Positions 1 to 64,000 of a stretch of 64,000 nucleotides of DNA are shown here, piece after piece. Source of the DNA: Tubulanus polymorphus. Its lineage: Eukaryota > Animalia > Nemertea. The notes beneath the pieces were generated by a model, which worked only from the letters and a program-made list of their open reading frames with translations, was not told the DNA's origin and ran no database searches. How positions within the stretch are numbered: the first letter of the stretch is position 1; each line of letters starts with the position of its first letter. The translations under genes were made by a program, and so were the position numbers. The stretch covers positions 10,292,001-10,356,000 of the forward strand of contig NC_134025.1 in assembly GCF_964204645.1 (NCBI RefSeq). Reading direction: 5' to 3'.

Positions 1-1
1 G

Positions 2-118
2 ACCAGCCTTCCTGATGATTCGGTGATATGTTCATTGCATCAAATACCGTACGAGTATCTTATACATTTGCGAATAAGTTCTGTCAGGACCCAGTTTGAT
101 GTTTCATCATCAAGTTAA
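2..118 (+). CDS. Possible last coding exon of an upstream gene (TSLPDDSVICSLHQIPYEYLIHLRISSVRTQFDVSSSS*)
   Basis: Frame open from the window edge to TAA at 116-118, followed by AT-rich sequence with AATAAA; no recognisable motif. Confidence 0.2.
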   Translation, partial: TSLPDDSVICSLHQIPYEYLIHLRISSVRTQFDVSSSS

Positions 119-843
119 TATAACTTTCATTATAATGACTTAAGCCTATGTAGAATGCATATCATTAATACAGAACTAGGCCCGGAAAATTTTTTCGAAA
201 ACATTCAAATAAATAGATAAATACAACGATATCGAACTTTGCTGCATAAACAAGTGCAAATGAAAATTGACAAACCGATGCAATTTTACACGCGCCTTCG
301 ACGAAATGAAATGCAAACATACTTTAACAAAAAAGTCAACACATGAAGAACTCAACTCTGAGAGTTCACTCACGAGTTAAAATCAGCTCATTTTGAAAAA
401 GTCCAACTTCGGATATTCAACCGAGTTTTCGCGAACGGGATCGCGGTTCGATAAAATAAATACACATGCGTTTTAACAACAGGTCCAGCCTCGAAAAACA
501 TAAATCAATACATAATTAAATACGAATATTTAATTTGCGGCACCGTATTCAAGAGATAGAGAGATCGAAGAGAGACAGTAAATACACAGTAGAAAAATAA
601 ATATACAACTACAGTCGATATAGAAGGCAGTGATGAACAGAAGTCGTTGAGATTCGAAGCCAATAACGAAATGCTACGATACATCCTTACATCCTTATCA
701 ATCAATCTATAAGATAGACATTCACAATTGGTTGCGTGATGTCTCCTAGTATGCCGGTGTAATGTTTATTACAGATTCGTTCGTCCATTCGAGTCCCGAG
801 AACGCATACGAAGCCTAGATGATCGATTAAAAGAATGGTGATT

Positions 844-1071
844 AGGCTAGCAAAAATTAATACCTTGTTTCTCATTTCTGCCGAGCTTACAAGTTGACCC
901 GGCTGGCCACCTAGCTATCTACCCTGTACATATTTTTTTTTGTGTTAAAATCATGATCAGGCTTACTATAACAGACCCGCCAGCTACAGAAATGAACAGA
1001 TTACAAATTTTATTGCAGCTTTCCAAAGGTACCCGGCCGATTAGGAGAAACAAGCTATCATTTTTTAGCCT
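844..1071. mobile_element. MITE-like element with imperfect terminal inverted repeats
   Basis: aggctagcaaaaattaataccttgtttctc at the left end is the approximate reverse complement of gagaaacaagctatcattttttagcct at the right end. Confidence 0.5.
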
Positions 1072-2326
1072 GAAGTGTTGAATATTTAAGGGTGTGGGTT
1101 AACAGGCAGTTGTCACATCTCATAACAATAGTACAGATCCTGTTTCAATGAACAACTCCACTCCCCCTTTTCCATGGCACATACAACTATTTCTTAAGAT
1201 GCAGATTGATATCGGCATATTAGCCTAACCACGGACGTATCTAGTTCCATGGCACTTTTCCTGCCGAGATAAAGAATGTTACCTCTACTGATGGCTCTTG
1301 TGGTGAATTCTATAATTTGGGTACTCAAACAAGCGCTATGGTGATATTATGGCGAGTCCCTTCACATTATGAGGACGAGGCAGAGCTTGTGTTCTTTAGA
1401 CAGAGCGATACGCTTCATACACATACTACGCTTTAAACTCTAACCCCTTGGCGCTAACTGAATCGATTCATAGTTGAGTTTTATCGTATGTTTAAACCGA
1501 TCGATAAAAGCTTTATATCCACCATCTATGTTGGCTTGAAAATAACTGCGAATGGTTTTTTAAAATCAATTGTACATAACGGTAAACGTCGAGGGTCAAT
1601 AGAAAAAAAAATTATGAAAAGAAACAACATTTCGAAACACGAACGAAAAACTGATAATAAAAATAGTAATTTCAACAAAATAATACCGGCTACATATAAT
1701 CATGGAAATTTCTATATGGTTCATATAGAAATCAACAAATTTTCTCGTGCACGGCCATTCATGAAGTACGTGCACAGCTATTCTGAATATGAAACCACCC
1801 TCAAACACCCATGTACGCTATTTTAAGCATTAGATACATATGGAGAAGGGGCCAATTTTTTGCCCGCTCCCGCCGTAGATTCATGCTTACTTCAGATATG
1901 ACCCCGCGCGATGGTAACTATCATACAATAATATCAATACTATAATCATTATCATAATAAATCACTGATCGCATTGAAAACGCACACAACAACAAATTCA
2001 GAATCCAACGAAGCTAAGCTAACAACTCGATATAACACAGTAATTAATACACGCGCGGTTCCCGATCGCTCGCGTGGCAAAAAATACATACGTAGGTGAG
2101 AAAACCAAAAGCTGCCTTTCAAATGAGATGTATGTTCGTAACATGGAACAAACAGATTCGAGGTTAAAACGCGGGCGGACATCTCGATTAAGGGATGACT
2201 CAACCTTACCGGGCGAACACGCGAAAACCTAAAGACTGAAGAGACTTGCTAATGTTTATCTACATATCTAATCAGAGGAGACAGGGATTCAGATTGATAC
2301 CGGCTAATAATACAATTCATTAATCA

Positions 2327-2327
2327 T

Positions 2328-2391
<64 letters not shown>
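2327..2391. repeat. (ATATAC)n-(AT)n compound microsatellite
   Basis: Directly visible. Confidence 0.9.
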
Positions 2392-2393
<2 letters not shown>

Positions 2394-5029
2394 TGTCTGC
2401 TTAGAAAGAATAGACTGCTAACCAACAAAAGGTCACCGACCTCGTTAATAATACATTATTCAGGAGACAAGAATATTTTGAACGAAAAAGGCATTTAACA
2501 TCGGTTTATAGTGTAATAACTAACAACAACGAAAAAGAAAAAACAAAGTATAACAAAATCTGGTTTTATCTAAAATCACTGGTGGGTTGGTTTTTATATC
2601 GGTTTTGGTATTGCTATTGTTGTTCCGCGGAGAGACATATGGATACGTGTAACTGCTCGATGCGAGCGTAGGTCGAGTCGCGACTGAGAATCGCCTCACA
2701 GTCGCCAGGACAAGTCATCTTAAGATATCGATCAAAAATGATAAAAACGTTCAATTGGCAAACATTTACGAAATACGTGCGCAAATAAAACCCGAAGAAC
2801 TACTGTTCGACAAATACACGCTAAACATTTCTGCTACGATGATTAGAAATTTCATTTTTATTGATTAAGATATTGGAAAACCAAGTAACTAAAAGCAATC
2901 AATACCCGGTAATGGCAATTTCTTTAGTGAAACTTCTCGACGTGAAAACCATGAGTATCGCATTTTCATCCAAATCTGCAGAAATAAATCTAGGCGGTCA
3001 TCATGGAATTGAAGATAATTCCCCGTGCTGGAAAACTATGCTATTCATTACTTTCGTTTCGTACATCGAGTAGGTAGTTCAAATGAACTTTTTGAAAATA
3101 ACATATTCCCTGTAACAATGGTAGTTGAACCGGGTTCAGAGCAACGCACACTACGATACGAGAGTCATGATTCTAAAAAAAACTACAGGCATTTCACTTC
3201 ATATTCACACACACACACACAAGACAGGAAATAGTAAATCACATCGAGTATAATGGATCGAAAAAACATGCGATCATTTCATTTTCTTCTTTGTGACACT
3301 GAACCAAAACACCTGTAATCACATGAAAAGACGCGCATTCGCATGAAATTTACCACACTTTTAAATCTATATTTGCTACGTTTGAATAAATACGAGAGAT
3401 ACAACGGAATTCTCGAAGTCTCGTTTTCATGACTTTTCCCGCGAGCGTGACACAGTGTTCTCCGCAACAGGTTTTAGAGGGGCAGCCACCCCTCTGTTGT
3501 CCCTAATAGAATATCCGCTGCCCATACCCAGGGATGAAAATGGCCCATATTGAAAAAGTCGGAAAATATTTTCAAAAAAAGAATTTTTTTGGGGAACAAA
3601 AATCAGTAACTTTTAGCCAAAAAACTTACTTCCTTTTGGTCAAAATGTTAATAGTTTGGGCCTGAATTAGAGCCGCTTTTTGAATGAGACGCCATATTGG
3701 TTTCTCCGACTCCACAGTTGTGCTAACAACTGCCGAAAACCGTCTTAGGGAGCACTCCTAACTACGGAGCGCTCCGATGTGACGCCCGCGATAGAGGTGA
3801 TTAAAGCGATTGAGGTGATTTACACTGTTCTCAGGAATTAAGAAAATGTTAGAAAAGGTCAGAAATCTGTCTATGGTCGGAAGATTTTCATCCCTGCATA
3901 CCAGAGTGGATGTTGGTACATTATCAACTTTAAAATACATCGAGCCGAAGTGAAAAATACAAAGATTACATCAAAATTAAGCTTAAATTTTTTCTGTATT
4001 TTTTGTGGGATCGAAAGCCTTGCTACTTCAGCAGCCACGATGTCATATGCTTAACAATGAATGCAGCCCCTCTAAAATTCCAGCATACGGAAAACACTGT
4101 GACTGTACGAACCCCGTAAGAATTGACATATACCCGACGAATCACGTGTATGTATATGGGAACTCGAAAAATAATCTAGACAGCCGACGGGCGAAGCAAT
4201 GAGACGCGCTGATGTAAAAACCAATTTCTCTGCGTCTACTTTGCCAGGTTTTTTTTTTCGGAGAAAAACTGAATCGCGCAAGTGAAAAGCAACGGATCGA
4301 TACGCAATGAATACAGCATAGATTAATTCTCGTGTATCCATGGCAACCGACAGTGTTTGTCATCAGCGTCCTAGGAGATCTCCGTTGCCGTTATCACCAG
4401 CGCTGACGATGATGATGACGATGCATATCTTGATCTGCGGGGGGAGGGGGTGGTTGGAGGGGGGACTTACGTATAAACTGTTACCGTCAAAGAGAACAAG
4501 ATATAGTTACATTATATAACATAACTATATATAACTATATACACATTGTTGCATTGTTATTACGTATTATCGTCAAAATAACGAAAAACCAAACAGTGGC
4601 GACGCGCGCTTGCGCGAAACTTTTCTCGGAAAAATTGACGCAATCTCTCACAAAAAATATGACTGCACGGTACAAACAATACATATACATATATATATAT
4701 ATATATAAACCGTAATTCATTAATTTACACACATAATCTTTTAGGAATATAATTTTACGTCAGGGAGCATTCTAAAAACGTAAACAGTTCGCGAATTCAA
4801 CTTCACTTAACGCGCGCAAACAAAACCTCGGTATTCGTCAGTTTACCCGGTACACAAATTTTCAATTTCTTTTCGCTCATCGTTGTTGAAATGTAGGCGA
4901 ACGGTTCATGTTTTTGAGATACGGCCTTTAGACTCCAACAATAAAAGTAAACGCGATGCAAGGTTTCCTCACGTACGTGCACGATACGATAATAATGACA
5001 ATTCCATAACATATACATACACTTATGTA

Positions 5030-5037
<8 letters not shown>

Positions 5038-5074
<37 letters not shown>
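5038..5074. repeat. (AAT)n microsatellite in the presumed CSRNP 3' UTR
   Basis: Directly visible. Confidence 0.9.
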
Positions 5075-5075
<1 letters not shown>

Positions 5076-5580
5076 TTTACATCATCTTTCAAAAATGAAC
5101 ACCTAGACGCACGAGATATTAAAACACACGTTTTAAAAATCATAATACTACAGCACCAGGCTCCTTGCTTGCTCGCGCAGCGGTTACATGAACATACCTG
5201 TACGTATACTCATAATGAACGACACACAAAGTAGCTGGGCTAGACAATCTATACATACTACTACAAATATTCATGTTTTATTCTCCGTGAAAATAATTAT
5301 CATTATTATCGAGAGTTCAGATTTCGATTATTTGAGATCCTGATGATTTGACTGACCGAACATAATCTCCACGCGATTCTCGAGAATCGTGCAAGTGAAA
5401 TCTCCTCAAAAACGGTTTTCATCCCCATAAACGCATTCTCACTACTGTTTTACTACTACGTCTCAGAGGTCGACCTCTCTTATTACGAACCGGTTGCTAC
5501 GTCGTCGATACGGGTCATACGCGGCGAGACAAATATTGCTCGATGGTTTAAATTCTTCGCAGGGATACCGATGACGTGGA

Positions 5581-7511
5581 CTAGGCGGATACAGTCTCCA
5601 CGATCGACTTTTTGATTATTTCTCCAAAATTCGACGGGCTGTTTTGTTCTTTCGAGTTTTCCAGATTGTCGCAGATCGCTGCGACCGCCACCGGGCACTC
5701 GCCGCTCGTACCGCCGAATCCGTTAATCGTCGTCGACGACGTCTTCGACGCGCCCACCTTGTCGTCGGCCATCATCGTCGACTCGACGAACTCCGAATGT
5801 TCGCAATAAGGCTGTAACTGACCGGAAGTGAACGCCGACGCCATGTTCGTCCGGCGCACCGTCTGCTTCGTCTTCTGCGCCTCGAGACTAGTCCGTAATT
5901 CGTGAAACGTCGGTTCGGTCGACGACGAGACGACTGTTTCCATCGCGACGTGGTCGACGCGACCGTTCGCCGCCGCGCCGTGCGGCTGTTGTTGATCGTA
6001 GTAGACTTTATCGATGTCCAAAGTCGCCACGTCTTCATAACACGGAGCCGAGCCGTTCGTTCCACCGCCGTACGATTCGTAATTATGCCGATGCAACAAA
6101 TCCGAATTCGTGGCGCACGAGATCCGACTGTAATTATCGGTCGCCGTTGTCGCTGACTTCACCGCCGCGAAACAAAACCCGGGGCCGGCGCCGCCCGACG
6201 AGGCGTTCGGATTCCACGCATTTGTCGAACAGAGACCGCCGTTCTCGGAGACCGGATAACTATTGAATCGTATCGGGCTCAGAATTTCCGATATCGGTTC
6301 CAACTTATACATCGAATTCGACGCAGACGAAGAAGAAGAAGAGTTTAACTCGATGTATTTCTGTTGCGACGACGACGACGACGACGCTGATGATGATGGA
6401 GATGATGACGTTGTAGTCGTCGTATTACGCGTATTACTATCGTTAGGAGGAAGGTACATACCTGATGAATTTTCGCAATAATCACGCCGCGCGCCGTTCA
6501 ACTGGCCGTTATTCGACACCCCTGCTACTGGCGCGTCCGCAAAGTTCTGAAACTGCCGCTGCGGATGATGGTGCTGATTTTGTTGTTGTTGTTGCTGCTG
6601 CTGTCCGTCGCACGAGGCATCGCTCGAACAGTCGCTGCTCTCTGAATACGAACTGTCGTCTTTCTGGAAGTCGTAGATCGCCGTTTCGCCTTGATGGAAC
6701 TCGCCGCCGCCGTCGTCGTTCGCGTCGTTGAACAACATGACACGCGGCAACGAATCGTTCTGTTGCGCGTTCGTTGCCTGCACCATCGAACCGTGCTCGT
6801 CGTAGTGAAGCGCACCGAAGTCCGCGTTCGACATCGGCATGTCTAAGTCTAGGTGACTGGTCAACTGAACGTCGCGCATGACGACGTTGTTCACCTCGGC
6901 GTTTTGACAATCGCAACAGCTGCCGCGCTCGTTGCTGTTAAACGCGTCCGGTTTCTCCGTTACCTGCGGCGACTTTCCCTCTCCCTTTTTCTCCAGCTCG
7001 AGCCGCATGAGCGTGTGTATGAAGTGCGTGCGCACGCGCAGCGGGTTGAACTCGATGCGGCCGGTCACGTTGCCGCAGCCGTCCTTCGTGCAGCCACACG
7101 GGAACGACAGCCGATCGACCTGACACTGGATGCCAGCGACGCTGCACGCGCACGTCTCTGGGTCGCAGAACACTTTACAGTCGCAGCCGCAGAACTCGCG
7201 CGATATTCGAATGTCGCGGCAGTCCTCTTTTTCGACGTTGTCGATCTTCTTGATCCCCGACTGGCGGAGCAAAATACGTCGCTGTCTAGTCGGCACCGGT
7301 TGCAAAAAGTAATAATCGTCGACTTCTAAATCGGAGTCCGAGTCGCTCAAGTCGCCGTTTTTCGGTTTTTTCGATCCGTTCAAGTTCGATTTCGGCGCGA
7401 TGCGTCCTTGTCGTTGGTGCTCTTGTAGAATCAACTTGTGCAGCTGTTTCTGTTCTTTATTGTACGAGACCATCGTAAAGTCCTGTCGGTGAGAATGCTT
7501 ATTTTCCATAC
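5581..7511 (-). CDS. CSRNP: CSRNP terminal coding exon (Cys-rich domain plus Q/S-rich acidic tail)
   Basis: Acceptor tttcag|GT ATG at 7511; 642-aa ORF ending [12 protein letters not shown]. Confidence 0.95.
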
Positions 7512-10500
7512 CTGAAATTCAGAGAGGAATAGATTCGGTTATAGTTGAGTACTGGTTGAAACCCGAGTTCCCGAACAGTTTTCAGATTCCACCCTGTTGC
7601 CGCTATAAAAGTTTCCTCAATAAGCTGCAACGTTTTTCTTTTTTTTGGGGGGGAGAGATGGGCAAACTAGGGCATGTTAACACATGCACTGATGAAACAC
7701 CCATCGCAGCAAAATATCCATCTTCCTAAAACCAAAGTTGAATAATCTTAAGACTTCCGTACTGTCTTGAGGCAATAAGAATCTCTAACAATTGACCAAG
7801 ATCATATCGAAATGGCGGTGCATTAAGATTTTGTTTTGTAGTCATAATTTCAGACTAAAACCTATAGAACGATTGTGATATCATGTGATATATGGGAACG
7901 TACTTCAAGATACCCCCTAGAGACGACAATCATATTTTTCAAAAATTTCTTATGATTCAATGAAAACTGTCAGTGATGGACGGAATACAATACATTGGTC
8001 TCTGTTACATATAATTGAGAGATAAAAACTGGGTTATGGGGTAACTGGTAACTAATTTAATCAACACAAAAACTATAGGCCTACTATTTCGGCCGACATT
8101 TATAATAGTTCGATCGTTAAGTAGGCGGCAGTGTTTTTTCCATTCTATTCACACTAAGTTTACATGAAAAATATTGAGACAGGAGGGAACGAAAATATCA
8201 TTACCGCTTATAGATATATTATTCTTTAGACAATAGTAAGCCGTTTTGAATTTCGAGACACCTAATCGATCGAAAAAATGCACAGCCAAGCGAGAAAAAT
8301 AAATAAACAACGGAGTGACCAATATCAAAATTCTTAAAATCAAGCGCCACAGTTGCTAAGATTCATTACTTATTACATTGTACATGTATTAGAAACTGGA
8401 TCAGAATAACTTTTTGCGGAATGTTAGACAAAACTAGTATAGGTATATCGACTCATACATACCGAGGTGCGTAGAACTTAAAAGAAAAAAAAAACCAGAC
8501 CAGACGTACATACTACGAAATACCGGAAATTCTTCGGATAAAAATCTATACCTGTACAGACGCACAGGTCGCGTTCGCAAAATGAAATTGAAATGAATTA
8601 ATGTTTACATTTAGTAAGATATACGTCGATTTCTATTGCGTTTATTTACTCTCGAAGCGCGCGCAAAGCGACGATTTAACAAAAGCCCACGCAAAATGAA
8701 ATAGAATCTGCCCGAGAGCTATCACCACGATAACGAGAATATGCGATAAAATTATGCCAATTTTTAAGATGCCTTACTAGAAATATGCAAAATTATGTTG
8801 TTTTTTGCACAGCCTTATGTTCCTAATAGCAAGCGATTAACGGGAACAGCAATATTGGGAACAGATATACATAGGCCCTAATACAGTTTAATAAGTAAAT
8901 AATCCTGAAAATCACTGGGAAATAAAATGTATGTGGTATGAAATCATATGTTCCCTAATTCAGGAGCAGATCCATAGGCCAATTTTGAACGACTTGTCTG
9001 AGGCCAAAAGAGCACTTCGATGTCCAAAAAGGCAATGCGCACTCCTGCACTGAAACGCACCAATCATCTTCATAGAAATAAAATTTGATGGACTTGTATA
9101 AATGTCACAAGTCCCCCTGGAACTGCCCCTGCTTATTTGAAGAAATAGTCACACGATTTTAAGTTGTTCTTTATGCTATAATATTACGGTTTACGAAGAT
9201 TTATGGCCTGTTTTCAACAATAGTATTTCCCCTACTAATCCAATAGATACTCGTCAACTATTGATCAACATCCCCCAATCTGCACTAAGTGGACTCAACT
9301 GTATTCACAGTGCGTATGTATTCACTCAAAAGGATTTGATTTCGAATACAAAATCATTTCAACACTAAATTAAAATCTATCGATTTTCCTCGGCTCATAA
9401 ACCTAAGCGTTTGTGTGTTTGTGTATGACTGGCTCCGGCGAGATGGTCTTTGTCTAGTAGGTATTGTTAGTATAACGACAATGAACGACGATCTAAATTA
9501 ATTCACCGATGAGAGGAAGGGATATGGAAGGACGGGGAATAAGAGAGGTGGAGAGACGTAGAGGGCAGACCAGACTAAACTACCTGCTGAATCTTTAATT
9601 GTAGTAGGTTCCGCCCAAAAATGAGAAAATGACACAAGTTGTTTAAATAAGTTGTTTCATTGAAAATGAACTATAGATTATTCTGATTCGTAGTCTTGAA
9701 ATCAGAATTATTTCTAGTTCATTGTAACAGTGTTCTGTTGATGTTTTTAGCAGTTGAGCTCTTGAGAGAATAAGGGAGGGAGACAGGAGAGAATGAGGGG
9801 GGGGGTAGGGGAGGGGGGAGAGGGACTGATTGAACGTTTGTCCGATAAACACGAATATTAAAAAGCTGCCCTCCCCTTCCTCCCTCCGCCGCCTGCACCA
9901 TAAATCACTTTTACGTAAACGGAAAATCAATTTTCAACCATCGTTGGCTGAATTGTGTTCACTTGTGTGCGTCTGACTCTGAACTACGCGCGCGGTCGCC
10001 ACTACCGTCGTTTCGCAGGGCGATATCAATTGTATATAACCAACAACACCGTGTCGGTTGTTACCATGGTAATGTTACATATTGATGATGAAACGCGACT
10101 TGCGGAGAAGTTGCAGTCGGCGTTGACGACAAAAAATAATTTCACCAAATATTTTAACCCTTTCAGTGTTTACTCCGCAGTGCGGTGTATTAATAAGTGA
10201 TGATCTTTGTTGGTACACGGCATCAATATTAGTAATTAGTTTTTATCCCTATCGAAAGATGGCAGCACCCGTCAAACATAGTGAACTTTAGTAACTAACG
10301 ATACACCGCACCACAGTGTAGGTGCACTACAGCAGTATGCCCGTTGTTCAATATACTAGCGCGGAATTTTCAAAGATTTTCAAATCATCTCTACCACTTT
10401 CTGGTACTAATTAGTCAGCACTGAAAGGGTTAATTCTCGATGCAATGGATATCAATGGAATTCAAATAGGGCAATGGAATCTATCAATAGCGGGGTACCG

Positions 10501-12958
10501 TTAGTGCGTACTATGGTGAGGATCCACCAGGTGTGCTACTAGTAGTTGGCAATATTTCCTCTACATTGCAATCAAAATCAGATTTTTCTCAGGTAGACAG
10601 AGATGTATCAAGCAAATATCAAGAGAATCAAATCCATTGCAGTGTCTTGACCAAATACCTGGATTCCATTTGGAGAGAGGAATGACGAACAAAAAGTGAA
10701 TACACAGTGCTGCCAACCTCTGAAAAGCACTATCAGTAACGAATTGAATTTTTTTCATCAACATTTCATTTGAACATGAAAGAAAATGTTCAATTTTAAT
10801 CAGTAATCAACAGTAAGACCTCAGCAATCTTTCATATCTCTGTATGGATCAAACATTTCGAATCAATATTTCTCGTTATAAAATAGTAACAAAATCAGGA
10901 ACAGTTGGCGGCTCCAAAACTGAATAATTTTGACCAACCGTTACTCGTGTCATTTTGTGGGTCGCGTAGCCTATATGGATTTACCCGATATGAGTGTCAA
11001 AATGAAACTCATCTCATGAAGACACGGCGATATAATAAGAGGCTTTTTATGCATCTAAATAGCTGTCAATGAGTCACAAATGTCATATTCTTTCAATGCG
11101 CAACGTATGACGTTAAATGGCCTTTTAATTGATATTACGATCACTGCATACTACGTTCCAGGACCCGGTTTTATAGACGCGTCAACTCGATGATTAACCG
11201 TGGTGAACTGTAAATTGAGTTTATCCGGATTAGGGAGTTTAAGTTTAAACTGAAACTGGCCTCACTTGATACTAAACAATGCAGTGACAAAACGAAGTTA
11301 GCCACTACCGGACCAGTAGCAATTAACACGCAATAATCTGACCCGTGCTAGAATTTGGCTTGGGCCTGTTCCATTTTGGCCCAGACTAAAAATGCTCGTG
11401 CAATCGCGGCTTTAGCGGGCAACTGTGGTTCTAGATCCAAGAATTTGTATTCAGTTATTTTCTTACCTAATGTGGATCCACCTTGACTAGGCACGCACGT
11501 GAATCCCTGCGATCGCGGGAAATAGTAAACCGTCACGCCTTGGAACTTGACCATCTTTCGCTTCTTCTTCACCGGCCCGCCGAAACCTCCATCGACTACA
11601 GAAACAAAACTCGACAAATCAATTTCCGAAAAAACTAAAATCAGGGCCTATTGATTATTGTCGCAGGCCAACAACTTCATCAGCATAATATTGCTGAAAA
11701 TTTGACGTCTTCACGAAAAAATATCCAAGACGAATGGAACGGTGTCTTCCCAGTTCCATAATTCCCTTCGTACACAACCAGTGCTCGAAAGTTGGTTAGA
11801 GTTAAGCAGTGGATAGTTGACATAGTGACGATTAAAAGTTCATTGTTACGATGGTATCTATCCACCATGTTATGTTTAGCCAACTTTTGAGCGACTGGCC
11901 CCCCTGAAGGTAATCTTCGGACAGACCAAAATTTATTGACTTCCACTTCCATTTTCAGTTGTCTCGGATCATGAGAATAAGTACATACAGCAGGCCTCAG
12001 AGGTCTGCAGTGTTTTCAATAAGAGCCAGGTCCGTCTGTTGTTTGTAAAGGACTCGCCTGTTTCTTCAAACCAGCTATCATTTCAGGGACCGTGACATAT
12101 TATGGGACCCTCCTGTTTTTCAAAGGGACTTGGCTTCTTGATTTCTTACTGAAAACACTGGTCTGTATTCGTCTATAGTGAAACTGCTGTAGACTCGGCT
12201 CAAATCGCTGTCTTCACAGTAAAAAAATCCCAACTTTGAGCCGAATTTTCATTGAAAGTTCCATTGACTCTGATTTTCCATTAAAAACTATGCTGTACTA
12301 CTACTGTAGTTCGTATTGTACAGTATCAGTAGTCGAGCTAGTGAAAGCAGGGGTGTCATGCATTCATTACGCATGCATTAGGAAGAATTTTTGAAGTTGA
12401 TGGAAAAATTTTTATTTATACAGTAAACTGCACCTTAATATCAGATTTACCGAATACCTAGTTGATATTCAGGACCCAATTCCACATTTCGGAGTTAAGA
12501 TTTGACTCCGAGTTAACTCAATGAAAATGAACTAATCTAAACTCAGAGTTAACTCTTAACTCAAAACTGTGGTACTGGTTCCAGGGTATATCAGAGGGTG
12601 GATTTTCTTTCGGCTCAACTGTGGTCGTGGTTAACCCAAGTCAACCGGTACTGAATAGAGGTGTCTCGGGTAGTCGAGGCCCTCATCCCCCCCCCGCACC
12701 TCTCGGATCATAAATCAAACTGTCAACCGACATATATAATTCACGCGACTGACCTTTAAGATTTGAAGTCGGTACGTCGGTGCTGCTGTTCGTGTGCGCG
12801 CTGCTGTTGCTGTTATCGCTGTTCGCGTCGAATTCTTCTTTCGATGACACGCATTCGGGCTCCGACGAAATCGACGAGCAGCGCACTGCTGCCGCCACGT
12901 TCTCGTGTTCGTCGTCGCACGAATCGACGTCGACCTCGTCGAACCTTCTTTTCGGCAT
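5581..12958 (-). CDS. CSRNP: Cysteine/serine-rich nuclear protein (CSRNP/AXUD1 family transcription factor); coding exons 12958-12754, 11595-11467, 7511-5581
   Basis: Family motifs [109 protein letters not shown]. Both introns are GT-AG and phase 1, and the exons join in frame. Confidence 0.95.
10158..10429. mobile_element. piggyBac-type MITE (family A), complete copy
   Basis: TTAA|CCCTTTCAGTG ... CACTGAAAGGG|TTAA: CCC/GGG ends with TTAA target duplication; four more copies in the window. Confidence 0.85.
10706..10913. repeat. Interspersed repeat (second copy about 59960-60152) with cagtgctgccaac...gttggcggctc ends
   Basis: Shared blocks aaatgttcaa..taatcagtaatcaacagtaagacc, tctttcatat.tctgta and aatcaatatttctc.ttataaaa.agtaacaa in both copies. 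Confidence 0.7.
11261..11411. mobile_element. Harbinger-like MITE family C, right-hand fragment
   Basis: ctcacttgatactaaacaatgc ... gtgcaatcgcggct matches the family C copies. Confidence 0.6.
11467..11595 (-). CDS. CSRNP: CSRNP coding exon 2 (basic NLS-like KKKRK plus conserved [20 protein letters not shown])
   Basis: tgtag| acceptor, G|gtaaga donor, conserved CSRNP_N motif. Confidence 0.92.
12008..12160. mobile_element. Small TIR element with a 5-bp target duplication
   Basis: GTCTG|cagtgttttcaataaga ... tcttactgaaaacactg|GTCTG. Confidence 0.7.
12470..12583. mobile_element. Palindromic MITE family B (Harbinger-like, CWG flanks)
   Basis: ggacccaattccaca...gagttaagatttgactccgagttaactca...tgtggtactggttcc; close copy at 33481-33587. 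Confidence 0.75.
12754..12958 (-). CDS. CSRNP: CSRNP first coding exon ([10 protein letters not shown]..., Ser-rich)
   Basis: MPKR(R/K)F start typical of the family; AAG|gtcagt donor in phase with exon 2; an acceptor (ctttcag) near 13016 implies an upstream non-coding exon. Confidence 0.88.
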
Positions 12959-13075
12959 TTTTTCGTGAACGGGGTTCGAGTCGTTTTAGTCGCCGTCGTT
13001 CAGAATTCACATCCCCTGAAAGAACACGGTTTCAGAATGAAATTACCGACACGATCAAGTCGCTTCATTATTTTA

Positions 13076-13812
13076 CAGGGGATCCCTACAGAGATCAGTC
13101 ATTCCTGGATATAAGGAGTATTCGAGGAGTTTTAAAAGGAGAAAATTTCAAATTTCAAGGGGTGTCTACATCACTTTCATATCCCAATTACTGTAAACTC
13201 CTCCTAAATCGGTATCTCCGTAAACCATTAATTAGGTGGTTTTGTAGACAAATTCTTATCCTTAACGCTACCTAAACTTTAGGTTTCTAATTTGCTAACC
13301 GCCTAATTGGGTAAAAATCCAGTTCCCGACTGTATCGATTTAAGATAAAAAATTCTAATTACCTATTTCTCAAAAGGGAAGGAGTTTCAAGCACCTTTAA
13401 AGGCTTTTCCATTTTGAAGTTTTCAAGGTATTGTAGGGACCCTTGTAACAGGACTTTATTTTGGCATATTTTGGTATCCCAACGGTACTATAGTCATTTT
13501 ATTAATGGTTGAGACCAGTTTTTCTGGGATGTTTTGCTCAAACTTTTTGGGGTACAAAACTTATTTAGGCCTTACTTGCACGCACTACCTTAACTCGGTT
13601 TTAATATGTTAACTACCTTAGTAGGTAAAGAAAAAATCCTAGTCCCAACTGCATCGATTTAGGCATAATTTTACTTAATAACTACAAACATTTCTAATTG
13701 CCTATTTTTCAAAATGTAAGTTGTTTTGGACATTTTGCTCAAATTTCAAGCACTTTAAAAGCATTTTCTTTACGGGAGATTTTAAGAAATCTAGGAGTCC
13801 TAGGGACCCTGT
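13076..13812. mobile_element. Degenerate TIR element with internally duplicated right half
   Basis: acagggatccctaca on the left versus tgtagggacccttgt (about 13432-13446) and tagggaccctgt (13801-13812); the block aaaaatcc.agt.cc.actg.atcgattta...ttctaatt.cctattt occurs twice. Confidence 0.5.
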
Positions 13813-13919
13813 TTTTTACGTTAAATTACTAATCAAGTTTCATGCATTCTTATTGAATTTTAAAAGATTTGGCTCCCATATATGAACATTCTACCGGAAT
13901 TTTGAAGCAAATTACCATA

Positions 13920-14350
13920 CCAAATCGAACGCGTAACAATTGACACGTTTGCCTAACGAGCTAGCGCCATGAAGATTGACGACATTTTAAGCGACGCAAA
14001 AATCGCGACGAATGAAAATCCATTCTGTTGTTAAAATCTAGAGTAGTCCATTCCGTTCGCGCGCCAACTCAGGTTTAATGCCCGGTTCCGACGTATGTAA
14101 ACGACCGACCCGGCGTGTATCATTACTGAGTCATCATCTACCACCGTAGACCGATCTCCATGGAAACCGTATCAGCGGCGAGAGAGAAGAAGAATAGCAT
14201 CGGCGGTAGCTGCCGCGCGCGCGCGGCTGAGCAGCATCATCAGCACCCAGGTAAACAGAAATCAATAGCGGGATATATAACCGCATCGACAGTTACGTCT
14301 ATCTCTGATTGGCCCCGGCGCACGTATATGATGTTGAAACTCGAGGAACT
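13920..14350 (-). promoter_or_regulatory. Putative CSRNP promoter / non-coding first exon (CpG-rich)
   Basis: CpG-dense; on the minus strand TTATATAT (14280-14273) with CCAAT upstream (about 14312-14308); AP-1 site TGAGTCA at 14127-14133; candidate donor gtatgg at 13920. Confidence 0.4.
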
Positions 14351-14455
14351 GTTTTCGCCGACGAATTAAACAGCGGTATCAACAACGGCGAGATAATACG
14401 TCGTCGCGGTCGTATTATAAACACCTACATTATTAATAAGTTCCGTACGCCGCGC

Positions 14456-14960
14456 AGAAAGTAGAGTATAGTAAAAGGCTTCGGGGTGGTGCTCTCGTTT
14501 AACCGATTCGGTATGTCACCGGCGTAATTTTGAAATACGATGACGATAATATCCCGAGTAATCATTCGAATCTGGAAATTCGAATCGCTTCTCACAACAT
14601 CGTTCGCGCAAGATACTAAAGGTCAATCATACTAGACTTCATACTATAGACAGGTTATTTTATCAGTAAGTTGAAAAATTTTACTGGTAACAGCGGTAGA
14701 TCTAGGGCCAAGATCCGAGGGTCTGACCAAAACTTTCTTTTTTAGTGCAAATTAATTTTAAGAAAATTTCATTTTCTCAACGCCCTTTTGATCTTTTCCC
14801 AGAATTCAGCCTTCATTTTACTCGAAATTACCCGAGATGTCCAAACCAAAATTGTTTTTGAAAAGCCTCGCTAAAAAAGCTTCAAGAGTCATACAGAAAT
14901 CCTGGTTGTAAGACTCGCCTGAATTTATCTTTTTCAGAGACTAATTAATTGATTAATTTT
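14456..14960 (+). repeat. Copy 1 of a ~500-bp local direct duplication (copy 2 at 18230-18710)
   Basis: Long near-identical match from agaaag(t)agagtatagtaaaaggcttcggg to gactaattaattgattaattttt, with a few small indels. Confidence 0.92.
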
Positions 14961-15706
14961 CTCCATAAGTCTAGTCTCCGTAAATCCTTAATAGAACAGA
15001 TGGTCCAACTATCCAAACTGACTATATATGATATTGCTTCTTGAAATTTGGAACAATAACTGAATACTTGGACAAAGGTCGAATGTAATATTTGATTTAT
15101 TAACCACACCCAATCATGTCCCGCATTAAGTCGACTATAAATATACACTGCGATAATAATGTGATTGTAAAAATGTAAAAATAGAATCTTTTGTTCAGTC
15201 TTAATCATATTTTCTTTCAACGATCAACATTGAAGTCAAGTAGGCCTAAAATAATTAACAAACTAGCCTACATCTGAAGAAAATACAACCCGTCATACTG
15301 GAACCACGAAAAATGAACAAATTTAACCAGAAATCAATCTGATTTCAAAACTGCCTAGGGTTTTAGGTAGATACACCAGGGTAACTAAAGGGCCCCTGTG
15401 ACCAATGATATTTATAGGTCTATGCCCGAAATAAGTAAAAAAAGCCATTTCCAGATAGTATTTGAGGAGCGTAGGCAGACAGTTGCACTTAAAACCTGAC
15501 CATACGCCCATCCCCTACGCTTTGACATGGCCATACCCCAGGCTGTAGACCCCAAGTCAAAAATGGTGAAACTACATCGCCTACTTGATCTGTTTCTTTA
15601 AAACTAGGCCTATGTCTCTAGGCCAATTTGCCCAAAACGCAAAATGTGGCCAGGGGTAGGCACGGGGAAGACGGGTCAGGAGCCAATCATGACATACCAA
15701 ATTTAC

Positions 15707-16533
15707 CTCAGGGCAGGATATCAAGGCCTGCACAAGGCCATACGTGCTGCTTTTTAGGATTGCTACTAAGATGGGATTGTACTTTAGCCTCTAGGTCTAC
15801 CGCCAACGGGTAAAGAATATATGAATATAGGACTTTCTGCACTGGAGCTGCCAGAAAAGCCATATCATGCAAGCCACAATCAGTATCGGAACTTCAGAAA
15901 CCATTAGTAGCTGGTGCACCAGCAGTGGCAGTAGCAGCAGCAGCACCCACCAAGAATCTGAGATGAGAGCCGAGAGAAGCCTCATCATTGGCCTTCTTAA
16001 ATTTTAGCCCTATTGACATTTTTTTCTCTTCTGGAGCTGGAGGCTGAGCCTCATCATTGTAAGTCTGAATGCTGCATCCGATTATTTGTTTGAGAGTTTC
16101 AGCATCTGACATAACCCTGCAGCATCCTCATCCTCAGCAGCAGTTGCCTATTTACGGCTTACACATCATATCAATGCGCCACCACTGACAAGGGATACCT
16201 CTAAATCTCGGACCCTGCGATCGAAATATATAAACAATCACTCGATATACACTAACCTGCTGATAATTGTCGGAATATTGGCGCTCGGTGACCATCGATA
16301 CGTTATCTAATTCCGTTTTAAGGCCGAGAAACAGAAGAATTATTCCACAAATAGAGATAAAAGACGGGATGGATTTCTTCAGCTGTGTGTGTCTACTCGG
16401 GACCGTGTGGACCTCAGCACCACCAGTTATATACGGCGTGTATCTACGCCACGAAATATCGCCGCCGCCGCTACTCTCCTTCGAATGCTTGGGACTTTCC
16501 CCGTCCACTTTTACTACTTTCACCGAAACTGAT
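15707..16533 (-). pseudogene. Unidentified coding-like, stop-interrupted segment (decayed gene or transposon fragment, or spliced lncRNA)
   Basis: GC-richer island with ORFs 16152-16688 and 15894-16112; the latter frame stays open past a TGA; splice-like signals CAG|gttagt (16257) and GAG|gtaaat (about 15706); no family recognised. Confidence 0.2.
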
Positions 16534-16625
16534 TGAAGGTTGACTAATCCGAGTTTAGTTGCGTTTTGAATGACGATGACATTATACCATATATGAACGA
16601 TCAGTGGACCGCGAGGTAAACCGAG

Positions 16626-16637
16626 TGTGACGTCACA
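16626..16637. promoter_or_regulatory. Perfect palindromic CRE (TGTGACGTCACA) upstream of the FAM186-like gene
   Basis: Full TGACGTCA inside a 12-bp palindrome, about 730 bp upstream of the ATG at 17365. Confidence 0.35.
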
Positions 16638-17364
16638 ATCATTCATCGACATAATTCCCGTGGAATCCAGTTTATCGGAATAGTCCATTTTGGGTTAGTG
16701 AGGTTGATGCTTTCCCATCGCATTTAATCATTGCAAAAAAAGCATTCAAATCAAGAATTTGTCATCACTATAATTAGTTTAAAAACAAAGATATTGTAGC
16801 AACCTAAGTATTTGCATTTGGTAAGAATAAGACTGATAGAAAATTACAAATTCAGTACCTTCATTACCCGGGCTTTATAATGGGATAAACATTTTCCTGG
16901 CAGGGTACGACGGATGTCAACAAACGCACGTGGGTGGTTTGTTATGATAGTCGTAGTAGGAAATGATGCAGCCCCCTTTCATTCACGTTTCATAAGTTAA
17001 TGCGAAGGCTCAATATTTTCAATTAACGGCATTTAGAGGTATTTATAAGCTTATCATCACCGGCTTGACAATCATCCAATTGGAATCAAAATCAACTAAC
17101 AATTCACCTAGAATTTTGCGTTTGGGCCTACATAAAAGCGAAATCCTTGCTTAGCGCCGCTTTTTAAAGAATTTCTTTGATATACACATTTCTACTTCTA
17201 AAATTGTGATATTTCGCTACGTATAATGATGGTCTTTATAGATTTATATAAATTTTTCCCAACTCTAAAAAACGTTTTATATAATTTCAATGAATACGGT
17301 AACAGATCGTGGGAAAGCGAAATCTGTTGTGATTTTATTTGTTTAGAAAATTAAGCTAACAAAC

Positions 17365-20300
17365 ATGAAGAAGCGGCCGAGTCCTGCGCTGATTAGAAAG
17401 ATGAAACGCAAAAAGAAATTGCTCGGCCCCAGGCGGCGGGTTCCGGCGAGAAAGAAGGAGGCGGTAAGGCAGACGTCGAGCGTCGAATTGGCCCCGGTTC
17501 ATCTTACGAGTAGCGTACAAAAAACAATCGACAAAATATCGACGAGTCAGGACGATCGAAAACGCAAAGAGATCGCCATTAAACTGAGCAAGATTCACGA
17601 AAGAGTTGAATTGGTAATATAATTAGATATTTTCGTAATTTTCTAATGAGTATATATATATATATATTGATTATAGCAAGTGTTCACAAAATCACAAACT
17701 GTAACTCCCGAAAACGTTTGCTATAATGAATATATATACTCATTAGAAAATGAGTTTTATACTGTTTTTGCTTCTATGGATTTTCAACTATTTGTACTCT
17801 CTACCAAAGTCCTATTTTAGGAATTGCTCTGTAAAATATCTATAGAAAATGAGTCAATCAAAATAGTTTAAAAACCTATTATCATTAAAATGCTGGAGGC
17901 TACCCTCTCATTCAGAAAAATTTGATTTTGAAATTGGAAATCAAAGTACAGATATAGTTGTGTGATCGGCCGTCGAATTTGCAGAATTTTCTGTATAATT
18001 CGATGTACTTCATCAATCAAACTATCTTCCAACCAGCCTGAACCGACAATTTTATTTTTGTTCTGTTTGTAAATATTCGTATAACATGCTTTCTTATGAA
18101 ATAAATTGAAATTGGAAACAAGCGACTGATCGGGGTTAATTCTGTTGGCTGCCTAATTCGATACATAAAGATTCTGGAAATAACTTCAAGTTTGAAGATC
18201 ATTTTGTCCAGATCCTATATCTTTTCCGTAGAAAGAGAGTATAGTAAAAGGCTTCGGGTGTGCTCGTGTAACCGATTCGGTATGTCACCGGCGTAATTTT
18301 GAAATACGATGACGATAATATCCCAAGTAATCATTCGAATCGCTTCCCACAACATCACGCAAGATACTAAAGGCCAATCATACTAGACTTCATACTATAG
18401 ACAGGTTATTTTATCAGTAAGTTGAAAAATTTTACTGAACAGCGGCAGATCTAGGGCCAAGATCCGAGGGTCTGACCAAAACTTTCTTTTTTAGGGCAAA
18501 TTAATTTTAAGAAAATTTCATTTTCTCAGCGCCCTTTTGATCTTTTCTCAGAATTCAGCCTTCGTTTTACTCGAAATTACCCGAGATTTCCACGCCAAAA
18601 TTGTTTTTGAAAAGCCTCGCTAAAAAAGCTTCAAGAGTCATACAGAAATCCCGGTTGTAAGACTCGCCTGAATTTATCTTTTTCATAGACTAATTAATTG
18701 ATTAATTTTTTTTCCGTAATCGACAACTTCTTTCAGATTTTGCAAAGTGCTGGAGTCCGAGCTAACATCCACCCTTCACAATCCGAGGTAAAAAAGAGAC
18801 GGTTGAAATTACCACGCCTCCTGATACGCGATACACTTCTTCTTTGAAAAAGGTAACGATTTCTTTTTCTTTAAGTATGCTGAAATAGAGTACAGTTTTT
18901 CGAGGCCACCGTTCCTCGACAGAGAAGCCGACAAACGACAGGTCTGTATGAACACGTTGCGTCACGTCTCGTTGATCCCGTCGCTCCACAATAGTTTTGG
19001 GCCCAGTACTATATATGATTCCCTACATTTTCTCACAGCTCACGTATCAGAGGGCAATTTTGGAAATGATAAGCGGTTTTGCTAGTTCTTGCGAAGAACG
19101 GGCCTGTATTCTGAATGATACGGTGGAATGGTTTGTGGCCGCAAAAGACGTCGTAAGTATACCCATTCCAGGGGCGGATCGACGGTGTGGGGGGGGGGGG
19201 GGCTAGGGGGTCTCGACTCCCCCTGCTCCTCCGTGTTCGAAAATTTTCTGATAAAGATATCAATCGATGAAACAAACCACTATTCAAATCGTTATCTATT
19301 GCTGTTTCGGCGTCTGCCAGAAATTAATGTAGGTAATGCACACATTTTGATGAATGCATTTTCCATTGAAATATTTAAAAAATTGGGAAAAAATCTGGGA
19401 AAACACTGCGCTTGTTTCTTCACTTAACATATAAAATAATCGTTAGAGGCAACCTTTTTTCTAGAAGAACGAGCAATGTACGCATTTATGAATAAGTGAA
19501 ACCCACAGTGAATCGTCTAACCATGATCATATTCTAACAGTTTGGAAGTTTGACTAAAACTTCATCATCAGAGAAACCAAACAAGTTTAGTCAAAACTTC
19601 CAAACTGTTAGAAAATAATCACGGTTAAACCATCAACTGTGAGTTTCACTTATCAACTCTGGTGAACGCTGAAATTGATAAGTCTGCCAGCAGACATTCA
19701 ATTATCCTTTATTTGTTTCTCTTAATTCGCTTCATACAAGTTGTCAAACGTGCGCAGCGAGGAAGATATGAAAAAACAGGAACAAAGATTCGGCAGAATG
19801 TTCAAAGCGATAGCGTAAATATATATGATATCATCCGGTCGTTATTATTACAAAGCGACCTCCAAAAATCTTCTGCTCATCAGAATCTTTCAATATTCAC
19901 ATGGATGGATAAGAAAATTTGATAGAAGGAAAGTGACACCAAAAACTCTTGATTCGGTCGAGTAGATCTGATTCCATGGTCATTGTTCAGAAGCGTGAAG
20001 TTAAGAGGCGTTTGTCTTCAGGGGCGCATCTAATAGCTTTTGGAAAGATAAACATGAGGGGTGCAAATGAAATGGGTCACTTCTTTCGCGTGTTTTTGGC
20101 CCGTAATGACGACGCAGCTTTCCTACATGTTGCTTAGTTTGAAAATAAAGTGTATTATTTTATTCCGTTACGATTATCTGTTTGTTAACTATGCATGATT
20201 TCCTTGTTGTAAACTAGAAATCGTGCCGGTTTTATCGTTATGGCCCTTTCAATAGAGGCGCTGACTGGTTCACAACAATGGCCCTGGAATCAAAATGACT

Positions 20301-23300
20301 TGACCGAAACGAGAGTTGTTGGTGTCATTTTCCTTCCATCAAGATTTTCTATCCGTCCGTATGAAAATTGAAGGTCTCCGATAAGTGGAAGTGTGGGGTT
20401 GAGTTTTTCCCCACCCTGTATATACTGAAATGTATAGATGTAAATATATATACTTCGACAGAAAAGTATGAATTCTTTGTCGGGAAAATAATCAAACTTA
20501 GTTACGATAATTACGATTGCGTAATAATCGTGAGTAATTGATTGACTAATGCGTACGAAATTAATTCGTTCTACTGTCTGATATCGTCGTAATTGGAACC
20601 TGGCTTTTTAATGCTTCAATTTTCTCCATTATCAGACAAGCTTACAACAACGCTAAGTCTGCCGCTTATAAGATAGAAAAGATTGGCTACCAGTTGTTGG
20701 AAGATGCTGGCTACCTGGAGGACGAAGAAGATGAAGAGTAAGTCGGAAGTATAAAAAAGAAGAATTAGCGAACGAATTTTCATGTTCCTTGTAAAAATTT
20801 TATTAGCAAATCTCTTTTTTACGGAATCTGCTTAATCCATGAGAGAAATGCTTTCTTGATACTATCAGAGAAACTGTAGTTCCGCTCAGAAAAGGCAAAC
20901 CAAAACAGCCCCTACAACCGATTGAGATAATTGAAGGTAGGTGTACACCCATTCGGAAGTATATATCTAATTTTCTAAATCGGATGGTGCGTGGAGCAGT
21001 TTAATCATGTTAAATGGAATATGAACGATTTACTTTTTGTTATTGTTTAGAGGATGCCTTGAATGACGACACACAGTCGTGGCTTGAAGCTGCTAATGAA
21101 ATCAAGAGAGTTTTGGGCGAAACAATTCGTCAAGTCAAAAGCAATCAGGCCAAAGCTAGTACGTTGATTTATTCGAGCATACGTTACTGAATATTTTTCA
21201 GTAACCTACACTATATAGTTCATGATATTACACTACAGAATTTTCGTTTAGTGGTTCGAAGCGCTCTTAAGCAGTACAAATTTGTAGCTGCTGCGATGGA
21301 ACACCGGCTTGCAGACGGTGTACAGAAGGATGAACAAATCGTTGATCTGCAAGTGGTACATAACATGATGAGAATGTCCAACCCTTAAATTATAAAATGA
21401 AACAAATTCTAATTCGTAGTTTTCGATGTTATAATTTCATAGAAAGCTCATCAGTTGAATAATACGAACGAAAGATTAAAAAAAGAAGTGCAACAGGTTA
21501 CGACAAAAAGAGACAAACTTGAGAATCAGCTAGATAAAGTAACAAAAGATTTGGTAAGATCAATAGATGAATACACCGTCTCTAACAAGGCGAGATCATA
21601 TAAGTTATAGAATAGTGCAGATCAAATATCATTTTGGTAGGAGCAAGAATCGAAAGCAAAGAAAGTTCTGAAGAAGCAGGTGGCAACGCTGGCTTCAGAA
21701 AATGATGATTTGAAGGAGCAATTAGAGGAAATGGAAGCTGAGCTAGCGAGGGAACCGAGCATAGTAGCAATCAGTGAGGAATCCGTGCATATTCCAACTC
21801 CTCCACGGCAAAAAAGTTCAGGTAGCTAATATAGATACCCATGTAGAATTCAACCTGAAACATAAATAAACCATGCAAATTGAGTCGCACTGGAATCGAC
21901 ACATGAGCCCCGTTTCAAAAATGGGCTGAAACCTTACGACCTGTCTCACGCAAGATCACGATCACCAACGCCCATCAACATTCCAGCCTTATCGGTTTTA
22001 TCATTTAAAAAAAGCTATACAATTTCCTCCGCCATCTCATATTTCAGTACACGTAGTGCAGCGTCCACCTCCAGCTGTTGAAACTATCGTTCAAATCAAG
22101 GAGGACCCTATTCTACAGGAGAAAGTTGTTAACCTGACACTAGAGTTAGAAACTTGGAAAGCTCAATACGAGGAACTTGATAACAACTATAAAGACTTGG
22201 ATAAGAATTTCAAAAAGAAGTTAGGTACTGCGATAGGAAATAGCAACCAATAGCCAATTCAAAGTACTTCGTTTTTGTGGCATAATCATTTCTTTGATTT
22301 CAGCCGTAATAAATAGATTGGAAAATAAAGTTCGCGAAATAGAAGAAATAGAAGAGGTGTTTCAAGTAAAAGAGGATAGTTCTAAAAACTCACTTGAACA
22401 AGATAACAAGAGGGCTAAAGCTAAACTTTTCACTCTTCACAAAGAAGTACGTTTAAAAACTACATATCAACGCGTCGTATTCGAGTGGTTTCACTTGAGA
22501 TTATGAAAAAAATACATTAAACCATTCTATGTTCCGCGTAGAAAGATAAATTGTTGAAGCAAATTGAATCATTGAAAGAACAATTGGCAACTAAAGACGA
22601 ACTTTTGCAATATCAAGAAAAGCGATTGAATGAGCTGGCCGGGTTAGCATCTGCTCAAGAGAAAGCGCAACCCGCAAAAGTCAAGCAACCAAAAACATCG
22701 GTATAGTATCTCATAATTCATTTGGATGGATATTCAAGCCTAGGCATAGGTTTCTGCATTTAAAACCTCCAATCTTAAAGGAACAAAAACCTCAAACCAC
22801 TGTTGGACCCGATACAAAGTTGGTTGGGAAAATAGACGAGCTAAAGCGTATAATTTCCCGCATGAAGAAAGATCACGAAGGCGAAATTAGCAGACTTAAA
22901 GATCATCTAGATCGCGAAAAGCAAAGGTTGATTGTCATCATTAAGTTACATGCTGTATAAATGTAATATTGAGTTGTCGTGGAAAACTTGATACCAACTT
23001 TCTTTGAAATAGCTATAAATCTGTTATTCTGCACTGCACCGTGATAACCATTGCAAAAAGGGAACGAAGAATTATCAAAGTTCAATTTCTTTTCAAGAAA
23101 TGAGGCAACCATTCGTAGAGTTGAGAGTCTTCACAAAGATCAACTGTTAAACGTCCATAAAAGCAGCGTACATCTACTTCGAGGATTGAATCGGTTCAAA
23201 GAGGCTGTGGCAGAAATCTTGGAAAAGGAGTACCTACTCGACGCCGCGCACGATGTTAAAACTATGGAAGACATACCGACAGACGACTCGCCTGCTGATC

Positions 23301-26237
23301 CTCGTAGTACTTTGATACAGCTATCCGCAAATGCCGTTGAATGTTCGTATAGTTTATGAATATGTCAATTTTAAAAAGATCTATCTGATTTGATCTATCG
23401 CCAGAGCTATCTGTCATAGATGTCAGCATGTTCAATGTGCCATTGCACAACATAGAGTTTCTTTCCATAACTTGTATTTTGTAGTACTTGTATCGCTGGA
23501 GTTCAAGTTGTCCAAGGCTCTGATGGACAAACGACTTGAGCTAAAGGATAAAACGCTTGCCAAACAATTCGCTACGAAAGATTTAGATGCACAGATAGAA
23601 TACACCAAGAAGCTAAAGCAAGAAAACGAACACCTGACCGATAAACTTAAAATCAGTCGCGAAAATATGATAGCTACGGATCAAGCATTACGGGACATAC
23701 GGAAACACGAAAGTGTTAGATATGCTGCATTGATGGAACGTTATAAGCAGATTTGGCATCAAAATCGGTCGCTTACTAGAGAAATGGAAAATTCGCAGCG
23801 ATCCTTCGCGGAAACTCTGAAAATGAAAGAAGACGCATACCACCAGCTTCTGGCTAACAAGCAGGAGATGTCAAAGAATCTGGAATCGCAGAGAACTGCG
23901 ATTAGAAATCTGAAAATTGATTTCAAACATGTACGTTTTTTCGTTGGATTGAATCTAAAGAATTTATTCATTCATTTACAATAGTATATAAAGCAAGTAC
24001 AACCCTGTAGACTAATTAGTAGTCCACGTGGTAATAGGCCTAAAGGCCAGGGCCGTGCATAGCGGCGGAAATTTCGGGAAGTGCCCTTTTTGCAAATATT
24101 TTTGTTATATCCATTAGAACTCCCCTTCTCTGTCCCCTCAAAATTAAAATGCTTTTTCTTTTAAAAACCAGCTCATAGTGCATTAACGTATTTTTCTGAT
24201 AATTTTCATCTCATGAGGTTTAACCGACGTTTTACGCGAACTAACTATAAATTCATCAACTTTAGGTAGCCCGATATCGTTAATCACTGCAGTGATTGCT
24301 TTTTTCAATCCAAAACATTCTCCTGATATTAACTATATGTTATCTAATCTCGACTACATAGTATGTGGCATCGCGAAACATGTACTTTTCATATTGTAAA
24401 CGTATTACTAAACGTATTCAGAAAAAAGAACAAACAGAGCATTCGTATCAGTTGAGTGTGAAAGATATGAAGAAAAATATTGGTACGTTGCAAGCAGCCC
24501 TAAAAGCAAAGCGAATATCAGACGAAATGTACGAGGTACGTCACCGATGATAACTATTCTAGACATTAGTTTGTTATGTTGAAGTAATCTCGAACCTCGT
24601 AATCGTAGAACACGTCCTAGCACGGCAAAATCTATTCAGCTTTTAACAACTAATTCAATCCGTAAACTTAGATTTGTTGGAAGATATCTAACTTCAGTGT
24701 TCAAGAGGCGGAGAATGATACGAGGCGATGAATAAAAGTTAAATATATATTTACCCCATCAACTTGATATTTTTAAATTTTTTTTCAATATGTCTTATAT
24801 TGAATTATTCTGTTGAAATGTGTATTTTTCATTATCTGTCATACAGTGTAGTACACACTTTGATAAAGAAGAAACCAAACTGTTGCAAAATTCTCATCAA
24901 TCACCCTTCGGGTTATTTCATTTTTAGATGACCGTGTCCATGATTGAGAAGGCCATGGAAATCCCAGCAATTCGTCTACAAGAACTCCTCAAAACGTATA
25001 TCGCCTTCAGAAAAATGCAAGCTGCTAAAGGTTTGTCCTCATTAACATACTTGGGAGTATTGATCACTATTTATTTAAGAACTTTTTATATATCAATTTC
25101 TTTTTGTAACAGAGCGTCTGATGGAGTTGATCAAAGACAAGCCAGCAGACGACCAAATCGACGAGCTACGTTCCCATATCGAAAAGATGGATGCCCAACT
25201 TACCGATGCTATGTCAAAATGGCAAGATAAGAAAGAGACGCTGAATGAAGAGAAAAGAGAAATGTTTGGAAAAATGATCAAAACGTAAACAAACAATATT
25301 GTAAACATTATAGAGTCATCTAAATGTTGATGTTGTATGTAAATATGATGTACTGCATGATTGTAGGTTTGATGATGTTGTAACAGAGACAGGTATTTTA
25401 CTCATTCTACCAAAGAAGTTGGAAAGTCCACTACAGAGTCCATCTCCCGTCTTCCCACCTCCGGGAACACTTAGATCAGGCGGAGCTATGATTCTGAAAC
25501 CTTTAGAAATGCCAGAAATGTTAGTGGGGCGTCGGTTTACAGGTGTCGGAGAGACATCGTTTTGGCAGGTAATTGAATTTTGAATAAATGAACGTTATAA
25601 ATCTGGAAAGTTCATTGAACACAGTAGAACGAACATTACAATATTTCAAATCCACATTCAAATTGAATCTTATATGAACCCAATATTCTGGATATAAACG
25701 GACGAGTAAAATCAGGGTCTCATCGATCCTTCACCTGAAGATGTCCGTTGAGGTGGTGAATATCGGATTATCTCCGTATTATGTAAATCTATGCCGCATC
25801 AATCACCATCTATCGTAATACAAGATCATCACTCAACCATTGCTGTAAACGATTTCCCAATAACTATTACTTGTTCTTTGGCTTAAGGCTCCGATTCCTT
25901 CGATTTGTAATCTATCCAGTCCACGTATCGAAATGCCGAAAATCATGGACTTAGAGATCAATGCTGCTAGAAGGGATGCCATGAAGTAGGTATTTTGCCA
26001 TAAAATCCCAGAAAAACTCCACATTTCAGTATGTGTCAAATTCGGATACACGTATAGATCTTCTTTATCTGTAGGGCTCTTAGTGTAGCAGTGACGAAGA
26101 ATAAGACTTTACACTTACCGTCTGCCAAGGGCTATGAATACAGAGGACTACTTAAGCCATTTCCAAAAACTGTTTCTCACACAACCAATAATATCAAACC
26201 TGTTAGAAGCCTTGGCACAGTGAATATTCCTTCGTAA
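17365..26237 (+). CDS. Large multi-exon coiled-coil protein, FAM186A/B-like
   Basis: In-frame GT-AG exons traced at 17365-17613, 18737-18787, 18876-18941, 19039-19152, 19741-19814, 20636-20737, 20869-20936, 21051-21158, 21252-21355, then approximately 21443-21553, 21641-21821, 22048-22224, 22304-22447, 22542-22700, 22781-22927, 23098-23350, 23484-23930, 24422-24535, 24928-25030, 25113-25284, 25368-25568, one ending near 25986, and 26075-26237 (TAA). The N-terminal PVHLTSSVQKTIDKISTSQDDRKRKEIAIKLSKIHERVELIL..AILEMISGFASSCEERACILNDTVEWF and C-terminal KWQDKKETLNEEKREMFGKMIKTFDDV..MPKIMDLEI resemble FAM186 terminal domains as I recall them. The gene is well supported; the family call is moderate. 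Confidence 0.75.
17639..17750. repeat. Inverted repeat / hairpin (MITE-like)
   Basis: ttttctaatgagtatatatat..attatagcaa versus ttgctataat..atatatatactcattagaaaa. Confidence 0.7.
18230..18710 (+). repeat. Copy 2 of the ~500-bp duplication, inside the first coding intron of the FAM186-like gene
   Basis: Matches 14456-14960. Confidence 0.92.
19492..19653. mobile_element. Long palindromic MITE (arms about 70 bp)
   Basis: ataagtgaaacccacag...ttctaacagtttggaagtttgactaaa versus tttagtcaaaacttccaaactgttagaa...ctgtgagtttcacttat. Confidence 0.75.
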
Positions 26238-27976
26238 AATTGATGAAAATTGTTTTGAATATTGTTCTCAATTAGTTCACATACCGGTACTTTCAAGTGA
26301 AAAATAACGTCCGTTCTTCAGACAGACTATAATTATTCATAGCAATAATTTCAATTATTTTATACAATTTATTGCCCTAAGCTTCAGTTTGTTTTATCAT
26401 TTGGAATTTTGATATTAGTGTCAGTAGGACAGAATCAGTTGATGTAGCAGGCCTGGTTCAGCAATTGTGGGTTAAAATTCAAACTGTTCGGAAGTTAACA
26501 ATGGACACTAGTCACAAATGGAGGACAGGATATTTTTGGAACGAAACCTCCACCTTCAAACAACAGAAAACTTAAATTGACACAATGAATGGGTATAAAT
26601 AATATTCATGGCGATAACTTTATTAAAAACAAGTAATTTACATTCCTTTTTTGTAAACATAAGCAGCAATATTACAATGATTTGTCCAGATGAATACTTT
26701 CCTAATTGATTTACAACCTTAAATTTTACTGTAGCGAAGGCATTTACAATACATACGTACTTAGTAAGTATCTATTTGTATCTATATATATATTTATATA
26801 ATATAATATGTAACAAGTTAAATCAATTATTTATTTATAAAGAGCGGGCAGTGCAGCCCTCTCAATGTCTAACAACTTTTTGTACAGCCAAGCCATTTCA
26901 TTACTTTTGCTCAGACATTTTGCCTTCATACATAGTCTAGCATAATTTTTTGAGTGAATAACTTGTATCAAGTAAGTCAAACAACAGATGGAACGAGTTT
27001 CTTTAAAAGTTGATAAATTTCAGTCTCGTGATATGAAAATTATCATAGCAACCAATCAATTTTTAGTCCCCATATTTTGGAAAGGAAGAAACTGATAATA
27101 TTAATGGTTGTTGTCAAACTTATCCCAATATGTTAGTGATAATAAGAAATGTACTAAATACATATAAAAAGGCTCCCGCTTTGTCAGTTTAGTTACTTTA
27201 AATTTGTTCAATGTCTCAACTTAGTGGAGAATCATCAATCCCTGAGCTATGTGATGGCCGGTGAAAAGCTATTAGAATCAGTGCAGATTGAGTGCCTCAT
27301 GTTTCAGTTGTGTATTACATGTAATTCTTTTCTGATATCAAATGTGAGTTGCATGATACTTTTATACCTAGATAAATGCCATCCTGATACAACTGATGAA
27401 ACCGTGGCAGTCTCGATGCCATCAGTTTTTAGGATGGGAAAGTGTCTCCGACGAATATTACCGTCGTTTTGATGATTCATACCAAGGCTTGTTGCATGAT
27501 AGAGGTTAAGCAACTTTTCTGATATGGTTGTCATACTAAAGTGAAGGGCAGCACAATGTTGGGGAGTGCATGGGCACCCAACCAGTTGGACGCTAGCAAG
27601 TTCATAACATGTATTGTAGTTGATATAATGTAATGAGAATTCTCATATTCTTTGATATACTCGTGCAATGTAGATTAGCTATTATCATTTGATGAATGTG
27701 ATGTGTACATGTGCACTTTTTGAAGACTGATATTGCTAAGGCATTTAGGCGCAAGTATTAATTATACTGATGTGTTTGTGCACTGGGCGACTATTATGTC
27801 TGATATTGTGGGTACACTGTTGTGCAAGACAAATATCTAGGTACATGCAATGTGCATCAACTTTGAACCATTTTGATATGAAGGTAGGCGTAGGTCGACT
27901 TGCAACCTGATTGGTCACTGCAACAGGTTGTGTAGGTTTACAGCAACGATATGCAATTGATTATCAAATTCATTAA

Positions 27977-28203
27977 CCTGTTCAGTGAGTCTACACTGCA
28001 ATGCAGTGTATAATTCAGTGTTTGAAATTGCTAGTACACCGCATTACAGTGTATTGATGTTTATCATTAGTTATCTGTATTAAAAGATGGCAGCACCTGT
28101 CAGACATAGTGAAATAATGATACACTGCACCACAGTGCACTAATGTGGAATGCCCGTTATTCAACACACTGGGCAGAATTTTTAAAGATTTTCAAATCAT
28201 CTC
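27977..28203. mobile_element. piggyBac-type MITE family A, 3'-truncated copy
   Basis: ttaa|cctgttcagtgagtctacactgc ... aaagatggcagcacctgtc ... ttttcaaatcatctc; right TIR absent. Confidence 0.75.
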
Positions 28204-29730
28204 AAATAAGAGCCAAAGCTTAAATATGATATTGATCAAAAATGATACTTGCGTAGTAAGCCAGAATTTTGTGAATGTAGCTCAGTAGGGCAAGAACTTT
28301 CACTTTTCACCAGATTACATAGTTAAGTCATAAAACTTTATCAATCAACGCGTATGATTAAGATTTGAACATGTGGATAGTGATAATAGAATGTGACTCT
28401 CATTGGAAGCGGGAAGCGACTAATAAATAAAAAAGGAAGATATTTCGAAAACAGCGATAACTATGATATTAATAATAATGATAATAATAATGATGATAGT
28501 AATGATAATACAATGACGATAAAAGTATCAATTACTGATTATAATTATCTTTGTAATAATAGAAAATATTCATAATAATCACAACCACCAAATCATGTAT
28601 AGATTATATATCATTATAAATTACCTGGGAACGAATTTGTACAACTGGTTTACACAAAAAAGAAAATATTTTTCCGTACTAAATATACATTACATATCTC
28701 AACTGAACGGATAGGCCATACATAACTGTCTTGAACGGATTAAATGCATTTTGAAGCAATTTTCATATATATATATATATATAAAAGGTACACATCCATT
28801 ATCTGGTCACATACATATTACAACATGTACACAACACAGAACAAATTAGCCGGGCAATAATTTTGACATCGTCGGTTCGAAAAAACATATCACCCAGTAT
28901 GTGTATAAATATCTTAGAATTTACAATCTTCTATTATATGATAATATTTTGATAATCAATTTAGTAAAAAAAGCGAGGTTAAAAGTTAATTTTAGCTTTT
29001 TGTAAAGTTTTGTATAAACAACAAAAAATCTGTATTTGTCAACTGGCATGCAGAAACGCATCGTTACGCAACGTTAAAAATAAGTAAAATCTTCGATAAA
29101 CTTGTATCACATCACATCGCACGCACACGAACACACACGTGAAGTGTGCTATAAATTCACTGGTATAGAGAAAGCGCGCAACAAGCGCCCCCGTATGGTA
29201 CAAAAAAGAAGAAACCTCTACAAAAAAATTATGTCACAGCAAAAACAATATTAAACTGCTCAAAACAATTTGGGCGCTACGAAGCTAGGGCCTTTAGTCT
29301 AAAATCATTACTATATACATTATGATAAAATTCAGATGATTCTTTCAGAAACTTTCTTCACTTATAATTCTATTACCGGTTAACAAAATGATTAAGTCTA
29401 TCATCACAAGTAGTGAACGAGCAGCCTGTCAGTCGACATAGCTCCGCTGTGTTTTCTTAACTTAATTATTCTTCATAAATATGAATGGCTCCACTCACTG
29501 CTAGAGGTAGGTACCCAGATACAATTCAACAACAGCCATGTAACTTAGTAGCTGTTGGCCTACTGAATATCCATACAGATTGGTAATGATCCAATATATT
29601 GTTGTAGTTCTTGGTCCATAAAATATTTGGAAATGATCTGATAGAAACTGGGAATCGAAGTGATTCACAGAAATATAGGCCTCACTCCGAGGACATCCGC
29701 GAAGGGTTAAGTCCAAAGAACTGTTTTATA

Positions 29731-29899
29731 CAGTGGAACCTCATTAATGTCCTCAGATTTAACGATTTATCGGTTATTACAAACCTAGAATTTTGTCCCA
29801 AATTGGAAAATTATTATTTCATAATCGATATAACGAATGATCAGTTATAACGAACATATTTCCAGGTCCCGGGAAGTTCATCGTAAGGAGGTTCCACTC
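29731..29899. mobile_element. Tc1/mariner-pogo (Tigger-like) MITE
   Basis: TA|CAGTGGAACCTC ... GAGGTTCCACT terminal inverted repeats. Confidence 0.65.
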
Positions 29900-30180
29900 T
29901 TTTATTCTAGGCTTTGGCTGATCATTGGTACCAAGTTTCATTTTGATCTGGTAATAATGCGCGACAAGTAGCGATTCTTTGAAATATGGGCCCCGTCCCT
30001 CAAACCCAAATAACAGCTCTATTGTTTTAGAAGCTGACCTAAAGGTCATTGGTACCAAGTTGCATCTTGATCTATTAACAACTAGAGTTGTGATTTATGG
30101 ACAACGATTGAGCGACAGATGGATGGACGGGCAGACGGATGGATGACGGCAGTCTATCCCCTGTCACAACGGAGCGAAAA
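29900..30180. mobile_element. Helentron/HINE-like non-autonomous fragment
   Basis: Repeated tcattggtaccaagtt.cat.ttgatct units and a GACG/GATG tetranucleotide tract before a short terminal segment. Confidence 0.4.
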
Positions 30181-31092
30181 ATTGAATATACATGGTGTAT
30201 TTTAAATTATGAAATCTATGCTTACAATATACAATGCTTTTGCAAAGCCTTTATGCACTGCATGAAGAAAAGTTTGTGCTCGACAAACAAAAAATATCGG
30301 TCTCAGACCAGTTCTAAAAATCATCGAACATAGGATACAGTCAACTACATCTTTATCTGTAACAAAATGTCTGCGGTTCAACACAAGACACTTAATGCAT
30401 AGATCACGTTTTATCTAAGTAGTGTTAAGATTTCGATCAAATAATCAAGTATCGGTACTGTTAAGTGATGAAATTTCAATTACATTAGAAAGGAAAACCG
30501 TAGACGACAATGTTGTGGCAAACAAAGGTAATCATTTGATAGATTGCGATTCCTGACACGCTGAAAAAACTTCAATGCCATTTTGACCATCAATGAATTT
30601 GAAATGATCATTATCTATGGTATGGTCCAGATTATTCTACAATATCAAAAACTCAAGTCAAAATACTGGTCAAGGTCACTCGAGCTTTGTGTGCTTCTCG
30701 GGCTGGATTTGTGTAAAAGCTGTACTGACTCCTGGAATTTTGGGCCGATAGTAAATCAACAATAGACACTGACCAATGAAATAAAGACAACTAAAACAAC
30801 TTGATATCAATTGTCAAAAAAATTAAAACGTTTTAAAATGATTGCCACGATGTTTACAATATACCCTAACAAAAAATCTACTTTACTCAGGAGAGGCTAG
30901 TTAAAAAATCATCAGAATGATCTGTGATTTTCATGATTGTACGAAGCACAGCAGTTAGGGTTTTACAAATAAAGACACCAACATAAAATCTTCATTTTGA
31001 TGTACGTTTCAAGCAAAGGGGCACACTACATAAACTTTTCACTTTCGCTGGATAACTTGGTTACAAAATCTCTTTCGGTTATTGGACACTAT

Positions 31093-31389
31093 AGCCATGA
31101 TCACATGGAGATGATTTGGCCCAGGCCAAATTGGCACGGATCAGGCTCGAGTAAAATTTGACCCGTGCCTAATTTGAAAGAGAGCGTTCGCAAGTAGACT
31201 CACTTGATACTAAACAATGCTCGAACAAAGCGAAGTGAGTCTCTTCAAGAACTTGTTTCAATTCATACGCGATGATTCGACCTGTGCTAAAATTCGGCTC
31301 TGGCCCGGTCTGATGTTTTTGCTCGACAGGCATGGGCCCATTTGGCATCCGTGTGAACAGTTGTTCCGAATTTGCTTATGTGATCGACA
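31093..31389. mobile_element. Harbinger-like MITE family C
   Basis: agccatgatcacatggagatgatttggcccagg ... ctcacttgatactaaacaatgc ... gtgatcgac. Confidence 0.75.
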
Positions 31390-33041
31390 CTTCATTTTTC
31401 CATTAGATATTGCCAAGCAACATGTAAATGAAAAATTATGTAGGGTGTCCCCCCGCACTTCAGGATTTAAGGGGACCCCTTGATACCTATTGAACGGGGA
31501 AAGTCGTTTTTCTTTAATCGATTTTGATACTTTTCAAGTCAACAATAAAGGCTCGTGAAAAGTAAACAGTTGCAGAATAAACTTTATATAAAACTATGGG
31601 TATGAAAATAATAAGATTCAGGGAATAAGCTATGATGAATAAAATTTCAATATTCGACACAATTTTTGTACATCATAATTCACCCTGTTACAGAATTGTG
31701 GTAAATGTAAAATATCATTATTTTTCATTCACGCTTGTAGTCAATACGCACGCACAAGAAATCTGTCTTCAATGCAAGATGAACCAAATAACTCAATCAT
31801 ATTCAACATTAGTTCCTGGACATATTTAGTAATAATATTTACAAACTAAGTTAGTCGGTATTAGACGATATCATAATTGGCCTATCACAACAAACAGTTA
31901 TTGATGTCTGGGTAGAAAATATTTACAATAAATCGCTGGAGTTCATTCAGAACAAAATTTTAGTCCATCTGTGTTGTGATGATAATGCATCTCAGTATGA
32001 TACAAGTGTTTTACGCTGACAAATGCAGCAGTGAAATCATAATGTATATCTATCTAATCATACTGTGCTTTATCGACATTGTTTGCTTTTCGACATGAGT
32101 CCAATGATGACAATAATAGTAATCATCATCATCATCAATAATAATAATAATGATAAGACGGAACATTCGGCCGTGTTCTGCTTAGATGGAACATTCCGCT
32201 TATCATTTTCTGCCTCTTATCACAACTCTTTATTATATCCACAAGACAGCCAAGTCAAGTATCACCTGCCCGTTACACAGTAAGAATCTCGTAGAATCTT
32301 GCGCCGCTGCTCGTGTTTTCCAGAGGTATTGAATTCTTTCATTTTCTTTTTTTTGGACAGCGTGAAGATTCTCATCATATATCACAAGAAATAACTGAAA
32401 AACTGATACAGCCGGTAAATAAAAAATGGCCTCCGCGCGAGCAGAATGAAAATAATCCGAACGTCGTCATTTGGGGGCCACTTTTTTTCTCTCGAATCCT
32501 CGATCACAGTTATCGACTGAGTTTGACGCGTCTTTTTTTTCAGAAAAGGATGAAATATTTTCAGAAGATCGCTAGTTCGTACCGATACACGTATTGCGCA
32601 GTGTTCGTTCCGACACCGCGTGAGCACATTCGACAGCTATCCTCCGGCTTCCAGAAGACTCGGATCGAATCCGTCTCGGCAGCGCGACCGCAACTGTGGA
32701 CAATCGGAATTTCGTTTTGATATGTCAACTGATATCATCACATGAGGAATTGCTGCCTTTTTGACGATGCTGCAACGAATAACATACTCCGACCGAGCTG
32801 CAGCTTGAGCACCAAACGAAATTGGACTGAGCGATGCGCTTATCACTCCCCGAGGATATCATCACGCGCGACGACGACGCGACTTCCCCTCGGTACTTGG
32901 TCCACCAGCATGCCCAGAATATTTTTCTCTCAGTACAGCTAGGCTTATACTAGGTCTATATGATTATAGCAATCAGCAGCTTCTATTTACATGCACACTG
33001 ATATGTACATACGCAATGCGTGAGGAGTGAATGCGAAGTCT

Positions 33042-36000
33042 CTACACCGTAGTCTCGTTTGGGGAGTTTAAATACGGAATTGTGCGGTTGTTTTTGTTTT
33101 TACTACTGTTCAAAACGTTGTAATAGTCATGTTCCTCACTGCTCGGTGACTTTTGATGCAGCGGTTGCGTGTCGGTGGGACTCGACGATCCGAAACTGGT
33201 CGGACTGACGGGGCTACAGCTCGGCGACGTCGACGGACCCCGACCCATGATAAAGTAACCCGGATTATCCATCGATCGCGGATTCGAATTTTTATCGATA
33301 TCTAAGTCCAATGTGTTTGGCGGTTTACTCGGGTTCACATATGTATCATCTGAAATGGAAGGATGCCGAGACTTAATAAGAATTCATAATCAGACGCCAT
33401 TTCAACTGATTTAGACTTCGGGTGAAATCTTTAACAGCAGGGATAATGACTGAACACAGATCTCAATCTCCACAAACATACAGACCCAGTTCCACAGTTC
33501 TGAGTTAAGATTTGACTCCGAGTTAACTCATTGACGATGAACTAACTTAAACCCAGCTCTAACTCACAACTGTGGAACTGGGTCCTGCTGTTGAATTTGG
33601 GGGAGGAAGACATTCTGTTCAAGTAATTCAAGTAATTAATAAGAGTCTGGTGCGTTAATGTATCCCTATAGATTCAACAATTTCCTTTTTGAAACTTACT
33701 GTCTATGACATCCATGTAATGGTTTGGTTTCATTGATCGTGGCTGTAAATAATCATCCTCATCTACAGGTAGGTCTAAATGGAAATCTGTACTGTCAATG
33801 CCGTCAAATAATCCGTCACATTTGTCTTTCGGAGACATATCATCTATTGAAAAAGAAACAAAAAGTGAACCTGCATTTCCACAAGTGTTATACCGACATA
33901 TATTACTTGATTATTCATTGATATACGTGGGTTTTGATTAAGCCGTAGATGTGTTTGATTTAATCATAAATTGATTGTATGGTCAAACACTGCGGTCACT
34001 CCAGTCACTGGGGTGTTAGTAAAAAGAGGTATATGAATTCATGGGATAATGTAGGGAACGACGGCTAGTGAATTCCTCTTGAACCAAAGTTATTCGATTA
34101 CACGTGTATACCTTTTAAAACTTTACATGGATCAGAGCTGTATCTGGAAGCCACGCTGGTCCCTCGCACTGGTCGCGACGCCTCCAAATGACCGTATTTT
34201 TTATCCCGCTTCGGTGCTATCAGATTATCGCTTTCCTTTGCTGGGCTACAATTTGGAGTGCTTCTTTCATCGTAAGCAGGCTGCCGGAATCTGCCATTTG
34301 CCTAGAAAGCATCCATTAAAATGACTTTACATTCGACAATTATTGCGTGCTAGCAGTGAATATTTTTTGTTCCAATACCACAAGAAGACGAGGCAAGGTA
34401 CATTGGTTTTGGTTTGCTCACCTGCATCATAGCGTGTGGAATGCCATCCTTGATATCGACATCAGGTGACTCGTCTTCTCCTGATAAAAGCATTTTCGGT
34501 GACAGATAGTCTTCGGCATCCATCACAGTCTCTGGACCATCTCCGGAAACGCTCATACTACGAACTAAATCATTTGTATCATACGTGTGGCTCGGCAGTC
34601 GTAATAATTTGTCACCCTAAACAAGAAACATTACTTGTATCGAAAATGAACATTTATTTACACAAATGCAAACAAACCACAGGCAACAACGATTTTCGGG
34701 CTTAAAATATCAGCTTAAAATATCACGAATTAGTTGATATATTTCCTTACTCGTATTACGAGGTATCTTCCTGGATCTCTGGCCATTTTTTCGAATTCGT
34801 CTCCTAATTCCTTAAACGATGGACGACTCTCTGCATCTAACATCCAGCCTGAAATATACACAGAACATGTGAGACACGAATGGTCCAATAAAAACGAATG
34901 TAAATGATCCAATGATCCATGCATCAACCCTCCGATCATAAAGAATGCACACATTTTATCCCCATGGCAGTTTCCTGAAGCCCTTTTTGAAATAAAATAC
35001 AGTAAGATAGATATAATCTTTTGCCTGTTCAAAGTAGTATGATATAGTTTACTATACTGGTACATGCCTTTTATGTTGAGTACTATGTGCAACTCATATC
35101 GTTCATACTACCTAAGATCTTGACCTAGGTCTGTTAAACTTACATTTGATCATAATCATATAGACATCAATTGTACAAATGAGTGGTTGCGGTAATCGTT
35201 CTCCTTTCTCGAGCAAATCGGGAACATCTCTCGCTCGGATACCTTCATAGGGACGTTGACCATACGTAAACAATTCCCAAACCGTAACGCCTGAAACCAG
35301 AGAGAAATAATTCATACTTAAGCCTTACATGAACTAAAATCACACTTATATTGCTTTAAATAAGCTTATATAACATATATTGGGTCAAGGTGCCATTAAA
35401 ATTTACTTTTTAGATCAAGACTCAATCCACATGCCAAAAGTGCGGTACCTAGTTATTCAAGGATATTAAATCAGCCAATATCAATACATAAAATCCCATG
35501 ATACGAAAGAAGAAAGTGTCCAATATGTTTCCTTTTAGTATCATTCATTTTAACATTTCAACTTATTCTTATAGTCATCTTCACGAATCACTACTACTTT
35601 CAAAGTTACAACAAAATTACAATTTTTGGAACTAAAATTTGTATTTCCGAGTAATACTTACCCTTTCCTATGGTTTTTGCCAATATTTTCTAAATTTGGA
35701 TTGAGCGCCAATTGTTTTTCTATACGACCCGGCCCTGCGGTATTGCATTTAGCCACAGGCGAAATCCGCCATCTTTTTACGTCATAGCAGACCAAAAAAA
35801 AAAACAGCTATGCGGGGCAGGTGGGCGGGATTCCCACCATAGGAAAGGGTAAGTACTACTCGGAAATACAAATTTTAGTTCCAAAAATTGTAATATTTCC
35901 GTCGAGTACTGTACCCTTTCCTATGGTTTTTGCTAGACTAGCCTAGCACAAGGATGGTGGGAAAGGTAGATAGAAAAACCACCGCTCAAACGCAAGGTAA

Positions 36001-39000
36001 GAGGGAAAAAGAGAGCACTTACCCAAGCACGGAATGGAGCACTGTAGCACAGGGAAGACCGGTTGGCCACAGTGAGTCCGTCCAGCTCAGGGGCCCCCCA
36101 GAATTTTGCGAAATTAATACTTGCAGATATGAGCCCAAACTATGTACAAGGATACACCCCCTGTGATCCTGATAATGCAACATAAATATTCTACACTAAA
36201 GGGTCCGATCGGAAAGAACGGACACCTTGAGCCATGACAACAGGACCAAGTGAAGCTAATGAGCCTAACTGGCCTGAAACATCCCGTAAATAAAATGACG
36301 TGAATGTCGATGGAGAATTCCAAAAGGCGGCCTGACAGACTTCCTCCAACGGAGCACCCGAAAAGGCTGCGCAGGAAGTAGCCATAGACCTCACTTGATG
36401 AGGAACCACTCCCTCCGAGGAAAGATTCTCCTTCAATAAAATGTCCTTGATCAGTGAAGAGACCCATTGGGCCACTGTGTCCCGCGAAATATCACCCTTT
36501 AGGTGATCCAGCAGCGGAATAAATAACCGCTCCCGTGAACCCCTCCGTGAAGCAGAGCGATCTAAATAGAAACACAACGCCCGTGCAGGACATAAAGTCC
36601 TGTCCGGGATGCCCGGTTCCACTCGATGTTTTAGGGCTTCAATTCGCCATTGACGCCCAACCGAGCCTAGTAACGAGCTGTTCTCAGGGTTGTGGACACT
36701 CCCGCTACAGCTTCTTGAAGTTTGGCTACTCGAGCCATAGACGGAAAGACTTTGCCGATTCGGCAGCACCTGGAGTTGCGTAATACGCCGAGCGAAATGC
36801 GCCTATAGGTGGATCGGTTGAACTAAAATATTTCCCAGATTTCATACCCCGTTCTGGAGGGGGAAATGAAAATGTTCCAGGCCGACATTCACCCCATAAT
36901 TGCGTATCCAATCGAGCCCATTCTCTCGAAACCGCTGACGATTCCCGTAAAACGTTAAGATCGGAGTCCGGAGGGCGATAAGCTTCCATTGACTCACCGA
37001 CCAGAGGAGCTGCTGTGGGCTTAGCGCGAGTCGCCCCGTGCTTGACAAAGAACTCACTTATCATCGCTCTAAATGGCATGTCCCCCGCTGGTTCGGATAA
37101 AACTGAACGGGACGGAGATACATTGCGAGCCAGGGAAGCCCCCATCGTCTGGGGCAACCCACAATTGCTCGCGACAGGAACGACCCCAGAAGGAATTGCC
37201 GTTTCTGGGACCGGATCCTCATTGAAATCAGACCCTACCGCAGCATCCAGGAATTCAGAGTCAGAATTCCGAAGAACTGAGTGGGCTGGCGAACTTCTAA
37301 CCGGACAATCAGGAATAGGGTTACCTGTTGTAGAGGTTGCAGCGACTTGTTGCGACGAAGATAACAAGTTTGAAATTTTCTCTTCAAATACATGGAAATC
37401 CTTCTGAGTCAGGTATTTTCCAGTATCCCGACGATCATGCCGACTTCGGTGACGGTCCCTCGAACGGGATCGAGACCCACTAGAAGAATCGCCTTCATCG
37501 CTAACCGACGTCGACGAACGATGAGAAGACCGACGGCGAAACTTCCGACAATAATGATCGTAGTCCCTCTCGCGATCAAACCTTGATCTGCGAGAAGGAG
37601 ATCTTGCTCGTTTATTACGCTCACGGCGTCTAAATCTAGTGGGAGAGCGAGCTCTATCCCCGGAGCGACGATCAGAATCAGACGATGAACGTACCGGATG
37701 TTTTGAACCGGACGACGTCTGGACCGGACCGGTGCCCGAACCGGACCGGTGCCCGAACCGCACCGATGCCCGACCTGGACCGGTACCGACCGAACTGGTG
37801 CGGGCCGTTCCCGACTACCGCGGCGCGCGTTCGGTTCCGAACATGTAGTCTGAACCAGCCGAACCGGCTGAACTGGTGAACGACCAGAGACCGGTGAATG
37901 ACCGGAGACCGGTGCCGGTGAACCAGCGTTCCTCCCCGGTGAACGGAGTTGGGAAGCTGATCGTACCTGAACGACCGGCGACCGCTCCGCTTTACGATAA
38001 GAAACAGGATTAGAAACGTCGGTTGGCACATCGGCCGAAACCGACGAATCCCTGCTAACTCGACGACGATCTCTTAGTTTAAGAGCCTTATCGGCCCAAA
38101 GCCAAAGGTCCTCAGACCACACCTCGCAAATCTTGCAAGGATTGCTCCTTGCACATATTAGACCGGATTTGCGCCTGCACGACACACACGAATCGTGGTT
38201 GTCCCAGGCGCCAAACAAATGCCCGCATCCCTCCCTGCCACGATGTTGACCCTTAGGAGGGGGCGGCATAATTATCCTGTTACAAATCAAATCAATTCAA
38301 TTCAATCAAATTATATTTGTAAATAAAATTCTTACGGAAAAATAGAAACCAGGGATAACCCCCAAACCGAACGGACTCACCGTTATGAGAGTGAAAACTC
38401 CCTAATATCCTAATTCCCAGATTTTTACGGCGAAAAAATCCAACGCGTTCTACTGCGAGAACGCCAAGAAAAAAGATGGCGGATTTCGCCGGTGGCTAAA
38501 TGCAATACCGCAGGGCCGGGTCGTATAGAAAAACCATTGGCGATCAATCCAAATTTAGAAAATATTGGCAAAAACCATAGGAAAGGGTACAGTACTCGAT
38601 GGAAATATTATGAAACATATATACAATCCAGAACAGAGAGACTAACTTTGTAATCAGAAGCGATACAAACTGGGGGTAATACAATGTATAAACAGTTACA
38701 AGCTAAATGAATTCTAAGTAGAGTGAACTAGGGGGTTCTTGTCGTATATCGATATTATTGTATATCATTCTTACTACACGGACAGAATGTTTAAACGAGA
38801 TTATTGATCATGTAAATGCTCTTTCACTTACCGAAGCTCCAAACATCACTCTTTTTGGTAAATATTCGATGTTGGATGCATTCCAAGGCTAACCATTTTA
38901 TTGGCATCTAAAACAATCAAAACAGGGCATGAATCATATTGATAAGTGATTGCTACATGCATTTGGATTAACCATGTTGGTCTTGAAGGTTGCTGACTAA

Positions 39001-42000
39001 CCTTTCCACCAGTAGCGTGGTACTCCTCTTCATGGTAATCAAGAAGCTTTGCCAGACCAAAATCAGTGATCTTTACTTGCTGTGAACTTTGCACTGGAAA
39101 AAAGCATACAGATCATAATTCACCAAAACATGCGCATATTTGTACAATCAAATCATGATATGAATCATTTTCTGAAAACGCTGTGATTAGGACATAATGT
39201 GCTTACCCAACACATTCCTGGCGGCAAGATCTCTGTGAACAATGCCTCTTTCTTCTAAATATTGCATACCCTAGAAACAAACATACGCATTCGCAATAAG
39301 TATAGATGTATCCAGTACTATGCCCGAGGTAACTAACATATACATGAAAGTAAAATTTGTGCCAACAAATAAACCTTCTATGATTGAAAGCCAAGCCATG
39401 AACAACAAATATAACGTTTTACATTTATCAGTTACTAAATTCAATCCTCACATTACATTCACTACAAACTACTGGTACAACAGCAGCATAAAGAAATGCT
39501 CATACTTACCCTCGCTATCTGTGTACACCAGTTCAAAAGTGCTTTTGATCCTATATTTTTCTGGTGTTTGCGCACATAGTCCAGCAGACAACCAAGTGGC
39601 ATTAGTTGCGTAACGAGCATCATCTGCGCAGTCATACAAACACACAATACTCGTATACAACATGGATGATCGACGGACGCCATAACTCGAGCTTCTTCCA
39701 GGAGTTCTTTGTTCATGCAAGGCGAATTGCCTTCCTGAAGGACTTTAATCGCAACAGGAATCTTAACATTTTCACCTTCAGGTATCCATACACCCTGCAA
39801 AACAAATAAACCGGTAATTTCAATAAAAATGGCTGATACGAAAAGTCGTATAATCAAGCCCGTAGCCAGGGGGATATGTCCGTTCGAACGAACGCCCCTT
39901 TTTAGAAAGTGCCCTTCATGATTTTGGTAATTTTTTCAGCCAACTTGTTACAAATTATTACACGCTTTATGATACCTTTTTGTTGTCAATTGCTTATGGC
40001 TTTTGCGCATCCATTGAAACACTATTGTCTGTCTGAGCTGTCATATATGTTACAGGTTCAAAGGCACCTTCAGTGTAGGTCACATCCTACCAGCAACTCA
40101 ACTGGCAGTCCATTGTTTATAATGTTTTCAGAAACACATGTGGCTAACACTAGGCTCACACAGTAATGCAGATGACGAATTAAAAAAGAAATTTTCACAT
40201 TTCTTTCGAAGTGGATATTTAACCGTATACGGCAAAGTATTTACTTCCGCAATTTCTGCGTACATTATCACTATATATTTAGTATTAACTAATAAAAGTA
40301 ACAATAAAATCATTTTATTGGGTTAAGGGTAAGGGCTTCGATAGGGTTAGTGTCAAGAGGGTGAGAAGAGGGTCCAGAGGGTTCCGTTTTACCCCTAGGG
40401 ATAGGATTAGGGTAAGGTGAGGTACTATAGATAGTTGAAACATTCGAATGGTTTTCAGCGAGCTCGGTGGTCTAGTGGTATGAAGCTGCGCTAGTAATTT
40501 AGGCCTACTGTCTCGGGTTCGAGTCTCACTCTATCGGCTCTATTTTCTCTAACTCTGTTCTCCACACTTTCCTTGAATTTTCTAAGTCCCCCACTTCTGT
40601 GCGCATGCGCGGCGTAAATCAGCCAATCAGCGACGATGTACGGTAAAATAGTGGAAATAAACACTCAGCCGTATATGGTAAAATATCCACTGCGTATTTC
40701 TTTCATAACATTTTCATCATAGTATTCTTTTTAATTACATTTCACTGATTCCATAGATGTTTTTTGCTCCAGTAATTACAGATTTATACAAAAAATCATC
40801 GCTTTCAAATTCACCTCGTGTATGTGTGAGCGAAGCAGTGCCTTACGTTGGCGAAACAACTACATGCTATGTTCAATGAGGCAGGATAGGTTAACCTCCT
40901 TGGCCTCATGCACATACATTACGTTGGGGATATCTACAAAAGCTAGGGCGAGAATATTCGCGGGAAAACACCCAAGACGAATGTAGTTTATTATATTTAT
41001 TGATTATGATTTATTTGTTGGGTTTTATTGTTTGTGGAATAGCTACAAAATTCTATTTTAAGCATAGCCTGGGATACTGAACATGCAAAAGTGTCCTTTT
41101 TTATAATTTAAGAACGCCACTTTCAAAATCCTGGCTACAGGCTTGTTATAATACACTTCGGTATCCTATGAGTCACCAGTCCTGTCCAATGAAACATAAG
41201 ATCAGTCTTCTAGTTAAGTTTAAAACCTAGTTTTCATGAGCAGTTTCCAGAGAGCTTTTTTCATGCTACTGAAGCTGGAAGACACATCAGCAGAAAATAG
41301 CTATTGCAAATGCTTCCTGCTCTGCCCCAAAAAAAATGCCGTGAAAACGGTCAAACTGCAGCAGCAATTTTGGAAAGGAAATTCCATCAGGAAACTGCTG
41401 CTTATGAAAACGCGTGCCACTGCTATTGGTTGTCCGGGCGACCACGCGTATTTGTGCTTGTTGTCACCTAGGGTATTTTCACTTTTTTTAGCTGTAAAAA
41501 GCAAATTGCTGGCTCTGGAAGCTGCAACATGAAAATGCGTGTTGCTGAAGACATTTTCACATTGCAGGAAAAAGTTAGTTGGAAATAACTCATGAGAATT
41601 GGGCTTAAACATAAACATAATATGATTAACTGGCATACTGATAGTGCTATATTTTGCCTATCCTTGTAATAACATAAGGTATAGATACATCATACAAAGA
41701 ACCTTAACTTCTAAAGCTTACACATTTTTGTGAAATCAAGGAAGTTATATCCTAGTGTGTTATTTCATATGATAGTGGATTCTTCAATTTACCTTGTAGA
41801 CAGTTCCAAAAGCTCCAGATCCTATGATTCCACCTCGTCGTAATTCCGACTCTTTAACAAGTCTCATGTGCGCCATATCCGGTTTAGCATCAGACGGAGT
41901 TAAAGGCTGTAAAAAACGCAGGAATGTCGCATTGTTAAGATCATGGTGAAATGTTCGTTTGTACGTGGAAAAGACGTAAAATCTACAAACCACATCGTCG

Positions 42001-45000
42001 GTATATCCGCTGAGACGCGCGGTCAGTTTCAAAGCGTTCTCCTTCGACAGGGCTCTCAAGCGACAATAGTAAGCAATAACTCCGATTCCGATGATAATGA
42101 GAAACACTGCACCCGTCACAGATCCAATCACAACACTCATGGACCTTTAATTAACAAATGGTGATTCATAATCAGGATTAAAAACTCAAGGTTCTGAATT
42201 CATAAGCCACAATCACACAGAGACAATTTGGCCGGGCTGAACTGGCACGGATCAGGCCCGAGTCAAATCTGGCCCGTGCCTAATTAGAGACCACGTTCAC
42301 ACGTAAACCCCTCACTCGATACTAAACAATGCTTAAACAAAGCAAAGTGAATCACTTCCAGAACCAATTGCAATTCACAAGCAATGATTTGACCGGTGCT
42401 AAAATTTGGCCTGGTCCAATGTCTTTGGTCGGGTCATGTTTGGCCTGGGTCAAATAGGCACAGGCCCATTTGGCACCCAGGCCAAAAATGGTCCGTGCGA
42501 TCGCGGCTATAATGAAATTGCAAAATACTTACGCAGGCATCGTAACTAGACAAACATCTTCACCAGTTTCCTTGTCAGCATCAGTATATGGGTGTGTCTT
42601 TGGACACTTTGCAGTACAATTTATCTTCTATAAAGGGTGTAAAAAACTTTTAGGGATACAATTATCACTTGTAAAGATTACCAGTAACAAAAGCAGGCAT
42701 CATCTTCATCAAGTCACTTGAGATACAAGTAAATACAATATTCAACAAATATTATGTGTAGCTCTCGAAGCCTATAAGTTGTACTTACCCTGTCTTTGCC
42801 AGGATCATCTATGTCAACTCTAAAATGCAGGCATAATTTACAATCGGTTGTACTTTTACCAGTGCACCCACGTTTACATTCATCATGGCAATTTCGACAG
42901 ATCAGGTCTCCTACTTCATCCGGCTCGGCATACGTGCCTTCTGGACATCTCGAAATACATCGGCTTTGGAAGCGGTAATATTTGCAGCGAGGACAGTTAT
43001 AATCACCAGCAGATGTACATGTTCTACACATGTCATCGCATCGAATACAACTCTGAAACACAGTAATATAGCCGCATAAGATACATTTTATAATAACTAT
43101 ATCTACCCATGATTGAGTTATGGTGCATCTTTGGCAATTAAAAGAGATTCAAATACTTGTATTCAGTTAATCGAAAACTCTATATAGTTCAGTCCACCTC
43201 CTGATAAAACCATGACCGAGCTCTACATTTGAACTAAAAAATTGGCTCATTTTCAATAAGCAACATTTGTGAGACTGGTTCTAATATAGAGCCAGTTCCA
43301 CAGTTCTTGATTAAGATTCAAGGCTTTGACTGAAAGAGATGAGGGTCTGAGTAAAACATTTACTGTAGAAAAAATCAAACAGACTAAAAAGGTTGAATCT
43401 CAGGAAACATCTATGAATTTGATTGTAATTGGCATGCTTTCTCATCATTTACAACACGATTTAGCAACTGGGTCAGATAACTAGGATACTTCTTACAGCA
43501 TTTTGGCAGAAAGTTACATCAAAATAAGTCGATCTACTATGAACATTCAACGTGGGTACTTACTGCAAGACGTAACAAAGAACTGAATGAATTTTTGTCC
43601 GAATGTTGATTCAATGTGTATTTCAGATAATATCCGTCCGGGCAGACGTATTTATCTGGATTGCTCTCCAAACAATGGTCGACCTCAGTCGCATTTTTCA
43701 TCACCACGAACGAACAATTGTTGCAAGCGTTCTTTCCAACCTTGTTCAACGGGCCGGTACATCTAAGATATCACACAACAGAATGTGAATGTTACATGCT
43801 CGACTGACTCAGGAAAGAACACACGAATAAGAAAACCAAGAAGAACTTACCCGCCGACGCAATAATCATGGCACGGTTTACAGTGTTTGGTATCATCGGG
43901 ATATTTTGAACTCGGACACTTTTCAACACAGAAAGGACCATCTTTGAAATTCTTGCAGCCGTCTGAACAGTGGTCGGAATCCTAGATATTAGATGCATCT
44001 ATATTATTTCAACTGCGATAACAAGTATACATATTATTATGATTTTCTTCACCTTAAGAGATATTGTGTGAACCGGTGAAATGGCTATTTCATTAGTTGA
44101 ATAAAATTAGTAACCTGAGCACTAATAAACCCCGAAAACCTATTCCAGCCATCATAATGCTTCTACTAAATTCATGGGCAATCAATTGTTAAGCTTTAAG
44201 AAAGGCTAAAAACACGCAGTTCCCATGGGTGTTTAGCTAGTCGAAACAAATGATCTATGACATACGTCTGAGTCTTAAGGCTAGCATTTAACCCTTTCAT
44301 TGCATCTACACCGTAGTGTGGTGTGTAAAGAGGTGATGGTCTTTGCTAGTACACCGCATCACAGTGTATTGATGTTATTAATTAGTTTTCATCTCGATTG
44401 AAAGATGGCAGTACCTGTCTGACTTAGTGGAATACTATTAACAAAACACCATCATCCCGAAGTGTAAACAAACTACAGCCCATTTTTCAACACACTGGGT
44501 TAGAATTTTCAAAAGATTTTTTTCAAATTATCTCCAGCTTTTTTGAATATCAATAATCATATCACTGAAAGGGTTATACGTGAATGATGAAGAAAATCAA
44601 AAGGAGCTACATTAGCTTGACTAATTGAAAGAAAATTTGGACCCACTCTTGCTTCCACTGAAAAGTTCAGTGCACAATGAAATAAATTCTATCTGTGTAA
44701 CTGTGAACAAATTGAATTGAACTTACCGGCCCTTTACAGTTAGAGTTGCATTCTTTGTGGCATTTTTTGCACGTTTGATTTCCAGCGTCATAAAGTCCAG
44801 GTTCGCTGTAGCAACTCGAAACGCAACGGCTACCGACGCGGAAATTGACACAATCTTGACACTGCTCGGGTCCAGGACCCATGCAGCCACCCGCGCATCC
44901 TGGATCGCATTTTAAGCCTTTGGTTACTGAAAAATTACAAGTGAGTCATACTATCAGTTATCTATATGAAACCATGCCTATACAAAAATCATAAATCCTA

Positions 45001-48000
45001 CGTTAATAAAAGCATTGCGTTATACGCTTTTTAGTGATATTACTAATTATTAAGCCAATCACCTAAATTTTCACTCTAAGACGTTATGTCTCATTAATAA
45101 TATTGTGTTCAACTTTTATAGTTTTATAATTTGTTAGTTTTCTCGGATCAAATTGATTCTTTAATCAATGCATAGGTGTAATATATGTTTTAAAAAGCAA
45201 ATCTTTAACCAGCAAACTGCGTTGTTAAAAATCTTAATGTAACAACAAAAAAAAACTAATTTTCATGAGTAATCTATACCATTTGAACTTTTAGACCAGT
45301 GAATTTCACTACTTTTAAACTATTGTGGAGTTTTGAAAGGTTAGTAAATACACCTATATATTGTGCGTGCAAATTACAAAGATGTTACAAAGATGTTAGA
45401 TGAGGTACTGTTAAAAACAACCTCTAACCATAATGTTAGACAAAAATAAAATATCATTTGAAAAAAAATTAAAAAGTTACTTGGTAATTGTTATCTTCTA
45501 AGTTATGAATAAAGTTACAAATCAATTGATACTAGTAGGACAGGGACACCATGCTCACTTGGAAAAATGCTTGACAATCTGACTACTTCATTCAATGCCC
45601 CCTCCCACAATTTTGCAATTGATTGTTGTTTCAAAATGTATATCATTTAGTTTTTAACCCCCCTCCCCATCAAAAAACCTTTTTCTATCTACAAATAAGG
45701 ACTGATGACACTAAGATGGCTAATGATTGCATAAAAAACCCCTCTGATCTATGAATAACCCTGTTCTCAAAACATTACGTATATCAATGAAAAATAGCAG
45801 ACCATTAAGAACCTAAGCTTTAAGGTCAAAGGATAGCCATCTTGTGTCCGATGGGCCTAGTTTTTCTGAAGATGATGGGCAAATATACACATAATATTGA
45901 GAATATTGATCAAAGTGTCCACAAAATTTCCTTGAAATCCTCGAAAACAAAAAAATAACAATGGCTGCCAGTTCATCATTGTAATTTCGATCAAGCCAGC
46001 TTTTTGGGCTGCCCATGGGCAGATACGCCAAATATCAAGACAATCCATTGCAACGTCTTCAAAACTTCCCAAAATAACTGGATTCAAGGATTCCATTTAC
46101 CCACAGCAAATGGATAGAAAAGTGAATGCATTAGTGTGCTGCAAGTGGGCTACAAAATTGAAAATGAAATACATAAACTAATCAACAAATAATTAAAAAT
46201 ACAATGTAAAATGCCTGAAGATGCAAATTCATTCACAGAGAATTTCACGACTGCTCTGGGGTGAGGTAACAGCATTGTCAGGCTTGTGAGTGTAACAAGA
46301 GTGTATAAGGCACCCAATCAGTCCTCAACAGGTCGAACTGAGAGACTGTCGGAGTGTCCGCAACATTCAGACATTCATAACGGGAAGCATGCATATATCC
46401 AGGGACAAAATGGGTTCAGGAGTCTGGAAGGGTGTAGGGTACACTATTCATGGGAATGTTTCTTTAAACAAATGATTTCTTTAAAATGTTAGCATAAAAA
46501 CCAATTTCAGAAACAATGACAATCATCCTTAAACTGACGTGTCGGAAAAATCTTTTAAATCTTCTTCTCAGCAACTAATATCAGTGCGTTGGAAGTACTT
46601 ATTCTAATAACTTACGCCAGGCAGCATTTGTGCAATAAATCTAAAATCTAATATCGTGATAAGCCGTGATAATATTGCGATATCTTTTCCAAAGCTACTA
46701 GGAAAGTACTCGACAACAATAGACATCTTATGAATGTGCGAGAGGTTTGTGTGTGTGTGTGCGCACCGCGACACCGTTCCAGACCCTTAACCTGTGTGCT
46801 ATAGTGAATCAACTAAAAAGACTGTACAACGACATGCACAACTAATAAGGACGACTCAGCATATGGTCAAACACAACAACATCGGTGGTTACTACCATAT
46901 ATGAGTCAAAGTTTTTTTTTTCACTTACAACACATTTCGGGAACACCGTTCAAGTGAATATAGAATGTATTTATGAATTTTTTCCAATCGATCGTATCAG
47001 CCAAGCAGAGGGCTTTATTTTGGACTATGATTACATTGCCATTTTGTAGGCTTTTAAGCGATTTCAACCCTAAATACTGTATATGGTCGCTGCGGGAAAT
47101 CTGTATCACTGCCTCGTAGCTGTAAATAGATCATGTTAGAACATATTGAAACAAACGTAGCTTATTCACGTGAGCTATATCAGATAGTGAGTTCGAACTG
47201 CCGACTATTATTATTATTCCATTGAAAGTCATGTGAACCCTCCAATTAAGTCGAATGAAACCACGACAGATTATGTCAAATAGTCAATATAGGCTAAGTA
47301 TTGAAACCGTAGGGAGACAAATAACAGTGTTGGCAGTAAAATCCCAATACGACCTGACATAGCTCGCCTTTCAGCAACGGAAAGGCTGTTCCACCTTAAT
47401 TTCATAGGTCGCCAGTGTTCGGTATCTTTTTTCATTGATTCACACCTCTTTGGGTCGTATTCAAAGAGCGTCCTGTTATATCGAATCATCCGATCTCTGC
47501 TTGCTTTGCTCAACGCAGCGCAAGGTCGCTAAGTCAAACAGGACGAGGCGAGTACATCCGAGAAAACAACTGGCGACGTATGACATGAAGGCTGTTAGTA
47601 AACGCTAAAGAATGAAAAAACTTACAACACTTAGCCCGGCCCGAGTTCTTGGCAAAGTATGATTTGGCATTCGGATTCAGTTTTGACCAGTCATAATCGA
47701 CAGCAAAACATAATTGTGGGTTATTCGAAATAAAGATTACGCCGGCCGAATTGCGCAACTGCTTGAGCGAGCGCAGTCCCAAGTAAGTTAAATACTTATT
47801 GTGACTGACGTGTAGGATTGATCCGCTCCTGTAAATTATGTTTCGAGAACACGAGAAAAACAAAATGAACATTTTCACGAGAACAAACACACGAAAAGAA
47901 ACAGACGCGGTTTCACAGAACAGGATTTTAGTCACAAATGTAGGTAATAATCCCCCCTGGGTAAAAAAATAGCCCAGAATCAATTTTCTATCAAACTAGA

Positions 48001-51000
48001 ATAAAAACACTTAGAACTATCAAGGAACACATATGTACATAGATATTATGACTTTTAAACTATATTTCTTTATAGAAATATTCAAAACTACAATAATGCC
48101 ATTTTTGATGCATGTAGCTTGCTATAAGTGACTGAATGATGTATAATTTGTATGCATGTAACTCTTTTAAGTCACAGATTATCCAAGGTGAATATTGTGA
48201 TCAGCACTAAGGAACTTTTAAATTTTTGAAATCTATCAAAGTTTTTCGGCATAATGGTGAAGTATTTTGTTGTGAAATCAAATTTGGGGGGATTTTTACA
48301 CATATAAGTCACATACACAGGAACATGGGAGATAGTCGGACAAATTCCAAAAAAAATCTCAAAATCCCATAACTCCATATATCTTTTACTTTCATGATTG
48401 TTATGGCAATAAACATTTTGGAGCTGGCAACGAAGCTTTGCTAGAGATGTTGAAACATTTGGCGCTGAACTGGTAAATTGGTTAAATTAATCCATAGGCC
48501 GCTGGATTAAAAACCCACGTAAAGTAGGCATATACGTTCGAAGCCAGGTTTTCATCATTAATATTTTCAGGAAATGTTTTGTTGGATATGAAGGTGGCTA
48601 TCAAAAAAAAAACTTACCGATCCAGATATTTCCCATGAATAGTCTCGAGGTTCTCCAGAAAGCTAAGATTCGTCAAATTTTTGTGGTCGGACTGAATCAT
48701 GAGATAGCCGTGAATTTCTTTGACGTCTTTTAAAGCGTTCAGCTCCGACGGTTCCATCGGTCGATAACCATAATGCGGGTCACTAAAAATGGGATATACG
48801 GTCCACATGATACAGAGATTCAGGATTTTCAACCCCAGACAGCCATCTGTACTCGAAGTATGTCTTAGGTTGAAAAATTCATTCCGGGTCAAACATAAAA
48901 TAAGTACTATTTCAATTAATCAAACTATGAACCCTGGAACTGGCTCCAGATGATACAGTTCAGTTGATTTTTTGAATCTAAATCTCGGCTGAGCCATTCT
49001 GTGCCATCGTACTTACCCGGAGAATGAGGTAGACAGGATTCGGACGTTGTTTGTGATTACAGTACAGCCGCGGAATTGCCCGATATTGTTCGAATGGATA
49101 AAATCATTGTCACCTATAATGCCCGGACAGTCTGAATAGGAAAAAGAAAAATACATCATTTTTGGAAGAAGTTTCAGATGGCTATCATGATGCTATGACA
49201 ACAATTGAATAGCGGGAATCACAACTTCAAACTGAGGGATGTCTCAAATGATTTAGATTTTTCACTTAATTCGGATGAAATATTTGGTCTATTCAACCTG
49301 GAACCATTATTCATAATCTGGATTTTACTTAACTTAGTTCTATTAAATAAACTGATTTTGGAAACTATGTGTAGTATATAGGTATAGTGAGGTCTAAAAG
49401 ATACTCTCAAAAGATTCAAACTTATTTCCTTTGGCCCCTGCATTTTGATTGAAATGTCTTATGTCGCCTACGGGATGAGGCACCCGCTGAATAAGAACTG
49501 ATCCACCGGGTATACGTGAGGCTTCATGTTTCTTATCTAACACACAATTCTGCCTGTTGCTTGCCTATTTCTAGACTATATCAATCGATATGTTATAATG
49601 TATATCATACTGATCTTGGTTAAGTAATTATATAATTATACAACTGGCTGGGGGTGAAAAGGTTTGAATAAAGATAAGATACAAAAATTCATTGTCTTAA
49701 TACTTTACCCTTCTACTGATATAGATATTAGAAAAAATGTCCATATAATAATTTTGAGAAAAACCACAACTGTTCCGCTATTGACCGGTTTATCAAGTCC
49801 ACAGTAATGAATAACATAAGACTCTTCAGTCAAAATCTTTTTGTTTTTTACGCACATACCTTTTGGACAGGGGCCATCGCACTTTACACACTTTCCAGCC
49901 TTGTTGGCGCCTTGACTCATCGCGTATTCTCCCTTAGGACATTTCTTTACGCACGCGCTTCTGTGCTGGTAGAGATATTCTGAAAATAGAAATTGTCCAC
50001 TATACTGAATGCCAAGAATTGTTTTATTTGTATTTCAAATAAAAAAATGCTGCTTTTTGATTTTCATTCATAATACTCATCATGGGATTTCATTTAGTAA
50101 CAATATTAGGAACAAGGTCTTTATGGCCTCTTTATTATCATCAATTTTGTGACACATATGAAAAAAAAAACTAAATATCTACGGTAACTAAAAATGACTA
50201 ATTGCTATCAGGTGACCCATGAAATACAGATGATAATGATGATTTCATATTCATACATACTAGGACACTCTTTAGTGCAGATGTTTCCATACGTAAACTT
50301 GGCATTCGGATTTGGAATATATTTGTACAACTTCGAATCATAAATTTCTGGTTCCGGGCAATAGCTTTCGCATAAGCCGTCGTTGTAGAACTTTCGACAC
50401 GCCTGAAATAAGAAATATATCGATGGTTATGTTCGACATTAGGTGTTGTCGCTGAAGTGAAAAACTATTGAGAGTAATAATTTCTCCCGTATAAAAAGTA
50501 TTTGCCCACCGGCAAACAATCGATTTCGCAATCCAAGAATAGCAAAAAACGATAAAGCGGATATTTCGAGTTTTGATAAGTCGATAGAATTTATCGTCGA
50601 TAGAATTCTATTCGCCGAGGCCGCGGTGCGGGGTTTTCAACGACGTGTAATATTTCCGCGGAAAACCGGCTTGAAGTTCAAGAAATAAAACAACACTCGA
50701 ATTCGGCGTTTTATTACAGAAAATGACTCGGGTGTAGATAAATAAATGTAAAAACATGAACGCACGTAGGTTGAACATTGCACCACGTACTATGTTCTTC
50801 AAAGCAAATAATATCCCTTCACAATATCGATGACTATATCGATTTTGTGAAGTTATTCGATCATCAATGATTCTGAATGCTGTTGTTTTTGTCATACATA
50901 CCACGCAGTCTCCCCTTTTAGGGTTACTACAGCCGGCGGCACATTCGGCGTGGCAACACTCGCTCGGACCGGGCCCGTAGCATCGCCCGTCACATTGCGG

Positions 51001-54000
51001 ACTACAGATCACTCGATTCACTGCAATTACAAACATAGATTTTAGAAATATTCTTAAACATATCTGATTAAACTCCAAGCATATCGCAATCACTTCTCGC
51101 TGAAAGCTAATGTATCTTGTTTGATTTCAAAGTTTTACTTCAAAAGACATACTTAGAATTCAATGATTCTAGAACATATCTAATAAGACTTCAAGCATAT
51201 CTCGATGACTTAAACATATACATCTTGCTGAAAGCAAATGTATCTGGTTTTGACTTTGACAAAATATATATTTATCTCGATGATTCTAAACACAATGTAT
51301 TTGACTAAAAAAACCATTTCATTAAGCCTAAACATACGTCAATGATTTTAAACATGACTTCATTGACTTCAAACAAATTATGACTGTTCTCATGACTTCT
51401 TGTATAGTCAGTGACGTCCTTCATTTTTCTATTGGTCAGACATCAGGAAAAGGGCACACACTGGGTTTCCGCCAAGGGCGTCGAGGTACTGGGCCCCATA
51501 AAACTTAGTTTAAGGACCATTTCTTTCAGTCTACTTGCTAACTGAACATGTAAAATCAGAGATTCTAAAAATTCATAACAACATGTTTTCCCCCCTAGAG
51601 AATCAATACTTTTTCGGAATTTTCAAAAGATCCACGTTTTCCTTAATTTGTCGGACATTTGTTGGACCTGCGGCAACGTCACTGGTACTGGACTTTGCTC
51701 CTGATGGTTTCAAGTTGAAATCAGACAGTCGAATTACATTATAGACTCATCTATAATGCCTAACATTGTCTACTTCTAAAATATGAATCTAAGCTAATTT
51801 GCTATAATTTTAGATATTCAAATAGTTTAACTATTAACCACTAACCCAGTACAATGCCTACTCTAATTCCAAGAAATGTAGGCATTTTAATCGTATTTCG
51901 TGAAATGACTGGTGAAAATTGATACGAATAATATCATCGAAAATATTTAGTATTCGAACGATCAACATTCTCCGTGTGTGTTCGGTATATATGTATATGT
52001 TACGTACCTGACAAAATGGGAAATCAATCGAAAAGTATCATATTCAAAATATTGCCCGAAGATATGTTAGTCGTCATCAGAAATAACACGAAGGCTATGC
52101 ACTTGATATCATAATTATGAAATATGACCGCGTGCAGTCTCAGTGATTTACTGGCAGGTATAGTATTATATATCATTACGTTTTGAAGATGAAGCAAAAC
52201 TGTGAAAAATCATGAAAATAATTCGAATACGTTAAACTTCAAAGACGACTTCAATTTTCCAATTCACAGGAGAGTTTTTTTTTTCACCGGCAGATTTGCT
52301 CTAGATTTGTTTGACAAAAACAGGGGGCGCATGCCACGTACGTCCCCCCCTGTCTGGATACGCCACTGATTACAAGATACATATTAATTATTCAACCACG
52401 TGTGTGTGTGTGTGTGCGCACAGGCCATACTTATTTTCACGCTCCAAACTCTAGAAAAACAAGTGCGTCGGCGAACAATCCATATTTAATAAGTTATTTG
52501 CAGTTGGGAGCATTATATTAGTGAAACATTAGCGTTAAAGAGCACTTGGTACGAAGTGTAATAGGATCCAGTGTCTATAAGAATGCGATATATAATTAAT
52601 GACTAGCTGATAAAGCTACTATTGTGTCGGAGATATGAAGTTATAAAATCCGGTCTCTCTCTCTCTCTATACATGGCCGTGTTCTCAATCTTCCATCTTC
52701 AGAAACGGCTATTATCAGTACAATTTACACGCACGTTACATATACCGAGGCCGCTATTATTCGTTCCCAGGGGCCGCGCACGGTATCGGTTATTACTGGA
52801 CCTAAACATCGCATTAAAGCGCCAAAAGAGCCAATCCCTCGACTTATGTAGATATGCTAACAGTTACCAATATAAGACAAAAAGTATGAAAAGTTATAAG
52901 TTATCATTATCATTATTGGTGATAGTATCATCAACCTAACTATCATAATCATTATTGTTATCACTATTATAACTACTATTGTCACCGTCGTTTTCATTAT
53001 AATCATCAGTTTTACTGATATTCTTTTATAGTTACCGATGTTACAACACAAAATTCCCTGAGTGAAATTCTATAAATTTTCCCTGATTTTTTTCAAGATT
53101 TTTCTGATTCTCTGAGTTTTCCAGGTCAGGGCAAGCCTGCGAACTGATATCTGACGATTCACATCATCCAAAAATTTCACTAAGCCCCCTTTCATGTTAT
53201 TGGTACAATATTCATTACTCAATAGATGGTTGGTATTTGAGTACCATAGACATAGGTCTCGATCACGCAGAGACGATTTGGCCCGGGCCAAATTGGCATG
53301 GATCAGTCAAATTAGGCCTGTACCTAATTAGAGAGTGCCTTCACACATAAACTCGATACTAAATAATGCTTAAACAAAGTGAACTGAATCACTTCCCGGA
53401 ACCAGTTGCAATTCACATGCAAGTAATTTGACCCATGCTAAAATTTGGCTTGGGCCTGGTCTGCCATTTTTGGTCTAGCCAAATTTGACCTAAGCCAAAC
53501 AGGCATTTGGCACTCAGGTGAACAGTTGTTCGAGGCCTAATTTGTCAAGGGCCAATTTGGCACGGGCTCGCGTGATCGCGGCTATAGAGAACTTGTTTTG
53601 CCTAAATTAGGCGAGGGCTATACTTACATGTTTGACACATATCAGGACCATCGCCCCAGCAGTAAGATCCCCCGTTGACTTTACACGAACTGTGACATTT
53701 GTTACCTGCAAAACACGATTAACATGTAAATGACAATGAATGGTATCTTGAAACATCAAGATATCTTATTTGCATCTAATTCGAGATACGTGCATGAATT
53801 GATCTGTGGCCAGTCTATGCTCGATCTAATGTTTATCAACAACTTGGGACCTCATGATTTAAAGACTTTTACAACTTAGGACTAGCAATTGGGCAATTCG
53901 ACGAAAGGATTAGTTTTGAATTCAACTCAAAAATGATCATTAATCTTAACCCTTTCAGTGCATCTACACTGCAGCGCGGTGTATTAATTGGTGATGGACT

Positions 54001-55449
54001 TTGCTAGTACATTGCATTGCAGTGTATCCATGTAATTAGTAATTAATTTTCTTATCTACTGAAAGATGGCAGCATCTGTCTAAGATAGTGAAATATTAGC
54101 AACTAATGATACACCGCACAATGGTATAGACGCACTAGAGCGGTATACCCGTTTGGGGGGAAATTTAAAAAAATTTTCAAATCATCTCCAGCACTTTCGG
54201 GTATCAATTAGTCAGCGCTGAAAGTTTAAGATGGTTGTATACACGTGTATAAGAACGAATTTCCGCTCTAGAAAAGGAAGCTTACAAGGTCGTCGATAGT
54301 AGTGCGAAGTCGATTCGATCACGGTTCGAGCATCGCGTCCAGAGATTATATCGTCCCAATTGATAGTGTTGTGATGGCACAGTAGATTGTTGTTAAGGAA
54401 GTAGACACTGCCGCTAAGAATTTCTGAAAAGAAATAATCGAATCATCCCGTACAGGTATACATATATATATTGAAACTGGAAACTAGCATCGTGCGTTGC
54501 AGCTTCAATGGTGCAAATTGTTTTCATGACCAATGATCGTTTTTTAGGCTCAAACTTTTTACGAAACCCATCATCGATTTTAGTTATCATCGTTTAATGT
54601 CGATTTCCCCATACGGTAGTTTCCAGTTACCAGGGGCCCCCCGCATCGGACAGATTTCAACCTTTATTGCAATTAATTGACATCCATCCCTCCTTTGACA
54701 CAAAAATTAAATTTATATTAAAAAAAAGGTGACAGTTCCTATTTACTGAGGGCATTTGTTTTCTTTATTCTCGGCTGCAACTCTCGGACACAGTAAGTTT
54801 GAAAAAGACCCCAATTTTCGGAAGGCACCTAAAAAAATTGGCAATTTTGTTTCATTGGCTGTTACTTTTTCATGGTTTGAGATACAATCTAGAACTTTTT
54901 AATGAATATGGAAATTTATCTGAGGATCTTGGTAATATTGCAATCGTAAAATTATCTTATCACATCCTATTGGGTCCTACTTGGGCACATCCAACTTGGC
55001 TCATTCAGTGAGCTTCTCTATTATCTCTATTAGGATAACTAATCACGTAATATTTAGAATTTCTACTAGTTCTGTAGATTTACCTCTGAGGGAAGTCAAT
55101 CGAAGTTCCATGAGACCGTTCGTTTTCGAGCTCGGCTGCACGTTGAGCGCTACGTACAGCGCGAACTCGCCGACCTGATCGACGACGCGGAACAAGTCGC
55201 GGCCTCGAATCAGCTGCAAATTGTGCAACGAAATGTAATTCGTGTAGACGGACGTGATCAGCACGTAGCCGGTGACTTCGCGAATGTTTTCGAGGAACGT
55301 CAGGTTGTAGGTGGTGCTCGGGTCGTCGAGGAAAACGATCTCCAAGTTGCCGTCGACGTACGTGCAGTTCGTGTAGCGGTTTCGATACATTTCGTACCGA
55401 CTGGCGTGGGTTCCTTCGACGTTTAGACCTATTTCAGTACCACGGCAAA
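33042..55449 (-). CDS. EGFR: Epidermal growth factor receptor (EGFR/ErbB) tyrosine kinase: L1-CR1-L2-extended Cys-rich-TM-kinase-tail; first exon(s) upstream and unresolved
   Basis: In-frame GT-AG exons 55449-55084, 54423-54286, 53705-53628, 51020-50902, 50402-50261, 49979-49860, 49131-49017, 48782-48618, [47828-47626 OR 47119-46929], 44926-44727, 43981-43851, 43762-43564, 43052-42789, 42627-42533, 42144-41991 (TM), 41906-41793, 39794-39510, 39270-39207, 39093-39002, 38907-38832, 35290-35144, 34848-34751, 34616-34422, 34301-34112, 33843-33700, 33349-33042. Motifs [114 protein letters not shown]. Confidence 0.97.
33481..33587. mobile_element. Palindromic MITE family B
   Basis: gacccagttccacagtt ... 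aactgtggaactgggtc TIRs; internal sequence shared with the 12470 copy. Confidence 0.8.
35836..35933. repeat. DIRS internal complementary region (ICR)
   Basis: accataggaaagggtaagtactactcggaaatacaaattttagttccaaaaattgtaat is the reverse complement of 35616-35674 (1 mismatch); taatatttccgtcgagtactgtaccctttcctatggtttttgc is the reverse complement of 38568-38610 (1 mismatch). Confidence 0.92.
36191..36769 (-). pseudogene. DIRS tyrosine recombinase, C-terminal half only
   Basis: [36 protein letters not shown] (HxxR)..[18 protein letters not shown] (W and catalytic Y); the N-terminal catalytic Arg box is not present. Confidence 0.88.
36726..38269 (-). pseudogene. DIRS gag-like ORF1, frameshifted
   Basis: N-terminal Cys/His cluster [18 protein letters not shown], then an RS-rich region; split between ORFs 37409-38290 and 36726-37763 at a 17-bp tandem repeat. 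Confidence 0.75.
40207..40695. mobile_element. Nested TIR element carrying degenerate GGGTTA-like repeats and a tRNA-derived segment
   Basis: cgaagtggatatttaaccgtatacggc versus gccgtatatggtaaaatatccactgcg; gggttaagggtaaggg...tagggttag...attagggtaagg at 40320-40422. Confidence 0.65.
40460..40540 (+). pseudogene. tRNA-derived sequence (pseudo-tRNA / SINE head)
   Basis: A box GGTGGTCTAGTGG, B box GGTTCGAGTCTC and imperfect gagctcg/cggctc acceptor-like pairing; no clean anticodon arm. Confidence 0.55.
42205..42508. mobile_element. Harbinger-like MITE family C, complete, 3-bp TSD ATA
   Basis: ATA|agccacaatcacac ... gtgcgatcgcggct|ATA. Confidence 0.8.
44292..44573. mobile_element. piggyBac-type MITE family A
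   Basis: ttaa|ccctttcattgc ... cactgaaaggg|ttat. Confidence 0.8.
46929..47119 (-). CDS. EGFR: EGFR domain III (L2) C-terminal exon, alternative B
   Basis: tttacag|C TAC ... TGT T|gtaagt, 191 nt, phase 2->1; [63 protein letters not shown]. Confidence 0.88.
47626..47828 (-). CDS. EGFR: EGFR domain III (L2) C-terminal exon, alternative A
   Basis: tttacag|G AGC ... TGT T|gtaagt, 203 nt, phase 2->1; [67 protein letters not shown]. Confidence 0.88.
51030..51400. repeat. Degenerate tandem repeat (aaacatat.t...tga.ttc-like units)
   Basis: Recurring aaacata / gcatatctcgatga / gctgaaagc.aatgtatct motifs. Confidence 0.45.
51408..51458. repeat. Interspersed repeat; inverted copy at 58581-58631
   Basis: tcagtgacgtccttcatttttctattggtcagac.tca.gaaa(a)gggca versus tgccctttcttgaagtctgaccaatagaaaaatgaaggacacgtcactga. 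Confidence 0.7.
53255..53583. mobile_element. Harbinger-like MITE family C, TSD ATA
   Basis: ATA|ggtctcgatcacgc ... gcgtgatcgcggct|ATA. Confidence 0.8.
53950..54225. mobile_element. piggyBac-type MITE family A
   Basis: ttaa|ccctttcagtgcatctacactgc ... gtcagcgctgaaagt|ttaa. Confidence 0.8.
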
Positions 55450-56151
55450 CTGCAGAAAAAGATTGAAAAATGGATAACAATTATTTTAAAGCATTGGAGA
55501 TGTACTCGGCATACTTTTGAAAAAAAAGAAACTTTAGTATCATCCCTAATTCATAGAATATCAGCCAGTCTCGACGAGAATACTTGAACCTGATTCCATC
55601 GACAAACTCCATGCCCTTGGACACTGGGTGCACAGCTTTACGCACAACTAATTATATGATTCTGGTTGGCAATGATGATATCATGTTGCTAAAAGCCGTT
55701 CAGTGCTAAAGACAAGTCACAATGGCATCAGGTACAAATTCAATCCTTTGCTGAAACTATAGGGATTTAACTCAGCGTCACAAACAGTCTAAGAATCCTA
55801 GGCCCAGCAGTTCTACATATGTGGGTTGGATTTGACCTCGTTCATAGACAAATTCATAAGATTTTGAGAAGAAAATTTCATCAAATCTCAACCCATAACT
55901 GTTGAACTGGAGCCAGATGAACCACTCAGCAGCGATATAACAAAAAATGTTTTAAACATATTGTATTTTCGTAATTTCATCAGCATTACCAAAGAGAACT
56001 ATTTCACCTATTAGACAGATGTTAAAACACATGCACACGCACACACACACACACACATACATATAAATACAATTTCAGGGGTTAACTTCGTTAAACGTTA
56101 GCAAAAACGAAAACCCATTAGATCTGTAAAAACCTGCTTCCACCTGCTTAC

Positions 56152-57119
56152 GTCCCGGCGCATTATTATATACTTCAGTTTCATCGCGACTGTAGGCGAT
56201 TCCCTCTTCAGTTTCTGAATTCATAGAAAGCTCCCTTTATACGATAAGGCAATCATCGGGAGAGATTTGGAGAAATTAGAAAAAAAAAGGTTATACGCGC
56301 AGCGGTAGCTTCGGGATGTTTGGGTTATTTGCTATATCGGCGTTTTTGGCGTCGCCGGATATTTCACGGAGCCAGAAATGTTTGCGTTATCGGAGTTATA
56401 TTGTTTGAAAACTGATATCGAAACTGACAAACGGTTCGTCATAATCATCGTCTGTCACCGCCGTCTGATGCTTTTTTATTTGTCGTGGGTTGAATACATT
56501 TCTCCAGTGAATTTTATTCAAATACGATTTCAGCGCCGGCCGTCCGACATTTGATTACGCGATTAACATCACGACTCGCGGTCGTATGTTCGAAGTTGTT
56601 TTAGTTTTTTTTCCCGTTTTAATCATTCTCGCATTAATGGCGCATTAATAGCGCGCTTACGCGCGATCGATATTCATTTCAATTTCGAGGTATCTGGTAA
56701 TGACGCTAGGCTGGAAACGCAGAGTAGAGAAGGGAGGGGGGCAAGGGAGGGGGAGGCAGAGGGAGCAGAAAAAAAGAGGAACACGAGTATTACGAGCTGA
56801 ATTCGCACTAAATCCATGGCTTACTTACTCAGAATATAGGTGGTGCCAATTTTGGTTGAAAGATAGGGCGCCACTTGCAGGCAATTCGAAATATAATCTG
56901 GAAATTACGTTAACATTTTTTTTTCGAAGGGTCTATAGAAAATACAATAACGTAGGGCCAAGCTTCAACTTCAATACGCGGAACTCGTTTCTGCTTACGA
57001 TGCGCTGCCAAAAAGCATCTCGCACGTGCGAGTAACAAGAAAACATCGAAACTAGAAACAGATTTTTTGTATCTACGGCATTTCGGCGTTGTTGAGTTCA
57101 GCCGCTGTAGACGTTTCAT
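56152..57119 (-). CDS. Candidate EGFR 5' exons (57119-56999, 56897-56829, 56214-56152)
   Basis: Three open segments, each ending in a strong phase-1 donor (gtaagc, gtaagt, gtaagc); they join in frame to the phase-1 acceptor at 55449; signal peptide only weakly hydrophobic. Confidence 0.35.
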
Positions 57120-57615
57120 GCCGGTTTCATTTGACTGAGCGAACGAAATTAAAGCACCGCGCGATGATAATCTCCGTAAATGTCGTTATAATTATCGAAA
57201 AACATTTACGACCCCGAGACGCCGCCGCAACATCGTTGCGCCATCTTCGGATTTAATACGTACGTATGGAGTCCGTCTTTACGACCCGTAAACCATCAGT
57301 CGACAAATTACAATTCTATATCGTTATCCGACGAGAAAAACCCACGGCAATAATTAAAACACGGTTTTTTTAAAGCACACACGAGACGAAATTAACGTCG
57401 CTGTAACATTATGATTACTGTATATCAGAGAAACCGGTTCGTTATCGTTAATCTATTATTATAATGTTATCGTTAGACCGGACACAACCAACACGACCGA
57501 CATACTCTTCGTTTTGACGCCGCCTTTACTAGTGCCCAGTATCCACGGTGGCTCTGTAGATTCGTTTCGAAGAAAAAACAAAAACAAAAAGAGAAAAGAA
57601 GACATTCATAAGAAT

Positions 57616-57663
57616 ATTAATAATAATAATAATAACAATAATAATAATAATAATAATGATAAT
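57616..57663. repeat. (AAT)n microsatellite
   Basis: Directly visible. Confidence 0.85.
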
Positions 57664-59676
57664 AAATGATTAAATGACAAAAATTATTATAACGATAATA
57701 ATTGATATACACGACAAATGCTGAACCTATGAAAAATTAAAAGAAAACGTTCGTTAAAAAGCATCAGATGTAAAAATTTGGCCGAAACCATCGAAACATT
57801 ACACAAGAATACCGATCAACGGAGCGATCGCGAAAGGCGTCGCGAATTTTCATTTTTTTTTTTTAAATAAAATTTCTAAAATAAAATTAGAGATAATGAC
57901 GAAAATAATAATATAAATTTGGTTGATTATTTATATAATCAACTTTCGACGCCGTTTCGTGACCACTCGCAAATGTAAACGTAAAAAATACACGTAGAAA
58001 AAGGGGGTTTACAACACGTAACACGGGGTGAAAATATGAGAAAAGGTGGTTTTCGACCGTATTTCGAACGAGTGTGAATATCGGAAAAGTTACGAAACGG
58101 AAAAAGTACGCGTGGTTTCGAATATTTGTCGACGGAACATTTTTTTTCCATCTTAAGCGTTCAGTGTTTCATTTTTTTCCCAGCGAATTGCAGAATGTAT
58201 CGCCGTCTGTTCTGGGAATTCGTATTCCGTTCTTACAGTTTTGATCGGAAGAATCCGCCAAATTTTGAAAAGTTTAAAAATGCGGCGGTAATCATAGAAA
58301 TATATCAATGATTCCGTAATACTGAAGTTGTTGCCGGAAAAACTGAAAAAAGTATTTATAAGTACAAGCGACATCCCCTGAATGGATCCAATAATGACGT
58401 GATGGATCTTTTGATTGTAAAGAAATTGTAATAGGCAAAAATTGTAATAGGCATTTAGTGCCAATACAGTTTTTAGAATACATCGAAATGCATTTTCAAA
58501 ATTTTATGAGGGAGGGCCCCAAAACCCCGCGAGGGGCTTTGCACCTAAGGCACGCCCCTTTGCGGAAGCCCAATGTATATATGCCCTTTCTTGAAGTCTG
58601 ACCAATAGAAAAATGAAGGACACGTCACTGATTACATCATATTACTACTAGTACTAAATTTTGAAGATTTCTCTGCAGAAATATCATTCTCGCGAGATCT
58701 AAATACTTCTGGAAGAAAAAAAACGTCCACACTACCCTCTATCATGACAAGCCAGGTGAGGACAACAGCGAGGATATAGTTGTATAAAAGATGTAATGAA
58801 AGTGTCTAATGAATATACACAAGTAGTTCTATAGAGATATAGAGAGATAGAGAGAGAAGACATATGTATCTGACAACATCAATAATTGTGCACGAGGTTC
58901 AATGTTTTTCTTTTTTTTTTCACAGAAGAGTAAAGTGTTCGATGATGATGTTTGATGGTAATGACGATGATATCGACAATGATAACGACGATGATATTCG
59001 ATGACATTTTTTTTTTCGTGAAAAAACTATATCTAATAATGCAGCGGTTGGTGGCGACACATTCTGCACTGGTCATAATGATGTACACACCGATTTAGTT
59101 ATATATATATATATTTATATATTTAATATATCAAAACTCACCCACAGGAGAGATCGGAACATGAGCTGTTATACGCAATAAAGGAAGGGAAAAGACAAAA
59201 AAAACAATTATGAATACATGCACGTGCAAAAGCAAAAGTCGTAAACGTAAAAAATATCGCGCCGCGAACCCCCTCTCCCGTCTTAAGTAGGATATGAGAT
59301 ACCCGATATTCGACTGTTCATTATTGTCACTGAGGGTAATCAGATTTTAAACAAATCGGGGACGGGGCGGTATCGTCAGGTAAAACCATAGCGCACAGCT
59401 TCGATTTTAGTTAATCTCGTTTACCGAGATATGGACGAGATTCGGGTTCCGAGACTGGATTCGAATTTCAGGATACGTTACTATCGCGATTAGAGCACGC
59501 GTGCACACGTCATAACTATCAGGTTTTGCGATTTTCGATGTCATTTAGTTCTTTTTTTTTGCCACGAAATAGGTTGGAGATATTACACGCCTAACAACGG
59601 CAGTACGTACTTTTTAGATTACTGGGCTATTGGTCTAATCCGGACATTATTTGCAGCCCATTTGCTCATTGATATA

Positions 59677-59874
59677 CAGGACCCAGTTCCACAGGTAACT
59701 CAGAGTTAACTCTAAAGCCGCGATCACACGGAGATGATTTGGCCCGGGCCTCACCGACATTTTTGGTCGGCCCAAATTTGGCCCGGGCCCATTTGGCACC
59801 CGTGTGAACAGTTGTTCCGGGCCAAAAATGTTCGTGTGATCGTGGCTTACTCATGATTGTGGAACTGGATCCAG
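59677..59874. mobile_element. Family B MITE interrupted by a short family C MITE (about 59715-59847)
   Basis: ggacccagttccaca..gagttaactcta[agccgcgatcacacg...cgtgtgatcgtggct]actca..tgtggaactggatcc. Confidence 0.8.
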
Positions 59875-60167
59875 GTAAATGACTTTTAATCCAGATTTCC
59901 CATAAACCGGATGAATTTTGTTGGTCCCAAATGATCCGAATTAAGGCAATTCTATTATCATCAGTAACAAATTGATATTTTCCAGTAAAATTTCATTGAA
60001 ATATGAAAGGAAATGTTCAAATTAATCAGTAATCAACAGTAAGACCCTTGGTAATGTCTTTCATATTTCTGTACGCATCAAGCTAATCAAATCAATATTT
60101 CTCATTATAAAAAAGTAACAATTACTAAAAGTCGTGAACATTTGGCAGCTCTCGGGATTATAAAACA

Positions 60168-60285
60168 GCTGGGGTGGGTTTTATAAACAGGTATTATTAC
60201 CTTTAACCCAGGGGCTTACTCGATCGATAATGAATTGAGTTTGCCCCCCGGGTTAAAGGCAATACCAGTCTATGAAACCGGCCCC
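60168..60285. mobile_element. Palindromic Harbinger-like MITE
   Basis: ggggtgggttttataaacaggtatt..cctttaacccaggggc versus gccccccgggttaaaggcaataccagtctatgaaaccggcccc. Confidence 0.65.
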
Positions 60286-62151
60286 GCCATTTTCGGCGAT
60301 GGATTTAAAAAAAAAAGAAGAGAAAAACATCGAAAAGTTCCTCAAACTTTCGTCGGTGTCGTTCGAGTTTCGTACGTTATTTAAAACTCATTGCCACGGA
60401 AGTCGGCGATCAGTGGGGAATTGGCGGCGAGAACGGCGCTAATAGATCCATCTCGTCGTCGCGCGCTCCGTTCGCTGAATTCCGCCGAGAACAAATTTGA
60501 TTGCCTTCAAAATGGATCAGGAAAACCAACTATTATTTCAATAAAACGTCATCTAACATGAAATTTCCTTATCAATCACCGCCTAATGACACTTTCGCGG
60601 CGGCGCCGCGCAGAAACTTCGAAATTCTTAACGTCGACTCGAGACGCGACGAACCACGACGACGACAACAATCGGTCGATACGGATCAACACTACAAGTC
60701 GTCGTCAGACGACGATGACGGCTGTCGAAGAACGGGAAACAATACGAAATAAGACCGAAACAACGTACGATACGATATCCAGATATCCAATTGACGATTG
60801 GGTTTCCTACGCGCGAGAGAACCACTCGTAGACTTCCTACAAACACGAGGTATATACACTAACGCGTATACTTCACGATACATCAAGAATACTATTTCAT
60901 TTATACGAGTAATCGACGAAATGAACTTGAATCGTGTGGAAAAAATCATTCGCCCGAGAAGCCCGGTGTAGAATGAATACAACCGAGATGGATAGTCTAA
61001 CTTGTTGGTTTGATCGGGAAAGGGAATTTAAAAAGCGGGGTTTCTCATTGGGTCCACAGCTGACAATGGCTTTCCATACATCCGTATCATGTATGTAATA
61101 TAAAGTATGTGTGTATGAACATTTTTTTTATAATGTTCGTATACGACGAAATAAGATTATTATCATCATAAAAGAGAAATGTAAGTAATCAATTTCATTT
61201 ACTAGTTTTAAACTAAATGAATTAGGGATGAATTGGGGGACTTCATTTCCTGAACTAGTTAATTTTTTTCTTATAAAGGTTTACTAGTATATTTCATCGA
61301 AAGAAATCATGGAATATCGGGAGAATGAAATACCGGACATTCAATAGAGACCTCATCGCATCTAGCGGTTTCTTGCCGCGTTTCATTTTGAAATTATGGA
61401 CGCATTATCAACATTGTATATTGTTTAACTGCCGAGTCTAACTTGGTTTACAGAAAAGATGTAGCATTTGCTGTTAAAAGTTGCAATACATCCATTTGCT
61501 GTTAAAAGTTGCAGTAGTTATCACCCTGTTTTTTCAACAAGCATTGTTTTCAGATATCTAAAATCAATAAAATGCCAAATCAGCATGGATTTTGTAATTC
61601 AACTTGATCATCACAATCACCAGTTCATTGTAGTCGGATTTGCAGCAAATTCCCGAGGCCAATTTTTGAAAAAAATTTAGTTGCATTACGGATCCGGTGA
61701 GAAACTTTTGAGATTTCTAGGTATAAAAGCAAAAAAATTCTAGCCCCCTCATTTTAATACAAAGATATGGAAAGAACAACAAAGACAATCTATAACTTCA
61801 AAAGAATCGGTAGACATAGGAATTCCCATTGATACTTTGTTGGATACACTCCGTAAAGAGAGTGATTTGCAAAAATGGTAGCGCAATTGTTATGTCCAGC
61901 TCCTTTGTCATGTTGTATGACCTTAATTGCGAAGAGGGGGTGGCCGCCGGACATTAAGATTAATGAAACTGGCGGCTTACAAAACAATGCCGGAGATTGT
62001 TGGCACGGTTACAGGGCAGAGACCGTCTTAATTACTATTACCATACAATCTGTACACTTGAAACAGCGGTGAAAGGCTTGATTTCGAAGTCAGTTTGAAA
62101 TAAAGCATGAGATTTTCAATTCGTCCTTCGTCCCAAATTCATTTCGTTTAA

Positions 62152-62422
62152 CCCTTTCAGTGCGTCTACACTGCAGTGCGGTGTATAAATCAGTATTTAT
62201 ACATATTGATATCGATGTATTGATGTAATTATCTCTCTTAAAAAATGGCAGCACATGTCAAACAGAAGTAACATGTCAAATACTAGTAACTGATGATACA
62301 CCGCACCGCGGTGTAGATGCACTGTAGTGGTATCCCGTTATTCAACACACTAGGGTGGAATTTTTAAAAATTTCCAATTATCTCCAGCACAATAGGATAT
62401 TAATTAGTCAGCACTGAAAGGG
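62152..62422. mobile_element. piggyBac-type MITE family A, complete
   Basis: TTAA|CCCTTTCAGTGC ... GCACTGAAAGGG|TTAA. Confidence 0.85.
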
Positions 62423-62511
62423 TTAAAAGGTAATCTAAGGTTTTTTTCTCAATTTCTTTTTATTTCGCTCCCCGATCGCTTAATTCATAATGAATTGGAT
62501 TTCTTTTTGTT

Positions 62512-62610
62512 GAAAAAATTATGATTTTTCAGAAAAATCATCCCCCTGCCAAATCCAATTTTTTTCTATAAAAAATTGATTTTTCAGAAAAATCATCCCC
62601 CCTCCCAATT
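62512..62610. repeat. Short direct duplication (about 40-bp unit, two copies)
   Basis: aaaaaatt(a)tgatttttcagaaaaatcatccccc occurs twice. Confidence 0.75.
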
Positions 62611-62674
62611 ATTCTAAGTCCATCAAATCAGTAATTGAACTTATCAAAAAACAATGAAGGCCTAAACAATTAAA

Positions 62675-62804
62675 CCGGTCCCAGCAATTTATCAGGTTCC
62701 ACAATGAAACCGGGCCCAGCGACAGGTTCCACAATTACTCCAAAAGAGCAATGAGCAAAATGGAGCAGACACGGTAACAGCAAATTGACATATGGCCACT
62801 GCAT
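62675..62804 (-). CDS. Possible signal-peptide exon of EGFR (MQWPYVNLLLPCLLHFAHCSFG...)
   Basis: ATG in good context next to a CpG-rich region, signal-peptide-like; but the visible donors are phase 0, so it cannot join 55449 directly. Confidence 0.3.
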
Positions 62805-63581
62805 GTCCGCGTCTCGAGGGCGAATCTGGATTACACAGGCGAACCTCTTCATTGGGAAAGACAAGAGGGGTGCGGGTGCAGTTGACAGCATCTCCTTTTT
62901 TCGCCGCCCGATGAATAATCGAGTTACGCGTCTTTTTCGCCGGGCCACGCACATCAAACGCGATCCATTCACTCGTACGCGGTCGCTTTCAACGGCAATG
63001 AACCGACCAATCATACGTGATTATACTCATTTCATATCTAATAATTACTCGTTGATTGGGTTCGAATACGTGTAATTTCGACAAGAGCGCGCCCGGCTAG
63101 CGCGGCGTTATTACCCGGTGATACGCGCGCCGTGGTTAATTGTCTCCGCAGAGAGAATCCGCTCGCATCATCCTCGTCCCGCATATATATATATATACGC
63201 AGGTAGACGGGAAAACTGGCCAACAAAGACGGAGAGCACGACGTCGTTGTCTCTGCGGTTCTTACGCGACGATTATACAAATTTCCATACGGCTAATAAC
63301 TCTCCGAACTACTCTATAATGAAGTTCTAATGGTTCATGAATTTTCATATATGCCGTCGTTTACGCAGAACTCATTTGCCGAGCCGTCAAAGCCCCGGAC
63401 TTCCACGCGGCGAGTTTCGACATTTCCTTACGGAATCTGCGATAGATCGCTCACAACGTCTCTCGATCTTCGCCGAGAAATGCCACTTATACACAGCCAT
63501 ATATGTGCTAGGCCTTAGCCGCGCCGATAAGTTACGAAGATCTAGCGGTATAGTCATCTCGACACTCGAAACTAAGATCTA

Positions 63582-63844
63582 AGCCGCAATCGCGCGGGGA
63601 CGATATGGCTCGCATCAGGCCCATGTCAAATTTGCCGCGTTAACACACGTAAACTACTCTCTCGATACTAAACATCGGTCAAAGCGATGCGAGTCACTTC
63701 CGGAACCAGTGACAATTCACACACATCAATTTGACCCGTGCCCTGGTCAGGCCAAACTCAGGCACAGACCCATTCGGCACCCGTATGAACAGTTGTTCCG
63801 GGCGTAATTTGTCACGGGCCAAAATTGCTCGTTCAATCGCAGCT
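63582..63844. mobile_element. Harbinger-like MITE family C, TSD CTA
   Basis: CTA|agccgcaatcgcgc ... gttcaatcgcagct|CTA. Confidence 0.75.
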
Positions 63845-64000
63845 CTAGGATATGCACTGTAGCCTAGTAGAATACAGTACGCAGTAGCTACTAGCTTTCC
63901 AATCTTCGTCCAAAAGAACACAGCTAACCGATTGAATGGAAAATGCCCTTTTGACAGATTAGGTGAACGAGTCTGCAGTAGGACGTGCAGTGGCGCGAAA

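Follow-up and report, generated by a model that had tools for sequence, protein, structure and literature searches.

The EGFR gene of Tubulanus polymorphus (Nemertea, Palaeonemertea) contains two alternative exons, here called A and B, that encode different versions of the same part of domain III. The pair is real, old and probably expressed; it belongs to a well-known class of mechanism, and its effect on ligand binding is what we infer. The explanation that best covers the whole is, on balance, that a one-of-two exon choice yields two versions of the receptor whose ligand affinity or preference is tuned. Splicing would include either A or B and would give two full-length receptors with a common fold core and different surfaces around the pocket that receives EGF Leu47. 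These different pocket surfaces, in turn, would tune the affinity for ligands or the preference among them. The window, by which we mean the whole stretch of 64,000 nt that was analyzed, carries the gene on its minus strand, with the following features.

33042..55450, minus strand: EGFR gene body, residues 30-1429 of XP_074662083.1
48618..48782, minus strand: constitutive upstream exon, 165 nt, mid domain III, matching the positions of human Asp355, Leu382 and Gln384
47626..47828, minus strand: alternative exon A, 203 nt, 67 whole codons, residues 445-511 of XP_074662083.1
46929..47119, minus strand: alternative exon B, 191 nt, 63 whole codons
44727..44926, minus strand: constitutive downstream exon, 200 nt, in which the cysteine-rich domain IV begins

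The first modelled exon is 100% identical to XP_074662083.1, a protein labelled EGFR-like, and the model with exon A is identical to residues 31-1044 of that protein; no exon for its residues 1-29 was found within the 64-kb window. The Tubulanus protein (P0006) has the EGFR/ErbB architecture, with PF01030, PF00757, PF14843 and PF07714, and its domain III aligns to residues 322-484 of human EGFR (E = 5e-33). When the six frames of the window were scanned with a profile of the exon family, three segments scored below E 0.5: A (1e-16), B (4e-18) and the corresponding segment of domain I (4e-6). No third copy was found there. The swapped exon is, we assume, the counterpart of human EGFR exon 12 (200 nt, phases 2 and 1).

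Exons A and B are separated by 506 nt, and each has the acceptor tttacag and a donor in which TGTT is followed by gtaagt. The upstream exon ends in CG, with an Arg codon split 2+1, and the downstream exon starts with TA, with a Leu codon split 1+2, which bears out the preliminary description, where both exons were given the same phases (2 to 1), acceptor and donor. Its statement that both frames are intact and keep the L-domain core also holds, as the 19-exon model is free of stops with A or with B and each peptide scores above the Pfam cut-off for Recep_L_domain. Joint inclusion of A and B leads to a stop at the fourth codon of B, and skipping of both leads to a stop about 33 codons into the next exon. 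The rule drawn earlier from the lengths of 203 and 191 nt, that exactly one exon has to be included, is thus reproduced, since either departure from it gives a frameshift and an early stop. From established knowledge, transcripts with both exons or with neither would in all likelihood be removed by nonsense-mediated decay. In human, 60% of the clusters are of this frame type (PMC5740500). Of four features by which tandem duplicated mutually exclusive exons are recognized, the Tubulanus pair shows three: the exons are adjacent and homologous, encode the same protein region and have the same phases; their joint inclusion or skipping is incompatible with a product; and both copies have been under long-term purifying selection. 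For the fourth, splicing of each exon to both of its neighbors in transcripts, the evidence is the RefSeq model for A and a contig end in an RNA-like run for B.

A single 2141-nt contig of run X1 covers positions 46058-48198 with 0 differences, and because it crosses both exons, a duplicate created by the assembly is ruled out. In an alignment of 61 codons, 48% of the bases of A and B agree, far from an allelic level, and with this identity and the contiguity of the X1 contig the probability of an assembly artefact, or of alleles placed in tandem, is negligible; nothing was found in its favor. Only 22 residues (36%) are identical, 14 of them encoded by different codons, and base identity at codon positions 1 to 3 is 51, 57 and 36%. 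Synonymous differences are saturated beyond correction (pS 0.77), and dN is 0.68. No similarity between the flanks of A and B was found over 200 nt on each side, which, along with the 48% base identity, indicates that no recent conversion between A and B has occurred in Tubulanus. In substitution-only simulations (2000 runs), a dead exon keeps its frame and GT/AG in 5% of cases at 0.3 changes per site and in 0.1% at 1.0 changes per site. Furthermore, Cys, Trp and core residues are retained in A and B despite the saturated synonymous sites, as under the purifying selection noted above. Since frame and splice sites have been kept despite this saturation, B has been under selection for most of its history, which would still allow for a recent silencing. 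As judged from their sequences, A and B are old paralogous exons.

Whether B is spliced in can be approached through contig ends, although no run is on record as RNA; X2 was classed as RNA-like by its behavior. Run X5 does not cover the exon region, which says nothing about expression. A 4288-nt contig of X2 matches only the exon at 39794-39510, and its other 987 letters correspond to the six upstream exons plus 29 letters. Predicted splice-branch bases, at which spliced and unspliced paths part and contigs break, were computed for 31-letter words. Among the 32 pieces listed out of more than 11,000, all four X2 contig ends examined fall on such a base: two at 44755 (for the donor of the downstream exon), one at 44897 (for the acceptor of that exon) and one at 46958 (for the donor of B). 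Contigs of X1 and X3 pass 46958 without a break, which speaks against a DNA variant as the cause of the break in X2. This indirect RNA evidence, one contig end in one run, makes it likely that the donor of B is used in transcripts, and we consider it very probable that B is included in them. Exon A is absent from the same 32 pieces, and the support for its splicing is the RefSeq model.

It is quite improbable, in our view, that A is instead the sole working exon and that B is used rarely or was silenced recently. Such a reading would agree with the single RefSeq isoform, as XP_074662083.1, which contains A, is the sole RefSeq protein found and the sole member of its cluster. It would also agree with the absence of a B-form protein from 1.84 billion representatives (62 hits with the exon B peptide, none close) and of a second version from the five isoforms of the nemertean Lineus. 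But an open frame, intact splice sites, and both Cys and the core kept despite synonymous saturation argue the other way, as does the X2 contig that breaks exactly at the donor of B where X1 and X3 do not. No other palaeonemertean was found for comparison. The B hit P0452, which matched in three stretches, was rejected as an exon pair, as this protein repeats its N-terminal domains.

Beyond the frame rule, intronic elements might contribute to the exclusion, although we would not count on it: the folded intron between A and B, a TACTAAC after A and TGCATG after B.

47594..47600, minus strand: TACTAAC motif in the A-B intron, +26..+32, putative branch A at +31; a candidate distant branch point or, alternatively, a candidate STAR/QKI-type site
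47394..47591, minus strand: predicted long stem-loop in the A-B intron, with arms 47569-47591/47394-47416 of 23 nt, 87% complementary
47159..47369, minus strand: another long stem-loop predicted for the A-B intron, which stops about 40 nt short of the acceptor of B
46833..46838, minus strand: TGCATG at +91 after exon B, a candidate Rbfox site
46393-46388, minus strand: second TGCATG, at +536 after exon B

TACTAAC occurs twice in the 13,213 nt of the 19 modelled introns and four times on the minus strand of the window; TGCATG occurs five times in the same intron sequence, two of them after exon B. The A-B intron folds better than its shuffles (z -3.56, 0 of 100; z -4.18 in a second run), and 3 of the 14 other introns fold more strongly still, with two more near z -3; the three stronger ones sit where many repeat contigs crowd the bins. 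Over the first 549 nt following B, the predicted fold is not stronger than that of shuffled sequence (z -1.42, 7 of 100). In OGDH exons 4a/4b, a branch-point-like motif lies 25-41 nt past the first donor, under a steric limit of about 50 nt (PMC7969005). The Tubulanus TACTAAC, with its A at +31, resembles this arrangement in lying less than 50 nt from the first donor, as a motif only. The likeness ends there, however, as the Tubulanus intron has no AG-free zone and does have a competing proximal motif: 23 AGs and a CTAAC at -20 lie between TACTAAC and the acceptor of B.

The swapped exon spans about residues 410-475 of human EGFR. The pocket for EGF Leu47 is formed by Leu382, Phe412, Val417, Ser440, Ile438 and Ile467, and EGF Arg41 meets Asp355 among Val350 and Phe357 (PMC4282322); EGFR site 3 is also described in PMC3728333. 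Five of the six pocket residues (Phe412, Val417, Ile438, Ser440 and Ile467) lie within the swapped exon, and the alignment together with PMC4282322 confirms that the matching human segment carries EGF contacts such as F412 and I438. Leu382, Gln384 and site 2 (Asp355, Val350, Phe357) align to constitutive upstream exons common to both isoforms, and therefore the binding face is swapped in part and not as a whole. Consequently, the earlier claim that the pair swaps the ligand face of domain III stands for most of the Leu47 pocket and fails for site 2 and for Leu382/Gln384. In Tubulanus, the residues of A and B at the pocket positions are S/A (412), S/S (417), F/I (438), S/V (440) and A/H (467), four of five differing; these positions were mapped through a lizard EGFR row, and the register over 412-418 is the least sure, as the alignment has an insertion.

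Over six lineage pairs, core positions, as picked from the general L-domain pattern, show differences in 22 of 84 cells, and all other positions in 219 of 301. Pocket cells differ in 23 of 30 (77%) versus 196 of 271 (72%) for the other non-core cells. Since the pocket is no more divergent than other non-core positions, a ligand-specificity switch is something we infer and do not read from the divergence. On sequence grounds, the fold is kept while the whole surface turns over, and the pocket is not singled out. That receptors with A and with B would differ in ligand binding seems to us somewhat more probable than that they would not.

The same segment is swapped in other animals. Members of 30 protein clusters were compared (at most 15 listed per cluster), and 26 clusters had at least two members compared. 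In 7 of these 26, isoforms of one locus differ over the swapped segment, in eight species: a brachiopod (Lingula), four oysters, a clam (Mercenaria), a brittle star (Amphiura) and a feather star (Anneissia).

Lingula anatina: EGFR isoforms X4/X5, same segment swapped
Magallana gigas: EGFR isoforms X1/X2, same segment, cluster shared with M. angulata
Magallana angulata: EGFR isoforms X1/X2, same segment, cluster shared with M. gigas
Ostrea edulis: EGFR isoforms X1/X2, same segment swapped
Crassostrea virginica: EGFR isoforms X1/X2, same segment swapped
Mercenaria mercenaria: EGFR isoforms X1/X2, same segment swapped
Amphiura filiformis: EGFR isoforms X1/X4, same segment swapped
Anneissia japonica: EGFR isoforms X1/X2, same segment swapped

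The swapped isoforms share prefix and suffix, with boundaries equal across clusters. In seven of the eight species pairs, the proteins are identical outside a stretch of 58-75 residues, the last of which is the closing Cys; in M. gigas, the two proteins show an additional difference downstream of the segment. These RefSeq pairs agree with Tubulanus in protein segment, boundaries and single locus; they differ in being automatic models known at the protein level, whereas Tubulanus B has no such record. The other 19 clusters showed no swap among annotated proteins, where Tubulanus B is missing too; clusters without an annotated swap include Lineus, Owenia, Watersipora, Haliotis, Mytilus, Octopus, Ptychodera, Glandiceps, Branchiostoma and arthropods. 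The swap thus occurs across three or more invertebrate phyla in RefSeq and seems undescribed.

Several candidates were set aside in this comparison. In the mollusc proteins P0048/P0053, the variation extends past the exon end and was taken as a species difference, and the paired forms of Argonauta, Octopus and Watersipora were treated as separate genes, given their different clusters or contigs. The insertions in Glandiceps and in Lingula X1-X3 were rejected as swaps, being splice-site variants. These insertions of 10 and 16 residues in Lingula (P0297/P0367/P0368) and Glandiceps (P0072 group) lie at one shared exon junction just before the swapped segment and represent a second kind of variation there. 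Separately, compared with vertebrate EGFR, both Tubulanus exons (from window positions 47830 and 47119 onward) have one extra residue ahead of the LGL motif, and the same insertion is found in Watersipora, Owenia, Dreissena and some of the second copies of oysters. In oysters, the second exon type is poorly conserved (Magallana 41-47% to others, Ostrea-Saccostrea 62%; P0374, P0409, P0418, P0295) compared with 81-85% for the first. Oysters may have three alternative copies, or one that evolves fast.

That this exon was duplicated several times independently across bilaterians is fairly probable; a single duplication early in bilaterian history, with later losses and with gene conversion by which the copies of each gene came to look alike, is rather unlikely. 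In the exon tree (50 rows, 67 columns), Tubulanus A and B group together (starred, 97/88), as does the Lingula pair (starred, 95/89), and both Mercenaria copies fall among the heterodont bivalves (92/73, not starred), the last of which goes against a single origin. The oyster types stand apart, the echinoderm copies are unresolved, and the oyster and brittle-star pairs are not grouped together, as a single origin would allow. Own-gene pairs are preferred in 13 of 15 quartets, and both cross-pairings are rejected in four of the 15 (Tubulanus-Mercenaria, Lingula-Mercenaria, Lingula-Anneissia and Mercenaria-Anneissia) at p<0.05, uncorrected and over 67 columns. These four rejections tell against a shared origin, toward which the Amphiura-Anneissia quartet leans by 0.5 log units. 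Constrained AU tests on the whole 50-row tree (fast searches) rejected 1 of 45 constraints; they are uninformative, and in not rejecting cross-lineage pairing they leave room for the single duplication.

The recurrence of the swap also bears on its role. Both isoforms could be real and the swap could alter something other than the response to the animal's ligands: basal autoinhibition or dimer geometry, inhibitor binding, or escape from parasite or microbe ligand mimics. We regard this as unlikely. It would suit a divergence spread over the whole non-core surface and not the pocket, the net charge of +7 for exon A and +1 for exon B (counted from sequence), and the oyster pattern, in which one exon type is conserved between genera (81-85%) while the other changes rapidly (41-62%), as expected if selection on it were relaxed or diversifying. 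But five of the six Leu47-pocket residues are within the swapped exon, and it is this exon that is swapped repeatedly, in 7 clusters. Highly improbable, in turn, is that the isoforms are functionally equivalent, with a duplicate that persists since the frame rule permits it and with some tissue served by each copy. Non-core differences are about as frequent as between species, and the identity between partners (37%) is near that with unrelated single exons (up to 38%), both of which would be expected under equivalence; yet several phyla have doubled this same exon, and more than one oyster genus has retained both types. Two receptor versions with tuned ligand binding thus remain the reading we prefer.

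Receptors with a comparable switch are known. Ectodomain exons of FGFR (IIIb/IIIc; C. elegans egl-15 5A/5B) set ligand specificity, with the involvement of Rbfox UGCAUG sites (PMC3585155). As in Tubulanus EGFR, the extracellular part of a receptor tyrosine kinase is swapped there by a one-of-two exon choice. FGFR differs in its Ig fold and receptor family, whereas the Tubulanus exons encode part of an L-domain, and of the two a ligand switch is known for FGFR alone. The Tubulanus gene, being neither an FGFR gene nor one with Ig-like domain exons, works like this type without being a member of it. EGFR genes have expanded independently in molluscs, clitellates, bryozoans, flatworms and others (PMC4914847). 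Vertebrate ErbB1-4 and the invertebrate EGFR duplicates are alike to the Tubulanus pair in providing several domain III versions per animal; the difference is that Tubulanus has one gene, in which about 65 residues vary and both versions have the kinase and tail in common. Convergent tandem duplicated exon substitutions, old homologous exons that arose independently in orthologous genes, have been reported for ion channels and others (PMC9741552). The EGFR pair resembles them as old homologous exons with a conserved core and differs in that the very same exon recurs. Recurrent duplication of the ligand domain in TGF-beta receptors is a parallel idea (PMC13187141).

The preliminary description knew of no account of such an exon pair in EGFR, and our search agreed with it: none was found in mostly open literature searched by title and opening part of the abstract. 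EGFR and ERBB have 0 occurrences in the main text of the surveys PMC5740500 and PMC9741552, and "splic", "isoform" and "exon" have 0 occurrences in the metazoan EGFR survey PMC4914847. PMC11802352 yielded nothing specific to the EGFR exon pair.

A broader proposal, for which we see somewhat less than an even chance, is that the Leu47-pocket exon is a hot spot of convergent duplication, doubled separately in nemerteans, brachiopods, oysters, clams and echinoderms. Regulated splicing would then produce ligand-selective EGFR isoforms, similar to FGFR-IIIb/IIIc, that stand in for ErbB paralogues, and the phenomenon would have escaped attention through its absence from fly, worm and vertebrates. 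Invertebrates with a single EGFR and several ligands are currently treated as one-receptor animals; Lineus ruber, for instance, has one EGFR receptor and four ligands (PMC4914847). If half of the domain III ligand face were switchable, animals with a single gene would own two receptors, which would have been lumped together in studies of knock-down, expression and ligand pairing in oysters, brachiopods and echinoderms. Natural pairs that are one exon apart on an identical background would offer a clean test of site 3 in ligand affinity and bias, and one exon duplicated repeatedly would be a strong case for studying convergence in splicing. Annotation undercounts the swap, as Tubulanus exon B is present in the DNA and in no protein record found.

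Other features of the window are recorded here for completeness. A juxtamembrane intron of 84 nt in the same gene (41907-41990) is in frame and stop-free, and its retention would add 28 residues; it is spliced out in the X2 contig. An intron of the kinase region contains a 2.9-kb element (35613-38610) whose 120-nt ends are inverted repeats (98%); additional inverted copies lie inside it, and many repeat contigs pile up on it. It has three open reading frames, of 295, 362 and 203 aa, and the 203-aa product gives a weak match to the integrase family (E 0.21). It presumably resembles a DIRS-type tyrosine-recombinase element, with no reverse transcriptase visible in it. Finally, a gene on the minus strand at 5581-12999 has a Cys-rich segment (CGCDC...) and may resemble the CSRNP family.
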